A model generated the notes under the pieces. That model ran no database searches and was not told the origin of the DNA. It was given only the letters and a program-made list of their open reading frames with translations. From the IMG/VR virus record IMGVR_UViG_3300009431_000004: a stretch of 64,000 nt of DNA; one strand, written 5' to 3'. Positions 1-64,000 of the stretch are shown here, piece after piece; position 1 is the stretch's first letter; each line of letters begins with the position of its first letter. Both the position numbers and the translations under genes were made by a program. The stretch comes from a virus.

Positions 1-11
1 GTCTTGCCATT

Positions 12-536
12 CCTTCCAATCCCAGAGGGATTAGCAGGAATGGCAAGACGGGAGAGAGATTCTCCATGTCCGGGCGACATCGCCGCTTCCAATCCCAGAG
101 GGATTAGCAGGAATGGCAAGTAGTCCGCCTATTTGTGCCTATGAATGAACGGCCGCTTCCAATCCCAGAGGGATAAGCAGGAACAGAACTCTCTGGCAGG
201 TCCGTGGCCCTCGTGCTTCCAATCCCTAAAGGGATTAGCAGGAATGGCAAGCCCGTTGGCTGGACTATCTCGATGGCTACCGCTTCCAATCCCAAAGGGA
301 TTAGCAGGTATGGAAAGGTGAGGTCGAGACGCAGCACGCCGGACGGCCCTATGCGCTTCCAATCCCAAAGGGATTAGCAGGTATGGAAAGCGCGTCCCTG
401 TCCTCGGACTCACACGCGGCCCGTCCCGCTTCCAATCCCAAAGGGATTAGCAGGTATGGAAAGCCAGAGCCATTGTGTTAGCGGCTTCATGCCGTCCTCC
501 GCTTCCAATCCCAAAGGGATTAGCAGGTATGGAAAG
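12..536 (-). CRISPR. CRISPR array, 8 repeats / 7 spacers; 36-bp repeat CTTTCCATACCTGCTAATCCCTTTGGGATTGGAAGC (minus strand)
   Basis: Repeats at 12-47, 85-120, 155-~183/190 (degenerate), 215-251, 282-317, 355-390, 428-463, 501-536. Spacers mostly 30-37 bp. Internal hairpin AATCCC-N3-GGGATT. Minus-strand 3' end ATTGGAAGC. Perfect repeats lie next to the leader and degenerate ones are distal. Confidence 0.97.
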
Positions 537-679
537 AGCATGGCGTCCAACCATTTGTTTTTATGAAGTTTTCCGGCCCATTTTCGAGAGGTGCCTGTCC
601 CAGCAGTAACAACAGATGAAGTTTTCAAAGAACATCTGGGTTTCCTCAATAATTTCGGCAGGTATAGTGGCGCGAGCGG
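537..679 (-). promoter_or_regulatory. CRISPR leader
   Basis: AT-richer non-coding stretch between the cas5 stop and the first perfect repeat. IHF-like AAACAA-N4-TTG at 548-560; 11-bp direct repeat ATGAAGTTTTC at 563-573 and 616-626. Confidence 0.75.
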
Positions 680-1276
680 TTACGGGGTTTTTGGCATCAC
701 CGCGCTGCTCGAAAACCATGCCTCTTCAGGCGCTTCGGGCTGGCTTGCCGTCAGGTCGAAGTAGCCGTATTGGGGGCGGAGGTTGTGGTATCCCCGTTCG
801 GGGCGGACGATGAGTGGAATAGCTTGTCCGGGGACTATCCATTGGGCCGGTGTCGTGTCCTTTGTCAGGGACCATACTGTGTCGTCGGAGGTCCCCAAGG
901 ACAGAACCCCATAGCGGGGCAGGACTCCTTGCAGGGCTTCCTGCAAGCGGGCCTCGTAGGCCGCGCTCTCGACAAGTACCATGTACTCGACCCCGAACAG
1001 CACCTCCCAGTAACAGGGGCGACTTTTGGGGTCCTTATTACTGGAATGGAAGACCTTATCCTTGCGGAAAATTCGGCCCTCCATCATGGGTTCCCGGACT
1101 CTCCCATAAGCGAAACGCCCGTCAAAAGCTCCCCGTTCATCCCCACACATGGATTCGAGAAAACCGGGGATTTGCGAGGGGTGCGGCACGGGCGCAGTCT
1201 GCCGGACGCTGAACGGAGCGTTCCGTCCGGGGAACCCGTAATGGCCGCGCAAAGCCTCTACATGAAGGTGCAGCAT
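680..1276 (-). CDS. cas5: Cas5 (DevS-like)
   Basis: N-terminal beta strand followed by TAPVPHPSQIPGFLESMCG, RYGVLSLG glycine loop; last gene before the array. Confidence 0.85.
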   Translation of the reverse strand: MLHLHVEALRGHYGFPGRNAPFSVRQTAPVPHPSQIPGFLESMCGDERGAFDGRFAYGRVREPMMEGRIFRKDKVFHSSNKDPKSRPCYWEVLFGVEYMVLVESAAYEARLQEALQGVLPRYGVLSLGTSDDTVWSLTKDTTPAQWIVPGQAIPLIVRPERGYHNLRPQYGYFDLTASQPEAPEEAWFSSSAVMPKTP

Positions 1277-1284
1277 CGTTCACC

Positions 1285-2199
1285 TCACTGAAGCATGGAC
1301 TCCGCTTTGGCCTTGGCGGCCTTCCCGTCCTTGCCCAGCAGAGCCATGGCTTCCGTGAACATCTCCTCGACCGCGTGAGTCAGCGGGACACCTTTTCCGT
1401 CCTTGATTTCCTTGGGGGCATCCTCCGGGCAGGTGAACTGCCCGCACGCACGGAATCCGGTCCCGTGTAGTTCGGCCTGCTTGATGAAGAAGCCGAGGTC
1501 GGGGTCACTCGCCACGTCCTCGGTCAAGTACCCGAGTGGGTTCAACCCCCCGCCGAGGCTCCTGTGTACGTTCCACATGACCACAGCAGGACGCACGAGG
1601 TTTGAGAGGCTCGTCTGGTTCCCGCCTACCGGGAACCCACCTACGATGGCGAGCAGGTAGAGGTAGAGGTGTTCGGGATACTTCTCGAACCCTTCCAGAT
1701 TGAACGGGTAACGCAGCCCGTACCGGGTGACGTGCATCGGATTGTGCGTCGGTACAAGGTCCCCGTCGGCTTTGTGACCGAGCTGCATCAGCCGACTGCC
1801 CACGTATGGCGTCGTTGAAAAGGCAACGGCCTTTTTCACGCCGCCCCGTTGCGTGGTGGAATCGCTGCCCTTGGAAGCCAGCATGAACCCCAGATGGGAG
1901 TCCACGTAGCGGTCAAAGTCGGGGTCCTTTAGCAGGTCTTCGACCTCTGCCAAGGTTTTGTCATCGGGACCGTAGCCGTAGCCCGTGGGGGTGCTGGTGA
2001 CATCGTGATGCCGGAACATCTTGTCAGCACCTACCAGCGCCGTCAGAGCTTCACGCAGGGCGTAGCCTTGGGCGACCCCCGGAAGGATGGAGAACCCGTC
2101 AACGATTTGGATTTCCGCGCCTCCTGTGACGCCCTCTCCTCGGGCGTTGGCATTGGCGACGGGTTCCGTGATAGCACAGAGCGTCAGATTCTTGGCCAT
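1285..2199 (-). CDS. cas7: Cas7 (DevR-like) backbone subunit
   Basis: ANANARGE...GYALREAL N-terminus, HLGFM and GGNQ motifs typical of Cst2/DevR; sits between cas8 and cas5. Confidence 0.85.
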   Translation of the reverse strand: MAKNLTLCAITEPVANANARGEGVTGGAEIQIVDGFSILPGVAQGYALREALTALVGADKMFRHHDVTSTPTGYGYGPDDKTLAEVEDLLKDPDFDRYVDSHLGFMLASKGSDSTTQRGGVKKAVAFSTTPYVGSRLMQLGHKADGDLVPTHNPMHVTRYGLRYPFNLEGFEKYPEHLYLYLLAIVGGFPVGGNQTSLSNLVRPAVVMWNVHRSLGGGLNPLGYLTEDVASDPDLGFFIKQAELHGTGFRACGQFTCPEDAPKEIKDGKGVPLTHAVEEMFTEAMALLGKDGKAAKAKAESMLQ

Positions 2200-2205
2200 G
2201 ATTCA

Positions 2206-3831
2206 TTACTCCTGTTTTGAGTCAGCGGGTTGGTCTTTATCGCTTGAAGGGGTATCCCCTTCCACATCTTCGGGGGGTGCCCCAGCCTCGGCTTCGGGCG
2301 TCTCCTTCTTGTATCGCGTGAAGCAGTACAGCCCCATCAGGTCAGCGGCTTCGTTGGGGCGGTACGCTTCAAGTGCCTCAAGCACGGCGTAGTCGAGCGT
2401 GGTGCCTGTCTCACTGGTCATCCGCCGCAGGGCTTCCTGCAAACGAGACTTAGTGGAGATTTGACGGAGATATACCTTTGCAATATAGGCCCGCGCTTCG
2501 TCCAGCACGCCCCACCACTCATTTTTCATGGCCTTTTTCTGCGCGGGAGTTCGCCCCTTCCGCTCCCATTCACGATTGGCCCTGTTTCGGACACAGTTCC
2601 AGACGAATGCGTGGATTTGCTTCTCCATGGTATCTCCCATTGTTGCGATTATGGTCAGCGGCTCCCGCATCCATCGAAGCTGTTGGGGTTCGAGCATGGA
2701 GAGCGCCCCAAGGCCGTGAAACCACGGCCTGTGGTTGATTGTGTTCCTCAGCACTTGGTCATAAATGCTGATTGCGTTGTTTATCTTCCCGTTCTCGCTG
2801 TGTAATATTCGGAGGGGAGCGTTGCGGAGGACGAAGACTTTGCCCTTGACGCTCTCCGCCTTGCAGGCCCGAAGGAAGGCATTGGCGAGGGTCTTGCGCT
2901 CTTTACTGTAGGCCAACACCCCCGTCCCGAAAGACGCGCCTCCTTCATAGAAGTGGCTGATATAGGAATAGGAACGTCCTTTAGGGAGTTCGAGGAAACG
3001 GGCCATCATCAGGGCCGCCACCTCGACGGTAGCCCCTACAGAATACAGAAAAGGAACCTCGTGGTCCTTCGCCGCCCTGTAACGGTCAAACGCCTCCATG
3101 AACCCCTTGAAAGACCCTGCATCCGGGACAAGCCCGGTAATTCCGTTCGTGTGCCGCACCCCCAGATGTGCGTATTGGTTGCAGTGGAGCAGGAGCAATC
3201 TGCTCTTGAACTCCTGCTGCCCTTCGGCATCCTTGGGGAGGCCCGCAAACCCAAAGTGCCACGCTTGCCATTTCGGGTGGGCGCTGGGAAGTTTGTTCAG
3301 CGACAACGGCTCAACGGGTTCCCCTGCCTTGTCTAGGGGCAGCCACGGTTTGGTGTTGATGGTTAGGGGCGTCCCGTCTCTCTTCGGCAGGAATCCCCAT
3401 GTTGTTTTCAGGGAATACCCCGAAGGGATAATCTTCTGGGATTTTGCGTCTGCAAAAGAGTAGGCTCGGCGGGTTTTCGTCTTCTTTGGCGGCAGGAAGA
3501 CCATGGTCTGTGTCTGGTGTGCTATCGCAGTGGCATAGATGCCGGGGTGGTTCGGTTCGTCGGTGTATCCGGGGGGGACAATCAGACCATCCCGCATGTG
3601 GCCCCAACCATGGGAGACGAACTTTCGGATGGATAGTTCCGGCCCCCAGATGGATATGGTGTCCTTGTCCTCGTCGAATTCCCATGATACGTCCGCAGGC
3701 ACATCAGGGTAACGGTGGCAGAACTTGGGGTCGCGCATGAACTTGCAGGCGAGGTACAGCCCATAGATGCCTGCCCGGAAGTCTGGGTCCATCTCTTGGC
3801 GCAGGTCGTAATGGAAATGTAGTTCCTTCAT
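2206..3831 (-). CDS. cas8: Cas8 large subunit (Cas8a1/Cmx8-like), divergent
   Basis: N-terminal LHFHYDL...FRAGIYGL resembles Cmx8; size and position fit; start overlaps the cas3 stop. Confidence 0.7.
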   Translation of the reverse strand: MKELHFHYDLRQEMDPDFRAGIYGLYLACKFMRDPKFCHRYPDVPADVSWEFDEDKDTISIWGPELSIRKFVSHGWGHMRDGLIVPPGYTDEPNHPGIYATAIAHQTQTMVFLPPKKTKTRRAYSFADAKSQKIIPSGYSLKTTWGFLPKRDGTPLTINTKPWLPLDKAGEPVEPLSLNKLPSAHPKWQAWHFGFAGLPKDAEGQQEFKSRLLLLHCNQYAHLGVRHTNGITGLVPDAGSFKGFMEAFDRYRAAKDHEVPFLYSVGATVEVAALMMARFLELPKGRSYSYISHFYEGGASFGTGVLAYSKERKTLANAFLRACKAESVKGKVFVLRNAPLRILHSENGKINNAISIYDQVLRNTINHRPWFHGLGALSMLEPQQLRWMREPLTIIATMGDTMEKQIHAFVWNCVRNRANREWERKGRTPAQKKAMKNEWWGVLDEARAYIAKVYLRQISTKSRLQEALRRMTSETGTTLDYAVLEALEAYRPNEAADLMGLYCFTRYKKETPEAEAGAPPEDVEGDTPSSDKDQPADSKQE

Positions 3832-6266
3832 GGCTCCTTTACGCTAATCGAGAGCTGTTTAGCCCCCCCTTTGTCGAAAAAAGGCGTGCTGTCCTTGACA
3901 GGTACGATAATTCCGAGTCGTGCATCATCCTCGAACGGCGCGATGTACCTGAGCTTGTAGCGTTCGCACGCGGCAACGGTGCCGAAATGCACGTTGAACT
4001 CAAACCGCTGTAATCCGGGTGTCCGTTCTGCCTTGTATGCCTGCTTGGCCGCCCCCAAGTCCGAAGCCAGAATCGCTGTGGCCATGTTGTCAATGCCCCG
4101 AAGGGGATACCGGACAGTGACCCTCGCTTGGTTCAGATTCTTTGAGATGGGGTCGCCGGGGAACATTCTGTTGAAGATTTCGTTAAGCTCCGCCTGTGAC
4201 CAGTCCCGAGGCTGGCAGAGTTCCTCGAAGAAGGGGTCCGCCTGCCCTAGACCCTCCCTGTAGGGGAGGGTACTTACCGGGTCATAGATGTAAATGTCCA
4301 CAATCTTATCGGGAGTCCTTCCCCGCAAAGTTGCCCGTCCGATGCGTTGGAGTGCATCTGCGGGGGGACACTTCTCCATGATGAGCCTTCCGGCAGATAT
4401 GTCGATACCCAATTCCGCTATCTGGGTTGTGACACACCGTACTGGCTTCTTGCCGCTGCGGAACGCCGCGACCACCTTCTTGTGCTGCTCCACCCGCTTC
4501 TCGTATTGCCTCCGGGAATGATGGACAAGAGCATCCCCGAAACGGCGGCCCACGTCTTGCGCGTTCCGCACAATGTTGACGTACCAGAGGGTCCGGGCTT
4601 CCGCGTCAAAAAGGGACATCGCCGTGGGGATGTCCACCTTATGGAAACGGAACCTCTTGCAGTAGGCAAGGTCCCCTTTCTGATTGCGGATGACGGTCAG
4701 TTTCCGGTGTTTTTCAATCCCTGTTATCTGGGTCTTGGTCGCGGTAGCGGACGAGAACACATACGGGAGGTCGAACCACGCCACGAATCTGTGGAAGTAC
4801 GATGAGAGGCGAGGGTCGTAACTGTGAAATTCATCAAATATTATGCGGGATTTCAGGATAAGGGGCAGGAGCAGGATACTCCTTCTGTTGTAGGCCAGCA
4901 GCCCAAGAACTTGGTCAACAGTACAGAAAGTCGTGGGAGCCTTGTAGTCCTTGAGATACTGAAGCCCCTTTGCAAAGGATTCGCTTTCGCCCTCGCCACT
5001 GTCCCCGTCATCTTCTTGGGTAGGCCACAAGATATGGTCCAAGGCGGACCGGGACGAACGCAAGGTGTCCCCCTCGGTTCCCGTGTCTTTGCGGAGTTGT
5101 GCTGCCAAGTTGGTTGTGGGGGTGGTGAACAGTACCCTGCCATCTATCTTGAGAGTCTTGGGGTCTGCCAGAGCCAACAGGTCGGAGACTGTTTTGCCAT
5201 CTCCCGTAGCCCCTAGATTTGCGACATTCCCTTGGGCTTTCAGGGCTTTCTTTTGGGTAGGGAAGAGATGCCCCAGATGCTTGTTCACCTGTTCGTTCTG
5301 GGTCAGGTCTATGGAGATTTCCCCGAGGACATCCGTGACCTCTTGCAAGAGGCAGTCCTTGAAGTGGTCGTAGCCTCCCTTGAAGTCACTGTCAGGGACC
5401 ATAGAACCCCACCAGTCGGCAGTCATCAAGAGGACCTTCACGGCGAAGGTCAGTGGGGTTTCCGGTTCATCCCATGTCCGGGTCAGGTCATCGTAGTCCT
5501 TCAGGAGGACGGACAGCCGCCATTTGGTGACTCCATCCGGTCTGTAGGGAGGATTCGGGAACGCGGCGGTGTCCAACCCTTCTTGGCGAATGATGCTGCT
5601 TATTTCTTCCCGTATATGGGTCAGGTAGAGGTAGACTGTTTCGGCTTTGGTGTCTTCGGGGTCGGGGTTTTCATCTCGTATGTTTTCGAGGACATCCTCC
5701 CGGACTGATTTATGAGTTTGCCGATGGTGGCCCACGACGGCAAACAGCACTGCCTTGGCATTTCGCTCCCCTCCTGCCTCATGGATAAGCCAGTCCCAGA
5801 GGGGCCGGGAGCCATCCTTCTTGGTGTACGCGATGAGCCACCCCGAGAGCGCCTCATGCCGGTATCGCTGGTTGAACCGAGCAGCCCGGAGCCGCTTGTT
5901 CATCTCGTCATGGTCTGTAACGCCTTCTTTGAGGGCAGGCTGATAGGCTTCCTCCAATACTCGCAGCATGTAAGTGAAGTCCTGCGCGGCCTTGCCCATG
6001 TCGTGAAGGAGCGCCGCCACAACGATAAGTTTGCGGAATTGACGAAAAGCGATGGGAAGGTGCATGACCTTGTGTAATTGATGCCCGATGCCTCCGGGGG
6101 ACATTAGAGCCTTCGCCATTTTCACGACTTCGTGGGTGTGTTCTCTGAAGGTGTAGCCTCGGGCAAACTCCCACTGGTCCGGGGGCACCTTCCGGTCCTC
6201 CACCCGCCATTTGGCAAGCATGTGGGGCGGGTAGCCTCTTTCGAGGATATGTTGGCTGGCTTTCAT
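3828..6266 (-). CDS. cas3: Cas3 HD nuclease-SF2 helicase
   Basis: HD motifs LLHDMGKA, RHEALS, GHH; helicase motifs TGDGKT, DEFH, SAT, TQIAELGIDIS, QRIGR. True start at 6266 (ATGA overlap with the cas6 stop). Confidence 0.95.
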   Translation of the reverse strand: MKASQHILERGYPPHMLAKWRVEDRKVPPDQWEFARGYTFREHTHEVVKMAKALMSPGGIGHQLHKVMHLPIAFRQFRKLIVVAALLHDMGKAAQDFTYMLRVLEEAYQPALKEGVTDHDEMNKRLRAARFNQRYRHEALSGWLIAYTKKDGSRPLWDWLIHEAGGERNAKAVLFAVVGHHRQTHKSVREDVLENIRDENPDPEDTKAETVYLYLTHIREEISSIIRQEGLDTAAFPNPPYRPDGVTKWRLSVLLKDYDDLTRTWDEPETPLTFAVKVLLMTADWWGSMVPDSDFKGGYDHFKDCLLQEVTDVLGEISIDLTQNEQVNKHLGHLFPTQKKALKAQGNVANLGATGDGKTVSDLLALADPKTLKIDGRVLFTTPTTNLAAQLRKDTGTEGDTLRSSRSALDHILWPTQEDDGDSGEGESESFAKGLQYLKDYKAPTTFCTVDQVLGLLAYNRRSILLLPLILKSRIIFDEFHSYDPRLSSYFHRFVAWFDLPYVFSSATATKTQITGIEKHRKLTVIRNQKGDLAYCKRFRFHKVDIPTAMSLFDAEARTLWYVNIVRNAQDVGRRFGDALVHHSRRQYEKRVEQHKKVVAAFRSGKKPVRCVTTQIAELGIDISAGRLIMEKCPPADALQRIGRATLRGRTPDKIVDIYIYDPVSTLPYREGLGQADPFFEELCQPRDWSQAELNEIFNRMFPGDPISKNLNQARVTVRYPLRGIDNMATAILASDLGAAKQAYKAERTPGLQRFEFNVHFGTVAACERYKLRYIAPFEDDARLGIIVPVKDSTPFFDKGGAKQLSISVKEP

Positions 6267-6829
6267 TTCCGATTTCCGGGGTAAAAGACGCCGCAACCGA
6301 AACTGGTGAACTTTCCGATGCCTCGTTCCTGAATCTTCAGCGAATCTTCGGAGGGCAGCCCCGTCAGCACAACAGAATGTCCCAGATAATGACGGTTCTT
6401 GAAAGCGATGCTCCGGGTCTTCCCGATGTTGACAGAGACGCCCTCGGGGATGACCTCTCGCAGAGCCAACAGAAACTCCTTTTGTTGAATCTTGTCGGCA
6501 AAGATGGTCAATCGGGAAACCAGACGAGAGGCAGGAAACAACTCCTTTGGGCGGGTAGGGCCGACCCATAGGACGGAACCCATCAATGAGAGGCCATTCC
6601 CCTGAATCTCGATTGCTTCTTCTGCGGTAATCCCTCGTATGTGCAAGAGGGATTTGTCATCCAGCTTGATTCTGTCCAGCACTCGTGTTCCCCGCACAGG
6701 GGCTATCTGTAGATGGGGTCGGCCATGCAGGGAGGGGAACTTCCTGCTGAGTGCCGAATAGATGAGGTATCCGGCGTCCTGTTCTAAGGTTCTGCCGGGG
6801 AATCGAAGGGGAAACTCGTAAGCAGTCAT
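6263..6829 (-). CDS. cas6: Cas6 (Cmx6, MYXAN type)
   Basis: DAGYLIYSALS N-terminus and C-terminal EDSLKIQERGIGKFTSFGCGVFYP glycine loop; GGAG RBS before the ATG at 6829. Confidence 0.92.
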   Translation of the reverse strand: MTAYEFPLRFPGRTLEQDAGYLIYSALSRKFPSLHGRPHLQIAPVRGTRVLDRIKLDDKSLLHIRGITAEEAIEIQGNGLSLMGSVLWVGPTRPKELFPASRLVSRLTIFADKIQQKEFLLALREVIPEGVSVNIGKTRSIAFKNRHYLGHSVVLTGLPSEDSLKIQERGIGKFTSFGCGVFYPGNRK

Positions 6830-6861
6830 TGTTTTTCTCCGAATCAACTTTCCATCAAGTA

Positions 6862-6890
6862 TTACTCCAAAGAGGTCATTGTCAGCCCCC
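6862..6890 (-). promoter_or_regulatory. Variant of the recurrent phage promoter (GGGGGCTGAC-N13-GAGTAA) upstream of the cas operon
   Basis: Same 13-bp spacing as the other copies; 33 bp upstream of cas6. Confidence 0.6.
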
Positions 6891-6923
6891 TAGATTTCGG
6901 GCTTTTGTTGAAGGGGCCAACTA

Positions 6924-7193
6924 TTATTCTTCTGTGATTCTGACGATGGAGCCGATAATGCGGTTGATGGCGGCCTGCGCCCGTTTTCTTGCTCCGAACA
7001 TGGCTTCTTCGGCTGTGCGCCCGTAGGCCAGCAGGGACGAGGTTTCCATGAGCAGGGGACGCCCAGCGTCCGTGGTGTAGCGGATGAAGCCCTTGCCGAT
7101 GGACTTCCAGCTCCCGGTACGCTGCTCCTCGGCAGTCGTGTAGTCAATCCAGTGGACGAGCCGGTCCTTCTTCACCTTGTCAGTCTTGGGCAT
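6924..7193 (-). CDS. hypothetical protein
   Basis: ORF in a tightly packed minus-strand run. Confidence 0.6.
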   Translation of the reverse strand: MPKTDKVKKDRLVHWIDYTTAEEQRTGSWKSIGKGFIRYTTDAGRPLLMETSSLLAYGRTAEEAMFGARKRAQAAINRIIGSIVRITEE

Positions 7194-7548
7194 CGGGCGT
7201 CTTCGCGTTGAGGACTTGGCTGTAGATGTCGCCGGGCATTACTTCGTCTTCCCCGAAACAGGAGAACTCGATGAGGAACTGGCGACGCAACCTCCACTTG
7301 CCGTTGAGGATGCGGACGATGCCAGCGAGGCCGGTCCGGCGACACACGGGATGGTCCTCGGAGTCAGACATGCCATCGGGAATCTGGACGGGCAGCGGTG
7401 TTGTGGCGTAGACGGTGATACATCTCGCGCCTCTTTCGGCCATGCCACGGGCGGCCCATCCGGCCCCCGACTTGGATGTTTCCGCCTTGTACTCCTCGGG
7501 ACCGTCCGGCCCGAAGGCACCTTCGACCTCGTAGATGAAGCGACTCAT
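7180..7548 (-). CDS. hypothetical protein
   Basis: ATG at 7548 overlaps the upstream stop codon. Confidence 0.55.
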   Translation of the reverse strand: MSRFIYEVEGAFGPDGPEEYKAETSKSGAGWAARGMAERGARCITVYATTPLPVQIPDGMSDSEDHPVCRRTGLAGIVRILNGKWRLRRQFLIEFSCFGEDEVMPGDIYSQVLNAKTPDAQD

Positions 7549-8519
7549 TCCAGCACCTCTCTGGTCCACCCATCCTCGGTCATGCGCTCCCGCAGTCGTT
7601 CGCGGCTGTCCGCTGCGAACGACTGCCAGAACTGGTGGATGCCTTCATCCCAATGCTTCGCCACGCTGTCCCTGATGAGCTTGTCCAGCACCTTGGGCTT
7701 CAGGGCGTCCAGCTCCCATGCGTCCATGATGCCATGCTCCTTGCGGTATCCCGCGTAGCGGGACGACGTGAGCTTGGCCGGGAACGGCGGGGGCTTGTAC
7801 TTCAGGATTTGGTCCATGTTCAGGGCGACACGCTCGAACCGGATGGGCGGGATGTCCAGCCCGTGGATTCGGGCAAAGATGTTGAGGGTTTCCTCGGCGG
7901 ACCGGGGTATCTGCCAGCCGTCCGGGTCGTGGTCCCCGAAGTAGAGGACGACGGCCTCGTCGATGACCTCCGGTTCTTCCTCGCGCCCCTCTTCGTCCAC
8001 GATGGGGTCTGCTGCGGCCTCTACGGCCTTTTCCAGACGTTTGAGCCACTGCCAGAGGGCGGAGTGGCTCGGGTATCCCTTGCACGCGAAGAAGCCCACT
8101 CCGAGGTCTGAACAGGGCTTGTCGAATACGCCCGAGAGAGCTTCCTTCTCGACCCACACGGAGACGTGGGACCGCTGGCCGAACCAGCGGTCGATGGTGA
8201 TGGCCCAGTGCGGGATGGCCCGGATGTACCTTCTGGCCTCGCCCTCAGCGTCGTCCACGTCTGTCTTGACCTCGTTCTGGGCGCTCGCCCCGGCTTCGCG
8301 GCCACGGTCCACGATGAGGTCCATCTCGAAGTCGCCTTCGAGGCGGGCGTTCCCCAGCACGTCGCCCAGCCGCTTGTAGCTGTTTTGGCTGTTGGGGATG
8401 AGGCCCTCCGACACGAGGGCGTAGTAGAGCTGCCGGAGGGTCAGGCTGTAGCCGTCGTCCCGGTACTGCTCCGCCATCGCGGTGGCTTCGTCCAGTAGGT
8501 CACTGCGGGTCAGGTCCAT
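7545..8519 (-). CDS. Topoisomerase VI-A/Spo11-like winged-helix + TOPRIM protein
   Basis: TLRQLYY, VWVEKEAL, KGYPS and YFGDHDPDG (DxD) motifs. Confidence 0.75.
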   Translation of the reverse strand: MDLTRSDLLDEATAMAEQYRDDGYSLTLRQLYYALVSEGLIPNSQNSYKRLGDVLGNARLEGDFEMDLIVDRGREAGASAQNEVKTDVDDAEGEARRYIRAIPHWAITIDRWFGQRSHVSVWVEKEALSGVFDKPCSDLGVGFFACKGYPSHSALWQWLKRLEKAVEAAADPIVDEEGREEEPEVIDEAVVLYFGDHDPDGWQIPRSAEETLNIFARIHGLDIPPIRFERVALNMDQILKYKPPPFPAKLTSSRYAGYRKEHGIMDAWELDALKPKVLDKLIRDSVAKHWDEGIHQFWQSFAADSRERLRERMTEDGWTREVLE

Positions 8520-8531
8520 CTCATCTCCTCC

Positions 8532-9323
8532 CTAGAGCCATGAGGGCTTGTCCTTCAAGGCTTCCTCCCAATAGTGGAAGGTGGTCGCCCACGGCTCGGG
8601 AACCTCGTCGGACTTGAGGTCATAACGCTCCATCACCCTGTACTTGCACCAGCGATGGAAGGACTCGGCCTTGAGCTTCACCCCGGCCAGCGTCAGGCAC
8701 CGGATGACCCGCGTGATGCGGAGCAGGTTGTGGTTGCCGGGGTGAATCCAATCGGTGTCCCGCAGGAAAGTCTCGAAGCGGCCCACGTTCCAGCTCAATT
8801 TGGCCGACAGGCTGGTGTCAGCCTTGATGGCCTCGAAGTCCTCGGGCGTCGCCACCGGGGCTTGCGGGTGCATCTTGCTGGGTTCCGGGAGTGGAAAGAG
8901 CCACTGGACTGCGGAATGGCATTTCTCCCATGCCTCGTTGGGCCACCCGAGAGCTTCGTCCCGCGTGAATCCCTCCTCGGGGTGTTTTGCGCCCCGGAAG
9001 AATCCGATGATGGTGGTCGGCTCCTGTTCCTGCTCCTCGATGAGCTTGCGGAGTTCGGCGGCCCGGTCGGTGTGGTACTTGATGGAATCCTCTGACCGCT
9101 TGACCTGCGCCCGGAGATAGTCCAGCGGGGGCGTGTCCACGCGCTCGACATCGGTCTGGCGGTACTTGTCCGACCAATTGAACTCCTCGCCCAGCTCCCG
9201 CGCTCTCTCCTGCGCCCACTCTTTCCATTCGTCCTCGGAAGCCAGCAGCACGTCGTCGTAGGCCCAATTCGCCCATCCGTGGGCGAACATGGAGCGGTAG
9301 CGGTAGAAGATGCGAACACTCAT
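8532..9323 (-). CDS. OGFr-N-like domain protein
   Basis: WEKCHSAVQWLFPLPEPS..HPQAP and NHNLLRITRVIRCL motifs. Confidence 0.7.
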   Translation of the reverse strand: MSVRIFYRYRSMFAHGWANWAYDDVLLASEDEWKEWAQERARELGEEFNWSDKYRQTDVERVDTPPLDYLRAQVKRSEDSIKYHTDRAAELRKLIEEQEQEPTTIIGFFRGAKHPEEGFTRDEALGWPNEAWEKCHSAVQWLFPLPEPSKMHPQAPVATPEDFEAIKADTSLSAKLSWNVGRFETFLRDTDWIHPGNHNLLRITRVIRCLTLAGVKLKAESFHRWCKYRVMERYDLKSDEVPEPWATTFHYWEEALKDKPSWL

Positions 9324-9324
9324 G

Positions 9325-9609
9325 CTAATACTCCCCTTCAAACATCAAGTCCCTGCGGCATTCCTGCCACAGTCGTATTGCAGACTCCGAACTGAAAGTA
9401 GCGTGGTTCACGCTGGTCGCCAGCGAGTCGATGGATGCGGTGAGCCTCTCGTTGCGCGACCGACACGATTTCAACAGCTCCTCACAGACGTTTGCCCGAA
9501 CCCCCGTGGTCAACAGTTGGTCGGTCCGCCCGTCCTCGTACCCGAGCCACCTACCGAGGGCGACTCCTACCAGCAGGGCCAGCAGTGCTATGAGTATGGT
9601 CCTGCTCAC
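9325..9609 (-). CDS. small membrane-anchored protein
   Basis: N-terminal hydrophobic helix followed by a coiled region. Confidence 0.55.
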   Translation of the reverse strand: MSRTILIALLALLVGVALGRWLGYEDGRTDQLLTTGVRANVCEELLKSCRSRNERLTASIDSLATSVNHATFSSESAIRLWQECRRDLMFEGEY

Positions 9610-11576
9610 AGCCCCGCCAGTGTCTTTGCCTCGTCCTCGCTGATGACCTTGGTGCCGTACTGGCGGGCCTTCACGGCCTTGCCGGACTGGCTGTTCGGGT
9701 CAGCCGCGATGAGGTAGGTCAGGGTCTTGGAGACGCTGGACTTCTCGGTCGCGCCCTGCTTCTCCAAGGCTTCGCTCAGGTCCGCGTTGCGGAAGCCGGT
9801 CAGGCAAAAGGTCTGCCCGACAAGCGGCCCGGTCGCGGTCTGCACCGTGATTTTCGCCTCGCTGACCAGCTTGGCGATGAGGCCCAACCGGGCGAGGTAT
9901 CCGTCCACGAAGCTCTGGGCCTTGGTCTGGCCGACTCCGGGGATTTTCGCCACGTCCGCGACATACGCCTGTGACATCAGGTGGAGGCTGGTGTATCTGC
10001 CGTCCACAATCATCTTCGCCATGCTCCGCCCGATGAGCGGGATGCCGAGCGCACCCACGAATACGTGGATGGGCAGGGTCTTCTTCTTGTTCAGGTTCGT
10101 GATGGCCTTCACCGCGCTGCCCCCGGCCCGACGACCGTTGATGTCCACGTCCGCCGCCTTGTCCGGGTCCAGCAGGTAGAGGTCCGCGATGTCCGACACC
10201 ATGCCAGCCGCGATGAGGGCTTCGATGAGGGTGTCTCCGACGTGGAGGACACCGATTTTCTTGACCCACCGCTTGATGGCTCCGGCGACTTGCGCGGGGC
10301 AGTCGTCACCCCGGCACACGAGGTACTCACCGTCGCGCACCAGCGGGGTCTGACACTCCGGGCAAACGTCCGGCGGCTTGAACTCGACCGGGCTGCCCGA
10401 GGCCGGTTTCACGATGCTCTCGACGTAGGGAATCACGTCGTTGCGCCGCGCCACGAGGATGGTGTCCCCGTCGCAGGGGTAGGTGCCGATGCCTCCGGCG
10501 TCCCGGACCAGCGACTCCATGTTGCTGATGTTGTGCAGGGACGCCTGTTTCACCTTCGCCATGGCGAACTGCACCATGTCGAATTCCGCGACCGGGGTGA
10601 TTCGCCCGGAGTTGCCGACCTGCCACCGGATGTTGCGGAGGATGGTGGTCAGTTCCTCATGCGGGAACTTGTAGGCGATGGCTCCCTTGGGCCTGTGGTT
10701 CTTCTCCCCGAGGGCATCCCGCTTCAAGGTCGAGTCGGCCTCGACGACGAGGCCGTCGATGGCGTAGTCGAGGGAATCGCGGATGGTGTCCACGTAGTCC
10801 TTGTAGAGGGCTTTCACGCCGCTCTCGGTGGTCAGCACTTGCCAGCGCGGGGTCTGGAACCCCATCCCTTCCAGTCCCTCCATTTCGGCACTCTTGGACG
10901 CCATGCCGCGTCCGCCGGGGAGCAACTGGTAGGACTTGATGGTCAGGAACCGGCACTTGTCCGCGCCGGACTGCCTCTTGCTCGTCCCGGCTGCGGTGTT
11001 GCGGGGGTTGGACTCTCCGACGAAGTGGGCCGCGAAGTCCGACTTGAGGCAGACGACCTCGCCACGCACGAACACGAGGTCCGGGGTGGAGGTGCCGTCC
11101 GGCATCTTCGGCGGGAGCATCTTGACTGCGCCCTTCATCAGGAGGACGTTGCGGGTGATGTCCTCACCTTCCGTGCCGTCCCCACGGGTGAGTCCCTGTA
11201 CCAGCTTGCGCCCCTTGTACTGAAGGCTCAGGCTGATACCGTCCAGCTTGTCCGTGACCATGATGTCGTCGCCGGGCTTGAAGCCGCAGGACTTGAACCA
11301 GTCACCGAGTTCGTCTTCCACGCCGGACTCGTCGTGTTGGGCCTTGTTCAAGGAACCCATGGGGATTTGGTGCTTGACCTTGGGCCACGCGCCACCCGAA
11401 GGAGCCGCGCCGATGTGCGCGAGGGCCGCATGGTTCGGGTCGAGCTTGCGAAGCTCGTCTTCGAGCGCGTCGTACTCGGCGTCCGTGATGACCAATTCGT
11501 CGGACTGGTTGTAATAGGTACGCTTGGCCGCTTCAATTTTGTCGGCCAGTTTCTTGATTGCTTGGGTCTTGTTCAT
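9606..11576 (-). CDS. ligA: NAD+-dependent DNA ligase
   Basis: KLDG adenylation motif, VRGEV, IDGLVV, AIAYKF, OB fold, C4 Zn finger, HhH repeats, C-terminal BRCT (TFCLTG). Confidence 0.96.
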   Translation of the reverse strand: MNKTQAIKKLADKIEAAKRTYYNQSDELVITDAEYDALEDELRKLDPNHAALAHIGAAPSGGAWPKVKHQIPMGSLNKAQHDESGVEDELGDWFKSCGFKPGDDIMVTDKLDGISLSLQYKGRKLVQGLTRGDGTEGEDITRNVLLMKGAVKMLPPKMPDGTSTPDLVFVRGEVVCLKSDFAAHFVGESNPRNTAAGTSKRQSGADKCRFLTIKSYQLLPGGRGMASKSAEMEGLEGMGFQTPRWQVLTTESGVKALYKDYVDTIRDSLDYAIDGLVVEADSTLKRDALGEKNHRPKGAIAYKFPHEELTTILRNIRWQVGNSGRITPVAEFDMVQFAMAKVKQASLHNISNMESLVRDAGGIGTYPCDGDTILVARRNDVIPYVESIVKPASGSPVEFKPPDVCPECQTPLVRDGEYLVCRGDDCPAQVAGAIKRWVKKIGVLHVGDTLIEALIAAGMVSDIADLYLLDPDKAADVDINGRRAGGSAVKAITNLNKKKTLPIHVFVGALGIPLIGRSMAKMIVDGRYTSLHLMSQAYVADVAKIPGVGQTKAQSFVDGYLARLGLIAKLVSEAKITVQTATGPLVGQTFCLTGFRNADLSEALEKQGATEKSSVSKTLTYLIAADPNSQSGKAVKARQYGTKVISEDEAKTLAGL

Positions 11577-11598
11577 CTTCGCCTCCCTTCTGCGTACA

Positions 11599-11627
11599 CT
11601 ACTCTATGGGGACGGTTCTAAGCCCCC
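11599..11627 (-). promoter_or_regulatory. Recurrent phage promoter GGGGGCTTAG-N13-GAGTAG
   Basis: Exact motif upstream of ligA. Confidence 0.7.
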
Positions 11628-11631
11628 TCGG

Positions 11632-12123
11632 TCAGGTGGCGAACCTCTCGTTGATGACTTCGATGTTGACGCCCTTGGCCGCGAAGTGCCTCCGGGCGTG
11701 TTCGGCCAGCGTCGGATTGTAGGCCGTCTTGTAGCGGAGGTACTGCCCCTCCGGGGCGTCGGGGTCACGCAGGACCATCGACTTCTTGCACCACTGCTTC
11801 AGCTTCTTCTCTTCCAGCATGTCGTCAACCATCTGCTGAATGAGCAGGTCGAGGTCCATCGGAAGCTCGCGGGGGTAGTCCGGGGTGGGCGGGAGGGGCG
11901 GGAGGCCCTTCACATAGGCCAGCACTTTCTCACCCACGGGTCCGGGGCGGAAGCGGAAGCCACCGCTTGGGGACCAGTCGATGTTCAGTTCAGCGCCGTT
12001 GCCGCTGTCGCTCACGAGCGCGGCTCGCTTGCCGTCCACGTACAGGGTGCAGGACCACATCTCGCCTTCCATGCCGTGACCGGCACTCCGGTAGTTCTTG
12101 ATTGTCAATTTCGGGTCAGCCAT
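11632..12123 (-). CDS. hypothetical protein
   Basis: GAGGAG RBS; preceded by the promoter motif. Confidence 0.7.
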   Translation of the reverse strand: MADPKLTIKNYRSAGHGMEGEMWSCTLYVDGKRAALVSDSGNGAELNIDWSPSGGFRFRPGPVGEKVLAYVKGLPPLPPTPDYPRELPMDLDLLIQQMVDDMLEEKKLKQWCKKSMVLRDPDAPEGQYLRYKTAYNPTLAEHARRHFAAKGVNIEVINERFAT

Positions 12124-12151
12124 CGTCGTTCTCCTCAATGTCCTGCCCTCT

Positions 12152-12249
12152 CAACTCGCGGATTTCAGTCCTAAGCCCCTCTTTCCTTTAGTAGTGGCCG
12201 CGCATCCCAAGATTCTGGGAGGGGGCTTAGGACCGCGCCGAGCGAGTAG
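12152..12249. promoter_or_regulatory. Back-to-back pair of recurrent promoters (12152-12180 minus; 12221-12249 plus)
   Basis: GGGGCTTAG-N13-GAGTTG leftward and GGGGGCTTAG-N13-GAGTAG rightward, between divergent genes. Confidence 0.7.
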
Positions 12250-12277
12250 AGACAGCAGGACACGAAGGAGACGTGAC

Positions 12278-13675
12278 ATGGACGAGCGTATGAACATCAT
12301 CTGCCAGCAGGCAGCCACCTGTGGTGCTTGCGGCAAGACCATTCACAAGGACGAGGATGCGGTCTGGATTCGTATGTCGGCCAAGACGACCGAGAGGCCG
12401 GGCATCTACCACCCCCACTGCACTTCGGCCCCCGACGCGACCCCGCACATCCCCGTGAAGGAGACGAAGGTACTCACGGCGATGGCGGACGCCTTCGACA
12501 AGCCGGAAGTCAAGGCTCACGCGACGGCGCTGCAAGAGGCCGTCACCAAGCTGTGGGAGGAGGGGCATGTGCGGTTGTCCATCGGGGTCAACGGCGACCA
12601 GCACAAGACGCATCCCGATGGGGTCAGCTTCGGCTTCTACACATGGTCGAAGCACGGCTACTTCGAGAACGGCCTCGGCCACGAAATGCCCACCCGCGAC
12701 AGCCTCGCCCATGCGTGGCAGCTCGTCGAAGACATGCTTCCGAGTTGCAGGTGGAAGCACAAGCCCCCGTCCCCCGTATCGTTCCTCCGGGGGAAGCTGG
12801 CCGAACACACCAAGGCACTCGTGGAGGCGATTCAGCCCCTTGTCAAAGGCACGGCCTACCGGGTGGTCGTCTGCATCACCTCCGAGGACCTTCACAGGGC
12901 TTTCGGGGTCCAAGTATTCGGGATGTCCATGACGAACCACTACCCGGACGCGGGGCGGGTCTTGGGAGAGGCCGTCCGTAACCATCTGCGGAGCATGGAA
13001 GACAGTGCTGTCCTAGCGCAACGGGCCGAAAGGGACCGGGCGCAGTACCAGCAACGGGAGGCTGAGGCCAGACGGGACCGGGAGACGGTGGAGAAGTTCA
13101 TCGCCGCGCTCCGTCCCGGCGACCTCTGGAAGCTCGACAAGGGGCTTCTCGGCATCATCGTCGGTCCGGGGTGCGGTGGCGTCCGCGTGCTGAAGCTCGA
13201 CGGCGACATCCAGCACATCGCCATCAAGGCCAACAAGCTGCCCTACGACCGCATCATCAAGGTGCCGGACTTCATCCGGTCGCACATCGTGGAACTGGCC
13301 CCGAAACTGGCCGAAGCCGGAGCCAAGAACAAGCTGTTCCAAGCCCTCAAGGCCGCCCGGAAGGGCGTCGAAGTCATCGTCGGCCCGTACATCTTCTCGG
13401 TCCGCAAGGCCAATGACCTCGACACGATACGACCGAGGGGTGACGTATTCACCATCTTCGGGGAAGCTCACGAACAGGTTGTCCAGCGCAACCTGCGTGA
13501 AATCATGCGTGACCTCGGATGCGACGGGTACTACGACCCCTACATCCGCGCCTTCAGCCACGGGATAGGGCCGGGACCGGCCCCCAAGGAAGGCAACGGC
13601 GGGACTTCCGTCGAGGGTCTGCTGGACTTCCTGCCCGAGAGCATCAGGAAGCACATCAAGCGCATGGGCCTTTGA
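12278..13675 (+). CDS. hypothetical protein with N-terminal CxxC-x26-HxxC (PARP-type-like) zinc finger
   Basis: AAGGAG RBS before the ATG at 12278; TCGACGKTIHK...YHPHC. Confidence 0.65.
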   Translation: MDERMNIICQQAATCGACGKTIHKDEDAVWIRMSAKTTERPGIYHPHCTSAPDATPHIPVKETKVLTAMADAFDKPEVKAHATALQEAVTKLWEEGHVRLSIGVNGDQHKTHPDGVSFGFYTWSKHGYFENGLGHEMPTRDSLAHAWQLVEDMLPSCRWKHKPPSPVSFLRGKLAEHTKALVEAIQPLVKGTAYRVVVCITSEDLHRAFGVQVFGMSMTNHYPDAGRVLGEAVRNHLRSMEDSAVLAQRAERDRAQYQQREAEARRDRETVEKFIAALRPGDLWKLDKGLLGIIVGPGCGGVRVLKLDGDIQHIAIKANKLPYDRIIKVPDFIRSHIVELAPKLAEAGAKNKLFQALKAARKGVEVIVGPYIFSVRKANDLDTIRPRGDVFTIFGEAHEQVVQRNLREIMRDLGCDGYYDPYIRAFSHGIGPGPAPKEGNGGTSVEGLLDFLPESIRKHIKRMGL

Positions 13676-13704
13676 GGGGGCTTAGGAGCGGCTCAATAGA
13701 GTAG
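13676..13704 (+). promoter_or_regulatory. Recurrent phage promoter upstream of PARP
   Basis: GGGGGCTTAG-N13-GAGTAG. Confidence 0.7.
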
Positions 13705-13732
13705 AGGATACAGGCGTAGGAGGAATCACCCG

Positions 13733-15373
13733 ATGGCCACGAAACTCGGACGAAAAGAGATGCCTGCCGGACTCTCGGCGGATGACTTCAAGTACATGGG
13801 ACGCCCCGCGAACGACCAAGGCGACTTCGGCTCGGACGTGGGCATCGCGGACATGGGCTGCGTCAACCAGTTCGGTGAAGCGAACAACGCCAAGTATTAC
13901 CACGCTGGCGTGGTACAGGGCAGCGGTCGCTGGTTCGTCTACCTCGAATGGGGCCGCATGAAGGCCGCGAAGTCGTGGAACGGCGGGTTCGGCGGCGGTG
14001 ACTTCCAGTTCGTCGAATGCACCGGAGAGGGCGACGCCCGTGACTTCTTCGCCAAGCAGTGCGGCAGCAAGAACGTCAAGCGGCTCATCCAGCAGACCAT
14101 CGCCGGGAAGCTCATCTGGACGGCCAAGAAGGGCAAGGACGGATACCTCGTCCAGCGCCTCGCCACCCGTGAGAAGGGTCTGCCGGATGCCTATACCATC
14201 AAGGACGACTCGGGTGTCACCAAGACGGCGGCTCCCAAGGCCGCCCCCAAGGCGAAGAAAGCGGCCAAGCCCTCGCGCACCTTCCAGCCCGAGGTCGCGT
14301 CGCTGGCCGCAGCCCTCGTGGGCGGGACCAAGACCTACGCCCGGTCGCTCTCGGCGGCTTCGGGCATCACCCCGACCATGGACACCATCAACGAGGTTCG
14401 GGACGACATCATCCCGGCGGCTCTGGACCGCATCAAGACGGTCGGCAATGACGTTCACCGTCAGGTCGAGGACGGCGACCTCATCGCCCTGTCGAAGCTG
14501 GTCGCGGCCCTCGTCCCCCGGCCCATCCCTCGGGGCGGGCAGGACGCCACGGAGGCCATCCTGAGCGCCAACAACATCCTCGTCCTTCAGCAGGACTTGG
14601 ATGCCTTTGAGGCCGCGTTGGGCAACGAGGACTTCTCCACCGCCACGAAGGCTCCCGACGTGGACCCGGACAGCCTGCTCAACGCGAAGCTGACGTGGCT
14701 CGACCCTCGCGGCGATGCCGCGTGGCTGGCGTCGGCGTTCACACAGATGTCCAACAACCGTCACGGATACCTCGGACGTGGGTCCGCCCGTGTGAAGCAC
14801 ATCTTCATGGTGGAGCGGCCCGACCGGGACGCCCCGTTCATGGCCAAGGTCGCGGCGGTCGGCTCCAAGCGCAAGGGCCGGTTCGGCCTCAAGGCGAACC
14901 TTCAGCCCCGGCGCAAGGACTTGAACGCGCAGGAGGCCGACCTGTTCGCACAGGCCAACGTCATCATGGCCATCCACGGCACGCGCCCGGTCAACATCGC
15001 CCCCATCTTGGGCGACAACTTCCGGCTCCCCCGGAGCCTCCCCGGAGCGCAAATCACCGGAGCCAACTTCGGTCACGGCGTCTACTTCGCAACCGACTGG
15101 CGCAAGTCCTACGGCTACACGGGCCGGGGCTACTACGGCGGCGGGGGCGGAGTGGCCAACCGGGGCTGCTTCATGTTCCTCTGCGACATGGTGATGGGCA
15201 ATGCCTACCGCGCTCCCTCGACCGGCTCGTGGGGTTCCCCTCCGGGCGACACGGACAGCGTGTTCGGCGTGGGCGGCGACAGAGGCCACCGGCTCGAAAA
15301 TGACGAGCATGTCATCTTCGACCCCCACTACCAGCGCATCCGCTACATCATCGAGTTCGACTGGCTGAACTAG
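13733..15373 (+). CDS. Poly(ADP-ribose) polymerase-like protein (WGR + helical regulatory + ART catalytic domains)
   Basis: KYY...EWGR (WGR); LSKLVAALVPR helical domain; IHGTRPVN, GANFGHGVYFA..KSYGY, FLCDMVMG, NDEHVIFD...RYIIEF with an intact H-Y-E triad. Confidence 0.9.
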   Translation: MATKLGRKEMPAGLSADDFKYMGRPANDQGDFGSDVGIADMGCVNQFGEANNAKYYHAGVVQGSGRWFVYLEWGRMKAAKSWNGGFGGGDFQFVECTGEGDARDFFAKQCGSKNVKRLIQQTIAGKLIWTAKKGKDGYLVQRLATREKGLPDAYTIKDDSGVTKTAAPKAAPKAKKAAKPSRTFQPEVASLAAALVGGTKTYARSLSAASGITPTMDTINEVRDDIIPAALDRIKTVGNDVHRQVEDGDLIALSKLVAALVPRPIPRGGQDATEAILSANNILVLQQDLDAFEAALGNEDFSTATKAPDVDPDSLLNAKLTWLDPRGDAAWLASAFTQMSNNRHGYLGRGSARVKHIFMVERPDRDAPFMAKVAAVGSKRKGRFGLKANLQPRRKDLNAQEADLFAQANVIMAIHGTRPVNIAPILGDNFRLPRSLPGAQITGANFGHGVYFATDWRKSYGYTGRGYYGGGGGVANRGCFMFLCDMVMGNAYRAPSTGSWGSPPGDTDSVFGVGGDRGHRLENDEHVIFDPHYQRIRYIIEFDWLN

Positions 15374-15397
15374 GTCGGTCAGAGGGTAGAGTGACCC

Positions 15398-16345
15398 ATG
15401 CACGGCGAACTGGTAGTGATGGGAGGTTCCTCGTACCCGGCGTTCACCCGAGCCGTGTGCCATCTCCTCGGAATCCCCGCCGAAATGATGACCGTCAAGA
15501 GGTTCGTCAACGACAACCTGATGGTTCAGGCCGAGAACAACGTCCGGGGCAAGGATGTCTTCTACATCCAGACCTCGTGTCCGCCCGTGAACGACCACAT
15601 CATGGAAATGATGCTGACCATTGACGCGCTGCGTTACGCCTCGGCGGAGCGAATCACGGCGGTCATCCCCTACTTCCCCTACGTGCGGTCGGACAAGAAG
15701 GACAAGCCCCGAATCAGCATCGCCGCCCGGCTCATTGCCGACATGCTACAGACGGCAGGAGCGGACCGGGTGCTGACCATGGACCTGCACTCGGCCCAAA
15801 TCGAGGGGTTCTTCCACATCCCCGTGGACCACCTGAGAGCCATCAACGCCCTGACCACGGCCCTGTCCGTGGAGGACCTGACGGACTACGTGGTCGTGGC
15901 CAGCGACATCGGGGAGGCCAAGGAAGCGGCCCCCTTCGCCAACAAGCTGGACCTCCCCATCGCCGTCATCGACAAGCGGCGCACGGGGGAAGACGACGAC
16001 AGGTCTTACGTGAGTTCCATGGTGGGCGACATCGTGGGGAAGCACTGTCTCCTCATCGACGACGAGACGGCCACCGCCGAGACGCTCTGCAATGCAGCCC
16101 ACTTCCTCATGGAACACGAGGCGGCATCGGTCGAGGCAGTCGTTACGCACCCGGTCTTGGAAGGGGAGGCCGTGGAGCGGCTCGAAATGTCCCCCATCCG
16201 CCGGGTCTTGGTCGCGGATACAATCCCGACCATGAAGAAGCAGAGCCGGGGCAGCAAGCTCCATCTGGTCACAGTGACCGAAGTGTTCGCGGACGCCATC
16301 CAGCGCATTCACAGCGAGGCCCCTCTCAGCCCGCTGTTCGATTAG
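15398..16345 (+). CDS. prs: Ribose-phosphate pyrophosphokinase (PRPP synthetase family)
   Basis: NVRGKDV, PYFPYVRSDK, TMDLHSAQIEGFF, IDKRR, LIDDETAT, THPV motifs. Confidence 0.92.
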   Translation: MHGELVVMGGSSYPAFTRAVCHLLGIPAEMMTVKRFVNDNLMVQAENNVRGKDVFYIQTSCPPVNDHIMEMMLTIDALRYASAERITAVIPYFPYVRSDKKDKPRISIAARLIADMLQTAGADRVLTMDLHSAQIEGFFHIPVDHLRAINALTTALSVEDLTDYVVVASDIGEAKEAAPFANKLDLPIAVIDKRRTGEDDDRSYVSSMVGDIVGKHCLLIDDETATAETLCNAAHFLMEHEAASVEAVVTHPVLEGEAVERLEMSPIRRVLVADTIPTMKKQSRGSKLHLVTVTEVFADAIQRIHSEAPLSPLFD

Positions 16346-16356
16346 GAGGTCCCGAC

Positions 16357-16899
16357 ATGGACACCATTTTTCTTGTTGCATGTGCGTTGACGATTCTGGG
16401 CGGTCTGGTGGGCCTGACCACGGTGGGCTGGTCGGTCCGCAAGGACACCGCCGTTACCGGGACATACCTCGTCCCGGTCTACAAGTGGGCGTCCGTCCGG
16501 CACATCATCACCGGGGGCCTCCTGACTGCTCAGTTCATGACCGGGATTCTGGGGGCGGTCGCTGCGTTCGTGCATGGGGGTCCGATGCCCATTGCGGCCT
16601 ACATCTGCGTCCTGAGCATGATTGCTGTAGGGACGCTTGGCTCCATCGCTCTCAACTACCTGTGGAACAGGCACGACGCCGGGTGGGTTCCGCTCATCGT
16701 GACCGCGACGGCCAATATGTACTGCACGGCCTGTGGTCAGCGGATAAACACCAGTCGGAAGCTCGGAGGCTGGTGCGCGTCGTGCGGAGCCGGACCCGAC
16801 GAGGAGTGTGACCCCAAGAAGCACCTGCGGCGCGAGAAATCCGGGGATGACAGGCCCGCCCGGACGCGCAACAAGGGTGCGAAGCGGAGGCGGAAGTGA
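16357..16899 (+). CDS. membrane protein with C-terminal Zn-ribbon motifs
   Basis: About 3 TM helices followed by CxxC...CxxC. Confidence 0.6.
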   Translation: MDTIFLVACALTILGGLVGLTTVGWSVRKDTAVTGTYLVPVYKWASVRHIITGGLLTAQFMTGILGAVAAFVHGGPMPIAAYICVLSMIAVGTLGSIALNYLWNRHDAGWVPLIVTATANMYCTACGQRINTSRKLGGWCASCGAGPDEECDPKKHLRREKSGDDRPARTRNKGAKRRRK

Positions 16900-17393
16900 T
16901 GCTGGCAATCTTGGCCATGACCGCCTCGGACTGGGGTCTTCTCGCAGGAGTGCTGGTGGGCCTCGTGGTGGGGGCTTTCTTCGTGGTGCCCCGGATACCG
17001 GGGCTGCGGCGTAAGGACCACCGGACACGGGGGCTTTGTGGCCGACCGACCATTCAGGTCAACGGGCAGCCCGTCCCCGATGACGCCTTCGACTTCGACC
17101 CGGAAACCGGCGAGGTAGTGTTCGACCGGGCGAAGTTCGCGTTCCCCGCGACCCCCAACCAGATACAAATCCAGTACGCCTACGAAGGAGCGCCCTGCCT
17201 GAACACGCTCCGGGCGGCGAGGGCGACGGGCGGACACCCTGCTTCGGGACGGTTCTGCCCGTGGTGCGGCGTGGACAAGGACAATGCGACGCCCTGCGCT
17301 CGGGATGTCTCACACGGCACCACCGAGGTCGCCTACTGCCACATCTGCGGAGCCGGGCCGGGGGACTCTTGCGACGCGGGGTTGCACTCATGA
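16896..17393 (+). CDS. membrane-anchored protein with Zn-ribbon motifs
   Basis: N-terminal TM segment; FCPWCG and YCHICG. Confidence 0.55.
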   Translation: MMLAILAMTASDWGLLAGVLVGLVVGAFFVVPRIPGLRRKDHRTRGLCGRPTIQVNGQPVPDDAFDFDPETGEVVFDRAKFAFPATPNQIQIQYAYEGAPCLNTLRAARATGGHPASGRFCPWCGVDKDNATPCARDVSHGTTEVAYCHICGAGPGDSCDAGLHS

Positions 17394-17827
17394 ACATCTT
17401 TCAAGGTCTTCTTCTGGCAGCTCAGGTGGTCGCCTTCTTCGGGGCGTTTGCGATGGTCGTGGCGACTGTCCTTTCGGCTATGGACAAGGGCTACCAGCCG
17501 GGTGGGGAGGACGCGGGAGTGGGACTCACCCACATCACCGGGGGCGGAGCTGTTCTGATTTTCGGTGCCGCCGCCCTGTTCGCCCAAGCCCACATCATCG
17601 ACGGCAAAGGGGTGACAGAGGCCAGCATCTTTCTGGCCCTGTGGGGCAGCCTGACGATTGCCTTCGCAGTGGCCTACAACGCCCGGTTCGAGACGTACTT
17701 GATAGGCTTGACGTTAGGCACTCCGGCCATCCGCCGCCCCGTGGGCTTCTGGACCCTCGTGCTTCTGGCCATGGGCGTCGTGTCCTGCGTCAATGGAATC
17801 GTGGGGGGCTTAGGTCTGGCCCAATAG
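17390..17827 (+). CDS. 4-TM membrane protein
   Basis: ATGA overlap with the upstream gene; four hydrophobic segments. Confidence 0.6.
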   Translation: MNIFQGLLLAAQVVAFFGAFAMVVATVLSAMDKGYQPGGEDAGVGLTHITGGGAVLIFGAAALFAQAHIIDGKGVTEASIFLALWGSLTIAFAVAYNARFETYLIGLTLGTPAIRRPVGFWTLVLLAMGVVSCVNGIVGGLGLAQ

Positions 17828-17832
17828 AGTAG
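17804..17832 (+). promoter_or_regulatory. Recurrent phage promoter
   Basis: GGGGGCTTAG-N13-GAGTAG. Confidence 0.7.
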
Positions 17833-17895
17833 AGAGTATGTAAGGCTCCGATTGACGGGGCCTCTGGTCAACCCATATAGGGTGAGGAGAAACCC

Positions 17896-18705
17896 ATGAC
17901 CATCCCAATCAACGACCCTTCCAATGGTGCCAAGCTCACGGGACACGCCGACTGGCGGACGGCAGTCAACGCGCTGCTCGACTACTGGACGGCCAACCTG
18001 CGCTGCTTCTCGTCCGGCGAGGTCGCCGCGACGCTGAGGGAGCATCGCCCGGACCTGCGCTTTTCCGTCCTGTCGGTCGGGGAACACATCCGCGACCTGT
18101 TCTACGCGCAGACCCTCCCGCAGTACCCCGGCCCCGTGGACGCCGTGATGGTGCCTCGCGTGACCGAGGGCCTGTTCCCGAACCGGACCCCGGCGGGCAT
18201 CGAGGTCTTCGTGTACGGGCCGGAGCAGCAGGAATGCCTCGACCACGACTTCGAGGTCTTCATCCCGCACCCCGGCGAGTCCCAGACGGACGCCCCGCCC
18301 GTGTCGCAGGGCCAGACCGCCATGGCCAACGCCGACAAGACCGGCCAGACCTTGACCGCCGTGGCCATCCTCGGCGCGAAGGTCGCCAGCCTCGACATCC
18401 GGGCCAAGGTCCACACGGACCTGCGCCTGTGCGTCCCGCGCTCCGCCTTCGAGCTGGCCGTCCACCTTGGCGGCACGCCGATGAGCGGCGGCGACCCCGT
18501 GTGGGTCAAGCAGGACGGCGACAACATGGTCATCGTGACCACGGACCCCAACGACCCGTCCTACGAGAGCTACAGCCTCGTGTCGAGTCGTGGCCGGGTC
18601 ATCTTCCCGTCCCCCGATGCCACCGCCCCCTTCGCCGCCGGAGACGCCTACAGCGTGTCCGTGAAGCCGGGTGAGCTGCGGGTGGACATCTCGCAACCCG
18701 TCTGA
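17896..18705 (+). CDS. hypothetical protein
   Basis: GAGGAG RBS; strong GC3 bias. Confidence 0.75.
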   Translation: MTIPINDPSNGAKLTGHADWRTAVNALLDYWTANLRCFSSGEVAATLREHRPDLRFSVLSVGEHIRDLFYAQTLPQYPGPVDAVMVPRVTEGLFPNRTPAGIEVFVYGPEQQECLDHDFEVFIPHPGESQTDAPPVSQGQTAMANADKTGQTLTAVAILGAKVASLDIRAKVHTDLRLCVPRSAFELAVHLGGTPMSGGDPVWVKQDGDNMVIVTTDPNDPSYESYSLVSSRGRVIFPSPDATAPFAAGDAYSVSVKPGELRVDISQPV

Positions 18706-18716
18706 GGAGGAACCCC

Positions 18717-19085
18717 ATGCGCCCGAGAATCCTGCCCCTGCTGGCCCTTGCGGCCATCCTCGGGACTGCCTGTGCTGACGATAGTGAAGCCAGCAGCTAC
18801 CTCGGGGATTACATCCAGAAATTCTACCCCGGTGCCGAGGTCATCGCGTCGGAGTGCCAGAACAAGGACTCCGACGGTGATGGCTACGTCTCCTGCACCG
18901 TCCGGCTCAAGGAGCCTTTGGACCCGCAGCCCGAGCCTGCCCACGGGGAGGTCGTAACGAAACGGCGTGCCGTCGTGTATGGCGACGCCAAAGTCGTCGG
19001 GGTCGAATGTGCGGCATCGTGGCCGTGGCAAGTCTGGCGCTGGTTCCAGACCGGATGCAGGACGCCCAAGATTCACGGGGGCTGA
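18717..19085 (+). CDS. putative lipoprotein
   Basis: Signal peptide ending LGTAC; GGAGG RBS. Confidence 0.6.
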   Translation: MRPRILPLLALAAILGTACADDSEASSYLGDYIQKFYPGAEVIASECQNKDSDGDGYVSCTVRLKEPLDPQPEPAHGEVVTKRRAVVYGDAKVVGVECAASWPWQVWRWFQTGCRTPKIHGG

Positions 19086-19089
19086 CCTT

Positions 19090-19485
19090 GTGGCCGCGCC
19101 GCCCGAACGCCTCACCACACTGAACATCAGGAACACCCTGTTACGCTTCTTCCCCGGCATTGAAGTCACAACCGGGGGCAGAATCGGGGGCTGGGTGGTC
19201 AAGGCCGAGGTCTGGCGCTTCCGCTTCCAAGTGTCCCTAACTACTGAGAAAATCGCTGCGACAGACAAGCCCGGAGTGGCCACCTTCTCGGCGGGCTATC
19301 TCGGACCCAACAACAAGGTCCTCTCCCTCGCGCAGGCCACGGCGGATTCTGTGGAGGAGCTGGCTGCCCTCATCAAGGGCCAGCATGAGGAACTGATGGG
19401 TGTCGTCGCGGCTATCGAGATGGCCTGCTCCCCGCCCGTGGTCCTGCCGCCGGTCAGCATCTTCGACGACCCCCCGGAACAATAG
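19090..19485 (+). CDS. hypothetical protein
   Basis: GTG start just after the upstream stop. Confidence 0.55.
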   Translation: MAAPPERLTTLNIRNTLLRFFPGIEVTTGGRIGGWVVKAEVWRFRFQVSLTTEKIAATDKPGVATFSAGYLGPNNKVLSLAQATADSVEELAALIKGQHEELMGVVAAIEMACSPPVVLPPVSIFDDPPEQ

Positions 19486-19531
19486 AGCTTCTACCTAGCC
19501 CCGTCCTCTCCGTGATTCGAGTAATGGGGGC

Positions 19532-19921
19532 ATGAGGGAGCATCATCTCACCTGCCCGGACTGCGGCGCACCCATGGAGCTGGCCCCCAGTCGCTTCGGC
19601 GCGAAGAACCGGCCCTACTACCGCTGCTCCCACTGGCCCGAGTGCAAAGGGGCGCACGGGGCCAATCTTGACGGTTCGCCTCTTGGCGTCCCTGCATCCA
19701 GACCGACCAAGGTTCTGCGAATCACGGCGCACTCCATCTTCGACCAGCTCTGGAAGGGGGAGGGTGCCCCAATGACCCGGAGCCAAGCCTACGCATGGAT
19801 GCAGAGGGTTTTGAAGATGACCCCGGACGAAGCCCATATCGGCAAGTTCGACGGCCCGACCTGCGCCCGGCTTATCCGGGCCGTCTGGGCCGCTACAGGA
19901 GGAACCGATGCCAAGCAATAA
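19532..19921 (+). CDS. zinc-ribbon protein (topoisomerase C4 / DUF3268-like)
   Basis: CPDCG...YYRCSHWPECKGAHGA...PLG; AHSIFDQLW; AHIGKFD. Confidence 0.7.
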   Translation: MREHHLTCPDCGAPMELAPSRFGAKNRPYYRCSHWPECKGAHGANLDGSPLGVPASRPTKVLRITAHSIFDQLWKGEGAPMTRSQAYAWMQRVLKMTPDEAHIGKFDGPTCARLIRAVWAATGGTDAKQ

Positions 19922-20123
19922 GAGCAGAGAGCCGGTTGAAGTCGATGTCGAAGTCATCCGCCGCAGCGACGCAGCTCTGCTGGTGAACGACGGAAACGTC
20001 GAGGTGTGGATTCCGTTCAGCCTCATCCTCGAAGACTCGGAGATAGACAGGACTTCGGATGTCGGGGACGACGGGGTACTCATCATCCCGGAGTGGGAAG
20101 CCTACGAGTCGAATCTCATTTGA
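19908..20123 (+). CDS. small phage protein
   Basis: AALLV...VWIPFSLI...IPEW pattern common in phages. Confidence 0.6.
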   Translation: MPSNKSREPVEVDVEVIRRSDAALLVNDGNVEVWIPFSLILEDSEIDRTSDVGDDGVLIIPEWEAYESNLI

Positions 20124-20162
20124 TGGGGTATAGTTGGGACGAGATTTGGTGCCTGCAAAGGG

Positions 20163-21719
20163 GTGGACATGGACGCCGTTCAAGAGTTCTGGAAACCAAA
20201 AGATGGCCCCGAAACCGTCTTCTTGGAGTGGGTGCTGACCGAGAGATACAACTACCGTTGTCGTTACTGCGAACAGGACCATAGGGCCAAAGGGGCTTTC
20301 CAATACCATCCTGCTGCCGTCTGGAAACAGGAGTTCGACCGCCACTTCAAAGAGAAGGGGCGCAATTTATCCCTCGCCATCACCGGAGGCGAGGCGCTGG
20401 TCCACCCTGAAATATGGGAATTCCTTGAGGCCCTCTCCGTAGAGGACTACGCCGTAAACATCTCACTGGACACCAACCTGTCTCCGATGGCTTGCAGAAG
20501 CCTCACCACCCCCCGCCGTATCAACTTGGGCCGCTTCTGGCTCTCGGCAGGTTTCCACCCGGACACCACCACCTTTGAAGACTTCATTGGCCGCCTTGTC
20601 CAAGTTCAGGAAGCGGGCCACCGATTTTTCTACATCAATTACGTCATCACAGACGCTTCCATCGACGCCTACGAGGACCGAAGGGACCAGCTCAAGGAAC
20701 TGGGGGTCATCCTGCACCCCAATCCCTTCTTCCCGGCCCCTCGCAAACCGAACCCACGGCACCAGACGTTGATAAAGAGGCACCTGAACGCTGTTGATTT
20801 CCCCTACAAGATGAGTACCACCTCCCCCAAGGGGAAGCTGTGCCTGTCCCCCGCCGTGGCCTATGTGATGTTGGCCACTGGGAAACTGTACGTTAGCTGC
20901 GCCTCTTTCAAGCAGCTTTCGGGTGACTTTTTCGACGAAGAACTGCCTACGCGCTTCGAGGGCTACACCCCTTGTTCGCACGCCACATGCGGCACCATCT
21001 ACCGTTACAGTTTTCTGAAGGAGCTAGGGGTCAATGTGTCGGCCAATCCGCGCCTGCACTACGTTAGCCGGATATGGGACAGATGGTCGGAACTCGAAGA
21101 ACAAGAAACAACCAACCAAGAAGATAGAGGGAAGCAGGACATGGAATACGACCCCGACGCTTGGGAGCGAATTGCATCCTCGTTCGACAATGGTTTCGCC
21201 CAATACGGGTGGCTGCCCCATCGGCAGAATGCCCTTGACTGGGCTGTTGGGAAGGCACAAGACTCCATCCTCGACATCGGTTGCTGTCGAGGAGCCTTCG
21301 GGCAGGCCATCAAAGAAAGGTTCACCGGGCGCGTGGCGGGCGTGGACATCACTCCGACCTTCGTCGAAGACACCTGTAGCAAAGGCTTGGAAGCCTATGT
21401 CGCGGATGCACGGGAGTTGCCCTTCGAGGACGGGGAGTTCCAGACGGTCCTGCTGCTCAACGTCATCATGCACCTCGATGACCCTCAGAGGGCAGTGCAT
21501 GAGGCCGCCAGAGTGGCTGGGAAGTTTCTCATCCTCTCCTGCTACGGGACCGATGAAGGCGAGCCTGTCGCAGCCCATCGGCACTCGTTCCTGAGCTGGG
21601 CCTACCCGGATGCCCATCTGCGGGGTTTCGTTCCCAAAGGTTGGGTGTGCAAGGACACCGCTCGCTTCGATTTGCCCATCGGAAAGACCGTCTTTCAATA
21701 TCTCTGGGAAAGGGAGTGA
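20163..21719 (+). CDS. Radical-SAM-like domain fused to a class I SAM methyltransferase
   Basis: YNYRCRYC (first Cys absent), ITGGEA, DTNL; C-terminal ILDIGC, GVDIT, ADARELPF..F; possible internal start at 21141. Confidence 0.75.
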   Translation: MDMDAVQEFWKPKDGPETVFLEWVLTERYNYRCRYCEQDHRAKGAFQYHPAAVWKQEFDRHFKEKGRNLSLAITGGEALVHPEIWEFLEALSVEDYAVNISLDTNLSPMACRSLTTPRRINLGRFWLSAGFHPDTTTFEDFIGRLVQVQEAGHRFFYINYVITDASIDAYEDRRDQLKELGVILHPNPFFPAPRKPNPRHQTLIKRHLNAVDFPYKMSTTSPKGKLCLSPAVAYVMLATGKLYVSCASFKQLSGDFFDEELPTRFEGYTPCSHATCGTIYRYSFLKELGVNVSANPRLHYVSRIWDRWSELEEQETTNQEDRGKQDMEYDPDAWERIASSFDNGFAQYGWLPHRQNALDWAVGKAQDSILDIGCCRGAFGQAIKERFTGRVAGVDITPTFVEDTCSKGLEAYVADARELPFEDGEFQTVLLLNVIMHLDDPQRAVHEAARVAGKFLILSCYGTDEGEPVAAHRHSFLSWAYPDAHLRGFVPKGWVCKDTARFDLPIGKTVFQYLWERE

Positions 21720-21720
21720 G

Positions 21721-22341
21721 ATGGCGACAGTCGATGTCCTGATACCAGTCTACAATACGCCTCCCCAGTATTTCGATGAGTGCATTCAGAGCATCCTCGT
21801 CCAGACACTCCAAGATTTCCGTATCGTCATTTATGACGATGGGTCCGACATTCCAGCCAAGGTGCCTGACGACCCCCGCATTGTTCTTGTACGGAACGCC
21901 ACAAACAATGGTGTGGCGTATGCACGCAACCGGCTTTTTGACCTCGTAAAATCCCCTTACGCCTGTTTTCAGGATGCAGACGATATTTCCCTTCCCACAC
22001 GGTTGGAAGTCCAGCTCGCTTCCTTGGCCCAAGTAGACATGACAAGATGCTTCTATGCCCTAATCTCGGCCAACGGGGAGCGTCTCCCAGCGGAACGGAA
22101 GCACCCAGCATTTGCGTCCTCATTTTTTGTAAAAGACATCACGCGGTTCAGATTCGTGCAACACCCGAAGACTCTAGGTGAGGCTCGGTTGTGGTTTCGG
22201 CAACTGGACCGGGCCGGAATCAGGAGAACTGTCGTCCGTCAAACACTGTACTTGTATCGTATGCACGAAGGAAATGAGTCATGGAGGAAATTGTCCGAAC
22301 ACCCATCAGTCCGGGCGGGCAAGTCCGAACTTACTGGATGA
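21721..22341 (+). CDS. Glycosyltransferase family 2
   Basis: VLIPVYN, YDDGS, NNGVAYARN, FQDADD. Confidence 0.88.
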   Translation: MATVDVLIPVYNTPPQYFDECIQSILVQTLQDFRIVIYDDGSDIPAKVPDDPRIVLVRNATNNGVAYARNRLFDLVKSPYACFQDADDISLPTRLEVQLASLAQVDMTRCFYALISANGERLPAERKHPAFASSFFVKDITRFRFVQHPKTLGEARLWFRQLDRAGIRRTVVRQTLYLYRMHEGNESWRKLSEHPSVRAGKSELTG

Positions 22342-23057
22342 AGCGGGACGGGAACTTCGGGGACCTCTTAACCCCACTCGTCCTGCGCCATCTTGGATAC
22401 ACGGCCTCCTATGTCCCTTGGAAAACTCCCGGAAAACTCATGGCGGTGGGAACGCTCCTTCCCCTGCTTCAGCCGGGGGACGTGGTGTGGGGGACCGGGG
22501 GCTACCTGCGTCCGGGTGTCCGGTGCATCCATCAACCGGGCGTGACCTATTTGGCCGTCCGAGGACCATTAACTCGCAGCATCATCGACGGAGACGTGCC
22601 GGAAATCTATGGCGACCCCGGTCTGTTGCTGCCTCAGTTCATTCCCCCGGCCTCGGAGAAAAAGTATGACGTGGGGGTCATCCCACACATGGTCGAGAAG
22701 AAGGATGTGTCCCCCATCAACGACCCAGCGGTCCTCTGGATAGACATCCAGAGCGGCGTCAGACGGGTAGTGGAGCAAATCACCCAGTGCAGGACCATCA
22801 TCGCCTCTTGCCTCCACGGCATTGTGGCCGCCGAGGCTTATGGCATCCCGGCGGCGTGGGTCCGCATGTCGGACCGCATCCGGGCAGGGAGCTTTAAGTA
22901 CAACGACTATTATCTGTCCACAGGGAGGGACACGAGAGAGCCTGTTATCTGGAATGGGAGGCCCGGCCCGGCACTAAAGGCCGTAGCGCCCCCTATCGAG
23001 TTCAATCCGCTCCCCCTCATCCGGGCATTACAGGGGTGGGCAGGCAATCCCCAATAG
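22281..23057 (+). CDS. Polysaccharide pyruvyl transferase family
   Basis: NFGD, VWGTG, AVRGPLT, GDPG, IPH, LHG..AEAYGIP, FKYNDY. Confidence 0.88.
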   Translation: MEEIVRTPISPGGQVRTYWMKRDGNFGDLLTPLVLRHLGYTASYVPWKTPGKLMAVGTLLPLLQPGDVVWGTGGYLRPGVRCIHQPGVTYLAVRGPLTRSIIDGDVPEIYGDPGLLLPQFIPPASEKKYDVGVIPHMVEKKDVSPINDPAVLWIDIQSGVRRVVEQITQCRTIIASCLHGIVAAEAYGIPAAWVRMSDRIRAGSFKYNDYYLSTGRDTREPVIWNGRPGPALKAVAPPIEFNPLPLIRALQGWAGNPQ

Positions 23058-23127
23058 TAACCAAGGCTTTGGCTAAAGATTCTGTATTCGTTTCGGGAGG
23101 TATATTCCCTGAGATGGGCGCAATACA

Positions 23128-24576
23128 TCAATCAATATCCACTGGTTGAATCTCCTCTGCCTTCTGGATACCGAGGCGGTTGAAGGGGCAGGCTTGGACC
23201 AGCGCATCCAAGTCGATGACAGGGGGCGACAGGTATGGGATTTCAGGCAGGCGAGTATCGGTCCCCTGCATGTCCACGCCCGAATCCAAGGGGCGGCCTG
23301 TCGAAGCGAGGTAGTCCCTGAATTTGAACCCGGCACCCTTGACCCGTTTACCTGAGTCCACCCGGAGCCACGCCGTGGGAATCCCGTAGGAATCCGCCAA
23401 CACCAATCCGTGGAGGCTGGAAGACAGGATTGACTCACAAGCCACGGCCTCGCGTGTGACTTCGAGGACACCTGAGTCGATGTTAATGACCTTGATGGCC
23501 GGGTCGGCTTCCAGATGTTTTACTGCGGCGTAATCCGTGTAATGGGGAAGGATACCCAGTCGGTGAGTTTTTTCCTCCGGGGATGTGATGCCGGTGATTT
23601 GGGGGACAAGCAGGCCGGGGTCGCCGTACACCTCTGGCACCTCGGAGGGTGGCACCCCGGCGTCCAGAAGGCTCTGTCGAGTCAAGGGACCTCGAACTGC
23701 TGCGAACTTCACCCCTCCGGGGATTTTCGGAGGGGTGTGACTGATAAGTCCGGTCCCCCAAACCACGGAATTACGGGTGACACGCTGAAGGACACTCCCG
23801 ACCACAAAGTTTGTGGCCTGCTTGGTCCAAATGGGCCAGACACCGGACAAGGCCCGGACGATAGGCGCGGTCAAGAGGTCCCCGAAATTGGTGCCGTCTC
23901 GTGTTCCCGGAATCCCAAACCAGTAGGCTTTCGGGTACAGTTCATGGCCCATTTCCATCTGTTTTCTGAGGTGAAGTGTGCGGCCCGGCCCACGGCGAAT
24001 GAGATACAGGACCTCGGGAAGCACAGAGACTTTGGCTCCGGCACGGAGAAGCATCCGCAGCCAATGAGAGTCTTCCCCTCTAATACGTAGACCATCATGG
24101 TGTTTGAAACGCTTACCCAGCGCCGTGCGGAAGCAGATGCTTGCCATGTTCACGTTGCCTTTGTACCCCTCTCCGCCAAGGATGGAGAGGTCTACTTCAC
24201 AGATGATGTTAATCCCCTTTCGGAAGGCTCTGGCATGGGTTGTGACTATATCAGCGCCCGTCTCTGCCATGTGTTGGAGCAGACGTTCCAGACGATTCCC
24301 AGCGCATAGGTCATCGGAGTCCAACCAGCAAGCGTATTCCGAACCGGCAGCCTCGACGAGTTTTCTGCGGGCATGTCCTATACCCCGATTCTCCTTTCCT
24401 TTGATGTAGGTGATGCGGGCATCACCCGGAAGGCTGCCCTCCGTCCCGTCAGCCGAGCCGTCGTCGTAGACGATGATGTGAAAGTCCTGCTCCGTCTGTT
24501 CAAGAACGCTCTGAATAGCGGCCCCGAGGAGTTTTCGTCGGTTGTAGGTGGGAATTAGAACATCAATCTTGGGCAT
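23128..24576 (-). CDS. GT2 + polysaccharide pyruvyl transferase fusion
   Basis: LIPTYNR, YDDGS, WLDSDD; then NFGD, AVRGPLT, GDPG, SSSLHG, FKFRDY. Confidence 0.88.
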   Translation of the reverse strand: MPKIDVLIPTYNRRKLLGAAIQSVLEQTEQDFHIIVYDDGSADGTEGSLPGDARITYIKGKENRGIGHARRKLVEAAGSEYACWLDSDDLCAGNRLERLLQHMAETGADIVTTHARAFRKGINIICEVDLSILGGEGYKGNVNMASICFRTALGKRFKHHDGLRIRGEDSHWLRMLLRAGAKVSVLPEVLYLIRRGPGRTLHLRKQMEMGHELYPKAYWFGIPGTRDGTNFGDLLTAPIVRALSGVWPIWTKQATNFVVGSVLQRVTRNSVVWGTGLISHTPPKIPGGVKFAAVRGPLTRQSLLDAGVPPSEVPEVYGDPGLLVPQITGITSPEEKTHRLGILPHYTDYAAVKHLEADPAIKVINIDSGVLEVTREAVACESILSSSLHGLVLADSYGIPTAWLRVDSGKRVKGAGFKFRDYLASTGRPLDSGVDMQGTDTRLPEIPYLSPPVIDLDALVQACPFNRLGIQKAEEIQPVDID

Positions 24577-24577
24577 C

Positions 24578-25495
24578 TCACTTCCTATCAATCACTTCGA
24601 TGGGCGCAGGTCGAATGATGAGGGTATCTTCGTTGGCAAGTCGGTCCCGTAGGCGGATAGGTGCGAACACCTCAAGCACCGCCTTGTTCCGTGAGAAGCC
24701 TATATGGATGGGTGTGCTGATTCCATCGAGAATCGCCGGGACATAGTAATCATCAGACCGCTCGGACTCAACGGTCACGCCTGAATGCTGTCGGAACCAA
24801 CCCCGATTCTCTGCGCCTACCATCACGTTTAGAGTACCCGGAAACGGCGTGTAACCAAACGCACTGAAATCCCCCTTGGCTACAAGGGGGGCTGCCCGTC
24901 CGGTGCCGTTCTTCACTATCCCTTGTACCGCGCACTTCACCTGTACCAACGGACGCGGAGGTCCGTTTGGACCTTGGGTTTCACCAATGACCACAGCATC
25001 GGGGTCAACAAGGATGTGACGACAGGAAGGTGCCGTGTTAAGGGCTGCATTCCTGATGACCTTACCGACTACTTCCGTTTCCTCCGGGACAGCTAATTCA
25101 ACGACCAACTCCCGACATTGGGCTTTCAGTCCCTCATAGACGGCCTGCCAGTCATCCATGTGGTGAAACACCGACAAGATGAGAATGGCGTCATGATACC
25201 CAATCTTACTTACGGTGTCGGCGTCCACCGTCACCCGTAAGTGCGTGATGGATGTTCCCGAGAGGTCTGCCGTTCTCTTTTCCACGAGAGTCCCGTATCC
25301 CTTGAAATCCTCGGTCAGCCGCCGAACGAAGTAGCCATCCCACCCTCCGATGTCAGCCACGGACCACGGCCCCTCCCCCAGAGATTTTTGCAATGACGGT
25401 TGGATGATGTCGTATCTCGTGGCGCACGGGCGACGACCCTTTCTTTGTAGCTGCCCGTTCCGCCACACATCTTGGTAGGGTCGTTTACGTTTCAT
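24578..25495 (-). CDS. SAM methyltransferase fused to a CTP-dependent riboflavin-kinase-like domain
   Basis: VADIGGWDGYF, LSVFHH; C-terminal GIVKNGTGRA...GYTPFPGTLNV...LEVFAPIRLRDRL. Confidence 0.72.
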   Translation of the reverse strand: MKRKRPYQDVWRNGQLQRKGRRPCATRYDIIQPSLQKSLGEGPWSVADIGGWDGYFVRRLTEDFKGYGTLVEKRTADLSGTSITHLRVTVDADTVSKIGYHDAILILSVFHHMDDWQAVYEGLKAQCRELVVELAVPEETEVVGKVIRNAALNTAPSCRHILVDPDAVVIGETQGPNGPPRPLVQVKCAVQGIVKNGTGRAAPLVAKGDFSAFGYTPFPGTLNVMVGAENRGWFRQHSGVTVESERSDDYYVPAILDGISTPIHIGFSRNKAVLEVFAPIRLRDRLANEDTLIIRPAPIEVIDRK

Positions 25496-26489
25496 TGGTT
25501 CTCCTGCGGGTCTTGTGGACGACTCGTCGCAAAGCGAGGTCCATACCAACCTTAAAGTGCTGAAGGGAATGGAAATTATGCCGACCGGCTTCCGAATATG
25601 CTGTCCATGCTTCCTCATCGGACAGAAGGAACTCCATAATGTCAATGAGGTCTTTTTCATCCCGGAACATGATTCCAGACTGGCCTATGGTTTCCGTGAG
25701 TGACTGGGGCATGTGCCGGTACAGGACCGGAGTCCCTACCGATTGTGCCTCAATAGGCACCATTGCATAAGTCTCCCCGACCACCAAGGAGATGAACAGT
25801 TTGCGCCGGGACAACCAAGCTGGGAGGTTCTCCTGATATGGCACCACCTGTGTCCCCGGAAAGATTGATTTCGGTGTGTAATGTTGCTTGAAGAACAACA
25901 ATGGCTCATCCGGGAATCGCTCATGAACTTTTGCAATAACCAGTTCCGGGTCAATCCCCGTAAAAAGGTCGGCCCTGACTGCTTTCTTGAAGTCCCCAAA
26001 TGTGATGCCTTCCCGGTCGGCAAAAGGCATCTTTGCTGCGGGGGCGCGGAAAGTCTTGGGCAGCATGACCATTTGGTCGGAAAAAAGCCTCAGTCCGGCA
26101 TCATAGGTAGCTGAGTATGTCCACACCCCGAAGAATACGAAGGGGCTACAACCCCATTTTTTCCACCACCTTATAAGGTGCTGTCTTCTTTTGTCCGTGG
26201 GGGTGAAACTTGCGACGACCACAATCGGGATGCTTCGGGCGATGCACTGTCCGACCATTTCATCCAAGTGGGGGCTTGTCCCGTAGAACCATACGATGTC
26301 TACTTCGGGTATCTGTTCCAAAGGATTCAAGATTCGATGGGGGTGTACTTCCCATCCTCGGTCTTCCAAGCACCTTTGAATTATCACACCGGACCTGAAA
26401 ATTCCTCCTCCACGTTTGCTGACTGCTACTCCCATCTCCCGGATTAGAAGAATTCTCATCGCGGGGAGTGCCGCTGCACAACTATCCAT
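25485..26489 (-). CDS. Glycosyltransferase family 4-like (GT-B)
   Basis: ETYAMVPIEAQSVGTPVL (EX7E) motif. Confidence 0.78.
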   Translation of the reverse strand: MDSCAAALPAMRILLIREMGVAVSKRGGGIFRSGVIIQRCLEDRGWEVHPHRILNPLEQIPEVDIVWFYGTSPHLDEMVGQCIARSIPIVVVASFTPTDKRRQHLIRWWKKWGCSPFVFFGVWTYSATYDAGLRLFSDQMVMLPKTFRAPAAKMPFADREGITFGDFKKAVRADLFTGIDPELVIAKVHERFPDEPLLFFKQHYTPKSIFPGTQVVPYQENLPAWLSRRKLFISLVVGETYAMVPIEAQSVGTPVLYRHMPQSLTETIGQSGIMFRDEKDLIDIMEFLLSDEEAWTAYSEAGRHNFHSLQHFKVGMDLALRRVVHKTRRRTNET

Positions 26490-29400
26490 CGCCTTTCCTC
26501 GCAATCCCGGCAAGGTTCATGGGGAGAACTACCCCTTCCAAGAGCTGGACCACTCCGTCAGGCAGGTCCGACGGGGACATCCCCCTGATACGAAAAGACC
26601 CGCGACTCGTTGAGGCCCCCGGTTCTGGGAAGGGGTGCTTCCAGATATTGGTGGGGTGCTGAAGACACACTGTCTCTACCCCGACCGTATCGCCCATATC
26701 GTGACAGGAGACTCCCTTCTGTTTCATCCGCTTGGCGAGCAGGTCTTCCTTGCCCTTGGAAACACCGGGCCAACCCCCAACGGTTTTGAACACTTCGGCG
26801 GTCATGGCCGTGGTGGTCCCGACGAGGTGAGCCGGTCCGGTCCACCACGCCGTTTTCTGGCTCTCTCGGTCGTGGAACCACACACAGGAGCAGCTTACCC
26901 AATGTTGGCCTCCTCGGCAGGCGGCAACCGTCGCCTCCAATCGACGAGGACTCTGGATGTCGTCATCATCGGCGGCAAGGTACAATTCCGCGTCGGTCTG
27001 GGCCGCGCAGGCATTGAGCTTGGCTCCGGGGTAGGGTGCCATCACGTCCACGTACCGCGCTCCCATGGAGAGGGCGATTGCCTTGCCGGGGTCTTTCGGA
27101 TTTCCCCCGACCAGAATTTCACAGGCCCACCCGTCCGGGACTCGTTGTGCTTTCAGGGAGGCAAGCACGAGCCGCAGAAGTTCAGGGCGGTTGGTGGTGG
27201 GTACCAAGAAAGCAGCTTTCTTCACCGGCCCCGTCTGGGCGCGATGGATGACCCACGGGAGACTCTCCTTCACAGTTTGGGTCTGAATGTCAGCAGTGTT
27301 CTTTACAGAGGCCACCTTCCTCTTTGAGTGGGCATAGATGGAGTCGCCCATGTTGTACCCTTGAAGGTCTGAGAGCCACCCGGCCTTGTGCGGAATACAA
27401 ACGAACGGCACTTTCTGGTGCTGGCCCAGAAGGGCAAGCCAGATGTCGGCCATGTTGGGATGCTTGAAGTCGTCTCTGGACACCTTGATGGTGCTGGTGT
27501 GGTAACAGCAGGAGTTTGTGGCAATGCACTGGACCGGGATTGGGTGCGCCACCTCAGACTTGAAGTGGTTGACCACCCGGTTGTTGTAGTAGGAGGTGAA
27601 CGGCTCCGTGAGAACGACCCCGTGACAGCCCACGACGGCCTTGCGCTGGTACTGGTCTACCCACCTGATGAGAGTAGCAACCAAATCCGGGGGGTAGGCT
27701 ACGTCGTCGTCGAGGACGATGTGGTAGCCTTCGATGTCGTCGGCCCAATAGAACTTGCCTGCATCCCCTTGGTCCCCGAAGGGGCATGTCTCGCTCATCT
27801 CCACCACGATACTCGGGTGGTTGAGGAAGTCCGGCTTCCCTCCGTAATTGTTGAGATAGACGTTCAGCCGGTCTACCTGCGGGAGCAGGCGTCGGACAAC
27901 CTCTTGAAGTTGGTTGACCCGACCCGGTATGGATGCGAGTGAGGCAATGATAGGGTCCTCCTCTTTTATCGTAGTTTTGGGGTTCTCCGTGCCGTCCACA
28001 AAGGAGATGGCAGATAGTGGATTGGCCGCCCGTGTCAAGGGATTCATGATGGAGGAGCGGTGGACGTGGGCCACGTAAGACTGCCGGGATTGGTATAAGT
28101 TGAAACCCTTGTCGTTGAGGCCACGGCTCACCTGTCGTCCGAAGCCCGAACCGTGAGTCGGGTTGAAGAACCACGAAGACGGTGGCCTCGGGATGTGCCC
28201 GTGGGGCATTGCGAAGCGGATGTTGGGGCCGAACATGAAGGCGTTGCCGTCTACCCATTGAGTCCGGTCAACCCGCCCAGCGGGGGTTGCCTTCACCCCT
28301 GTCCATGGGGCGACACCTGTGGCACCTCGGCTGTCGTCCTTCAGAAGGAACAGGGTGGCTTTCTTGGGGTCGTCGATGTCGTCCCAGAGCGTTGTGGTGC
28401 GCCCGAAGAACTCCGAGCAGAGCCGGATGTCGTCTTGGATGAAGTAATAGTAGTCGGCAGCGGCGCGAAGGGCATCGTTGAAGACACGGGACATCAGTTT
28501 GATGTAGCCGTGCTTTCCGTGCCTGTGCTTCATGTTGATGAACTGCCAACCGTTGTCCCTGATGAACGTCTTGGCCAGCGTGTAATCGGCGGCGCTCGCA
28601 TCATCGTAGACGATGACACGGACCTCGAACTCCCCGAGGGATTGCTTGATGTCTTGGAGGAGCAGCATCACATCTTCCGGGCGTTCGCAGGTCGTGATGG
28701 CGACGTAAATTCGTGGCTTGGCCGAGAGGAGCCGGGTCGTGTGCAGGATACCGGCCTGCTTTGCGGTCCCCATGCCCTTGATGCGGAACTTCCCCTTCGA
28801 GGACTGGCCGCCCAGCTCGATGATGGGCCGCTTCCAGATATTCGAGCTGTGCTGAAGGCAGATGATACGGCCTATCTTGTCGGTGAGGTCCATGTAGGTT
28901 ACGCCGGGGAGTTGCTCGATGCGCCGGGCGAGGGGGCTGTCCTTGCCGGACTTGCGTTCTGGCCACCCCCCTGTCTGGCGCAGGATGCTGGCCTTGAAGG
29001 AGAGGCTCGTGCCGACCAGCCCCAGTGAAGATTTGCCGGACCACTCCATCGCCCGGTCCTTCTCCGGGTCGTAAAAGATGATGGTCCCGACCCCGGACCA
29101 TCCGGCACCTCGGTCGTAGGCTTCGATGGCGGCCTTCAGGCGGTCCGGGGGTTGCAGGTCATCGTCGTCGGCAAGCAGGAGCAGGTCGGCGTCTGTTTCG
29201 TTGAGGGAGGTGTTGAGCTTCGTCGTGACCGTCTCTCCCTTGGCCACGACGTACCGGGTGCGGGGGAAGCGAACAGCCATGGACCGGCCTTCGTCGCCCT
29301 CCGTCCCGATGACCAGAATCTCGTAGTCCCAACCTTCGGGGACAAATTGGACGCTTAATGCCCTCAGACACGCCTTGAGAAGCTCCGGGCGGTGGTTGGT

Positions 29401-30159
29401 GGCCACGAGGAAGGCCGCCTTCCCGGAGGACTTCTGGGGCTGTTCTGGGGCCTTCAGGGGCCAACTTCGAGCCGCAGAGGGGTGGTCGGGAGCCACACGC
29501 TTCCCCGTCCGGGAAGGCGGGAGCATCGGGGGCTGCGCGTCGGAAGCAGGCAGTGTGTCACGGACCACCGTGTTCACGAGGCTCCGCTGCACCCGGTAGA
29601 CATTCAGCCCTCGTGCGTTGAAGTCCTTGCAGGGCAGCCCCCGCTCGGGGGACCACCCTCTGAGTATTTCCACTCCGGCAGCATCGGTCAGGAAGAAGGC
29701 ACCGAGGGTTTCGGTGCGCTGAGACAACTCTGCTCCGGTCTGCACGGGGGCAGAGGCCGGACGGCTCCTCACACCCACGACGGAGAGCGCCCCCTTCTTC
29801 GGGTCCGGGATTTCTTCCCATGACGCCAAGGCACAGGGGAAGAAATGCTCGTGAATCTGGGCCGTTTCGGGCAGGAAGATGTAGTGCAGGGCGCGGTGGG
29901 CGTGCAGGTGGGAGTAGACCCACTTGCTGAACGCATCCTCCGAGAGCTGCTGTGGCGACCGATAATGGGTCCAGCCCTTCTTGCGGATGAGCTTGAGACT
30001 CTCGGAGTAATCCACCGTGTTGGCGTTGTCGAACACCAACACGGTGAGTTTGTGGCCCCGTGAATCAGCGATGGACCGGAGGAGCGGGGCCAGACGACCC
30101 GGTTTCCCCTTGGCCATGACACAGACACAAATGGAAGATTGCAGGCGCGAGCCTTTCAT
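26482..30159 (-). CDS. 1225-aa multidomain glycosyltransferase (about 5 GT-A domains)
   Basis: Several DxD/DDD motifs (ADDDD twice, IQDD, LDDD) and internal domain duplications. Confidence 0.85.
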   Translation of the reverse strand: MKGSRLQSSICVCVMAKGKPGRLAPLLRSIADSRGHKLTVLVFDNANTVDYSESLKLIRKKGWTHYRSPQQLSEDAFSKWVYSHLHAHRALHYIFLPETAQIHEHFFPCALASWEEIPDPKKGALSVVGVRSRPASAPVQTGAELSQRTETLGAFFLTDAAGVEILRGWSPERGLPCKDFNARGLNVYRVQRSLVNTVVRDTLPASDAQPPMLPPSRTGKRVAPDHPSAARSWPLKAPEQPQKSSGKAAFLVATNHRPELLKACLRALSVQFVPEGWDYEILVIGTEGDEGRSMAVRFPRTRYVVAKGETVTTKLNTSLNETDADLLLLADDDDLQPPDRLKAAIEAYDRGAGWSGVGTIIFYDPEKDRAMEWSGKSSLGLVGTSLSFKASILRQTGGWPERKSGKDSPLARRIEQLPGVTYMDLTDKIGRIICLQHSSNIWKRPIIELGGQSSKGKFRIKGMGTAKQAGILHTTRLLSAKPRIYVAITTCERPEDVMLLLQDIKQSLGEFEVRVIVYDDASAADYTLAKTFIRDNGWQFINMKHRHGKHGYIKLMSRVFNDALRAAADYYYFIQDDIRLCSEFFGRTTTLWDDIDDPKKATLFLLKDDSRGATGVAPWTGVKATPAGRVDRTQWVDGNAFMFGPNIRFAMPHGHIPRPPSSWFFNPTHGSGFGRQVSRGLNDKGFNLYQSRQSYVAHVHRSSIMNPLTRAANPLSAISFVDGTENPKTTIKEEDPIIASLASIPGRVNQLQEVVRRLLPQVDRLNVYLNNYGGKPDFLNHPSIVVEMSETCPFGDQGDAGKFYWADDIEGYHIVLDDDVAYPPDLVATLIRWVDQYQRKAVVGCHGVVLTEPFTSYYNNRVVNHFKSEVAHPIPVQCIATNSCCYHTSTIKVSRDDFKHPNMADIWLALLGQHQKVPFVCIPHKAGWLSDLQGYNMGDSIYAHSKRKVASVKNTADIQTQTVKESLPWVIHRAQTGPVKKAAFLVPTTNRPELLRLVLASLKAQRVPDGWACEILVGGNPKDPGKAIALSMGARYVDVMAPYPGAKLNACAAQTDAELYLAADDDDIQSPRRLEATVAACRGGQHWVSCSCVWFHDRESQKTAWWTGPAHLVGTTTAMTAEVFKTVGGWPGVSKGKEDLLAKRMKQKGVSCHDMGDTVGVETVCLQHPTNIWKHPFPEPGASTSRGSFRIRGMSPSDLPDGVVQLLEGVVLPMNLAGIARKGDG

Positions 30160-30162
30160 TCA

Positions 30163-30288
30163 TCAGCCCCAGTCCACGCCCCAACGGCAGTTTGCGTCGT
30201 CCCAATAGACGAACTTCTTGGCTTGCGCCAGAGTGTAGACCTTGAGCAGCTCCTCCCCGAAGGTGGACCCGCCATCGACGAGGCCCTT
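30163..30288 (-). pseudogene. Orphaned original 3' end of the endolysin gene
   Basis: Translates as KGLVDGGSTFGEELLKVYTLAQAKKFVYWDDANCRWGVDWG*, homologous to the current endolysin C-terminus; its stop abuts the GT start. Confidence 0.88.
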
Positions 30289-30292
30289 TGAC

Positions 30293-30321
30293 TTGGCATC
30301 AGTGCATCCATCGGATATACT
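30293..30321 (+). promoter_or_regulatory. sigma70-type promoter TTGGCA-N17-TATACT, probably leaderless
   Basis: ATG of the RHH gene is 6 nt after the -10 box; CATC repeats and an ATCC-N3-GGAT palindrome in the spacer. Confidence 0.6.
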
Positions 30322-30327
30322 TCCTAC

Positions 30328-30531
30328 ATGAAGAAACGCCTCATCTCGTTTTCTGGCCCACAGTTCGATTGGCTCTCTGCTGAAGCCCTACGTCTCGGTG
30401 TACCCGTGTCCGAACTGGTGAGGCGTGCTGTAGACGCCTATCGAGGAGTAACCGATGACAACCAAGATATGTCACAAATGCAACCGCACCCTTCCGACCA
30501 CGGAATTTTGGAAAGACCGGGCAAGTCGTGA
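30328..30531 (+). CDS. Ribbon-helix-helix (CopG-like) regulator
   Basis: MKKRLISFS...WLSAEALRLGVPVSELVRRAVDAY. Confidence 0.7.
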   Translation: MKKRLISFSGPQFDWLSAEALRLGVPVSELVRRAVDAYRGVTDDNQDMSQMQPHPSDHGILERPGKS

Positions 30532-30976
30532 CGGGTTTTTTAATGTCTGTAGAACGTGTGGGAAAGAGGTAAATCGGCGGGCGTTTCACGGCAACCGGGA
30601 CAAGGAACTTGCCCGGAATCAAAAATGGCGAGACAGTAACAAGCCCCGCATTCGTGACCGAAAATCGAAAACACGGGCTGCCCGGATTCAATGGCTTGTT
30701 TATCGGCTGGACTTTGATGATGGTTGCTTTTATATTGGTTCGACCAACGACCTCTATAACCGGCTCTCGTTGCATCGGTGGGAGATGCGACAGGGTATTC
30801 ATCGTAACAGTCGTATCCGCCGTCATGGATACAGGCCCGAGAGCTTCACGGCGAAAGTCTTGGCAAGAGTAACCACTAAAGATGAGGCTCGGCGTGTCGA
30901 GGGTCAGACTATTGATATTCATTTCTCCGAGCCTGCGTGTCTGAATCTGCAACGTGTCTCCTACATTATTCCTTAG
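30455..30976 (+). CDS. GIY-YIG homing endonuclease with N-terminal Zn finger
   Basis: KICHKC...CRTC; LVYRL...FYIGST..L.NR...H; conserved Glu and Asn. Confidence 0.82.
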   Translation: MTTKICHKCNRTLPTTEFWKDRASRDGFFNVCRTCGKEVNRRAFHGNRDKELARNQKWRDSNKPRIRDRKSKTRAARIQWLVYRLDFDDGCFYIGSTNDLYNRLSLHRWEMRQGIHRNSRIRRHGYRPESFTAKVLARVTTKDEARRVEGQTIDIHFSEPACLNLQRVSYIIP

Positions 30977-31971
30977 CCAAAGAAATCTTCCCCGTAGACT
31001 GCATTCTTGACATCATCCCAGTAAACAAATTTTTTGCACTGGGTAAGAGAGTAGACCTTCAAAAGTTCTTCACCGAATGTGGTCTGCCCTTTAATCAATT
31101 CATCCCGCCAACTAAAGTGCCACCATTCGGCGGCCCCGTAAGTCCCCTTGGAGAAGAAGCTGGAACGTGCCGGGATGCGGTCGAAGCCGTTGAGCTTTGC
31201 GAGCTGGGTGAAGTTGAAGGCAACGACCTCTACCGTCTTGGTCTTGATTTTCTTGCCGGACAGGTAGGTGCCTGTCAGCGTGACGAGGCCGCCCTCGATG
31301 CCGAGAGCTTGGCACTTGGCGGACAGGGACTCCTCACTGAGGGCGGAGACACACCAGACATTCCAGTAGCGGGAATCGCCGTCCCGGACGATGATATAGG
31401 GGTCTTTGTCCGGGTCGCGCATCGCGGTGGGAAGCGCCATGTCGAACGCCCGGCCCACGTAGTGCAAGGACTTCTTCGAGCGGTTCTTGCCCGCCGACGA
31501 GGCCAACGGACGCTTGCCCCCGGCGCTCGTGATGATGCCCCCGAGGCTGTGGCACACATGGTACATGGCCGTGTAGACGACGGCGGTATCTCCTCGCAGG
31601 GTGGTCCTTTCGTAGCCTCCCCGACCCTCGAACTTGTCGGCAGGACACTTCTTCCACGGGAGCTTGTCCTCCGGCTCGCCCATCGGCTCCGAGGTGTCCA
31701 CCTCCATGGGGATGTGGAACGCCTCGAACTCCGGGAGCTGCTCGTAGTAACCCCCGGCGTTGGTGAGGGCGGCATTGATGGCCATGCAAGTGTCACGGCC
31801 TGCCTTCCCGTCGGTGTAGAGCTTGGCCCCGTCCTGAAATGCCTCGACGGCATCCTCGGTGTTCTGGCCGTAAACACCGTCCGGTGTCCCCGGCTTGTAG
31901 CCGAGCTTGACGAGGGCTTCTTGGAGTTTCTTGACCAGCCCGCCCCGGTCGCCCTGTCGCATGGTCTTCAT
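30973..31971 (-). CDS. Endolysin: peptidoglycan-binding domain + M15-type Zn peptidase
   Basis: PGBD (LQEAL..LGY..DGVYG..T..AV.AFQ); SLHYVGRAFD and EWWH motifs. Confidence 0.88.
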   Translation of the reverse strand: MKTMRQGDRGGLVKKLQEALVKLGYKPGTPDGVYGQNTEDAVEAFQDGAKLYTDGKAGRDTCMAINAALTNAGGYYEQLPEFEAFHIPMEVDTSEPMGEPEDKLPWKKCPADKFEGRGGYERTTLRGDTAVVYTAMYHVCHSLGGIITSAGGKRPLASSAGKNRSKKSLHYVGRAFDMALPTAMRDPDKDPYIIVRDGDSRYWNVWCVSALSEESLSAKCQALGIEGGLVTLTGTYLSGKKIKTKTVEVVAFNFTQLAKLNGFDRIPARSSFFSKGTYGAAEWWHFSWRDELIKGQTTFGEELLKVYSLTQCKKFVYWDDVKNAVYGEDFFG

Positions 31972-32026
31972 GGCTCCCCTCCTGCGTTCCTAATATAGTA
32001 CCCGCATAGGAGGGCAACTGAGGCTA

Positions 32027-32290
32027 CTAGAAATTGACTATCACGTTGACCTGCACATCACTGGGCTGGGTGGCCTTGTCGAGCCAGTTTTCGAGTGTCC
32101 CTTTGTAGACCGACATCATCTCGGCAGCGTCTTCGAGAGTCCCGCCTGCGGCCCACACATCCGACAGAAACTCGACGGCCTCCAATCGGAGTGACTCGGC
32201 GGGGTAGTGGCAGCGCCGACGACGGCTGCGACTCTCTCGGGCGACCTTCCGCATCCGCAGGAGAAATCCAAGGTACTTGCTTTCGTTCAT
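32027..32290 (-). CDS. small helix-turn-helix protein
   Basis: YPAESLRLEAV...TLEDAAEMMSVYKGTLENW; GGAGG RBS. Confidence 0.65.
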   Translation of the reverse strand: MNESKYLGFLLRMRKVARESRSRRRRCHYPAESLRLEAVEFLSDVWAAGGTLEDAAEMMSVYKGTLENWLDKATQPSDVQVNVIVNF

Positions 32291-32322
32291 GTGTCCTCCT
32301 CTCGTCTCGACCTATATGGGAC

Positions 32323-32339
32323 AGCAAGCTCCGTGCCAA
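32323..32339 (-). promoter_or_regulatory. sigma54 promoter (-24/-12) TTGGCACGGAGCTTGCT
   Basis: Perfect TGGCACG-N4-TTGCW consensus, 33 bp upstream of the HTH gene, in a 200-bp intergenic region. Confidence 0.75.
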
Positions 32340-32490
32340 GCTCACCCCCTTCTATAAGTAGTCGGAATCAGTGACATCCGATAAGTAGACGCGGGCCGTT
32401 GCAATCGTTTTCGTACACACCTATTATTCCTTCCGTCACACGAAAGTACACAGGGGTCTGGCCGGTTTTCAGGACGGCGAATGCCGTTTT

Positions 32491-33066
32491 TCAGGCGGCA
32501 AGTGCCGCCGCCCGCCGAAGGCGCTCGACGGAATCCTTGGCGATTTCCTTGCCGTGGGAGGACCTGCCCTGTCGTTGCAGGTACGAGGGGTGGTAGAGGG
32601 GGATGACCGGGATGTCGAGGTCGCCGTGCTGGTAGCGTGGGTCTTCGAGCTTCACCAGCTCGCCCATGGTCGTGAAGACCAAGGACATTCGACAGCCTGC
32701 GAACTTGCCGAGGGTCACGATGACCTTCGGGGCGAGGGCTGCCACCTGCTTGTGGAGGAACGGGACGCAGGCCGTCATCTGGATGGGTTCGGGGTCCGCG
32801 TTACCCGGTGGCCTGCACTTGAGGATGTTCGTGATGTAGAGGTCCTCTCTGGACAGCCCGGCATGGTGCAGTAAGCGGTTGAAAATCTTGCCCGCCTGAC
32901 CGACGAAAGGCTCACCTGCTGCGTCCTCATCCGCTCCGGGCGCTTCGCCCACGACCATGATGCGGGCGTCGTGGGGGCCGACCCCGAACACGAGATTCTG
33001 TCGGGTCTGGTGGAGGGGACACCGGGCGCAGTCCCCCAGCTCCGCCCTGACTTCGGCCAGCGTCAC
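32491..33066 (-). CDS. udg: Uracil-DNA glycosylase family 4
   Basis: CARCPL, GEAPG, GEPFVG, TNILKCRPP.N, YHPS. Confidence 0.93.
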   Translation of the reverse strand: MTLAEVRAELGDCARCPLHQTRQNLVFGVGPHDARIMVVGEAPGADEDAAGEPFVGQAGKIFNRLLHHAGLSREDLYITNILKCRPPGNADPEPIQMTACVPFLHKQVAALAPKVIVTLGKFAGCRMSLVFTTMGELVKLEDPRYQHGDLDIPVIPLYHPSYLQRQGRSSHGKEIAKDSVERLRRAAALAA

Positions 33067-33728
33067 TCGTACACCTTCTGCCTGATATTCCCGTCGAGGC
33101 CAATGAGCGAGGGGCCGACACGAGCCGTCTCAGGCTTCCGTGGCGAGACGGTCCCATCGACACCCACGAGCTGCACCTCGGAATTCTCGTTGAGCATGTC
33201 CCGCGCTCCTTCTTCGGACAGCTCCATGATGAACTCGTCCTCCTCGGCGTACCCGAGAAAGTGGTTGTCGTGGGTGCGCCGGATGGTACGTATCATGGCG
33301 AAGGGGCCTTTGGCGCGTCGAACAGTCCGTCCCTTCCACTCGTCGTCCCGATAGCACACACCCCTGAAACCCACCCGGCCTACGACCCCGGTGCCGTGAG
33401 CCAGATACATCTTCGCCCGGTCGAATTGCACGAACTCCCCGTTCTGCTCAGTCCAAGGGATTTGGAAAAGGTCGGCGGTGTATTTCATGATGAGTCTGGC
33501 CAGCCGTTCCGTCTCGTTACGGACGGAAGCCGACAGTAAAACTTCCGTGCCGGTAGCGAGAGTCATGGCCGCCCGGACGCACATCCACGTCGAGGCCCCG
33601 ATTTGACGGATGGAAGAAGCAAGCAGGTCGGGGCCAGCGTGCGCCATCAGGTTTTCTTTCACCCGCTGCGCGATGTACTCGTCGAGCGGGGTCAGACCGA
33701 GGTTCTGATAGGCTTCGTCCAGCGTCAT
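33063..33728 (-). CDS. hypothetical protein
   Basis: Coupled to udg. Confidence 0.6.
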   Translation of the reverse strand: MTLDEAYQNLGLTPLDEYIAQRVKENLMAHAGPDLLASSIRQIGASTWMCVRAAMTLATGTEVLLSASVRNETERLARLIMKYTADLFQIPWTEQNGEFVQFDRAKMYLAHGTGVVGRVGFRGVCYRDDEWKGRTVRRAKGPFAMIRTIRRTHDNHFLGYAEEDEFIMELSEEGARDMLNENSEVQLVGVDGTVSPRKPETARVGPSLIGLDGNIRQKVYE

Positions 33729-33760
33729 GCCTTGTCTACCCCAATGAGGGGCTGACGAGG

Positions 33761-33979
33761 CTACTCGGGAACCTCGTCGAACTCGCTGTACCAGTAGGGG
33801 GCCAAGGTGTCGTCGTCGTGACGAATCCACCACTGCCCCCGCATCTGCATCTCCTTCTCGACCGTACCGAGAGCCTCCCGGCGGTTGTGCAACAGGTCGG
33901 GCCGGGCGAGAATTCTGTGCCTCTGCCGCAGGTCACGGGTCTGCACCCGCAGCCCCGGCATAATCTCGGTGATGTTCAA
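33761..33979 (-). CDS. small hypothetical protein
   Basis: Packed in the operon; start approximate. Confidence 0.45.
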   Translation of the reverse strand: MNITEIMPGLRVQTRDLRQRHRILARPDLLHNRREALGTVEKEMQMRGQWWIRHDDDTLAPYWYSEFDEVPE

Positions 33980-34209
33980 AGCAGCCCCTTTCTCCATGCC
34001 GACCGGCTGGCGTAGACGCCTGTGGGAGCAGCAATCAGGCCACCGACGACGAGAACGAAAGGCGGTCCCCATCCGTCTCGTCCGAGCCAGTAGCTCCCGA
34101 GGGTGAGCCAAAGCAGCCCGCCAATCAGGAGCGCCCAACGCCCGAGGGTGCAATCGAACTCGTCAGGGGTCAGGCTCAGGTAGAGCCGCAGTTTGAGGTT
34201 GGTCAGCAT
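33976..34209 (-). CDS. small 2-TM membrane protein
   Basis: MLTNLK start; two hydrophobic segments. Confidence 0.5.
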   Translation of the reverse strand: MLTNLKLRLYLSLTPDEFDCTLGRWALLIGGLLWLTLGSYWLGRDGWGPPFVLVVGGLIAAPTGVYASRSAWRKGLL

Positions 34210-34217
34210 GTCGCTCC

Positions 34218-34622
34218 CTAGCGGAAGTGGTAGCCCCTTGCGGTCTTCGAGTCGAGCCACGGAGCCAGCGCCGGGTTGTCCTCCGGGTACGCATTGGAGA
34301 GGGTGGGGTGCCAGTCGGGGTTGTCCCGAATGTAGGCAGGGGCCACCCACACGGCGTTGTGATTCCCGGCGATGGCCTCCTCGCAGCGGGGGTCCAAGGC
34401 AGGGACTTCAATCCAGCTCGTCTCGGCGGTCGAGCAGCCGACCACTTCCTCGGTGCCGGAGTCGTACATGACGTTGGGCATGTCCGCGTGCAAGGTCATC
34501 AGCCCCGCAATCACAAAGACGGCCAGAGCCACCCCGAAGATGCCGACCACCCAACGGGTCACGGTCCGCATCCGGGTATGGAGTCGCTTGCCGGGTCCGG
34601 GAAGTGTGTCTTTCAGACTCAT
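34218..34622 (-). CDS. membrane-anchored hypothetical protein
   Basis: Single TM; RBS; promoter motif at 34650-34679. Confidence 0.6.
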   Translation of the reverse strand: MSLKDTLPGPGKRLHTRMRTVTRWVVGIFGVALAVFVIAGLMTLHADMPNVMYDSGTEEVVGCSTAETSWIEVPALDPRCEEAIAGNHNAVWVAPAYIRDNPDWHPTLSNAYPEDNPALAPWLDSKTARGYHFR

Positions 34623-34649
34623 CGCGTTTCCTCCGTCTTCCAGTTTACC

Positions 34650-34679
34650 CTACTCGTCAGGCGGCCTCCCTAAGCCCCC
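34650..34679 (-). promoter_or_regulatory. Recurrent phage promoter (14-bp spacer)
   Basis: GGGGGCTTAG-N14-GAGTAG. Confidence 0.65.
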
Positions 34680-34852
34680 CTCGGAGCGAGGAATGCGCGG
34701 AGGGCGGCGCGACGAGTCTCCTCGCGGAGACGAGCGCGGGCGCGGCGGCGGAGAGCCTTGCGGTCCTTGCCGGGAGCCGGTCCGCAGCAGTGACAGCTCA
34801 TGCCACCGTGGCCGACATCCTTGCGGGTCTTGGTCTTGAAAGCGTCGCGCAT
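34670..34852 (-). CDS. small Arg-rich protein with CHCC motif
   Basis: RBS and promoter present; paralog of 34976-35158. Confidence 0.65.
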   Translation of the reverse strand: MRDAFKTKTRKDVGHGGMSCHCCGPAPGKDRKALRRRARARLREETRRAALRAFLAPRGA

Positions 34853-34880
34853 CTTCTTCTCCTCATGCCTCCTGAAGTCT

Positions 34881-34957
34881 CAACTCGTGGGAGTCGCTTC
34901 TAAGCCCCTCTATAGAAATAAAAAGAAAGGGGGCTTAGAGTCACGCCCCCGGAGTAG
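34881..34957. promoter_or_regulatory. Back-to-back recurrent promoters (34881-34909 minus; 34929-34957 plus)
   Basis: Both have N13 spacing; A-rich segment between them. Confidence 0.7.
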
Positions 34958-34975
34958 AGGTGGTGGAGGTGACAG

Positions 34976-35158
34976 ATGCGGGACGAATTCAAAAGCAGGA
35001 CTCGCCGGGACATTGGCCACTTCGGCCAACGGTGGCTGGGCGGACCGGCTCTACGGAGCCGCAAAAACAGCGACCGCATCCGTCGCCGCGCCCGGAACAG
35101 ACTCCGGGCCGCCACCCGTCGGGAATTCCGGGCCGTGGGGGAACGATGCCAAAACTGA
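34976..35158 (+). CDS. small Arg-rich protein
   Basis: GGAGG RBS; paralog of 34670-34852. Confidence 0.65.
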   Translation: MRDEFKSRTRRDIGHFGQRWLGGPALRSRKNSDRIRRRARNRLRAATRREFRAVGERCQN

Positions 35159-35382
35159 AGGCCATCACGTACCGCTACCGGGGGATGATTGAGAGAGCGC
35201 GTGGCGGTGTCTTCCGCTGGCGCGTTGGCTACTCGGAGGATTCCCCGGAGGGAAGACCTTACTACCCGTGGATGACCGTGGCCGAGTGCCGTGACGATGC
35301 GAAGGCGCAGGGAGGCCGGGCGGTCTTCGATAGAGACTGTGACCCGGTTGGGGCCAAGGAGTCGAGGAGGCAATATGGGTGA
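35146..35382 (+). CDS. hypothetical protein
   Basis: Operon packing. Confidence 0.5.
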   Translation: MPKLKAITYRYRGMIERARGGVFRWRVGYSEDSPEGRPYYPWMTVAECRDDAKAQGGRAVFDRDCDPVGAKESRRQYG

Positions 35383-35719
35383 GCGCATGTTCGAGGACCG
35401 CAAGCCGGAGGCAGCCGCCCGTCAACTGTCCGTCGTGCTGGCATGGCTCGTCGAGTGCGAGCTGGCCACCTACGCGGGGCTGCTGATGCTCAAGCGTCCG
35501 GGCGCGGGCAACCTGCGACGGCACCGGGACATCTGTGCGAAGGCCGTGTTCCACGCCTTCGACCTGCGGGTCGAGCCGAAGGGACTGTTGGGCCGCGAAT
35601 GCCCCCGGCTTAGTCGTCTGCTGGACGACTTGAACGCGATGATTCTCCCGAGCGGGCGCATGGAGTCGCTCGGAGTGGTCGGGGCCGTCCTCGACCGCCA
35701 CCACAGGAGAGACACATGA
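35375..35719 (+). CDS. hypothetical protein
   Basis: GGAGG RBS; operon packing. Confidence 0.55.
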   Translation: MGERMFEDRKPEAAARQLSVVLAWLVECELATYAGLLMLKRPGAGNLRRHRDICAKAVFHAFDLRVEPKGLLGRECPRLSRLLDDLNAMILPSGRMESLGVVGAVLDRHHRRDT

Positions 35720-36309
35720 CCGAAAACACCAAGCTCGACGTGGGGTTCAACAAGTTCGTGAGGCGTCAGACGCCCGACTCGAAGTTCTCCCACTGGACGT
35801 TCAGCGACGAAGAGATGCTGAAGCGCATCCACGACGCATGGGTCCAGCGGACGCCGGGTTACAGGCCCGACGTGGTGTTGGTGCCGGTGGACCCGACCGG
35901 GTTCTTCACGGGCGTCGTGGTCCTGAACGAGGGGGACAACCTGCGTGGCTCCTTCATGCCGCGTCAGAAGGGTGAGGCCCCGCGCAAGACCTTCTGCCTC
36001 GACACGAGGGACCGTGACGGCAAAGCGGGCAGCCCCCGGCACCGCAAGGCTCCCGCCGTGAGCGTGGAAATCGTGCTGTACTCGCGGGAGGCACTGGCCG
36101 AGGACGGCGAGACTGCCGAGTTCGACTGGAACATCATCAGCGTGAACGCCAACCCGGTCGAGGGCAAGATGCCCATCGAGCCTTTCACCCTGATGTCCAA
36201 CCACTTCCACGACTCCGGTGGGACACAGACGGGCATGACCAACGACGAGTTCGTGGAGGCTCTCCGCGACGCCTACTTCTTTTGGAAGGACAAGACATTC
36301 ATCGGGTAG
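35716..36309 (+). CDS. DUF3228-like protein
   Basis: GYRPDVVLVPV, IVLYSREAL, W.IISVNA, MPIEPFTLMSN...GGT. Confidence 0.65.
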   Translation: MTENTKLDVGFNKFVRRQTPDSKFSHWTFSDEEMLKRIHDAWVQRTPGYRPDVVLVPVDPTGFFTGVVVLNEGDNLRGSFMPRQKGEAPRKTFCLDTRDRDGKAGSPRHRKAPAVSVEIVLYSREALAEDGETAEFDWNIISVNANPVEGKMPIEPFTLMSNHFHDSGGTQTGMTNDEFVEALRDAYFFWKDKTFIG

Positions 36310-36335
36310 GCCCACACCACACAGCATTAGGGTAG

Positions 36336-36554
36336 AGTGGGAAGTGTCCTGTTCTTGAGGTGCCTCTTGTGCCAAACGCAGGGGGAAACACAGCGAGTCC
36401 TTACAGTCCTTCACTAGACCGTTTTGACCTTTCAAAGGGGTACATTGTGGGAAATGTTGCAGTGGTCAGCCATCGAGCAAACGGCCTCAAAAGGGATGCT
36501 TCACTTTTAGAAATGGAGGCCCTCCTGCTGTATATGGAGAAAAAACTACAATGA
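36336..36554 (+). pseudogene. Truncated HNH-like homing endonuclease (C-terminal fragment)
   Basis: GKCPVLEVPL...SLDRFDLSKGYIVGNVAVVSHRANGLK, same family as 53967-54542; AT-rich. Confidence 0.7.
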
Positions 36555-37174
36555 AATCGAGAGGTTCATACGTTGTGGTAGAGGGAGGAGATGGGTCGGG
36601 CAAGGACACCCAAGCGGACCTCCTCTGTGGCTGGTTCCGGTCGAAGGGGCTTGACCCTCTCCGCTTGAACGAACCCGACGACACGCTCCCCACCGGGAAA
36701 CTCATGCGGCAGATGCTCAAGGACGGCAGCTACGTCAAGGCCCATGCCGTGATGTTCCTCGCGGACCGGATGGCCATGCTCCCCGAGCGCGTCACCCCGG
36801 CCCGAGATTCTGGAAGACCTGTCGTGTGCTGTCGGTCATTCCTCTCAACGCTGGTGTACCAGCAGGAGAACTGGCCCCTCGACTGGCTGTTCGCCATCCA
36901 CAAGCAGCTCCCCGAGAAGCCGACCCACCTCGTCATTCTCGACGTGCCGCCCGAGGTCGGGATGGCCCGAGTCGGAAAGCGCGTGGGCCACACCGAGTAT
37001 TACGAGAAGGTGGGAGTCCAGAAGCGTGTCCGGGAGCGTTACCGAGAGCTGGCCAGCAAGGACCCACGACTCGAAGACATGATGGAGCCACGCCACGTCA
37101 TTGCGACCCTCGACGGTAGTCGGCCCATCGCGGACGTGCAGAGGGACATTCGCATGATGTGGAGTTCACTGTGA
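36551..37174 (+). CDS. tmk: Thymidylate kinase
   Basis: VEGGDGSGKDTQ P-loop, EP, FLADR, R...STLVYQ, LDVPPE. Confidence 0.92.
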   Translation: MKSRGSYVVVEGGDGSGKDTQADLLCGWFRSKGLDPLRLNEPDDTLPTGKLMRQMLKDGSYVKAHAVMFLADRMAMLPERVTPARDSGRPVVCCRSFLSTLVYQQENWPLDWLFAIHKQLPEKPTHLVILDVPPEVGMARVGKRVGHTEYYEKVGVQKRVRERYRELASKDPRLEDMMEPRHVIATLDGSRPIADVQRDIRMMWSSL

Positions 37175-37674
37175 GCAAGAAGAACGACCCGAAGCGCATG
37201 AAGCGGAAACAGAAGAAAGCCCTCAAACGGACACGCCGCACCAAAGCCCGTACCCCGAAGGCCCCGGTGTCCCGGAAGGCACCGACCGTCAACTGGCCCG
37301 CCGACGAGTTTCTGTTCTGGGTCGCGCACGGGGCCAACTACATCCTGAGCGACTACGCCAACGGGACATGGCAACCGCTATTCGAGAACATCTACGAGGG
37401 CGGGGCACCCCCTTCGCTGAACAAGATGCAGTCCGCCATCATGGCCAAGTTCGGGCCGGACAACGGTGACTGGCCCCCAGAAGGCAGGGCCGTCCTCGCG
37501 TGGACCGTCCAGACCGTTCAGGCGGTCTACACCTTCTATCAGGACTCCAAGAGGCGGGCCGAAGGTCACGACCCCGAGGGCGACATCGAAGCCCTCGTGC
37601 GTCAGCCCCACTACAGCCCGGTGTGGGAGGCGTTCGACTTCCTCAAGCAGCAACTCGCCGCGAGGAGCGCATGA
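37171..37674 (+). CDS. hypothetical protein with basic N-terminus
   Basis: GTGA overlap with the tmk stop. Confidence 0.6.
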   Translation: MSKKNDPKRMKRKQKKALKRTRRTKARTPKAPVSRKAPTVNWPADEFLFWVAHGANYILSDYANGTWQPLFENIYEGGAPPSLNKMQSAIMAKFGPDNGDWPPEGRAVLAWTVQTVQAVYTFYQDSKRRAEGHDPEGDIEALVRQPHYSPVWEAFDFLKQQLAARSA

Positions 37675-38561
37675 GTGGACCGATGCCCGAAGAACTCCAA
37701 CCCGTTCAGCCGGTGGTGGAACCGGCATTGCGGTGGCCACAAGTTCGTGCCGGACCCCGGCAAGAGGCCGACGGAATCTTTCGGGAAAAGCTGTGGGACA
37801 GCCCCGTATCACTGTGCGAAGTGCGGATACGAAGTGGATGCGGTTATCACGCCGTTCGGCATCGACCGTTACCTGCCTCCGAAGCCGCCCCCGGACCTCG
37901 TGGGAGAAGGGCAGGGACGAGAGCTTGAGAAGGTCTGCTTCTTCGGGGGTCGTAACTCGACGGAGCTGTACCAGAGGTTCCTCGATTTGGTGGGAAGACC
38001 CATGAACGAAGCAGCGACAACCCTTCGGGCCATGCGTGAGGCAGCCAAGACCATCGAGAGGGCCGCGACCCCGGTGACGGGCAACGTGGCCCTGACCACC
38101 GACACGGTAGACCGGGCGTCGGCGCTCGTTGACAGGCTGCTGGAAGGTTCGGCAGGCCGGGACATCCCGGTAGGCACCGTGGATGTCGTGCGATTCGCCC
38201 TGAAGCAAGCACGGGACACCGACCTCACGGTCACGAAGCGCCGCTGGCACCTCGCCAATGCGGCAAGCGAGATTGCCTTCTGGGAGGACATAAGCCCACT
38301 ACAGGCCCAACGCGGATGTCGTTGCTCTGCTGGACGACTTCAAGGAACTCGAAGACTTGGTGAAGAAGATACGCCGGACGGCTGAGAGCCGAGTCTCCGA
38401 GTCCCGAGAGAGTTCTCGACGAGATTGCCGAAATCCTCGACGGCAAGAAGCCAAAACCCCCGGTCCCGGAACACTCCGTTGGCACGGCACGGGGCGGACG
38501 GGTCAATCGGATGCCCGTGGAAGGCACCGAGTCCGAGAACGACGACCCCGGCTGCGACTAG
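37675..38561 (+). CDS. hypothetical protein(s), apparently frameshifted
   Basis: Best GC3 frame switches near 38296 and 38368. Confidence 0.4.
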
Positions 38562-38569
38562 GAGGAGCC

Positions 38570-38990
38570 ATGAACCTTGACGAAGCCATCACCCAAGCGG
38601 AAGAAGCCGCTGCACGGAGCGAGGCGGACAACGGGCCGTCCGACGACGACACCGTGGGGTATCGCCAGCTCGCCGCGAGGCTCAAAGAGCTGAAGGAGTA
38701 CCGGGCGAGGTACGGGAAAGGCATCACGCAGGACGAGATGGACGAGGCGCTGGCAGCCAACGAGGCCATCAACTTCGACGGCTTCGAGGACGCTGTGGTC
38801 GGCGTCGTCGAGCGGTTCAGCTCTGGTCCACTCATCCTCTACAACCGCGCCCGCTGCATCGAGATTCTGCGGGAGCAGTCCGAGATGAACCACGGCGAAG
38901 CTGAGGAATTCTTCGAGTTCAACTCCATCGGGTGCTGGGCCGGGGACGGGACGCCCTGCTTCCACCTTCCTCGAAGTCAAGGCACCCTGA
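38570..38990 (+). CDS. conserved phage hypothetical protein (DGFEDAVVG...EEFFEFN..G.W.G..TP.F), frameshift near the 3' end
   Basis: GGAGG RBS; natural-looking end TFLEVKAP* lies in another frame. Confidence 0.55.
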
Positions 38991-39089
38991 TGGACACCGT
39001 GACCATCATATTCCTGTTGGTCGTACAGTTGTGGATTCTTGGACCCTATCTGGCCGCATGGCTTCTCCGCCCATTGATAAAAGACGTGG

Positions 39090-39118
39090 AGGGGCTTAGA
39101 ACACCTCCTTCCGAGTAG
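39090..39118 (+). promoter_or_regulatory. Recurrent phage promoter
   Basis: GGGGCTTAG-N13-GAGTAG. Confidence 0.7.
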
Positions 39119-39140
39119 AGAACATAGGAAGGAGGCAATC

Positions 39141-39458
39141 ATGGCACTCGGTATCCAAGTCGCGCACGCGAAGAACCCGACCTTCGGGTTCATGGACCTG
39201 CCGGACAGGCCCGCCCCGAAGTACCCTGATGACTTCATCATGGTGGCCATCGTAGAGGTGCCGCCGGGGACGGAGCCGGACCCGGACTTCGCGTTCCAAG
39301 CGACGAATCATATCGACGGCCACTGGTGGGACAACGAGTCCGTCACGCTCGTAGGTGAGCCGACGCATCGCTCGACCAGCGTCGGAGACGCTGTGGCCAT
39401 GCCGGACGGGCGTGTCCTGATGTGCGCCAACACAGGCTGGAAGGAGCTGAAATCATGA
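39141..39458 (+). CDS. phage hypothetical protein (RSTSVGD motif)
   Basis: GGAGG RBS; HRSTSVGD...GW motif. Confidence 0.65.
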   Translation: MALGIQVAHAKNPTFGFMDLPDRPAPKYPDDFIMVAIVEVPPGTEPDPDFAFQATNHIDGHWWDNESVTLVGEPTHRSTSVGDAVAMPDGRVLMCANTGWKELKS

Positions 39459-40081
39459 GTAAACCTTGGAAGGAAGAAGAACTGACGGCCATCCTGACCG
39501 AAGCGGACAGGCTGACCATCGCCACGACTCCCGACGCAGCCGGTGGCCCTCTCGTCGGGCGTATCCTGAGCGCCGCCGACAAGACATGGGACTTCGCCAA
39601 TACCTCGTGGCTCGGTGGTCTGCCCTTGTGGGTGGGGACCATCTTGGAGAGGCTGTCCGACGACTGCTTCACCCTCCCCCGTGTCACGCGGCCCCTCAAG
39701 CCCCTGACTTTCGAGGGACTCAAGGACAAGTTCTTGAGGGACGCGGACGACGCGCTCGGAGAACATCAGGATTGGTGGGAGCAAGACCCGGACGACTATC
39801 GTATCAACTTCCACCGGGACTTCGACGGCAAGCACCCGTGGGGCGACGAGAACGTGGCCGCGTGCAAGAAGTGGCTCGACACCGTGACCCCCTACAGCGT
39901 GTGGCGGATTGCCAACGCGGTGCAGGAGGCCGTCCATGTGGAGGTCGAAGACCACCTGCTCACGCTGTCCATGGACGGGTCCGGCAGCCACAAGCTCACG
40001 GACGCCGCCCAACGGACCTTCGACGAACAGGTCACGGCGCTCTGGGAGACACTCACCAAGGCAGAGCAGCCGACCGGCTGA
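39455..40081 (+). CDS. hypothetical protein
   Basis: ATGA overlap with the upstream gene. Confidence 0.6.
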   Translation: MSKPWKEEELTAILTEADRLTIATTPDAAGGPLVGRILSAADKTWDFANTSWLGGLPLWVGTILERLSDDCFTLPRVTRPLKPLTFEGLKDKFLRDADDALGEHQDWWEQDPDDYRINFHRDFDGKHPWGDENVAACKKWLDTVTPYSVWRIANAVQEAVHVEVEDHLLTLSMDGSGSHKLTDAAQRTFDEQVTALWETLTKAEQPTG

Positions 40082-40099
40082 CACGCTGAACAGCAGCCT

Positions 40100-40531
40100 T
40101 CACGGCGTTCCTTCAAGTGGGTTCGGGAGGGCCACTACAGAAAGCCAGTAGTGGTGCAGTTCCTTCAGCACTTCCTTCATGGCCTCGAAGGTGACGGGCT
40201 TGAGGACATACGAGTTGGCCCCCTTCGAGTAGGCCGAGAATATGTCGGCCTCGGTCCGGGAGGTCGTCATTATCACCACGGGGATGTGGCGGAGCCGCTT
40301 CGAGGCGCGGATGGCTTGCAGGGCTTCGCTCCCATCCATCCGGGGCATCTTGAGGTCCAACATGACAAGGGAGGGCGTGGGTTTCGTGTCGTCTTCGAGA
40401 CGCGCCAGTAGCTCCTCCCCGTCCTCGACCCGTTCCACGGAACACTGGTCTTCACACTCCTTGAGGGTGTCTTCGACTAGAATCCAGTCCTCGTTGTCGT
40501 CTTCTGCAAAAATCAACAGGGGTACGGCCAT
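40100..40531 (-). CDS. Single-domain response regulator (Rcp1-like)
   Basis: AEDD, LDLKMPRMDG, MTTS, GANSYVLKP. Confidence 0.93.
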   Translation of the reverse strand: MAVPLLIFAEDDNEDWILVEDTLKECEDQCSVERVEDGEELLARLEDDTKPTPSLVMLDLKMPRMDGSEALQAIRASKRLRHIPVVIMTTSRTEADIFSAYSKGANSYVLKPVTFEAMKEVLKELHHYWLSVVALPNPLEGTP

Positions 40532-42187
40532 CTAGTTCTCCGCAGGTCGCAATGGGATTGTCACAGTGAAGGTCGCCCCTTTTCCGGGTTCCCCCTTAGC
40601 AGAAATATAACCTCCGTAGTGGGAAATAATCCTGCGGCACAGCGCCAGCCCGATTCCGGTCCCCGGATAGGCAAACCGAGTATGCAACCTCGTGAAAACA
40701 CTGAATATTTTGTCCGCGAACTTCTGGTCGAACCCGATGCCGTTGTCTGCCACGGTCACGAATGCAAGGTCCTCCTCGACAGTGCCGTCGATGCGGACGA
40801 CGGGAAGGACATCGGGTTTCCTGAATTTGATGGCGTTCGAGAGAAGATTCTGGAACAGGATGCGGAACTGCGCCGAATGACCCCGGACCGTTGGGAGGTC
40901 CCCAACGATGACCTCGGCCTTGGCCTCGTCGAGGACCAGCTCCAAGTCGGTCAGCACTTCGGCCACGACGACGTTGAGGTCCACGTCCATGAAGGGGACC
41001 TGTTCCCCGCCGCCCGCCTTGGAGTAGCTCAGGAGGTCGTCGATGAGCTTGGTCATCCGCGTGGACGCGCTCTGCATAACTTCGAGGCACTCTTGCACTT
41101 TGGGTTCGGCCTCCTCGCGCAGCAGTCCTGCTAGTCTGTTGCCGAAATTGGTGATTTTGTTCAGAGGCTCCCGCAAATCATGGGAGGCCGCGTAGGCAAA
41201 GGACTGAAGTGCCTCGTTCGATACTTCGAGCTGGTGGGTTCGATTCAGGACCATGCCTTCGAGACGGGACATGACTTCCTTGGCCCGCGTGATGTCCCGG
41301 ATGACCACCAGAACCTCATCCGGGCCGGACGGGCTGAACCGGGCCTCGAAGGTGTACCCCGGCACCTTCGGGAGACGGTACTCCCATTCTTGGATGATCC
41401 CCGTGTCCAGAGCCTTCCCGATGCACTTCATCGCGTTGGCTGCGAACTCCGGCGGGAAGACCTCTTGGACGTTCTTCCCGAGGTACTGGGATGGCCGCAT
41501 GGCCACCGGCACAGCGCCGGGGTGACTGTCGATGAACACCCCCTCGCGGCAGATGAGATGCAGCATGTCCGGGGTCGCCTCCAAGAAGGCTCGGTAGCGA
41601 CCTTCAAGGGTCTGGGTCTGTTTCTCGTGCGTGTCGTGGAGAAAGTCCTCCATACGGTGTCGCTGGATGGAGGCCCCAAAGAGTCCGCTCAGGAGGTGGA
41701 CAATCCACAGGTCCGCATCGGAGTAATCTTTCGGCTTGTTAGCCACTGCGAGTTGGCCCACCAGCTCGTCCCCGATGAGTGCAGGTGCGCCAAGGAAGTT
41801 GGTGAGTTGGATGTGGCCCTCTGGGGCACCCTTCGAGGCCGGGTGGGAAGCCGGGTCATTCGTGAAGAAGGCCAGCTTGGTTGTCATGGCATGGCCCCAC
41901 AACTTCGGGTAGGTGCCGTCGGGAAGAGGCGGGAACACGATGCGCTCCTCCTCGGGCTGAAGTTGGCACTCCTTTCCCATCATGTCCGTCAAGGAGTAGC
42001 AGACGAGTTCCTTCGTCACGGGGTCCACGGCACCAGCGAAGGCATGGAGGCTCCCGGTCAACTGCCGGGCGCAGTCGGTGGCAGTCCTCGACAGGGATTC
42101 GAGGGAGACGTTGTTCTTGATGAGTTCCTTGGCCACCTCTGCGACGGCAGAGAGGACCTCGACCGGGTTGTCTAGCCTGTGGAGCAT
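40532..42187 (-). CDS. Cytoplasmic GAF-PAS sensor histidine kinase
   Basis: H-box ASHDLREPL, N-box NLLSNAIKF, DNGIG, GTGIGL; N-terminal GAF and PAS. Confidence 0.94.
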   Translation of the reverse strand: MLHRLDNPVEVLSAVAEVAKELIKNNVSLESLSRTATDCARQLTGSLHAFAGAVDPVTKELVCYSLTDMMGKECQLQPEEERIVFPPLPDGTYPKLWGHAMTTKLAFFTNDPASHPASKGAPEGHIQLTNFLGAPALIGDELVGQLAVANKPKDYSDADLWIVHLLSGLFGASIQRHRMEDFLHDTHEKQTQTLEGRYRAFLEATPDMLHLICREGVFIDSHPGAVPVAMRPSQYLGKNVQEVFPPEFAANAMKCIGKALDTGIIQEWEYRLPKVPGYTFEARFSPSGPDEVLVVIRDITRAKEVMSRLEGMVLNRTHQLEVSNEALQSFAYAASHDLREPLNKITNFGNRLAGLLREEAEPKVQECLEVMQSASTRMTKLIDDLLSYSKAGGGEQVPFMDVDLNVVVAEVLTDLELVLDEAKAEVIVGDLPTVRGHSAQFRILFQNLLSNAIKFRKPDVLPVVRIDGTVEEDLAFVTVADNGIGFDQKFADKIFSVFTRLHTRFAYPGTGIGLALCRRIISHYGGYISAKGEPGKGATFTVTIPLRPAEN

Positions 42188-42969
42188 GACGGTTCTATTC
42201 CCCCACCCCCCAGCCTCAGCAGGGTCGTGGCCTTCAGGGCTTCAACCGTTGCCGGGTCGAGGGAGTTGATGAGGATGACCGCAAGGACCGCAATCGTTAC
42301 CAGACAGAGGAAGATGACAATGGCCACAATCGGATTCGATTTTATCCAGTCGAGCAACCACCTGAATCGAGAAATGTCACGGACTTCGGAGAGGACGGCA
42401 TCCCGCATCGACCTGATGTCTGCCCGTATCGCCGCGCTCTGCTCGGTGCTGGCCGCCCGCGATGCCTTCAGCTCCTCGGTCGCGTGTGTCTGGGCGATGA
42501 CCGACTCTCTCGTGAGGCTCACCAGAGTCTCGATGTTCACGCCGACGCCCGGCCCGCTGCCGTTACGGGTCTGCTTCTCGTACAGCCCGATGGCGTAGAT
42601 GCAGGTGCGTTCCAGAATCTCGGTGTTGAAGGTGCCTTTTTCGAGGTACTCGGCAGCCCCAGCTTCGATGGCGCGGGCTTGCAGGCTACGGTCCCCGTGG
42701 CTCGTGATGATGACCACTGGAATCTTGAAATACAGCTCCTCGTAGATGCGTTTCAGGAAGGACAGGCCGTCGAGGTCAGGGAGCTTGTAGTCCAGCAGGA
42801 CTACATCGAACTTGGACTCTTCCAGCTTCGTCAGACCGGCGTCCGCTGTCTCCGCCTTCTCGACCGCGAACTTCGCCCGTTTGCCTTCCCCGAGCAGGTC
42901 GGAGACGAGCTTGGCATCCTCCCGGTCATCGTCGATGATGAGGACACGGACGCTGGTTGCAGGAGGCAT
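42172..42969 (-). CDS. Receiver domain fused to coiled coil and C-terminal TM helix
   Basis: IIDDD, LLDYKLPDLDG, ITS, YLEK; C-terminal PIVAIVIFLCLVTIAVLAVILI. Confidence 0.85.
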   Translation of the reverse strand: MPPATSVRVLIIDDDREDAKLVSDLLGEGKRAKFAVEKAETADAGLTKLEESKFDVVLLDYKLPDLDGLSFLKRIYEELYFKIPVVIITSHGDRSLQARAIEAGAAEYLEKGTFNTEILERTCIYAIGLYEKQTRNGSGPGVGVNIETLVSLTRESVIAQTHATEELKASRAASTEQSAAIRADIRSMRDAVLSEVRDISRFRWLLDWIKSNPIVAIVIFLCLVTIAVLAVILINSLDPATVEALKATTLLRLGGGGIEPSCSTG

Positions 42970-42978
42970 TGGACCTCC

Positions 42979-44025
42979 TTAGTGGCAGAGCGAGAGCTGC
43001 TTCTCGATGTACGTGAACAGGGTGTTGAGTTCCTTCAGGAGCGCCTTGCCCTCGGGGTCCGGCAGGAAGCGGGGCTTCCCCTGCACCCGGCGGAGCGGCC
43101 TGCTCATGAGCTTCATGAGCTTCTGACCCATGGTGCTGTCCTCGCTGGTCAAGGCGCGGATGAGCCGGACGCCACGGTCGAGGGCGGCCTCGATGGTATC
43201 GGACTTGCCCTCACGGGTGATTTCCATGCGGGCCTTGGCGACTTCTTCTTGGAGTTGGCGCAGGCTCGGGGAGCAGTAGGCCGTGGACTGACTTCCCCAG
43301 CCGAAGCCCACCTGCCGGGCGAGGCCCACCGGGTACTCGCCCATCTTGAGCTTCTTGCCGTCGGGAGTCTTGTGGTTCGGCCCGAAGGCGTCCACGTAGC
43401 CACGGGAGATGCGCTTGGCGTAGTGCTGGGCCAGCTCCCTCTTGGCCCCGTTCAGGGTCGGGAACCAGAACCTCGGGTCCGAGTCGAACTTGGCCCCGTC
43501 GATGCGCCCGGTCTTGCCCGAATCGGTCAGAGCGCCCCAGCGCCGGACGACCCGGTGGCCGCCATCGTCGTCCTTGATGACGCCTTCGTAGAACTTGGAG
43601 TGCTTGGCGTCCGGGTCCACGTTGTAGACCATGAAGCCTTCGCCCGCCCGGACACGGCTCTTGTTCAGGCCGTCCTTCTCCATGATGGGCTTGTGGGCCA
43701 TCTTCTGAAGGAGGGCCTGCTTCTCGAAGCAGGTGAGGGAAGCCCACCGATGCCTCGACATCTTGTCCCCGTAGAAGTGGCACGCGACACGGACCGCCTC
43801 GGCGGCTTCCCGCCTCATCTCGGCAGCCTGCCGCATGAGGGGGACGAGGTGCTTCCGCGTCTCAGGATGCTGGGCCGCGCACTTCTCCATCTCCGCGAGA
43901 AGCCCCTCGTCGCGCATGTCCGACATCTCGTCGAACTGCCGTTGGTCGAAGTGTTCTCCGAGTTCGTCTGTTTCCAAGAGAACTTCCGGGGGCTTGCGTT
44001 CTCCGAGGTCGCACGTCGGGTCCAT
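42979..44025 (-). CDS. WGR-like domain protein
   Basis: SKFYE...VVRRWGA...K.ISRGY; start at 44025 with RBS. Confidence 0.7.
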   Translation of the reverse strand: MDPTCDLGERKPPEVLLETDELGEHFDQRQFDEMSDMRDEGLLAEMEKCAAQHPETRKHLVPLMRQAAEMRREAAEAVRVACHFYGDKMSRHRWASLTCFEKQALLQKMAHKPIMEKDGLNKSRVRAGEGFMVYNVDPDAKHSKFYEGVIKDDDGGHRVVRRWGALTDSGKTGRIDGAKFDSDPRFWFPTLNGAKRELAQHYAKRISRGYVDAFGPNHKTPDGKKLKMGEYPVGLARQVGFGWGSQSTAYCSPSLRQLQEEVAKARMEITREGKSDTIEAALDRGVRLIRALTSEDSTMGQKLMKLMSRPLRRVQGKPRFLPDPEGKALLKELNTLFTYIEKQLSLCH

Positions 44026-44088
44026 GATGTCTACTCCCTGCAAGGCCAAAAGGCATGAAGCCACGCTCTCATCTATAGGGAGTATTTA

Positions 44089-44643
44089 CTAGCTACCGAG
44101 AAACTCCTCGTCGGAGAGCAACCCATCGAGAAGGTCGTCGATGGCGTCGGGGGCTTCGGGGTTGTCCGCAGTGGTCATTTCGGCAGGGGTCATGTCGGTG
44201 AGGTCGTCGAGGTCGTCGTCGGCACCCGTCTTGTCCTTCGCGGGGGGTGCCCCAAGCGTGGGGGTAACGCCCGGAAGCTCGGGTTCGCCGCAGACTTGGA
44301 GGAACCCGGCTGCCAGTCCGAGGAGCTGTGCCTTGGCCTCGACGAGGGCTTCTCTCAGGCCATCGAGGCCCTTCCCCTTGTGCTGCCACAGAACCGTTGT
44401 AGAGCCATCGACGACCTCCCGTACCCCGCGAATCTCCACGTTGATGTCCCCGGCGTTCTTGCGTTGGGAGCCAATCCCGGCTTTCCTGCGATGCAGCTTC
44501 GTGTAGACCTCGATTTCCAACTGGATGAGTCCGATGTCGATGTGGTCCACGTAGCCCGTGTCCCAATGCTTCCGGTGGGAGGTTGTCCCCGGCAGAATCT
44601 CGGTGAGGAGGGCATCAAACTCTGCTGGTGTCGGGGTGTCCAC
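44089..44643 (-). CDS. hypothetical protein with acidic tail
   Basis: AGGAG RBS with GTG start. Confidence 0.6.
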   Translation of the reverse strand: MDTPTPAEFDALLTEILPGTTSHRKHWDTGYVDHIDIGLIQLEIEVYTKLHRRKAGIGSQRKNAGDINVEIRGVREVVDGSTTVLWQHKGKGLDGLREALVEAKAQLLGLAAGFLQVCGEPELPGVTPTLGAPPAKDKTGADDDLDDLTDMTPAEMTTADNPEAPDAIDDLLDGLLSDEEFLGS

Positions 44644-44682
44644 GCTCCTACTACTCTATTTCGGGCGAAGGTGGGGCGGGGG

Positions 44683-45441
44683 CTACGAGGCGGCGTCCAG
44701 TACGCCGATGATGCTGTCGTTCACGATGAAGCCCTGCTGGCAGGCTTCGACGGCGGCGGTTCCACCGGCACGGAGGATGAAGTCGGTGCCGGGTTCCAGC
44801 CGGTAGCTGACGTAGCGGCTCGTGGGCAGGTTGCGGGTCAGCGCCTTCTTGGCCAGCGTCTTGGGCTTGCTGTTGGCCTTGGGAGCCGGGCCGTTCGGCG
44901 CGGGTTCCAGCACCTTCGAGAAGATGCGGAGTCCCTGCACGTAGATGGTGCCGGGCTTGGGGGCGCGGGCTTCGTCGCTGCAATCCCGGCAGCGGCAGTT
45001 GGCCTTGCCGGAGCAGCGGTACACGCGACCGCCTCGGACCGTCTCACCGTTCACGACCAGCGGCTCGAACACACCCGCCGTGGTGGACTTGGACTCGGTG
45101 TCCGGGTTCAAGGTGTCCTCGAAGCTGGCGACCTGCTCGGCCAGTGCGGTCCGCACGTCCGCTTCGGTGAACTCGCCGTTGCCGTCCGCGACCAGCTTCG
45201 CCACGTCCGCATCCGTCAGCGCCTTGAGGGCTGCCAGCGAACGCTCGACCAGCTTCTCGTAGCGGAAGCCGGTGAAGATGACGGTGTGAATCCGGTCGTT
45301 GCCGTAAACGACCTTGTTGCCCTTGGGGCCGCGCTCCACACCGCGCTTCGTGGTGATGAGTCCGGTGAAGGTTCCCACGCGGGCATCCTTCAGGAGCATG
45401 GCCAGCATGTCCGAGCTGGCATTGGTCTTGACGTTTCCCAT
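44683..45441 (-). CDS. hypothetical protein, paralog of 48213-49028
   Basis: AAGGAG RBS; full-length similarity to the paralog. Confidence 0.75.
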   Translation of the reverse strand: MGNVKTNASSDMLAMLLKDARVGTFTGLITTKRGVERGPKGNKVVYGNDRIHTVIFTGFRYEKLVERSLAALKALTDADVAKLVADGNGEFTEADVRTALAEQVASFEDTLNPDTESKSTTAGVFEPLVVNGETVRGGRVYRCSGKANCRCRDCSDEARAPKPGTIYVQGLRIFSKVLEPAPNGPAPKANSKPKTLAKKALTRNLPTSRYVSYRLEPGTDFILRAGGTAAVEACQQGFIVNDSIIGVLDAAS

Positions 45442-45485
45442 CTTCGTTCTCCTTTTCAAATGCGGGTCTGTCCCGCTCATGTACC

Positions 45486-45582
45486 CAACTCGCATCTTTC
45501 GGTTCTAAGCCCCCTCCGTGCGAAAATATTTTCCGCCCTTTTATTAAGGTAAAGGGGGCTTAGGACCGCGACGAGCGAGTAG
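45486..45582. promoter_or_regulatory. Back-to-back recurrent promoters (45486-45514 minus; 45554-45582 plus)
   Basis: N13 spacing; AT-rich centre with an AAAATATTTT palindrome. Confidence 0.7.
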
Positions 45583-45630
45583 TCAATGTGTGGACGGGGC
45601 AGACGGCCCCATTGACAGGAGGATGAGACG

Positions 45631-46425
45631 ATGGCCAAGGTAACGAAGATGACGCGCCCGGTGGCCAAACGCATCGCGGCGGACGTGGCGGCAGCCCTCA
45701 AGCCCGTGGCCGAGAAGTACGGCATGTCCTTGTCGGAAGGCGGGTGGAGCTACTATGACACGGACATCACTTTCAAGCCGAAGTTCGCGGTCGTGACCGA
45801 CTCCGGCGTCCCGGCGGACTTCGAGAGGCTGGCCCCCAAGTACGGGCTGGAACCGAGCGACTTCGGCAAGACCTTCACCAGCCTCGGTCGCCAGTTCCGC
45901 ATCACGGGCATCAAGCCCACGAGGCGGCAGTACCCCATCAGCGGGGAGAGGGTGCCGGACGGCAAGAGCTACAAGTTCACGGCACAGCAGGTCGTGACCG
46001 GCCTCGGCAAGACCAGCAAGGCCAAGTTCTCCAAGGGCGACCGCGTGACCTTCAAGGACTTGTTCGCTGGCAAGACCGGCGCGAAGTCCCACGGGACCAT
46101 CGAGAATGCACTGCCGGTCGGAACGGACCAGCGCGTGGAGGTCTTCACCGGGGGCCAAGTCCTGACCCTCAAGCAGGACGAGCTGACCCTCTTCAAGGGT
46201 AAGAGGACCGAAGACGACATCATGGCGGACATCTGCTGCGCCTACGGCGGCCTGTCCCCCGAGAACCTCACCTGCGATGGCGAACTGCCCCGGTCGCGGG
46301 TCCGCGCCAAGGCCAGCCGCCTGAACCGCTGGCTCAACGAACTGCAAAGGGAGTTGGGCCGCTCCGTGAGCGAGGAAGAGTCCTTCGACTGGTGGGACAA
46401 GCAGCGCAAGGCCAAGGCCAGCTAG
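45631..46425 (+). CDS. hypothetical protein (LSPENLTCDGE motif)
   Basis: RBS; motif common in large phages. Confidence 0.7.
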   Translation: MAKVTKMTRPVAKRIAADVAAALKPVAEKYGMSLSEGGWSYYDTDITFKPKFAVVTDSGVPADFERLAPKYGLEPSDFGKTFTSLGRQFRITGIKPTRRQYPISGERVPDGKSYKFTAQQVVTGLGKTSKAKFSKGDRVTFKDLFAGKTGAKSHGTIENALPVGTDQRVEVFTGGQVLTLKQDELTLFKGKRTEDDIMADICCAYGGLSPENLTCDGELPRSRVRAKASRLNRWLNELQRELGRSVSEEESFDWWDKQRKAKAS

Positions 46426-47066
46426 TGGTGGGCAACTCGACCATCGCAAGCGGCGCTCTCTGGATGACCATCGGTTGCGGGGTGGGCCTCTCGCTCACCA
46501 TCATCGAACAGGTCGTGGCCCGGATTCGCGGCCCGGAGTGGGTGACGTGGCTGCATGAGGACGCGGTGGACGGCCAGTTCGCCACCGTCAAGGACTACCT
46601 CGCTGTCGCAGCCTTCTGGCCTCTGTTCCTCGGCATGGCCGTCTTCGCAGCCTTTCACAGGCAGACCCTATTCGAGAGGATGGCACACAAAGACCCGGCG
46701 CGGCAGGACGGCCTCCGGCGTCTCGGGGACATCGCTCAAGGGAGGCTCCCGTACAAACGAGAGTGGCGGGACATCCCCTCGGAGGACGGTCAGATTTACC
46801 TGTACGTGGCCTATTACCGCAACGGAGAGGACCCGATTCGTGTGACCCACACCATCACCCGGCCTCCGGGCGGGATGTTCATGTGCTGGCGCTATATCGG
46901 GTCCGACGAGAGGTCCATCCCGCTGTCGGCGGTGGATTCCCTTGGAGACGCGAAGACGGCATGTGAAGGGGACGAGCAGTGGCTCCCACTATGTGACCCC
47001 GGACGTGAGGGTCAGCAGGACGCCTTCTTCAAGGCCCAACAGGCCAAGCTCGACGAGGGTGACTAA
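46425..47066 (+). CDS. membrane protein
   Basis: Two TM segments; start approximate. Confidence 0.5.
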   Translation: MVGNSTIASGALWMTIGCGVGLSLTIIEQVVARIRGPEWVTWLHEDAVDGQFATVKDYLAVAAFWPLFLGMAVFAAFHRQTLFERMAHKDPARQDGLRRLGDIAQGRLPYKREWRDIPSEDGQIYLYVAYYRNGEDPIRVTHTITRPPGGMFMCWRYIGSDERSIPLSAVDSLGDAKTACEGDEQWLPLCDPGREGQQDAFFKAQQAKLDEGD

Positions 47067-47374
47067 ACTTCGTCGCGTCGCCAGACGCACTCGAACGGAG
47101 CGCCGTACCCGCACGCCGCCTCGACCAGAGATTCTGTGACCCGCATGACGGACTTCCTCGGCAAGGAATCCGGGGGGAGCTGGGCAATCATCAAAGCCGT
47201 GTCGAGGGGAGGGCCGGGGTCGTAGTCCATCTGGATGATGACCTCGGGTTTCGTCCAGTCCAGCATCCGGGCGTAGACGGCGTTCCTGAACTTGATGGCG
47301 GCGGAGAGCGGGGTGTCCTCCGGCAGCCGGTCCATCCACCAGTTGGCGGCGAAGATGCAGGCTGTGATATTCAA
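47063..47374 (-). CDS. hypothetical protein
   Basis: AANWW...MDYDP...LP.KS.M...GYGA; start approximate. Confidence 0.5.
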   Translation of the reverse strand: MNITACIFAANWWMDRLPEDTPLSAAIKFRNAVYARMLDWTKPEVIIQMDYDPGPPLDTALMIAQLPPDSLPRKSVMRVTESLVEAACGYGAPFECVWRRDEV

Positions 47375-47712
47375 CGTATCTCCGACATCATGGCATCCCT
47401 CTCCCGCTTTACCCGCTCCAAGTCCCACACGCCGGTAGGCTTGGGCTTCAGGCGCAGGCCGAGGGTGAAGTGCCGAACGCTGTCGTTCCGAAAGTCGAGG
47501 GCGTTGGAAATCAATGCTATCCTGCGACCGCGCTGTTCGCCTTCCGGCTCCTTCATCAGCATGTCCAAGGTGTTCAGGAATCCCAGCACGTTCTTCGTGA
47601 GGCCGTGCAGGTCTTTCTTCAACTGACGGGCTTCTCGGGATGCCTTGATGGCGTCCTCGCGGGCCTCCTTGAGTTCACGCCGGAGGGTGTCCATCTCGGA
47701 TTCTGTTCCCAT
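47371..47712 (-). CDS. coiled-coil hypothetical protein
   Basis: Operon packing. Confidence 0.55.
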   Translation of the reverse strand: MGTESEMDTLRRELKEAREDAIKASREARQLKKDLHGLTKNVLGFLNTLDMLMKEPEGEQRGRRIALISNALDFRNDSVRHFTLGLRLKPKPTGVWDLERVKRERDAMMSEIR

Positions 47713-47715
47713 CTT

Positions 47716-47955
47716 TCAATCCCCTATGCGAATGTAGGGTGGTCGGTCATCTACAAAAACCTCGACATGGTATTCTGTAGCCCCGACGTGGACAATCTTG
47801 GTCAATGAAACCATCTTCCCGGTCTTGTTGTTATACATGGGGAAGTCTACCAAACAGGGCAGCCCCTTCTTGCGCCGGTCTTCGTAACTGCGGTCCCGCC
47901 TCTTCAGGGCGGCGAGTACCTTCTTGCGAATCTTGGGGTCAGTGACTTCCATCAT
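47716..47955 (-). CDS. hypothetical protein
   Basis: GGAGG upstream of tandem ATG codons. Confidence 0.5.
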   Translation of the reverse strand: MMEVTDPKIRKKVLAALKRRDRSYEDRRKKGLPCLVDFPMYNNKTGKMVSLTKIVHVGATEYHVEVFVDDRPPYIRIGD

Positions 47956-47974
47956 CCTCCGGGCTGCCCACCTG

Positions 47975-48216
47975 TCATTGGGGCAGCTCCTCTTTCCAGC
48001 GATGCCCACAGTGAGGGCATTCGTAGGTCACGATGTCACCGCCGGGATAGCCGGGTTCCTGCTCCCCGACTTCCTTTGCATCCGGGTGGCAAGCCCGCCC
48101 ACCCTTCTCGGGGTCCAAGGGTCGTCAGCGGTGCAGGTGTGGCGACCGGGGTACACCCGTTTCAGGACGCCGTGGGACTCCATGAGGTCCAGAACGTCTT
48201 GGGGATGGCCGCTCAC
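47975..48216 (-). pseudogene. small Zn-ribbon protein split by a 1-nt frameshift
   Basis: HTCTADDPWTP then, in a shifted frame, EKGGRACHPDAKEVGEQ...YECPHCGHRWKEELPQ*; shift at the G4 run 48110-48113. Confidence 0.6.
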
Positions 48217-49028
48217 GGCGCAATCTTGAACAGGGACCGGATGGCCTCGGGGTCCACGGGGACACCCTCTGCCTTGGCATGGTCGCTGGCGTCGGACCCG
48301 ACCTTGATGGACAGGAGTCCCTCCTTCTCCAACGAGTACCGGGCGTAGAGGCCGACAGGCAGCCACGACCGCAGGATGTTCTTGACGACCGTCTTGGGCT
48401 TGTGCTTGGCCTTCCAGTCACCGTTCGGCGCGGGTTGCAGAACCTTCTCGCCCAGCTTCACGCCGTCGATGTAGATGGTCCCGGTGAGAGGTGCGCGGGG
48501 GTCCATCAGGTTCCCTGCGCCCACGTAGACCTTGGCCCCGTTGACCGTGGTCCCGTCCACCACGAGAGGCTCCCATACGGGGGCCTTCTCCCGGTCCGCC
48601 TCGGTCTGGTCCCGGTCGGCAGAGGGGTCGCCGTCATCGACGAGCTGGTCGGCCCGGATGACCTTCATGAAGTTGTCGTCGAGTTCCTGCACGGCCACGG
48701 CGATGTCCGTCATGCTGACCCCGGTATGACCGGCAGCCACACAGGCGTCGTGGAGCCTCTTGAACAGGTCGCCCTTGCCCCACATCTGGTGGAGCTTCTT
48801 GAAGCTCCGCTCGACGAGTGCCTGATAGTAGAACCCCGTCCAGAGGAGGACGTGAACGAAGTCGTCACCGTAGATGGTCTTGTTGTCCGCCGGGCCACGG
48901 GCGACCCCCTTCTTGCGGACGACGATGGAGGCGACGGTTCCTTCACCGATGTCATCCCCCATGCCGTCCATGATGGCGGCTGCGAGGTGCTTGTCGGTTG
49001 CGTTTACAGTCGGTGCTGAGGCTCCCAT
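48213..49028 (-). CDS. hypothetical protein, paralog of 44683-45441
   Basis: AAGGAG RBS; shared motifs with the paralog. Confidence 0.75.
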   Translation of the reverse strand: MGASAPTVNATDKHLAAAIMDGMGDDIGEGTVASIVVRKKGVARGPADNKTIYGDDFVHVLLWTGFYYQALVERSFKKLHQMWGKGDLFKRLHDACVAAGHTGVSMTDIAVAVQELDDNFMKVIRADQLVDDGDPSADRDQTEADREKAPVWEPLVVDGTTVNGAKVYVGAGNLMDPRAPLTGTIYIDGVKLGEKVLQPAPNGDWKAKHKPKTVVKNILRSWLPVGLYARYSLEKEGLLSIKVGSDASDHAKAEGVPVDPEAIRSLFKIAP

Positions 49029-49195
49029 GGGCTTCTCCTTTCAATCTCTATTTCTACTACCCGAACTCGACCGGGTATCGACCTAGTGGATTTGGTCTGC
49101 TACCATTGTCCGCGTGAATTACTCCTTGGACATACTTCGAGCCTTCAAGCCAATCGTGCGGGTGACGCCCGCATCTCGTCAGCTTGGAGGTCGGC

Positions 49196-49531
49196 ATGGA
49201 CCGAGGAGAACGTCGCGCACGCACACTGCGTATCTGCGCCCGTCGTCGTAAGCTCTGGCTCTGGTCAACGGGCGGTAATCACATCCGCCCGGCTACTCTC
49301 GAACCTTTCTACTTCACCAAGGCAAAGCCGCTGGACTGCGACTGCCGCCGGAGCCGGAGGGGGAATCCCAAGGTCGGCAAGGGACTCTGCAACAACGCCT
49401 ACGACCGCATCCGGGTCGTTCACTGGCGGCAGGCTCGCCGGACGCTCCGGCAGTTGGTCCGGGACGGTCGCTCCGACTGGGATTCTGATGAAGTGGCGCT
49501 GGTGACGGAGCCACGGGTCGAAATCGAGTAG
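49196..49531 (+). CDS. Arg-rich small protein with CDC/GNP motif
   Basis: GGAGG RBS; upstream sigma70-like TCGACC-N17-TACCAT and a hairpin. Confidence 0.55.
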   Translation: MDRGERRARTLRICARRRKLWLWSTGGNHIRPATLEPFYFTKAKPLDCDCRRSRRGNPKVGKGLCNNAYDRIRVVHWRQARRTLRQLVRDGRSDWDSDEVALVTEPRVEIE

Positions 49532-49759
49532 CTACTTGAGGTAGACGGACACCCCGTACCAGCCCTTCTCGCCGTAGCCGATGTCGATGTCCTTGATGGC
49601 GGACATGAAGGATTTGAGACGGGCAGACAGGAGCTTGTGGGCCTCCTTCGTGGTGGTGTCCGCAGTTTCGTCACGCTGCCACTCAGCGAGAGACTCCAAA
49701 CGCTCCTGTCGGAAGCCCCCGTCGATTCGCAGGTTGTCGTCGGTGATGTCCTTGGGCAT
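49532..49759 (-). CDS. hypothetical protein
   Basis: TGATG coupling to the upstream gene. Confidence 0.55.
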   Translation of the reverse strand: MPKDITDDNLRIDGGFRQERLESLAEWQRDETADTTTKEAHKLLSARLKSFMSAIKDIDIGYGEKGWYGVSVYLK

Positions 49760-50292
49760 CAGCGCGTCCTCTGCCGGAGGAGGTACTGGTGCGTCTCGTG
49801 GGTGTTCGCCATCGCGGCGAGAAAGTCGTTCATCCCCAAGGACAGCTCGCTCCGCGATTCAATCTCCTCGAATATCGCCTTCAGGGCGTCTTGAAGGGCG
49901 TCCTCCATGAACAGCGCCCGCCTGAAAAGGTCGTCCGGCACTGCGTCTGTCGCCATCGCTACGAGCCGGTCCATGAGGTGCGACTGCACGGCAGCGTTGA
50001 CGGCACTGGCACCGTACCCGGACACGAGCTTCTCTGCCAGAGCGTCGATTTCGTCGGTGACTCCACTGTAGAGGCGCTCGAACAGCAGGTGGTCGCCGTA
50101 CTGGGGGTCGCCCTTGGCCTGCCAGTGCGCCGTCCAGTGGCAGAAATGGAGCGCCCGCAGGTAGGCGAGGAGATTCTGTAGCATCTCCTCGGTCGGGACA
50201 TCCTCGCCACTCCACAGCGCGAGCTTCTGTGCCGCGACGCGGCGGGCAGTGTACCGGAGGGCCACTCTTCGTGCTGACTGGGCGATGTCCAT
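49759..50292 (-). CDS. Dps/ferritin-like protein
   Basis: HWTAHWQAKG...DHLLFERLY...EIDALAEK, H..H.YLL. Confidence 0.75.
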   Translation of the reverse strand: MDIAQSARRVALRYTARRVAAQKLALWSGEDVPTEEMLQNLLAYLRALHFCHWTAHWQAKGDPQYGDHLLFERLYSGVTDEIDALAEKLVSGYGASAVNAAVQSHLMDRLVAMATDAVPDDLFRRALFMEDALQDALKAIFEEIESRSELSLGMNDFLAAMANTHETHQYLLRQRTR

Positions 50293-50301
50293 CGTCTACT
50301 C

Positions 50302-51852
50302 CTAGTTGGGCTTGTAGATGCCTTTCTTTCGCGCCCACTCCCGCAGTTCAATCTCGAACATCTTGAACTGCGGGCCGTGGTTCATGTGCCGGATATGGGC
50401 CAGCTCGTGCAGCATCGTCGCCATGACGGCGCTGTACTTGCGGAGCTTCATCGGAAAACGCTTCTGCCGGACGTTCAGGGCGATGATGCCGCCCCCTCCC
50501 CGGTTGAACCCCAGCGACCCCTCGGCCACGGACTCCTTGAGCGTCTTGAACTTCAAGCCGAACTCTCGAAGGAGCGGCTGCACCTCCCGCTTCACCTTGG
50601 CGAGGATGGCGGCCACCTCCTCCTTGCCTTCGAGGTCGTACACGGAGAAGCCACCCACGACCGTCCGCGCCCACTCCTTCTTCTGCTGGACCCGCTCGGA
50701 CTTCTGGCCGAGCTTCTTCTTGGCCCAGTTGACCCACTTGGGCAGGTACTTCTTGCGGACGAAGCCACCCTCGGGAGCGTCCTGCCCCCACTTGATGAGG
50801 AGCTTGTTGCCCCGGATGGAGGCTGAGGACCGCATCTTGTCGGAATCGACCTGCGTGACCTTCAAGCCGTCGATGACAGAATCCACGTAGGGGCTGATGG
50901 CCTTGGCCTGCTTGGCCTCGGGATGACGGGAACGCCAATCGGCCATCTGCTTGTCCTGCCAGAGGCGCTTGAGGACAGGGTTGCTGTTCAGCAGTCTTTC
51001 CGCATGGTTGGAAGGCGTCCCCGTTGCGGGCGAGCTGCCCGGTCGAGGATTTCCTTCATGGTACGGGATGTCCGTCTTGAACTGCTCGGGGGTGGCGTCG
51101 AGGACAGCTCCTCTGGGGCTGCGGAGGAACCAGTGGAGGATGCCCTCGTGCAGAACCTCCAACGCCTTGTAGCCAGCCTTCTCCCCGCCCAGCAGGTGAT
51201 AGAGGACCTCGGCGGAAATCCAGCAGCTACCTTTGCAGACCGGCAATGCTTTCTTCACGAGCTGAAGGGTCTTGCGTTCCTCGGATGTCAGCGAGGCGGC
51301 CTGCCGGGCGAGCCAGCGGGCAGCGACACGGGAGGCGGCCTTCGGGGCATCCGCCAAGTCGTACACATCGACTGACTGGTAGAGCCACTCATCCCTTTTT
51401 CTTCCCACCGCCCTCGCCCTGTGGACGGCCAGAACCTCGCCTTTTCGATAGGTCGCGGTGCCGTTGTTGAAGCCCGCTCTCCGCCACCCGGACATCTGAG
51501 GGAAGACACCCCACTTGAAGTCGTTTCCAGACCCTCTGGCGGGGGTGAGCCGGAACCGCCATCTTTTCTGGCCGCTGTCAAAGGAGAAGACTGCCTTGCC
51601 GTTCAGCTTTATCCCCTGCTTCTGAAACGCTTTTTCAATCTCGTCAACGGCCTTCCGCAGCTCGGAGGTGAAGTTGTCCGGCACCGTGAGGGCGGCCTTC
51701 TTCGCATCCGGGCCACTCTTGAACTCGTAATCGGGGTTCATCTTCTTGTAGATGCCCATGATGTAGGCGTAATTCTCGGCTTCGCCCTTCTCCTTGGCGA
51801 TTTCCTTGGCCTTCTCCCACTTCTCTTCGTCACGCTTAGTCTTGACTGGCAT
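50302..51852 (-). CDS. Multidomain protein with a papain/transglutaminase-like domain and a C-terminal WLM/SprT-like metalloprotease
   Basis: GSCWISAE...HWFL...LDAT..QF (C-H-D); TMLHELAHIRHMNHGPQF (HExxH-x5-H). Confidence 0.72.
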   Translation of the reverse strand: MPVKTKRDEEKWEKAKEIAKEKGEAENYAYIMGIYKKMNPDYEFKSGPDAKKAALTVPDNFTSELRKAVDEIEKAFQKQGIKLNGKAVFSFDSGQKRWRFRLTPARGSGNDFKWGVFPQMSGWRRAGFNNGTATYRKGEVLAVHRARAVGRKRDEWLYQSVDVYDLADAPKAASRVAARWLARQAASLTSEERKTLQLVKKALPVCKGSCWISAEVLYHLLGGEKAGYKALEVLHEGILHWFLRSPRGAVLDATPEQFKTDIPYHEGNPRPGSSPATGTPSNHAERLLNSNPVLKRLWQDKQMADWRSRHPEAKQAKAISPYVDSVIDGLKVTQVDSDKMRSSASIRGNKLLIKWGQDAPEGGFVRKKYLPKWVNWAKKKLGQKSERVQQKKEWARTVVGGFSVYDLEGKEEVAAILAKVKREVQPLLREFGLKFKTLKESVAEGSLGFNRGGGGIIALNVRQKRFPMKLRKYSAVMATMLHELAHIRHMNHGPQFKMFEIELREWARKKGIYKPN

Positions 51853-51860
51853 TGCAACCC

Positions 51861-52535
51861 CTACAGTCTCTTGAGGACCACCGACGCATCGGTGAGGTTC
51901 AAAACGCCCCCGGTATCTTGCAAGGCCACTACCTTCAACCGCGCCCCGGAAGCGTAGTGCCGGACTCCGCTCTGAAGGACCAAGGCGGGGTTCACCGGGT
52001 CGAAGGCTGGTACATACCAGCCCGCCCAGTCATCCGAGTACGACTTGAAGGTGCCTATCTGCTCGACGAAGAATCGCCAGTCCGCCCCAACGGGCCAGTC
52101 CGGGCCGAACAGGAACGCTCGATATGTGCCAGCGGCGCTGGGGGCGAAAGTGAGGGCCACCGACACAACGTACTGACCTGTTGTCGGCACGACAAGATGC
52201 GGGACAGAATATGGGATGCCGCCGTCAACATCCGATGTCGGCAGAGGCACATCGGTCGGGGTGGCATCCGGGAGGGCCAAGACTCCACTGAACGACCGGG
52301 AGGCGTTTTCCAGCACCGGACCTCCAAGTAGCTCATCAGTCAGGAACCCTTGGGCGATGAAGCCCCTGATGGTTCCGTCCACATAGGACTTGGCGACCTG
52401 AGTCGTGTAGTTGAGGTCGATGGTGCCGTTGACAGCCACGTAAACCGGGCCAGCGTTGGCGTTCTGAAGGTCCGCCAGAAACAGGGCGGTTGCCACTAAG
52501 CCGGTGTGAGTCAGTCGTAAAGTGAGGGCTGCCAT
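51861..52535 (-). CDS. putative virion structural/decoration protein
   Basis: Beta-rich sequence; N-terminal VYV..NGTIDL..T.QV.KSY..GTI.GF module. Confidence 0.45.
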   Translation of the reverse strand: MAALTLRLTHTGLVATALFLADLQNANAGPVYVAVNGTIDLNYTTQVAKSYVDGTIRGFIAQGFLTDELLGGPVLENASRSFSGVLALPDATPTDVPLPTSDVDGGIPYSVPHLVVPTTGQYVVSVALTFAPSAAGTYRAFLFGPDWPVGADWRFFVEQIGTFKSYSDDWAGWYVPAFDPVNPALVLQSGVRHYASGARLKVVALQDTGGVLNLTDASVVLKRL

Positions 52536-52601
52536 GTGCCCCTTCCGACATGGGCAGACACGCCTGCCCACCATTCTTGCTTATCGGAGGGTATAGAAGG
52601 G

Positions 52602-52925
52602 CTACCGTCGGAAGGGGTGTCGGCCTCGGGCCATGTCACGCATGATTCGACGCGGGTGGTGGGGTTTGTTGCGGTGGGCCAGCATCTCCATGTGGCTCAC
52701 CATGCGAAGCCAGAGCTGGTAATCCCCCATGTCCACGGAGCCACCTTCCTGCGCTATCCGGCGCAGTTCGGCGGGGTCCGGGACAGTTCGGCGGTCGCGG
52801 CCACCGGGGAGCAGTTGGGTCAGCTCCAAGTCGTCTGCGGGGGACCAGCCGTGCCGTCGGGCGCACTGTAGCGTCTCGATTCGGACAGCCAGTTGTTGCA
52901 GGTGCAGGGGATTCAACATCGTCAT
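52602..52925 (-). CDS. hypothetical protein
   Basis: GGAGG RBS; promoter at 52941-52969. Confidence 0.6.
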   Translation of the reverse strand: MTMLNPLHLQQLAVRIETLQCARRHGWSPADDLELTQLLPGGRDRRTVPDPAELRRIAQEGGSVDMGDYQLWLRMVSHMEMLAHRNKPHHPRRIMRDMARGRHPFRR

Positions 52926-52940
52926 CTCCTCCTACGTACA

Positions 52941-52969
52941 CTACTCGGAGAAGACGGCTCTAAGCCCCC
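52941..52969 (-). promoter_or_regulatory. Recurrent phage promoter
   Basis: GGGGGCTTAG-N13-GAGTAG. Confidence 0.7.
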
Positions 52970-52971
52970 AT

Positions 52972-53970
52972 TTATCCGTCGCCATTCTTGGGTTTGTCGA
53001 TGAACCAGCCGGTGTCCTCGGCGCGGGCGTCGCCACCGTCGAAGTCGAAGAACTCGTTGAGGACATCGGCCTGTGCGTCGGAGACGGCCTCGGGTTCGGG
53101 GGTGTCGTAGGAAACGGGGAACGCATCTTCCAGTTGCCCGTCCAGCTCTCGCAGGAAGTCGTGGCCCCAAGGACCGTTCTCCAACGAGTTGGTGAGCGAC
53201 TTGGGGAGATTGTTCTCGATGTCAGGGTGCAGGGAGGCAGCGGCCATTGCGATGCCTGCAACGCCGTCTACGTCGCCCGAGAAGGCGACCGCCGCCTTGA
53301 GGATGGTGGAGAGCTTGAAACCGCTCTGGATGGCTGTGAGGGCCGCCCTGACGGCACTTACGCCCTTGCCGTTGACATGACCCTGCCACGGAGTCTCCCA
53401 CGGGTATCCGGGCAGTTGCTCGGTCAGGAGCGGGGCGATGCAGTCGAGGTCGAAGCCGTGGCGGCACGCCCAGACCATGAGGGCGCTGGCCGCAGCAGAG
53501 GCCATGCCGTCCTTGGTCGCGTGGGTCAGGCTGGCTTGCCACATGGCCGTGTCGATGACTTCCTGCTCCCTCCCCAAGAAGCCGCAGACCACGGCCCTTT
53601 CCGCTGCCCCGGACTTGTCGCTGTGTGGTTCGATGAGCTTCAGGAACTCCTCGCCGCCTCTGTCAGGGTCAATCATGGTCAGGAACTCATGAAAGCCCTT
53701 GGCGTAGCCCACGCGAGGGTTGGCCTTGAATGTGTCCACGAGGCAGTCAGCCCACGCCAGAGGCGTCCGGGCTGCGTCGGACAGAAGCAAATGAGCCAGT
53801 GCAACCGCCATCTGCACGCCGTCGGTGTACTGGCCCGGCAGCAGCTCGGTATGGGACGGGTGCTGCCGGTACTTCAGGTCGTTGTTCAACTTCACGACAC
53901 CCGGAGCGACGTACTCGAAGCACGCCCCGTAGCTGTCCCCGAGGGCCATGGAAACCAGCATCCCCATCAT
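52972..53970 (-). CDS. ADP-ribosylglycohydrolase (ARH/DraG family)
   Basis: LGDSYGA.FE, YTDG.QM, QASLTH, FSGDVD..A.IA; the usual TDD is TDG here. Confidence 0.87.
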   Translation of the reverse strand: MMGMLVSMALGDSYGACFEYVAPGVVKLNNDLKYRQHPSHTELLPGQYTDGVQMAVALAHLLLSDAARTPLAWADCLVDTFKANPRVGYAKGFHEFLTMIDPDRGGEEFLKLIEPHSDKSGAAERAVVCGFLGREQEVIDTAMWQASLTHATKDGMASAAASALMVWACRHGFDLDCIAPLLTEQLPGYPWETPWQGHVNGKGVSAVRAALTAIQSGFKLSTILKAAVAFSGDVDGVAGIAMAAASLHPDIENNLPKSLTNSLENGPWGHDFLRELDGQLEDAFPVSYDTPEPEAVSDAQADVLNEFFDFDGGDARAEDTGWFIDKPKNGDG

Positions 53971-54542
53971 GCCCTCCTATGGGCCGTGACGGCCTCGCAG
54001 AGTTCGAGGAATCGGGCCATGGAGAATCGGCCTTTCATCCAGTTGATGTCTTTGTGGACCCACTGGACGTTCCCTAAGACATACCCCTTGTCGTTGTCGA
54101 TACGATCCAAGGATGCGGACTCCGCGTTGGGGCCTCTCTCCTTGGGGGTCGTCAAGGAGAGAGGCAGCCCGGTGAGGGCGCACTTCCCCAACTGGCCCTC
54201 GAACAACTCCCATACTTGAGCCTTCGTGAGCCGGAAGGGCAGTTCCCGGTTTCGGGCATGGGCTTTGATGTGGCTCCACAACCTCCCGCTGATGCCGCCG
54301 TGGCCGGTCCAGCTCGGGTGTTCCGACCCCTTCCTGCTTTTCAAACATCCGCACGAACTTGTATGGCCGGTGATGAGATTGGACCGGACAACTCGAACGA
54401 GCTGGCCGCAGTCGCAACGGCAGGAGTAGAAGTAGGTGTACCGCCGCTTGTACGGCTCACGTCCGTCGTACCCTTCAACCACGAGCTGACCGAACCGCTC
54501 TCCTACGATGTCTGTCGGACCATGGAACGGGCGTCTTGCCAC
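53967..54542 (-). CDS. HNH-like homing endonuclease
   Basis: GERFGQLVV, CRCDCG, SSCGC, GKCALTG, SLDRIDNDKGY..GNVQWVH..IN.MK; GGAGG plus GTG start. Confidence 0.85.
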   Translation of the reverse strand: MARRPFHGPTDIVGERFGQLVVEGYDGREPYKRRYTYFYSCRCDCGQLVRVVRSNLITGHTSSCGCLKSRKGSEHPSWTGHGGISGRLWSHIKAHARNRELPFRLTKAQVWELFEGQLGKCALTGLPLSLTTPKERGPNAESASLDRIDNDKGYVLGNVQWVHKDINWMKGRFSMARFLELCEAVTAHRRA

Positions 54543-54615
54543 GCGATACTCCTCCGTAGGGGGTTGCAGTCCCCCACAGAGTATCACAGGCAGGAGCATC
54601 CCGCAAGCTCCCATT

Positions 54616-55281
54616 TCAACCAGCATCCGGGCCTCCTCCCTTCCGAGCTTCCGAAAGGTGGTAGAGCAATTCGTACTGGCAGAGCAGCAGGATTTTCAGG
54701 TTCTCGTAGGCTGCATACTGCCGGGGGAAGCGGTGTCTGGCTTCCTTAATCATGGGCATGAACCACTTTTTCAGCTCAGTGGCGTAGGCTTCCTGCTTCT
54801 CCGGGGTGAACACGCCTTGCATGGTGTGGAGGTTGTGCGCCCGGTCGCAGAGCTTGGTGATGGAAGCGATGGGACAACGAGCCAGTTCCGCGAAGTAGGA
54901 TTCGGTGGACTTGGAGGTGCCGCCGTGCTTCTTGGACATCTTCCAGACGGCGCTGGCCACTTCGTGGCCGAACTGGTCTTCGAGCATCGCTCTGGTGACG
55001 GCCTCCGCGTGGTCTTCCAGCACGTCGTGGAGGAAGGACACCGTGATGCACTCCTCGGGGAATTGCAGATGCGGCAGCAGTGTCGCTGCCAGACGCGCCA
55101 CTTGGAGCTGATGATGGAAGCGGGGCGTTTCGCCGTCCTTGCGGACCTTGCCGACTTCGAGGCGGCAGGCGAACTCCAACGCCTCAAGGGCGCAGTAGTA
55201 TTTCATCCCGTCAAGCATCCCACGCATGTACGTGAGCTGCTTCGCATGATGTCGCTCCATGTTGTCCAGCACGCTCTCCAT
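54616..55281 (-). CDS. RelA/SpoT-type HD hydrolase (Mesh1/SAH-like)
   Basis: RKDGETP..HH..QVA, LHDVLED, KLCDRAHNL. Confidence 0.85.
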   Translation of the reverse strand: MESVLDNMERHHAKQLTYMRGMLDGMKYYCALEALEFACRLEVGKVRKDGETPRFHHQLQVARLAATLLPHLQFPEECITVSFLHDVLEDHAEAVTRAMLEDQFGHEVASAVWKMSKKHGGTSKSTESYFAELARCPIASITKLCDRAHNLHTMQGVFTPEKQEAYATELKKWFMPMIKEARHRFPRQYAAYENLKILLLCQYELLYHLSEARKGGGPDAG

Positions 55282-55302
55282 ACCGAATCTCCACCTCTTA
55301 TA

Positions 55303-55331
55303 CTACTCGGTGGAGGCGGCTCTAAGCCCCC
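55303..55331 (-). promoter_or_regulatory. Recurrent phage promoter
   Basis: GGGGGCTTAG-N13-GAGTAG. Confidence 0.7.
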
Positions 55332-56521
55332 TACCGGAGCAGCGCAGTGAGAATCATGCCGGTGTTGGCCCAGTCCACGTTGTCCGGGCCGATGAGTTCC
55401 CGCACCGTGGTCATCTCGACGTAGGTCTTTTCGGTGTCTTCCGTGACCCCGTGGGTCTTGCCGGAGCCAACCTCGTCCCGGATGGTCTTCATCTCCTCGG
55501 CGGTCAGCTCGACCGTGAAGACGTGGCCGAAGTGGGAGGACAGGGTGCCGGTCACTTGACGGGCGTCCACGAACTTGAAGCGGTTGGCATCGACCTTGAG
55601 GCCCGTCTCTTCGTGCAGCTCCTCGGAGGCGACCACCAGCGCGTTTTCTCCGGGCTTCCACGAGGAGCCGCCGGGCAGCTCCCGGATGAACCCGTCGGGG
55701 GTCACTGCGGGCGACCGGAACTCGCGGACGAGGACGATGGGGGTGTCCATGAAGGCGTTGTGCGGCGCACATGCGTCGTCGTCTTCGGCACGGATGGGCT
55801 GATAGGCCACGATGGTCGAGATGTCCGGGCGGCCCAGCACGACCTCGTTGGTCTTGTGACGGTCCTCCTCCTTGATGTAGACATCGACGTGCAGCGCCCA
55901 GAAGAATACGAAGGTCTTTTCCGGCCCGACCCGGAAGGTCCAGACCACCTTGGCCCCTTCGAGCCTGTTCCCGGCCCCTTCCTGCGCCTTCAGCCACGCC
56001 TGAAAGCTCGGCGTGTTCCAGATGTAGAGGGGGACTTCGCGCTGGCCTCCGGCCCGGAGCGACCCGGCCCCGAGGGAGTTGACCACCCAGCCCAGCATCG
56101 AGGGCAGCGAGTGGAAGCTCGGGACTTTCTCCATGTCCGCGAGGTGCTGAAGGTAACGCATGGAGGGAGCATCTTCCGGGTAGCCGAGGACGCACTTGCC
56201 GGTCCCGTTCCACATCCCGAACTCGGTGTTGGTGGACAGGGCCGGGAGCTTCTCCTTGTCACGCGGAACCCAGAACACGATGAGGTCCGCCATGTTCAGG
56301 TGCTTGGCTTCCCAATCCACTTGGTCGGAGTACGTCTTGGGCCATTTCCCGTCACGCGGGATGGGGACGAAGACCACGCCGTCGTAGCCCAGTTCTTCCA
56401 GAATCTTGAGGGCTTCTGGCCGCCAGTTGGGATGGTCCTTGTCTCGCGGCGACGGCCCTGCGAGAAAGAGGCTCTTGGTCATGAATTCGGGGGCGTTCTC
56501 TTGCGAGTAAATGACGTGCAT
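55331..56521 (-). CDS. Nucleoside 2-deoxyribosyltransferase-like domain fused to an ADP-ribose pyrophosphatase-like Nudix domain
   Basis: SLFLAG..NWR, QVDWE, IVFWVPR, TNTEFG; VLVREFRSP, ELPGG..GE..VASEELHEETG. Confidence 0.83.
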   Translation of the reverse strand: MHVIYSQENAPEFMTKSLFLAGPSPRDKDHPNWRPEALKILEELGYDGVVFVPIPRDGKWPKTYSDQVDWEAKHLNMADLIVFWVPRDKEKLPALSTNTEFGMWNGTGKCVLGYPEDAPSMRYLQHLADMEKVPSFHSLPSMLGWVVNSLGAGSLRAGGQREVPLYIWNTPSFQAWLKAQEGAGNRLEGAKVVWTFRVGPEKTFVFFWALHVDVYIKEEDRHKTNEVVLGRPDISTIVAYQPIRAEDDDACAPHNAFMDTPIVLVREFRSPAVTPDGFIRELPGGSSWKPGENALVVASEELHEETGLKVDANRFKFVDARQVTGTLSSHFGHVFTVELTAEEMKTIRDEVGSGKTHGVTEDTEKTYVEMTTVRELIGPDNVDWANTGMILTALLR

Positions 56522-56542
56522 GGCATACCTCCATGCGTCACT

Positions 56543-57640
56543 TTACCCGCCCCAATCATCTTTTTCTTCCTCGAAGCGGTGTTCACGACCCCGTGCGTTT
56601 ACGATGGCCCCCATGTCCCGGTAGACAGGAGCGGTCCACTTCAGCACTTGCTTGTCGCCCTTCACCCGGTTGCCGTCTGCATCGGTGCGCGGGCCGGTCC
56701 AGTAGTTGTGCCAGTGTCCCTTGCGGAACCGCCAGTTGCCCCTCTTGGATGTCTTCGCGCCGCTGCCCTTGGGGAGTGGCTTCGTCTCGATGGCCTTGCC
56801 AATCCAGACGATGGTCGCTTCGGTGAACGCAGCGAGAGTCTTCTTGAGCTGCGCCTTGGCCCGTTCCCGCTTCTTGCCCTGCTTGTGCTTCTCCATCGCG
56901 GCCCGGTGCTTCTTGAGGGCGGCCTGACGAGCTTGCTCGTCCGGGTCGTACTTCGCCTGTTCGGCCTTGAGGCTGCTGAGGTACAGGATGAGATTGATGG
57001 CCGTTCGGACGATGGACCGGGCATCCTGCTCCGCCTGCCGGTGGTCGTCCCCGGCCAATTCCAACAAAGGGTCCGAGTTGTCCCTCTCCGGGTTTGCAAA
57101 CTGGTTCTCGCTGAACGTCTCGAAGTCCAACAGGGCCGTTCCATCCGGCGCTTTCGTCTGTGGCACCATGTCGAAGGGGATAGACATCCAGAGGGAGGCG
57201 TCATCCTCCGGGAACCGGGCCTTCTCGTTGGGCATCCCCCACGCGGCGACCATGAACTCGTCGCCCCGTTCGTAGAGGTAGAAGCCCGTGACCTTGTGCA
57301 TCCCGGTCACGCTGCCGCCGAAAATTTCCCACTTGCACTCGGGGAGGGCTACGTAGATGCAGGTGTGCGGGGACTTCAGGAAGTCGAGGGGAACCTTCGA
57401 GCAGTCGGTGTCCGCGAACATCTGTTGGAGCCGGGGACCGATGCAGTAGACCTGCTGGCCGCACTCCGCGTAGGTCAGGGAACATTGCAGGAAGACGCCA
57501 TCCGAAGGAGCCAGCAGCCGCGAGGTCTTGACCTCTTGGTTGAACAGCCGGGCATCCCCGGCAAGGGCAGTGGAGAGCGTGGTCCTCCACCGGGGGTTGA
57601 CCCCCATCATGTGGTCGTAATGTAGGACGGGTCGTTTCAT
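56543..57640 (-). CDS. phage hypothetical protein (RKGHWHNYWTG...KW..P motif)
   Basis: GGAGG RBS; promoter motif upstream. Confidence 0.7.
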   Translation of the reverse strand: MKRPVLHYDHMMGVNPRWRTTLSTALAGDARLFNQEVKTSRLLAPSDGVFLQCSLTYAECGQQVYCIGPRLQQMFADTDCSKVPLDFLKSPHTCIYVALPECKWEIFGGSVTGMHKVTGFYLYERGDEFMVAAWGMPNEKARFPEDDASLWMSIPFDMVPQTKAPDGTALLDFETFSENQFANPERDNSDPLLELAGDDHRQAEQDARSIVRTAINLILYLSSLKAEQAKYDPDEQARQAALKKHRAAMEKHKQGKKRERAKAQLKKTLAAFTEATIVWIGKAIETKPLPKGSGAKTSKRGNWRFRKGHWHNYWTGPRTDADGNRVKGDKQVLKWTAPVYRDMGAIVNARGREHRFEEEKDDWGG

Positions 57641-57656
57641 CGGACCTCCTGCCTCT

Positions 57657-57699
57657 CTACTCTTTCAGAGGGGGTCTAAGCCCCCTCTCCGGCGGGTAG
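57657..57699. promoter_or_regulatory. Overlapping divergent promoters sharing a palindrome GAGGGGG-TCTAAG-CCCCCTC
   Basis: Minus strand exact motif at 57657-57685; plus strand variant GGGGTCTAAG-N13-GGGTAG at 57671-57699. Confidence 0.6.
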
Positions 57700-57722
57700 G
57701 GTAGATGGGACAGGAGGTGCCT

Positions 57723-58439
57723 GTGAAGAAAGTCATCATCGTCGAGGGACTCATCAGCGGGGGCAAGACCACGCTGACAAAAGAGCTGGGAGCGGCGCTG
57801 GGGGACACGACCCTCATCCTCATCGAGCCGGACGAGAAGGAGGATGCCAACCCCTACCTTTCCGACTACTATGGCTCCCCGGAACGGTGGTCCTTCACGA
57901 TGCAGTGTCACCTGCTGGCCGTCCGTTACCGGATGCACCTCCACGCCCAATGGCACGCCATGGAAGGCCGGGGTCACTCGGTTCTAGACCGCTCCTACTT
58001 CGGGGACACAGCCTTTGCCCGCCTTCAGCTCGCCCTCGGGTTGATGCCTCCACGAGAATTCGACACTTACGCCCGGCTCTACCACGCCATGACGGCTACG
58101 GTCCTGCTGCCTACGGTGTGCCTGCGGGTTCTGGTGTCGCCGGAGGTGGCAGCCCAGCGCATCGTCAAGCGGCAGGAGAAGCAGACAGGCCGCAAGTGCG
58201 AGAGCGCCATCGACCTCGACTACCTGCGCGGCCTCGACCGCGAGATAGACCACATGGTCAACGTCCTGCGCCAGCAAGGCGTCACCGTGCTGGACGTGCC
58301 TTGGGACGAGGACCGGGACTCCCCTGAAACGCGCCAGTCAGCCGTTGAAGGACTGGCCTCCCGCATCAAGGGATTGGAGCCGACGGACCTGTTCCTCGAC
58401 ATGCACCGACGGGCCGTCACAACCCCCTCTGAACCATAG
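57723..58439 (+). CDS. Deoxynucleoside kinase
   Basis: VEGLISGGKTT, EP, YY..PERWSF..Q, LDRS.FGD..F, YL..L. Confidence 0.9.
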   Translation: MKKVIIVEGLISGGKTTLTKELGAALGDTTLILIEPDEKEDANPYLSDYYGSPERWSFTMQCHLLAVRYRMHLHAQWHAMEGRGHSVLDRSYFGDTAFARLQLALGLMPPREFDTYARLYHAMTATVLLPTVCLRVLVSPEVAAQRIVKRQEKQTGRKCESAIDLDYLRGLDREIDHMVNVLRQQGVTVLDVPWDEDRDSPETRQSAVEGLASRIKGLEPTDLFLDMHRRAVTTPSEP

Positions 58440-58752
58440 GGGTTTTCAACCTCCCGATTGTAGAGAATTTTCTCGGGAACTTGACAAGAATGGTACTAGA
58501 AAACCGATTCGGCGCTTTCTGGGCCGAGTCTGGCTGCAAAGTTGTCCTCTGGAAAGTTTGCCAGCCCTTAGACAAAACTTTCAGGTGATTCTTTCGCCCG
58601 CCCTAAGCTATTGACCGTATTGAGATTTCATTGGCTGATAGGTTTCAGGAAATCTGACCGCAGGGGGGTCCTCTCCAACTCCTCTGGTTTTTCGTCGAAA
58701 TGCGGAAATCAGGCCAAATCGTCCTTCGAGCAACGGGGGGGTTATCCACCCC

Positions 58753-59514
58753 TTATGGGTCAGTTGGGGGAGAAACTTCCCCGAAAGTCAGGCGGAGTTC
58801 CGCTCCATTGGCCCTTGCCAGCAGGGCTTCGAGAGTCCTCAAATCCGGCACCCCTTTGGTCAGAGAACCCCCGTCAAGACGCTCCTCTATGGCGGCCATC
58901 CGTTCCACGAGAGGGGCCAATAATCCGGTGAGTTCCTTCCTGACCAGCGCCGGGATGTCGAGGCCCATCGTCTCAAGGTCCGGCACCGCCAGAGCTGCTA
59001 CCGTGTGCAGCTCTCTGAACGTCTTGGCCGGGAGGCTGACCTTGGTCCCGAAAGCTCGCTGGGCCGCCCCGTTCACCTCGTCACGCTTGGGCATCCGGCC
59101 CTTGTGACGTTCCGTGACCAGATAGGCCAAGGCCACCTCGCGTACATCTTCAGGTGGAGCGGCCTTGCCACCACCCTCGGCAGGTCCGAGAATCCCCTCC
59201 ACCCGCATGATTCCCTCGGCCACCTTCCACACGCGGGGGACTGCGGCGAATGGGACGTTCCCGTCTTTGCAGGCTTGGGCCACGGCCCAGAATGTCGAGC
59301 GGCTCGTCATGTCCCGGAGGCAGACGGCACCCGCGCACCCGTCGGGGAGGCTCGTGAACGGAACGCTCTCCCCGTCCGTGTCCGCTACGTGCCACTCGAC
59401 GGTGAGATGGCACAGGGCCATGTTGCGGGCGAGGTTCCCGAACACGAACGACTTGGTGCCACCGACCACGAGGATTCGTTTCTTGGGCGTCACGGTTCCT
59501 CCGACAGATACCAC
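58753..59514 (-). CDS. DUF2325-like domain protein
   Basis: KRILVVGG...AVCLRDMTS...ACKDGNVPF. Confidence 0.55.
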   Translation of the reverse strand: MVSVGGTVTPKKRILVVGGTKSFVFGNLARNMALCHLTVEWHVADTDGESVPFTSLPDGCAGAVCLRDMTSRSTFWAVAQACKDGNVPFAAVPRVWKVAEGIMRVEGILGPAEGGGKAAPPEDVREVALAYLVTERHKGRMPKRDEVNGAAQRAFGTKVSLPAKTFRELHTVAALAVPDLETMGLDIPALVRKELTGLLAPLVERMAAIEERLDGGSLTKGVPDLRTLEALLARANGAELRLTFGEVSPPTDP

Positions 59515-59550
59515 TGTATCTACGCCATTTGTGACGGCAGCAGACCCACG

Positions 59551-60615
59551 TCAGCCGAAGAGGTCCGTGATTGGGTCGGGTTCCGGGTCCGCCGCCCGAG
59601 GTGGTGCGCGGCCTTCGAGCCGGGCGCGGGCCAGACTCAGGTCGGGGTCCAAGTCGAGGCCAATGTAATCCCGGCCCTCTGCCAGAGTGACATCCCCGGT
59701 CGTGGCCGTCCCGGAGAAAGGGTCGAGGATGGTGCTGCGGGCAATGCCCGCGCCGCACTGGCAGGCTGGTTCCCAGCCGACCGTCTGGTGGAGCTGCTGG
59801 GTGATGTTCTTCTGGGGTATCTCACGCCCGTCCTTGTGCCAAGGCTTGGTGGTCCGGTCGGCCCACTGGTACTCGGCCTTCCCGATGACCTCCGTGACCC
59901 GCCGTAGAGGCGTCCCACAAGTCGCACAGCAGCCTTTCTCACTCGTGCCTGCCCGGACCATCAACCGGACCAGCTCAGACGGCCACACGGCGCAATGAGC
60001 GCCCGTGTACGATTCTGTGGCCATCGTCCAAACCGACCGGCGGGCGCGAGTCGTGGGGGCGTCCCCCTTCTGGGCCTTGTCCGGCGGCGCGGCTGTCTCC
60101 CTGATGGCGAAGCCGTCGTAGTAATAGTTATCCGTCGGGGTCAGCAGGAACAGGTACTCGTGGGATGTCGCCGGGCGGTCCCCTACCGATTCCGGGATGG
60201 GGTTGGTCTTCTCCCACACGATGTCGCGGCGCAGCCACCAGCCGTCGGCCCGGAGCGCGAAAGCCGCGAGCCACGGGATGCCGGTAATATCCTTGGGCTT
60301 GAAGTGGCCCTGCTTCGGTGTCGTCCAGAAGGAGTCCCCGAGGTTGAGCCACAGGCTGCCGTCCGGGCGGAGGACCCGCTTCACCTCGCGCATGATTCTG
60401 ACGAGCCGGTTCACGTAGGCCCGAGGTGTTGGTTCGAGGCCGAGCTGCCCCTCCGCGTCGTAGTCGCGGTGGCCCCAGTATGGAGGCGACGTGGCGACCA
60501 TGTGGACCGAGGCAGGCGGGAAGGTTCGCAAGGCGGACTCCGCGTCCACCCCGTGCCAAAGGGCGGCCTTCGGGGAGCTGTTCCCGATGTCCCGGTGAAT
60601 GATGACCGGCTTCAT
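59551..60615 (-). CDS. DNA methyltransferase (N4-C/N6-A, beta class)
   Basis: TSPPYW, LWLNLGD, IVWEK.NP.PES..DR...SHEY, LDPFSG..TT. Confidence 0.92.
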   Translation of the reverse strand: MKPVIIHRDIGNSSPKAALWHGVDAESALRTFPPASVHMVATSPPYWGHRDYDAEGQLGLEPTPRAYVNRLVRIMREVKRVLRPDGSLWLNLGDSFWTTPKQGHFKPKDITGIPWLAAFALRADGWWLRRDIVWEKTNPIPESVGDRPATSHEYLFLLTPTDNYYYDGFAIRETAAPPDKAQKGDAPTTRARRSVWTMATESYTGAHCAVWPSELVRLMVRAGTSEKGCCATCGTPLRRVTEVIGKAEYQWADRTTKPWHKDGREIPQKNITQQLHQTVGWEPACQCGAGIARSTILDPFSGTATTGDVTLAEGRDYIGLDLDPDLSLARARLEGRAPPRAADPEPDPITDLFG

Positions 60616-61175
60616 GTAGTCTCGGGGTCGATGGAGTGGTGCGCCCGGCAGCGGGCGGCGTACTTGTCCCCGGCCCCCACCTCGACGAGTTCCGTTGACG
60701 GCACGAGCCGCTGGGACCGGGTGGCGTCGTCACCACAGATGGTACAGATGGCGGAGAGCTTCTTGACCTTATCCGCGAGGGCCAGTAGTTGGGGCATCGG
60801 GCCGAAGGGTTCACCCCGATAGTCGAGGTCCAGCCCCGCCACGATGACCCGGAGGCCATGGTCGTTGACGAGCTTCTCGCAGACGGCGGGCAACCCGGCC
60901 CCGAAGAATTGGGCCTCGTCGATGACCACGACCTGAGCATCCTTTTCGAGGTGGTCCAAGATGCTGAAAGGTGTCGTCTCCGGGACGCGGATGGCGTCCA
61001 GCTCCTCCCCGGAGTGGGCCTTGACCTTGCCCTCGTGATACCGGGTGTCGAGCGTGGGCTTGAACACCACCAATTCCTGCTTGGCGATGAGGACGCGGCG
61101 GGCGCGTCGCAACAGCTCCTCGGACTTGCCAGAGAACATGCAACCGCTGATGACTTCGAGGATGCCTGTCGCCAT
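60612..61175 (-). CDS. tdk: Thymidine kinase
   Basis: GCMFSGKSEEL, DTRY, IDEAQFF, AGLDLDYRGEPF, CTIC...CRAH. Confidence 0.96.
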   Translation of the reverse strand: MATGILEVISGCMFSGKSEELLRRARRVLIAKQELVVFKPTLDTRYHEGKVKAHSGEELDAIRVPETTPFSILDHLEKDAQVVVIDEAQFFGAGLPAVCEKLVNDHGLRVIVAGLDLDYRGEPFGPMPQLLALADKVKKLSAICTICGDDATRSQRLVPSTELVEVGAGDKYAARCRAHHSIDPETT

Positions 61176-61226
61176 TGTGCCTCCGAGGAAAGGTCGCTCT
61201 TATCCTACCCGGCGAAGGGCCGGAGT

Positions 61227-61685
61227 CTACTGATGAGGACAGGGAAAATTTCGGATGATGAAGCGGGAGGCAACCCGCTCGTTCGAGGGGCGTGGGTCGT
61301 GGAAATCCTCGGCCATTTGCTTGCGGATGGTCCGCACGTCCTTGGCGATGTCCGGGACGGGCCGGTCCTCGTCCACGATGTTGACCATCCATGCTCGGGC
61401 AAGCTCTCCGAGCATCTCCCCGGTCTTGGCCACCACGGTTCCGGGTTCGAGCGCCGGTATCTCCTCCGCCAGTGCCTCGACGGTCATCAGGTGTTTACGG
61501 ATGCAGTCGAGGCAGAACTTGTAGGGGTGGACGAGGTGGTCTTCGAGCAGGATGAACTGCTTGACGATTTCACGGAGGTTGAACTCGGGGTCCGTCAGAG
61601 CCGGGCGCTCCTCGGCGGTCATGAAACGTCGTGCGACCCGAGTCGCTGAGGCAGCCAGCCTTCTGCGGGTGACGTGGCGTTCCAT
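61227..61685 (-). CDS. hypothetical protein (NLREIVKQ..LLEDHL...C.DCIRKH)
   Basis: GGAGG RBS; motif recalled from large-virus proteins. Confidence 0.65.
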   Translation of the reverse strand: MERHVTRRRLAASATRVARRFMTAEERPALTDPEFNLREIVKQFILLEDHLVHPYKFCLDCIRKHLMTVEALAEEIPALEPGTVVAKTGEMLGELARAWMVNIVDEDRPVPDIAKDVRTIRKQMAEDFHDPRPSNERVASRFIIRNFPCPHQ

Positions 61686-61731
61686 TGGACCTCCAATCCC
61701 TACAGATGGACGGGATAGGCCAACTAACGCA

Positions 61732-62349
61732 TCACTTGGGGGCTTCCTTCTCGGCTTTCTTCACAGCGGCATCGTCCCCCGCCCGGACTTCGGCGGCCCC
61801 TTTGTCCACAGCGGCCAGAGCGCCCTGTTGGGTCGAGTCGAGCTGCATGTTGCCGCGCTCGGAACGGTGGCCGGTATCCTTGTCGATGCGCCGGGAGGTG
61901 AGGCCGAAGGCTCCGGGTTTGACGGACTTGACGAACTGGGGGTCCATGTGGTCGATGGCGATGTCCCACTGAAAGTCGAAGAATGCCCCGCCTTGGGCCA
62001 TGAGGGGCTTCCCGCCGACCGTGATGGCCTTCTTCTGGCGGAAGATGGTCTGCCCACTCTCCCGTTGCAGTTCGAGGTCGAGGAAGTGGAGGGGTGTCGG
62101 GAGCAGGCCGTCCGCGAAGGCGAGCCGGAACTGGATGCCCACGCGGAGGTCGCCCACGATGAGGTGGGGCTTCCGAAGGACTGCCCAGTTGTGGATGACG
62201 AGAATGAGGTCGTCTGCTTCAACGAGACGGGCGATGACCTCCTGTTCGTCATCGGACATGGGGACGTAGAGGCCCTGCGGGTTCTTGCCCCCGAGGATGT
62301 TGGTCCCGTCCCCTTTGGGTTCCAGTATCCCTTTCTTCGGCTTACTCAT
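61732..62349 (-). CDS. hypothetical protein
   Basis: Operon packing; GC3 bias. Confidence 0.65.
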   Translation of the reverse strand: MSKPKKGILEPKGDGTNILGGKNPQGLYVPMSDDEQEVIARLVEADDLILVIHNWAVLRKPHLIVGDLRVGIQFRLAFADGLLPTPLHFLDLELQRESGQTIFRQKKAITVGGKPLMAQGGAFFDFQWDIAIDHMDPQFVKSVKPGAFGLTSRRIDKDTGHRSERGNMQLDSTQQGALAAVDKGAAEVRAGDDAAVKKAEKEAPK

Positions 62350-62845
62350 TTGGACACACCTTCACATGACAAGCACGGGGGCGCTTCTTACGGACCCCCG
62401 CATAGAACATTACCCGCTGACCGACCCGAGGGATTCTACCGTCGAGCAATTCGCACCTGTGAAGGTGATAGGAGGTGCCGTCGTCCACCTTGATAAAACC
62501 GAAGCCGCGCTGGGTGTCGAGCGCCTCGACGGTCCCCTGCAACGGGATAGGGGCGATGAGACGCTTGACAGAGATGGCTCTGGGCGATGGTCCCCTGCTC
62601 GGGGCACCCTCCTCCACGACCACTTCCACGGCCTCCCCGAGTATGGGGGCCGGGGCGGTGGTGGCCCACGTACATCCTTCCTTCGGACAGGACTTGCACC
62701 GTAGGTGCATCATCCATGGGCCGCCGGGCTGAAAGCCCCCGAGATGGAAGAAGACCTCGCCCTCTTCATCTCTGGCGAAGCCATAGAGCTTGTCCGGGAT
62801 GTACTTATACACCCGCATCCGCCGTGGCGGCACGGAACCCGGCAT
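62342..62845 (-). CDS. Tandem cold-shock domain protein
   Basis: YGFA...EVFFH and RGFGFI...YHLH...GQRV.F (RNP1/RNP2 twice). Confidence 0.8.
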   Translation of the reverse strand: MPGSVPPRRMRVYKYIPDKLYGFARDEEGEVFFHLGGFQPGGPWMMHLRCKSCPKEGCTWATTAPAPILGEAVEVVVEEGAPSRGPSPRAISVKRLIAPIPLQGTVEALDTQRGFGFIKVDDGTSYHLHRCELLDGRIPRVGQRVMFYAGVRKKRPRACHVKVCPNE

Positions 62846-62864
62846 GGCCTCTCCCCGGCCCGTC

Positions 62865-63224
62865 CTACTTGGACGCTGCCCTGAGTGCGGCGAGGATGAC
62901 AGCCTTGGTGTCGTCCTTCGACACCTTCAGCTTCATCTTCTGGGCGACGCCCAGCAGCTCGGCCTTGGTCATCTTCTGGTTGAAGGCTGCGACCTTCCGA
63001 GCGGCCTTGGGCTTGATGGTGGTCTTGTCGTCGGCGGTCCCCAGAATCTCGTCGGGACCGGCCTTGACCGTTGCGGTCATGGCCCCGACATCGACCTGCA
63101 TCTTCTTGGGCCACGGACGGGCAGCTTCCGCCCGAGCGGCGGCCCTCAATTGCCGCCGCTTGCGGCGGCCCAGATAGGCGGACCACTGTTCGGCGGTCCA
63201 GTTCGCAGGTTTCTTTCTCGGCAT
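62865..63224 (-). CDS. basic protein with HeH/Rho-N-like C-terminus
   Basis: MTKAELL.VA....KV....TKAVIL.AL. Confidence 0.6.
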   Translation of the reverse strand: MPRKKPANWTAEQWSAYLGRRKRRQLRAAARAEAARPWPKKMQVDVGAMTATVKAGPDEILGTADDKTTIKPKAARKVAAFNQKMTKAELLGVAQKMKLKVSKDDTKAVILAALRAASK

Positions 63225-63236
63225 GGTGTCCTCCTC

Positions 63237-63623
63237 TCAGGCGATAAGACCCTTGATGAGCGCGGAAAGGACGCTCCCCAGCGTATGGGAGAGCTTCGCA
63301 AGGAAGTCCCCCCACTTGGTCTTCTCGTCCGCCTCCACGTTCTGAAGATGCGCCAGAATGTCGCTGGCCACTTCGAGGTCCGCCCAGTCAATCTCCGGGG
63401 GCGTCTCCCCCGCGAGTACCTTGTTGATGTAGTCCATGCCGATGTCGATGCCCTTGGCACCGTGGACCTCGACAGCGTTGGCGATGAGTGCCAGCACGGA
63501 CTTCTTCCAGCCCTCCTGACCCCCGGCGACATCGTTCAGTTCCCCGGCGAGGGCGTCCACTCCTGCCTGTCCGAGAACGGGCAGGAAATCATCCAGCAGT
63601 TTCTTCAGGTCGAATCCAGCCAT
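63237..63623 (-). CDS. hypothetical helical protein
   Basis: AAGGAGG RBS. Confidence 0.65.
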   Translation of the reverse strand: MAGFDLKKLLDDFLPVLGQAGVDALAGELNDVAGGQEGWKKSVLALIANAVEVHGAKGIDIGMDYINKVLAGETPPEIDWADLEVASDILAHLQNVEADEKTKWGDFLAKLSHTLGSVLSALIKGLIA

Positions 63624-63635
63624 CGGTCTTCCTCC

Positions 63636-63998
63636 TTACTGGTCGTGTGGGGGGCAAAGGGTCGAAGTCTCCGGCACCACGGGTGGCGTCTTCGGGGGCC
63701 TCACCTTCAGCAGACCGGCGTTGTAGAGCGCCATGGCCTTGTGGTAAGGCACCCGTGCCTTGACGACCAGCGCCTTCTTGGCGGCCTCCTCGCAGGCGTC
63801 CGTGACGAAGTTCTTGTCGGCGTCACAGGTGCAGAATTTCCCGATGAACCCCACCAGAGCATCGGCGGTCTGGACAGACGCCTGCTCCCAGAAGTTCAAC
63901 TCGGTCTTGTAGACCATTTCGTCCCGTACCACCGAGCCGCCGCACGCCATGGCCATCAGGACAGGCAGGGCCAACATGAGCAAGAGTCCGCGTTTCAT
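63636..63998 (-). CDS. putative lipoprotein
   Basis: Signal peptide with lipobox-like MAMAC; Pro-rich C-terminus. Confidence 0.55.
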   Translation of the reverse strand: MKRGLLLMLALPVLMAMACGGSVVRDEMVYKTELNFWEQASVQTADALVGFIGKFCTCDADKNFVTDACEEAAKKALVVKARVPYHKAMALYNAGLLKVRPPKTPPVVPETSTLCPPHDQ

Positions 63999-64000
63999 GT

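Follow-up and report, generated by a model that had tools for sequence, protein, structure and literature searches.

Relation to described type I systems

[quoted passage not shown] PCC 6714 (PDB 8H67/8IP0; PMC11096372, PMC11237760). Their effector genes are ordered cas6-cas3-cas8-cas7-cas5, and in the canonical locus the adaptation genes, a cas4/cas1 fusion and cas2, directly follow cas5 (PMC11237760). The production of Cas11b by internal translation is already known in type I-B systems (PMC11096372, PMC11899642). An effector set with an array and no adaptation genes is an arrangement already known from big phages, and almost all CRISPR systems of huge phages lack Cas1, Cas2, and Cas4 (Al-Shayeb et al. 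2020, PMC7162821; review PMC11656645). The type I example from huge phages is a I-C variant without Cas6, in which another helicase replaces Cas3, and the median huge-phage array has six repeats (PMC7162821). Vibrio phage ICP1 encodes a type I-F system with Cas3 (Seed et al. 2013, cited in PMC11656645). The ICP1 system contains cas1 and cas2-3, acquires its own spacers, and is used against another genetic element, the known target PLE (PMC11656645).

The locus described here is located in a 64-kb stretch of DNA, analysed in full and called the window below, which forms one end of a 170.8 kb contig. It very likely represents an intact interference module of type I-B, MYXAN kind, that lacks adaptation genes; its carrier would be a large marine phage, with a genome of probably at least 190 kb. 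Its genes follow the MxI-B order, in agreement with the original prediction, and further common features are a Cmx6-type Cas6, a DevR-type Cas7, and repeats of 36 nt. To these would be added a large subunit whose modelled fold makes it a putative DevT/Cas8b type, and a predicted Cas11 translated from within cas8. The locus differs from MxI-B in its probable location on a phage, in having a leader and array in place of the cas4/cas1-cas2 block, and in the divergence of its proteins: Cas7 and Cas8 are beyond the reach of Pfam, NCBIfam, and PADLOC models, and Cas5 and Cas6 score below NCBIfam cutoffs. As in the huge-phage systems, effector genes and array are present, Cas1, Cas2, and Cas4 are absent from the DNA scanned, the catalytic residues are intact, and one relative of the locus is on a 375-kb contig; a phage location, a further common feature, is probable. 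In contrast to the I-C variant, the set is a full I-B/MYXAN one with both Cas6 and Cas3, and its array has 15 spacers. A type I system with Cas3, here probably phage-encoded, is shared with ICP1, whereas the subtype and the absence of adaptation genes are not.

Gene content and identity of the subunits

The locus extends over positions 13-6892 of the minus strand, and every part of the proposed order, from cas6 through cas5 to the leader and array, was found there (Table 1). The five cas open reading frames and the array are intact and collinear. The end of the contig cuts through the array, and bases 1-12 of the window stem from a fold-back artefact. Over positions 1-8000 the GC content is 0.56-0.58, compared to 0.63-0.66 over positions 8001-20000, which bears out the lower GC content noticed earlier.

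Table 1. Features of the CRISPR-Cas locus, with positions in the window.
Feature	Position	Strand	Basis
Promoter-like site before cas6	6856..6892	-	Weight-matrix score, 14 motif copies
cas6, 188 aa, pre-crRNA endonuclease, Cmx6-like	6263..6829	-	PF09559
cas3, 812 aa, HD nuclease fused to SF2 helicase	3828..6266	-	Cas3_HD, Cas3-like_C_2, PADLOC Cas3b
cas8, 541 aa, large subunit, putative diverged DevT/Cmx-type Cas8b	2206..3831	-	Fold comparison
Predicted internal cas11 frame, 140 aa, from Met402 of cas8	2206..2628	-	Conserved Met and GGAG
cas7, 304 aa, backbone subunit, diverged DevR family	1285..2199	-	Profile of relatives
cas5, 198 aa	680..1276	-	PADLOC Cas5b, TIGR02586 DevS
Leader, 143 nt	537..679	-	Read directly, between cas5 stop and first repeat
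CRISPR array, in-window part, 8 repeats of 36 nt, 7 spacers	13..536	-	Read directly

The site upstream of cas6 has the sequence GGGGCTGAC-N13-GAGTAA and is a variant of a recurrent genome motif, GGGGCTTAG-N13-GAGTAG. This promoter-like motif is specific to the genome and occurs in 14 copies in the window, compared to 0.37 expected. The cas6 site is identical to the motif in 12 of 15 core positions and has the exact spacing, as anticipated by the prediction of a phage promoter variant just upstream of cas6. With a weight matrix derived from the 14 copies it scores 10.1 bits (about 0.17 equally good sites are expected per shuffled window), and no other site scores higher once the canonical GGGGCTTAG copies and the sites overlapping them on the reverse strand are set aside. 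A sigma-70-like reading is also possible, with a putative promoter CTGACA-16-AATACT at 6885..6858 that overlaps the motif variant.

Cas6 matches PF09559 with 100.4 bits (E 1.6e-28; gathering score 26.7) and the PADLOC Cas6 model with E 1.1e-30. Its best-matching NCBIfam model is TIGR02807 (cas6_cmx6), with 89.6 bits under a cutoff of 98.85. For Cas5, the best NCBIfam model is TIGR02586 (DevS; E 5.4e-6, 26.2 bits, under the cutoff of 111.5), and the PADLOC Cas5b model is matched with E 1.7e-12. Both proteins thus stay under the MYXAN thresholds of NCBIfam, and Cas6 passes that of Pfam. In all relatives, the protein encoded next after Cas7 is 34-64% identical to Cas5. The public gene call places the start of cas5 further downstream, giving a shorter gene.

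The start codon of cas3 (ATG) overlaps the stop codon of cas6, and a 913-aa open reading frame is an over-extension of the 812-aa cas3. Cas3 matches Cas3_HD (PF18019; E 4.9e-13), Cas3-like_C_2 (PF22590; E 4.1e-12), and PADLOC Cas3b (E 1.8e-85), and is identical in the sister contigs. The HD, GHH, GxGKT, DEFH, SAT, and QRIGR motifs are invariant in six lineages, so all residues of the nuclease and helicase motifs described as intact are indeed kept.

Cas7 and Cas8 do not match any Pfam, NCBIfam, or PADLOC model, Cas8 not even at E 0.01-1, in line with the strong divergence attributed to them. Cas7 has 56 relatives among 1.84 billion representatives. A profile built from 36 relatives matches the I-B Cas7 chain 8h67_E (E 2.3e-22) and the chain 8fcj_C (E 1.2e-12), and 17 of these 36 relatives, without Cas7 itself, directly match PF01905 (DevR). 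A word-index search with Cas8, also with alignment, returned only Cas8 itself, and its profile gave nothing meaningful against PDB sequences. The AF2 model of Cas8 has moderate confidence (pLDDT 61.8, pTM 0.64). It aligns with 8fcj_I over 335 residues (Z 14.9, VIA-align), and Foldseek matches this model of limited pLDDT to 8fcj_I (E 1.1e-6) and 8h67_L (E 1.5e-4); 8ip0 is a further structural match. In the ESM Atlas, Cas8 falls with the I-MYXAN Cas8a1/Cmx1 cluster of DevT type (feature score 0.96, TM 0.64/0.67). Cas7 is identified as a type I-B/MYXAN subunit by its profile, and Cas8 putatively so by its modelled fold.

The small subunit Cas11 is predicted to be translated from a start codon within cas8. 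Met402 is invariant, and a GGAG sequence is positioned 5-7 nt upstream of it in five of five homologues. Residues 399-506, which form the C-terminal helical bundle of the Cas8 model, align with the Cas11b chain 8h67_M (Z 5.9).

The best structural match of Cas8 comes from a type I-B CAST Cascade (PmcCAST, PDB 8FCJ), to which the Cas7 profile is also related, and the locus shares with I-B CASTs the absence of adaptation genes and the location on a mobile element. TnsA, TnsB, TnsC, and TniQ were not seen beside the operon. CASTs lack Cas3 and are paired with Tn7 transposase genes. The intact Cas3 and the absence of any transposase family among the matches listed speak against a CAST identity.

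As far as can be judged from sequence, the module looks interference-complete, as had been proposed. Its mechanism is inferred from the family. The array would be transcribed from the leader, and Cas6 would cut the pre-crRNA at the repeat hairpin. The Cascade assembled on the crRNA would comprise Cas8, several copies of Cas11 from the internal cas8 start, a Cas7 filament, Cas5, and Cas6. It would bind matching double-stranded DNA flanked by a PAM and recruit the Cas3 HD-helicase, which would degrade the target.

CRISPR array, adaptation genes, and relatives

The leader has an AT content above that of its flanks. The repeats decay away from the leader, and this decay sets the orientation of the array. 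The seven spacers counted originally are those inside the window, which begins in mid-array. The whole array is present in the sister contig L001 (99.9% identical) at positions 11333-12385 and consists of 15 full repeats, one degenerate repeat, and 15 spacers of 25-40 nt. The repeat folds as an 8-bp hairpin (-10.3 kcal/mol, single fold). RNAalifold applied to six repeats produced a poorly supported alternative stem with the hairpins misaligned, and single folds were used instead. The repeat core is absent from genome_contigs, viral_contigs, and metagenome_contigs, and these collections yielded no host array built on it.

The four leader-proximal repeats are perfect, identical, and of a younger variant. 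The three spacers between them have a uniform length of 37 nt, which shows that spacer gain continued once the younger variant had arisen. Decay affects the older half of the array, where the distal repeats carry many point changes and one insertion.

Cas1, Cas2, and Cas4 were not detected in the 131 open reading frames at 6.9-64 kb of the window: they are absent from the best 25 of 35 PADLOC families, the other 10 ranking behind E 1.3e-5. The original prediction named cas1/cas2 just outside the window as the finding that would refute it. The 16.5 kb past the array on a sister contig, which answer this point, are composed of ORFans and contain no cas1, cas2, or cas4 (10 open reading frames in L006, precomputed Pfam). 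Since there is no adaptation block in the locus, the phage cannot add spacers with the genes of this locus. Spacers may be inherited, exchanged by recombination between arrays, or added by Cas1-Cas2 supplied in trans. The system could instead be complete, with the adaptation genes cas4/cas1 and cas2 in another part of the phage genome, apart from the effector genes. The spacers added between the younger repeats point in this direction, and about 100 kb of the contig are outside the scan, which covers 57 kb on one side and 16.5 kb on the other. Nevertheless, a separate adaptation block is unlikely, given that neither scanned side contains such genes, that none were seen beside any of the eight related loci, among which four include DNA past the array, and that the canonical position directly after cas5 is here taken by leader and array.

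Across five metagenome samples, the five cas genes show few or no differences. The set of five with an array recurs in eight other metagenomic lineages, with no adaptation genes seen; the repeat and spacers differ in each lineage. None of 185,579 reference genomes contains a close relative, the best Cas3 match there being approximately 25% identical, and tblastn searches with Cas3 gave no match in viral_contigs or in isolated phages. The family is small, diverged, and seen only on phage-like DNA. A tentative, rather doubtful reading is that the at least nine lineages constitute a deep-branching I-MYXAN-like clade limited to phages and mobile elements, which has permanently shed its adaptation genes while its arrays still turn over. 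If so, spacers would be gained in trans from host Cas4/Cas1-Cas2 or by the exchange of arrays between phages.

The mutated distal repeats, the irregular spacer lengths, the array of one sample that is short of five spacers, and the blank target searches could alternatively be those of a decaying remnant that no longer interferes. The state of the genes argues against decay: all five reading frames are intact and nearly invariant over the five samples, catalytic and structural residues are kept across lineages with only 30-55% identity, the internal Cas11 start is conserved, and the leader-proximal repeats are perfect. A remnant is quite unlikely, and an intact module remains the preferred interpretation.

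Carrier element, spacer targets, and possible use

The window has PHROG matches to an endolysin, endonuclease VII, HNH endonucleases, Tmk, Tk, and LigA, and contains a topoisomerase-like gene that also occurs in 84 phage records. Most of its open reading frames are ORFans. Together with the 14 copies of the promoter-like motif, these genes support a phage-like context, as assumed before. Searches of the window for tRNA and with Rfam gave no match, and no housekeeping or rRNA genes were found. The DNA is present in two sequencing runs, both of marine metagenomes (shares of 0.22 and 0.06), with no RNA run listed.

The absence of virion structural genes (capsid, portal, terminase, tail) from the 64-kb window would also fit an ordinary orphan effector locus on a carrier other than a phage, such as a plasmid, a chromosomal island, or a mobile element of another kind. 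The window also codes for a histidine kinase, glycosyltransferases, and methyltransferases, and one related locus (L016) has an ArdC-like gene nearby, as is typical of conjugative elements. Weighed against the lysis and nucleic-acid enzymes, the phage-typical topoisomerase-like gene, the genome-specific motif, the ORFan content, and the missing cellular genes, a non-phage carrier is very unlikely, and the element is treated here as a phage.

The search for targets and a PAM, suggested in the original prediction, did not yield a protospacer for any spacer tried. In blastn-short comparisons with the window, L001, L006, and all related loci, the 15 spacers matched only the arrays themselves. The whole array had no match in phage and plasmid collections searched in distant mode. 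Exact 24-32-nt cores of spacers 1, 2, 3/7, 6, 10, and 14 are absent from viral_contigs, and spacer 1 is absent from metagenome_contigs, a collection without the samples of this phage. Because no spacer target was found, a role of the system as a weapon can only be inferred. Its most likely use is the cutting of competing phages or other mobile elements, or of host defence elements, during infection.

Interference with host development, also raised in the original prediction, found no support. In Myxococcus xanthus, the dev promoter controls DevI and is autoregulated by DevT, DevR, and DevS, a link missing from many natural isolates (PMC6061681). By analogy, the module could be mainly a regulator that represses host or phage genes, for example those of host development, rather than a nuclease; as general background, Cascade can repress transcription without Cas3. 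The conserved, intact Cas3 of the locus is at odds with such a role, as are the strain-specific link to dev (PMC6061681) and the spacers, none of which match the phage's own DNA examined. There is no sign of a myxobacterial host for this marine phage, and a regulatory module is highly improbable compared to an interference module.

Until targets are found, the locus says nothing new about the purpose of such systems. It adds a full type I-B (MYXAN-like) module, bearing Cas6 and Cas3, to the adaptation-less CRISPR systems of large phages, the group in which it had been placed originally. The module is one of a coherent, diverged family that standard Cas7 and Cas8 models miss, so that viral surveys probably count too few loci of this kind. 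The five genes with the internal cas11 are a compact set for reconstitution, and the locus offers a natural case for studying how phage arrays gain spacers without Cas1-Cas2.

Organization and preservation of the CRISPR-Cas operon

The CRISPR-Cas locus is organized as a compact operon on the minus strand, positions 13-6892 of the window (Table). The GC content of the operon is 0.56-0.58, whereas that of the following 12 kb is 0.63-0.66. The cas genes, leader, array, and reduced GC content were all located, and the original prediction therefore described the operon correctly. The best NCBIfam model for Cas6 is the I-MYXAN Cas6/Cmx6 family, with a score of 89.6 bits that is below the cutoff of 98.85, and the best PADLOC model for Cas3 is Cas3b (1.8e-85). 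The start codon of cas3 overlaps the stop codon of cas6 (ATGA), and the cas3 gene therefore has the limits listed in the table. A 913-aa reading of cas3, which extends 300 nt back into cas6 in a different frame, was rejected. Cas5 matches the NCBIfam DevS model with 5.4e-6, well under the cutoff of that model.

Features of the CRISPR-Cas locus and of the sequence around it (window positions)
Feature	Position	Strand	Description
cas6	6829..6263	-	188 aa; Pfam Cas6 PF09559, 100.4 bits
cas3	6266..3828	-	812 aa; Cas3 HD domain and helicase domains (Pfam)
cas8	3831..2206	-	541 aa; identified from structure
Predicted cas11	2628..2206	-	probable internal product of cas8
cas7	2199..1285	-	304 aa; identified through profile of relatives
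cas5	1276..680	-	198 aa; PADLOC Cas5b, 1.7e-12
Leader	between cas5 and array	-	143 nt, AT-richer
CRISPR array, part in window	after leader	-	8 repeats of 36 nt, 7 spacers
Topoisomerase-like / DNA-binding protein	7545-8519	-	324 aa; phrog_6247, 3.4e-73
GGGGCTTAG-N13-GAGT(A/T)G	11618-57684 (14 sites; e.g. 11629-, 12219+, 13674+, 45552+, 55333-)		promoter-like motif

The residues H88, D89, H137, H180, H181, and D284 of the Cas3 HD motifs, the Walker A residues G355, G357, and K358, the motif II residues D478, E479, and H481, and motifs III and VI are invariant in six lineages, which share only 32-53% sequence identity. All five cas reading frames are intact and differ by zero or one residue across five contigs from five metagenome samples. 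The CRISPR repeat folds into an 8-bp hairpin close to its 3' end (-10.3 kcal/mol), and the repeats of related lineages form a hairpin at the equivalent place from different bases.

Cas7, Cas8, and the related operons

The Pfam, NCBIfam, and PADLOC models give no match to the 304-aa or the 541-aa protein. For the 304-aa protein, just 56 relatives were identified when 1.84 billion representatives were searched exhaustively with phmmer. A profile built from 36 of them matches the Cas7 chains of type I-B Cascade (8h67_E, 2.3e-22; 8fcj_C, 1.2e-12), and 17 of the 36 match Pfam DevR. Judged from these sequence profiles, the 304-aa protein is a diverged DevR-type Cas7.

The AlphaFold model of the 541-aa protein is of moderate quality (pLDDT 61.8, pTM 0.64), with residues 75-220 poorly predicted. 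In structure it is closest to three Cas8 chains of type I-B Cascade, namely 8fcj_I (VIA-align Z 14.9 over 335 residues, rmsd 5.0; Foldseek 1.1e-6), 8h67_L (Foldseek 1.5e-4), and 8ip0_J (Z 7.0; Foldseek 8.9e-4); Cas8 of type I-C comes next. The nearest ESM Atlas cluster is annotated as "type I-MYXAN Cas8a1/Cmx1" and contains DevT_N and DevT_C domains, with a feature similarity of 0.96 and structural TM scores of 0.64/0.67 over residues 3-532. The helical bundle of residues 399-506 aligns (Z 5.9) to 8h67_M, a Cas11b that is present as a chain of its own. Five homologues of the 541-aa protein, taken at the equivalent position in related operons, were aligned. Met402, which opens the bundle, is invariant in all five, and each of their genes has the sequence GGAG 5-7 nt upstream of the corresponding ATG. 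Cas11b is known to be translated internally from cas8b (PMC11096372, PMC11899642, bioRxiv 10.1101/2020.04.18.045682). The cas8 gene therefore probably also encodes a predicted small subunit Cas11 of 140 aa.

Cas7 relatives with 30-46% identity are encoded in operons that have these five genes in identical order and an array after them; all five Cas proteins are homologous between the phage locus and these operons. Gene tables revealed two further relatives with the same layout, on contigs of 375 kb and 39 kb, where the neighbouring genes are of phage type: T7-like endonuclease I, PARP, a 1,860-aa DUF2460 protein, and a methyltransferase. Other neighbours in the family include a deoxynucleoside kinase and exonucleases. 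The Pfam PARP gene on a relative's contig lies 3 kb past the array, and PARP-like genes may recur near the CRISPR loci of the family. None of the nine lineages has cas1, cas2, or cas4 in view, with several kilobases past the array visible in four of them. A Cas3-alignment scan of 185,579 reference genomes found nothing above about 25% identity, and only a single locus also matched a second Cas protein.

The CRISPR array and the search for adaptation genes

The contig itself begins within the array, and the window therefore does too. Bases 1-12 are the reverse complement of a repeat start and do not match the sister contigs; they are a short fold-back produced in assembly at the break of the contig within the array. 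The sister contig L001 (32,955 bp, 99.92% identity across 11,856 bp) includes the array to its end, with 15 spacers, 15 complete repeats, and a terminal repeat that is degenerate. The four repeats nearest the leader share one sequence, which departs from the older consensus at three positions, and the three spacers between them are each exactly 37 nt long. The older repeats contain point changes and one insertion, and their spacers vary in length from 25 to 40 nt. New repeats are copied from the leader-proximal repeat. This pattern means that the array gained at least three spacers after the leader-proximal repeat changed, and since those additions it has only decayed or lost units. The array from a second sample is without spacers 10-14, so that spacer 9 adjoins the last spacer (L002:10780-10851, on another contig of the locus, versus L001:11952-12340), which may be a real deletion variant of the population or an assembly collapse.

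No spacer targets were found: the 15 spacers matched only the arrays themselves in the window, L001, L006 (a further contig of the locus), and the related loci, the whole array had no match in the phage and plasmid collections, and exact 24-32-nt cores of spacers 1, 2, 3/7, 6, 10, and 14 were absent from viral_contigs. By analogy with ICP1 and huge phages, the system would serve as a weapon (PMC11656645, PMC7162821). Interference with host development had also been proposed. In M. xanthus, DevTRS (Cas8, Cas7, and Cas5) autoregulates the dev promoter and so limits DevI, a link absent from many isolates (PMC6061681). Since nothing indicates a myxobacterial host either, this role was rejected.

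Past the array, L001 and L006 contain 16.5 kb of small co-oriented reading frames that start downstream of an exact copy of the phage promoter motif (L001 near 12560). None of them has a Pfam match, and ten, picked by size, have no PADLOC match. On the other side, 131 reading frames in the window at 6.9-64 kb matched 35 PADLOC families. Cas1, Cas2, and Cas4 are not among the 25 families listed, which are methyltransferases and a few others; the remaining ten rank below E 1.3e-5. The scans on both sides thus gave a negative result for cas1 and cas2 just outside the window, the condition under which the original prediction would have been refuted, with none among the matches listed for 57 kb on one side and none in the 16.5 kb beyond the array.

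Phage-like context, probable promoters, and relation to known type I-B systems

The element, sampled from a marine environment, is very probably a phage. Its contig is 170,835 bp long, and L001 extends 21 kb past the contig end. PHROG matches in the window include endolysins of two families, endonuclease VII, HNH endonucleases, thymidylate and thymidine kinases, Prs, NAD ligase (6e-139), and DNA methyltransferase. The topoisomerase-like gene, three genes upstream of cas6, has homologues in 84 phage records; its product is 35-38% identical to proteins from phages of many hosts and has no Pfam match. Many reading frames in the window have no family, the 638-aa reading of 13682-15598 (-) has no Pfam family at E 1e-4, and the window has no tRNA or Rfam matches. 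PADLOC matches at 6900-64000 include an SduA/DUF4263 nuclease domain (6e-9), a viperin-like radical SAM protein (4.7e-7), mad2 (two reading frames, 2.5e-9), PDC-S48 (1.6e-13), and, strongly, a type II methyltransferase (4.1e-79); some genes of the phage may be defence-like or serve in counter-defence. A second stretch of lower GC content (20000-30200, 0.54-0.58 versus a background of 0.62-0.65) stands out as the cas operon does, and contains a 1,225-aa multi-glycosyltransferase, other GT2 genes, and a radical-SAM/methyltransferase fusion.

The sequence GGGGCTTAG occurs 14 times in the window versus 0.37 expected, with GAGT(A/T)G 13 nt (once 14 nt) downstream of every copy. Most sites are 20-45 nt upstream of a ribosome-binding site and start codon; several are arranged as divergent pairs. 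The motif is probably a promoter for a phage-specific transcription factor or sigma factor. Weak sigma-factor similarity (phrog_351, 1.3e-4; Sigma70_r4_2 faint) was detected downstream of the array in two lineages, at L006:14842-15753 (+) and, on the 375-kb relative, in the gene that directly follows the array; these genes could relate to the motif. The 95-nt gap upstream of cas6 contains GGGGCTGAC-N13-GAGTAA, which agrees with the motif at 12 of 15 core positions and keeps its spacing exactly. No site in the window scores higher apart from the canonical copies and their reverse-strand overlaps, and about 0.17 sites with such a score are expected per shuffled window. The same bases can also be read as a sigma-70-like promoter, CTGACA-16-AATACT. 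Transcription of the operon may thus depend on the host polymerase, on whatever recognizes the phage motif, or on both.

Within type I-B, the Synechocystis system of 8H67 falls into the "Myxan" subdivision (PMC11096372). Myxobacterial loci of the MxI-B subtype have cas6 and cas3-cas8-cas7-cas5 followed by a Cas4-Cas1 fusion and Cas2 (PMC11237760). The gene order of the phage locus is identical through cas5; however, a leader and array take the place of the adaptation genes. In its predicted mechanism and its descent, the locus belongs with the I-B/MYXAN kind, although its Cas5 and Cas6 score below the curated MYXAN cutoffs and the adaptation module is absent from the locus. It is a genuine, well-preserved I-B/MYXAN-type CRISPR-Cas system, adaptation-less in the sequence scanned, on what is very probably a large marine phage. 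What is new is its subtype and completeness, with Cas6, Cas3, and a predicted internal Cas11, the size of its array, and its membership in a diverged family that is known from phage-like DNA only and is missed by curated Cas7 and Cas8 models.

What the first reader, a model, noticed from the sequence alone, without database searches (positions are those of the whole stretch)
13676..16345. Phage-encoded eukaryote-like PARP paired with a PRPP-synthetase-family enzyme: core of a viral ADP-ribose cycle
Seen: a 546-aa WGR + helical domain + ART protein with an intact H-Y-E triad (IHGT, GVYFA, NDEH), 24 bp upstream of a prs gene and behind the recurrent promoter. Established: WGR-helical-catalytic is the architecture of DNA-break-activated PARP2/3, and phage Prs homologues can be Adps enzymes that pyrophosphorylate ADP-ribose in the NARP1 NAD+ reconstitution pathway. 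The ribose-phosphate loop here is non-canonical (DDETATAET versus DDxxxTGGT). Inference: together with the ARH and Nudix genes at 53-56.5 kb, the phage encodes a writer, an eraser and recyclers (NAD+ -> ADP-ribosylation -> ADP-ribose -> ribose-5-P + AMP -> PRPP, or ADP-ribose -> ADPR-PP). This could serve DNA repair, host takeover or counter-defence. I am not aware of a characterised phage PARP-Prs module.
Basis: partly seen in the sequence, partly recalled or inferred. Interest (0 to 1): 0.9.

Follow-up and report, generated by a model that had tools for sequence, protein, structure and literature searches.

The report
Jumbo-phage PARP with an inserted prs gene
A huge phage carries a real relative of the human DNA-break sensor PARP. 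The PRPP-synthetase gene next to it is a bacterial-type metabolic gene found there only in this small lineage, and the PARP's constant companion is an unnamed, predicted DNA-binding protein 2.5 kb downstream.

Summary
ORF 13733-15373 (+) encodes a 546-aa WGR / helical domain / ART protein with an intact H415-Y451-E525 triad. It sits behind one of 14 copies of the phage's GGGCTTAG-N13-GAGTAG promoter motif. A 315-aa prs gene (15398-16345) follows after 24 bp.

I found 84 other distinct loci that encode this PARP family. Of the 48 with at least 3 kb of downstream sequence, only one (the closest relative) has prs. None of five near-complete related huge-phage genomes has any prs.

The Prs is a cellular-type class I enzyme:
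- It is 53-57% identical to chromosomal Myxococcota/deltaproteobacterial Prs.
- Its best solved match is the Prs in PDB entries 7PN0/5T3O (E 3.5e-84).
- It passes NCBIfam's Prs cut-off, which a NARP1 Adps fails.
- The 64-kb window holds no Namat.
- Its ribose-5-phosphate loop is nevertheless unique among the 120 nearest homologues (Ala-Glu where all others keep at least one Gly).

The conserved partner of the PARP is a 269-aa protein with no family (17896-18705), present downstream in 40 of those 48 loci. Its model shows a winged helix plus an AbrB/MraZ-like fold. An NAD-dependent ligase is often nearby.

Jumbo-phage PARPs are already noted in the literature. This scan found the same PARP-partner pairing before on another genome (e1-5319123).

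The parts
9606..11576 (-). NAD+-dependent DNA ligase LigA with HhH and BRCT domains, on the strand opposite to the PARP gene and upstream of the PARP block
   Evidence: Pfam DNA_ligase_aden, OB, HHH_2 and BRCT. NCBIfam NF005932 scores 371 bits against a 369-bit cut-off. A LigA homologue lies within 10 kb of the PARP in 10 related loci, and in 6 of the 21 loci with at least 8 kb on both sides.
13678..13704 (+). Recurrent phage promoter-like motif GGGCTTAG-N13-GAGTAG in front of the PARP gene
   Evidence: There are 14 exact GGGCTTAG boxes in the window, each followed 13 (once 14) nt later by GAGTAG or GAGTTG and facing a gene start, mostly an ATG 20-45 nt beyond the second box. The longer form GCTTAG-N7-13-TAGNGTA occurs 3 times against 0 expected by chance: before LigA, PARP and the 269-aa gene.
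13733..15373 (+). PARP-family ADP-ribosyltransferase, 546 aa. Extended WGR domain (about residues 1-155), low-confidence Lys/Ala-rich linker (165-175), helical domain (about 186-300), ART domain (about 320-546) with H415, Y451, K458, S459, Y462 and E525
   Evidence: The family has at least 350 clusters at 90% identity and 66 representatives at 50% identity with E<=1e-30.
15398..16345 (+). Class I ribose-phosphate diphosphokinase (Prs), 315 aa. It has no promoter motif of its own and lies 24 nt behind the PARP gene. The ribose-5-phosphate loop DDETATAET (221-229) lacks both glycines
16357..17827 (+). Three small tightly packed genes (16357-16899, 16899-17393, 17390-17827) with no family, two with weak zinc-ribbon signals. 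Together with prs they fill the gap between the PARP and its partner
   Evidence: Gene calls on the identical contig L020. An 11-nt gap follows prs. Only sub-threshold Pfam hits. The second gene has partial homologues behind the PARP in L005, L021, L039 and L043.
17806..17832 (+). Second copy of the promoter motif, nearly identical to the one before the PARP, in front of the partner gene
   Evidence: GGCYCAATAGAGTAGAG occurs at 13690 and 17818 only (2 matches against 0.03 expected). Sequence shown.
17896..18705 (+). Conserved partner of the PARP family: 269-aa protein of no known family. N-terminal winged-helix-like domain (about 16-110), C-terminal AbrB/MazE/MraZ-like swapped-hairpin domain (about 165-269)
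   Evidence: A homologue lies downstream on the same strand in 40 of 48 distinct PARP loci with at least 3 kb downstream, at a median of 615 bp. AF2 pLDDT 94.9. VIA-align Z 5-6.7 to Fur, linker-histone and cullin winged helices, and Z 5.6 to MraZ. Foldseek prob 0.77-0.95 to MraZ. Atlas MazE/MraZ TM 0.57-0.62. No Pfam, PHROG or NCBIfam hit. 133 relatives, all unnamed.
52972..53970 (-). ADP-ribosylglycohydrolase (ARH/DraG family), 38 kb from the PARP. Same genome, no positional link
   Evidence: Pfam PF03747, 67.9 bits. The ARH family is present in 4 of 5 related huge-phage genomes, but 17-235 kb from their PARP genes.
55331..56521 (-). Fusion of a nucleoside 2-deoxyribosyltransferase-like domain and a weak Nudix domain
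   Evidence: Pfam PF15891 at 48.2 bits; NUDIX at 18.7 bits, below its 21.1-bit cut-off.

Best explanation
The stretch holds two co-transcribed genes of a huge phage.

Gene 1 is a bona fide clade-1-type PARP (WGR, autoinhibitory helical domain, ART with the full PARP1-like NAD+ site). It belongs to a large family that is nearly confined to huge-phage contigs. By analogy with PARP1/2 and the two assayed bacterial PARPs, its WGR domain should bind a DNA break or end. That binding should release the helical domain and switch on NAD+-dependent ADP-ribosylation of itself, of a DNA-bound protein or of DNA ends, during phage DNA replication and repair.

Its evolutionarily fixed companion is the 269-aa winged-helix + AbrB-like protein at 17896-18705, which carries a near-identical promoter copy. 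That protein is most likely the DNA-bound cofactor or the target. An NAD+-dependent ligase is a frequent third neighbour.

Gene 2 is a bacterial-type class I PRPP synthetase. It was inserted between the PARP and its partner in one small sublineage. It most likely acts as an auxiliary metabolic gene that raises PRPP for nucleotide and NAD+ salvage, and it is not a dedicated part of an ADP-ribose cycle.

Shown: domain identities, catalytic residues, gene order, conservation statistics, promoter copies. Inferred: DNA-dependent activation, targets, and the role of Prs.
For: PARP identity:
- Pfam PARP.
- H-Y-E alignment to PARP4 and PARP2.
- H415, Y451, K458, Y462, E525 and E72-W73-G74-R75 are invariant in 33 family members.
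- WGR passes the Pfam cut-off in two relatives.
- The model matches PARP1 WGR-CAT and PARP2 chains bound to DNA breaks.

Phage context:
- Relatives lie on IMG/VR contigs of 230-619 kb, two of them with terminal repeats.
- The window encodes an endolysin, a DNA methyltransferase and a topoisomerase.

Partner:
- 40 of 48 loci carry it, against 1 of 48 for Prs.
- The promoter copy is shared between the PARP and the partner gene.

Prs is ordinary in kind:
- PDB 7PN0/5T3O Prs at E 3.5e-84, with the same RF-NDNL, SDKKD and DDE-x-S/A-T-A motifs.
- 53-57% identity to Prs on bacterial contigs of 1.2-10 Mb.
- NF002320 scores 341.7 bits against a 297-bit cut-off.
- K193, R195, D129, H131, D221 and D222 are conserved.

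No dependence of the PARP on Prs: 0 of 5 related genomes have Prs.

Operon: gaps of 24 nt and 11 nt, and no promoter motif before prs.
Against: - No biochemical data exist for any phage PARP. DNA dependence and poly- versus mono-ADP-ribosylation cannot be read from sequence.
- Prs has 14 substitutions at columns that are at least 90% conserved in its relatives (the others have 0-10). These include G228E in the ribose-5-phosphate loop and GDS to EAP near the C-terminus. It may therefore not be a normal PRPP synthetase.
- PARP-prs adjacency is kept in two phages that differ by 30% in PARP and 38% in Prs. That argues for some selective value of the linkage in this lineage.
- The fold assignments for the partner rest on middling scores (Z 5-7).
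- Only 64 kb of the genome could be searched for Nampt/Namat.
Confidence: 0.72

Rival explanations
1. PARP and Prs form a functional writer-recycler module. PARP consumes NAD+, ARH and Nudix release ADP-ribose or ribose 5-phosphate, and the Prs-family enzyme (possibly Adps-like) pyrophosphorylates it to rebuild NAD+.
For: The two genes share one transcription unit with a 24-nt gap. The adjacency is kept in the closest relative, L021. The ribose-5-phosphate loop is unique (Ala-Glu, no Gly) among 120 homologues, and the Adps family also lacks the second Gly (PMC13586617). ARH and a Nudix fusion are in the window. One relative (L044) has a Nampt-like gene 2 kb behind its PARP-partner pair.
Against: Prs is absent from 47 of 48 informative PARP loci and from 5 of 5 related near-complete genomes. 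No Namat is in the window, although 97% of Adps genes have one within ten genes. Identity is 29% to an Adps against 53-57% to cellular Prs. The protein passes the curated Prs model that the Adps fails. ARH and Nudix lie 38-41 kb away under their own promoters.
Confidence: 0.1
2. The PARP is a host-takeover or counter-defence effector rather than a phage DNA-repair factor. It would ADP-ribosylate host proteins as T4 Alt/Mod do, or mark phage DNA ends to block host nucleases. The partner would direct it to its target.
For: Iyer et al. proposed that jumbo-phage PARPs act like other phage ARTs on the host machinery (PMC7824862). The family sits among small unknown early-type genes behind the recurrent promoter. 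In one relative it lies directly after a phage-borne type I-E CRISPR-Cas operon.
Against: The complete WGR-HD regulatory module, which in known PARPs couples activity to DNA breaks, is strictly conserved. An NAD-dependent DNA ligase is a recurrent neighbour. The partner has two folds typical of DNA binding.
Confidence: 0.15
3. The prs copy is decaying or catalytically impaired: a recently captured host gene under relaxed selection whose position next to the PARP is accidental.
For: It has the highest count of deviations at conserved columns in the set (14). These include a charged residue in place of the conserved loop glycine and loss of the C-terminal GDS motif. The related phage copy in L021 keeps both.
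Against: The frame is intact. The same protein sequence is found on three contigs. All catalytic-loop and metal-site residues are kept. GC3 is 0.86, as in neighbouring genes.
Confidence: 0.1

Closest known systems
Human PARP1/PARP2 C-terminal module (WGR-HD-ART; PDB 7S6H, 4DQY, 6X0L)
   Same: Same three-domain order and fold (Foldseek E 4e-19 to 4e-17, TM by target 0.58-0.67). Same H-Y-E triad, and Lys-Ser and second Tyr that look equivalent to those of the PARP1 NAD+ site by my own reading of the motif, not by a tool alignment to PARP1. Invariant WGR motif.
   Different: Only 15-17% identity. No zinc fingers, no BRCT domain and no basic N-terminal tail. A conserved extra N-terminal extension of about 50 residues on the WGR. 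A glycine-rich loop after the second Tyr. Pfam PARP_reg is not detectable by sequence. Encoded by a phage.
Bacterial PARPs of Herpetosiphon aurantiacus and Clostridioides difficile CD160 (in vitro PARylation shown; HaPARP required DNA for activation)
   Same: WGR + helical + catalytic layout. In many of them the helical domain is also missed by Pfam (PMC5966428; PMC8120803).
   Different: The characterised bacterial PARPs were assayed together with their cognate PAR glycohydrolases. No PARG or macrodomain was detected next to this gene. The conserved neighbour here is the 269-aa winged-helix/AbrB-like protein instead. Most catalytic-domain-only hits in the library are proteins of about 400-470 aa, against about 550 aa in this family.
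Jumbo-phage PARP/PART genes noted in comparative surveys (Iyer et al. 2021 and 2022; 'NAD-jumbo phages', Microbiome 2024)
   Same: A phage-encoded PARP1-like gene, often in genomes with an NAD-dependent ligase and NAD+ metabolism genes.
   Different: In the passages I read, those surveys give no conserved partner, no Prs link and no biochemistry. This family is mainly metagenomic: 1 full-length hit in 50,697 GenBank phage records.
Class I ribose-phosphate diphosphokinase, best solved match PDB 7PN0/5T3O (which I recall as Thermus thermophilus)
   Same: E 3.5e-84 over the full length. Shared subfamily motifs RF-NDNL, SDKKD-PRIS and DDE-x-S/A-T-A. Above the NF002320 and TIGR01251 cut-offs.
   Different: Glu replaces the conserved second Gly of the ribose-5-phosphate loop. 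Fourteen deviations at conserved columns. Phage-encoded and co-transcribed with a PARP.
Adps, the ADP-ribose pyrophosphokinase of the phage NARP1 pathway
   Same: PRPS fold. Phage-encoded. Loss of the second loop glycine (SUSP2 Adps has Arg there, the structurally studied Adps has Ala).
   Different: 29% identity. No Namat partner. The loop is T-A-T-A-E-T, not C-D-x-A-A-S. The protein retains full-length Prs N- and C-terminal regions and the curated Prs score.

Membership tests
Clade-1 (PARP1/2/3-like) PARPs | PARP catalytic (ART) domain above the family threshold | tested here: met
   PF00644 scores 49.3 bits against a 26.7-bit cut-off. Best PDB sequence hits are PARP4, PARP2 and PARP1.
Clade-1 (PARP1/2/3-like) PARPs | H-Y-E catalytic triad | tested here: met
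   H415, Y451 and E525 align with the triad in the PARP4 alignment. All three are invariant in 33 relatives.
Clade-1 (PARP1/2/3-like) PARPs | WGR domain N-terminal to the catalytic region | tested here: met
   Pfam finds no WGR in this protein itself. PF05406 scores 26.9 and 27.9 bits (cut-off 22) in two relatives, 59% and 62% identical in alignment A1, at the same position. EWGR is invariant. The model aligns with PARP1 WGR-CAT chains over 556-598 columns.
Clade-1 (PARP1/2/3-like) PARPs | Helical regulatory domain (PARP_reg) between WGR and ART | tested here: inconclusive
   No PF02877 hit at E<=10. The model has a helical bundle at 186-300 and aligns with PARP1 HD+ART chains (TM by target 0.61-0.68). 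It is present by fold but not shown by sequence.
Clade-1 (PARP1/2/3-like) PARPs | DNA-break-dependent (poly)ADP-ribosylation activity | not testable with these tools
   Needs an enzyme assay.
Adps (NARP1 ADP-ribose pyrophosphokinase) | Membership of the phage-specific Adps clade, separate from cellular Prs | tested here: not met
   No tree was built. By proxy: 29% identity over 231 residues to the SUSP2 Adps by tblastn (25% in alignment A3), against 53-57% to Prs on bacterial contigs of 1.2-10 Mb. NF002320 scores 341.7 bits (cut-off 297) for this protein and 104.6 bits for the Adps.
Adps (NARP1 ADP-ribose pyrophosphokinase) | Namat gene within ten genes (97% of Adps; bioRxiv 10.1101/2024.02.11.579819) | tested here: not met
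   tblastn of the SUSP2 Namat against the whole 64-kb window gives a best E of 0.21. No NAPRTase-type Pfam hit among the neighbours scanned.
Adps (NARP1 ADP-ribose pyrophosphokinase) | Remodelled PP loop that binds the ATP donor (Cys215-Ser220 in the solved Adps) | tested here: inconclusive
   The loop here is T-A-T-A-E-T. It differs from both the Adps loop and the canonical Prs loop.
Adps (NARP1 ADP-ribose pyrophosphokinase) | Forms ADPR-PP from ADP-ribose + ATP and no PRPP | not testable with these tools
   Needs an LC-MS assay.
Class I ribose-phosphate diphosphokinase (Prs) | Full-length match above curated family cut-offs | tested here: met
   NF002320 at 341.7 bits (cut-off 297) and TIGR01251 at 321.1 bits (cut-off 113). 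Pfam Pribosyltran_N, Pribosyltran and Pribosyl_synth.
Class I ribose-phosphate diphosphokinase (Prs) | Catalytic flexible-loop Lys/Arg and the DLH / DD metal and pyrophosphate sites | tested here: met
   K193, R195, D129, H131, D221 and D222 are invariant columns of alignment A3.
Class I ribose-phosphate diphosphokinase (Prs) | Ribose-5-phosphate loop ending T/S-[GAC]-G-T | tested here: not met
   Positions 7-8 of the loop in the query and its 119 nearest homologues: GG 93, AG 18, GR 7, GA 1. This protein alone has AE.

The most novel reading that the evidence does not exclude
The huge-phage PARP and its winged-helix/AbrB-like neighbour form a dedicated two-protein system for signalling DNA breaks or DNA ends. 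It would be an independent, non-eukaryotic solution analogous to PARP1/2 with HPF1 or with histone targets. In this lineage the co-transcribed Prs, with its glycine-less Ala-Glu loop, would have shifted to a non-standard acceptor derived from ADP-ribose turnover. That would make it a further functional type of PRPS-like enzyme beside Prs and Adps.
Probability: 0.12. Interest if true: 0.8.

Novelty: new member of a known kind. Interest (0 to 1): 0.42.

Why it matters
PARPs outside eukaryotes have almost no known biology. I found no enzymology for a phage PARP in the reviews and surveys I read, and only two bacterial ones have been assayed in vitro.

This work corrects an attractive but unsupported 'ADP-ribose cycle' reading. 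The prs gene is a lineage-specific insertion of a bacterial-type enzyme.

It also points to the testable handle: a strictly linked, unannotated, predicted DNA-binding protein that travels with the PARP in most of the related huge-phage loci surveyed. That pair, with the frequent NAD-dependent ligase, could show what a WGR-PARP does in a system without chromatin.

The odd Prs loop is a cheap biochemical question (ribose 5-phosphate versus ADP-ribose as acceptor), given the recent discovery of Adps.

Tried and rejected
- **Complex prediction:** PARP (alignment A1) with the 269-aa partner (A2) returned 'no answer' (score 0.00, controls not run). It counts neither for nor against binding.
- **Pfam on PARP segments 1-200 and 180-400 at E<=10:** no WGR or PARP_reg hit.
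- **Upstream ORF:** the 525-aa ORF upstream of the PARP is not homologous to the 522-aa ORF upstream of the LR756511 PARP. It has no homologue in other loci, so it is not part of the conserved set.
- **Whole genome:** none is held for the window. Nampt, Namat, NMNAT, macrodomain and PARG could only be sought in 64 kb.
- **Exact look-ups:** the PARP and its 99% twin are not on record. One look-up failed on the server.
- **PDB sequence searches** with the ARH and the deoxyribosyltransferase-Nudix fusion: no hits.
- **Foldseek of the partner model** against PDB and BFVD: nothing at E<=0.001. Only C-terminal AbrB/MraZ-like matches and unnamed phage proteins.
- **Feature search in the ESM Atlas:** scores 0.77-0.78, below the useful range.
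- **Prs/Adps tree:** not built, because only one Adps sequence was in hand. Identity, curated-model scores and the missing Namat were used instead.
- **Terminators:** none was found between the PARP and the partner gene beyond chance level.
- **ARH co-occurrence:** ARH is present in 4 of 5 related genomes. This was not taken as linkage, because no baseline in PARP-less huge phages was measured and the distances are 17-235 kb.


Full report
**Observation**

The window has about 62% G+C. It encodes an endolysin, a DNA methyltransferase, a topoisomerase and a thymidylate kinase. Relatives of the gene in question lie on IMG/VR viral contigs of 230-619 kb, two of them with terminal repeats. The setting is therefore a huge phage.

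ORF 13733-15373 (+) gives a 546-aa protein. It matches the Pfam PARP catalytic domain at 49.3 bits, against a cut-off of 26.7. Its best solved relatives by sequence are PARP4, PARP2 and PARP1. IHGT, GVYFA and NDEH align on the H-Y-E triad in the PARP4 alignment.

ORF 15398-16345 (+) starts 24 nt after the PARP stop codon. It carries the Prs N-terminal, PRT and Prs-associated domains.

The 'recurrent promoter' is real. GGGCTTAG-N13-GAGTAG occurs at 13678-13704 and 13 more times in the window. Each copy faces a gene start, mostly an ATG 20-45 nt beyond the second box and usually behind a GGAGG-like site. There is no copy before prs. prs, the next three small genes and the PARP are packed with gaps of 24 nt, 11 nt and overlaps, so PARP and prs are one transcription unit.

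**The PARP**

Pfam does not see WGR or PARP_reg in this protein. Three lines of evidence establish the architecture anyway.
- Two family members, 59% and 62% identical in alignment A1, pass the WGR cut-off at the homologous position.
- E72-W73-G74-R75, H415, Y451, K458, Y462 and E525 are invariant in a 33-sequence alignment.
- An AlphaFold2 model (pLDDT 80.7) aligns over its whole length with the WGR-catalytic chains of PARP1 and PARP2 bound to DNA breaks (E 4e-19 to 4e-17, TM by target 0.58-0.67). It also aligns with PARP1 HD+ART fragments.

The family is large and coherent. It has at least 350 clusters at 90% identity, nearly all about 550 aa, unnamed, and on contigs of up to 444 kb. It has 66 representatives at 50% identity with E<=1e-30. 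Only one full-length relative exists among 50,697 GenBank phage records, the 595-kb LR756511.

**Is PARP-Prs a module?**

I collected 100 loci around family members from viral and metagenome collections. I searched them with the window's proteins.

After removing duplicates and the second copy of this same phage (L020), 84 distinct loci remain, and 48 of them have at least 3 kb downstream of the PARP. Only one of these, L021 (PARP 70% identical, Prs 62%), has prs. There it lies after a 69-codon ORF.

Five related huge-phage records estimated 76-100% complete contain no Prs N-terminal domain at all. The same search hits all 14 control genomes. Conversely, several huge phages in GenBank have Prs without this PARP. 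In LR756511 the two genes are 10 kb apart.

The linkage is therefore confined to one small sublineage.

**What kind of Prs?**

The evidence places it among cellular class I enzymes.
- Its best solved match is the Prs in PDB entries 7PN0/5T3O (E 3.5e-84). I recall these as Thermus thermophilus; the tool gives no organism.
- Its nearest relatives are a small metagenomic cluster at 60-63% identity. Next come Prs annotated from Myxococcota, Deltaproteobacteria and KSB3 at 53-57%, on contigs of 1.2-10 Mb.
- It exceeds the curated cut-offs of NF002320 and TIGR01251. The Adps of Escherichia phage SUSP2 (a prs-like gene followed by a nicotinate-phosphoribosyltransferase-like gene) fails NF002320 at 104.6 bits.

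Osterman et al. define Adps by a separate phage clade and by a Namat gene within ten genes in 97% of cases. Here identity to the Adps is 29% and no Namat-like sequence exists anywhere in the 64-kb window.

One real peculiarity remains. In the set of the query and its 119 nearest homologues, positions 7-8 of the ribose-5-phosphate loop read GG (93), AG (18), GR (7) or GA (1). This protein alone has AE. It also carries 14 deviations at columns that are at least 90% conserved, the most in the set. The L021 copy keeps the glycine. The Adps family also lacks that glycine, so an altered acceptor cannot be excluded. Nothing else points that way.

**The conserved partner**

The window protein at 17896-18705 (269 aa) has a homologue downstream on the same strand in 40 of the 48 informative loci. 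The median distance from the PARP stop is 615 bp, and 32 of 50 lie within 1 kb. In the window, prs and three small genes lie between the two.

Its upstream region repeats the PARP's promoter region almost letter for letter over about 30 nt.

It has no Pfam, PHROG or NCBIfam match. A profile search finds 133 relatives, all unnamed.

A model built from 37 homologues has pLDDT 94.9. Residues 16-110 resemble winged-helix domains (Fur family, linker histone, cullin WH-B; Z 5-6.7). Residues 165-269 resemble MraZ/MazE/AbrB swapped-hairpin domains. These scores are middling and show fold, not function. Both folds are typical DNA binders.

A LigA homologue lies within 10 kb in 6 of the 21 loci with at least 8 kb on both sides. 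In the window it lies on the opposite strand, upstream of the PARP block, under the same promoter type.

**ARH, Nudix and NAD+ salvage**

The ARH, an HD-domain protein and a deoxyribosyltransferase-like/Nudix fusion at 53-56.5 kb are real. They lie 38-41 kb away under their own promoters. ARH occurs in 4 of 5 related genomes, at 17-235 kb from the PARP. Nampt-like genes occur in 2 of 5, and once 2 kb behind the PARP-partner pair (L044). Without a baseline this shows only that such phages are rich in NAD+/ADP-ribose genes, which is already published.

**Comparison with what is known**

WGR-helical-catalytic PARPs are known in bacteria. Two of them make poly(ADP-ribose) in vitro, and the Herpetosiphon enzyme was shown to need DNA for activation. 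PARP genes in phages were listed in 2014. They were noted in jumbo phages in 2021-2024, including a proposed DNA-repair role together with an NAD-dependent ligase.

The gene is therefore a new member of a known kind. The PARP-Prs 'module' is not a conserved entity. The PARP-partner pairing was not mentioned in the papers I could read. It was found independently by an earlier follow-up of this scan on a 322-kb phage (finding e1-5319123), whose contig is among my loci (L009/L056).

**Verdict**

- The most likely mechanism is break- or end-activated ADP-ribosylation by a phage PARP working with a DNA-binding partner and near an NAD+ ligase. A bacterial-type Prs rides in the same operon as a metabolic helper in this lineage only.
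- Interest is moderate. It rests on the uncharacterised partner and the odd Prs loop, not on an ADP-ribose cycle.

Noticed in passing
window 42979-44064 (-), with 40100-42969 (-): A second protein with a weak WGR match (21.1 bits, cut-off 22) heads an operon with two receiver-domain proteins and a GAF-PAS histidine kinase. This would be a WGR domain outside any PARP, in a phage two-component system.
   Followed up: partly
alignment A1, columns about 590-630 (family members P0023, P0026, P0029, P0035, P0082, P0087): Six of 33 PARP-family members carry a Cys-rich insert of 30-40 residues (CxxC ... CxC, zinc-ribbon-like) inside the ART domain, just before the strand that bears the catalytic Glu. 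The window's protein lacks it.
   Followed up: no
L005/L074 5366-6451 and 7334-8122: In the 436-kb relative, the LigA homologue upstream of the PARP is split into two tblastn pieces about 880 bp apart. This suggests an intein, intron or homing-endonuclease insertion.
   Followed up: no
L002/L003 1-5864: On a 444-kb contig a type I-E CRISPR-Cas effector operon (Cas3, Cse1, Cse2, Cas7, Cas5, Cas6e) ends about 2 kb upstream of the PARP homologue.
   Followed up: no
L044 13701-14915: A Nampt/Namat-like gene (31-39% identity to the SUSP2 Namat) lies 2 kb behind the PARP-partner pair in one relative. It is the only NAD+-salvage gene found close to a family member.
   Followed up: no
window 50302-51852 (-): A 516-aa protein with a WLM (Wss1/SprT-like metalloprotease) domain, E 2.7e-16. 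This is a family known for DNA-protein crosslink repair, which is notable in a genome with a PARP.
   Followed up: no
window 54616-55281 (-): A standalone HD_4 domain protein of the RelA/SpoT hydrolase type sits between the ARH and the deoxyribosyltransferase-Nudix fusion. It is a possible (p)ppGpp or nucleotide-signal hydrolase.
   Followed up: no
window 12223-12284 (+) and 12178-12120 (-): Back-to-back promoter motifs indicate that the true starts of the 525-aa ORF and of the 168-aa minus-strand ORF are the ATGs near 12284 and 12120, not the long TTG-initiated forms. The apparent overlap of the two ORFs is then an artefact.
   Followed up: partly
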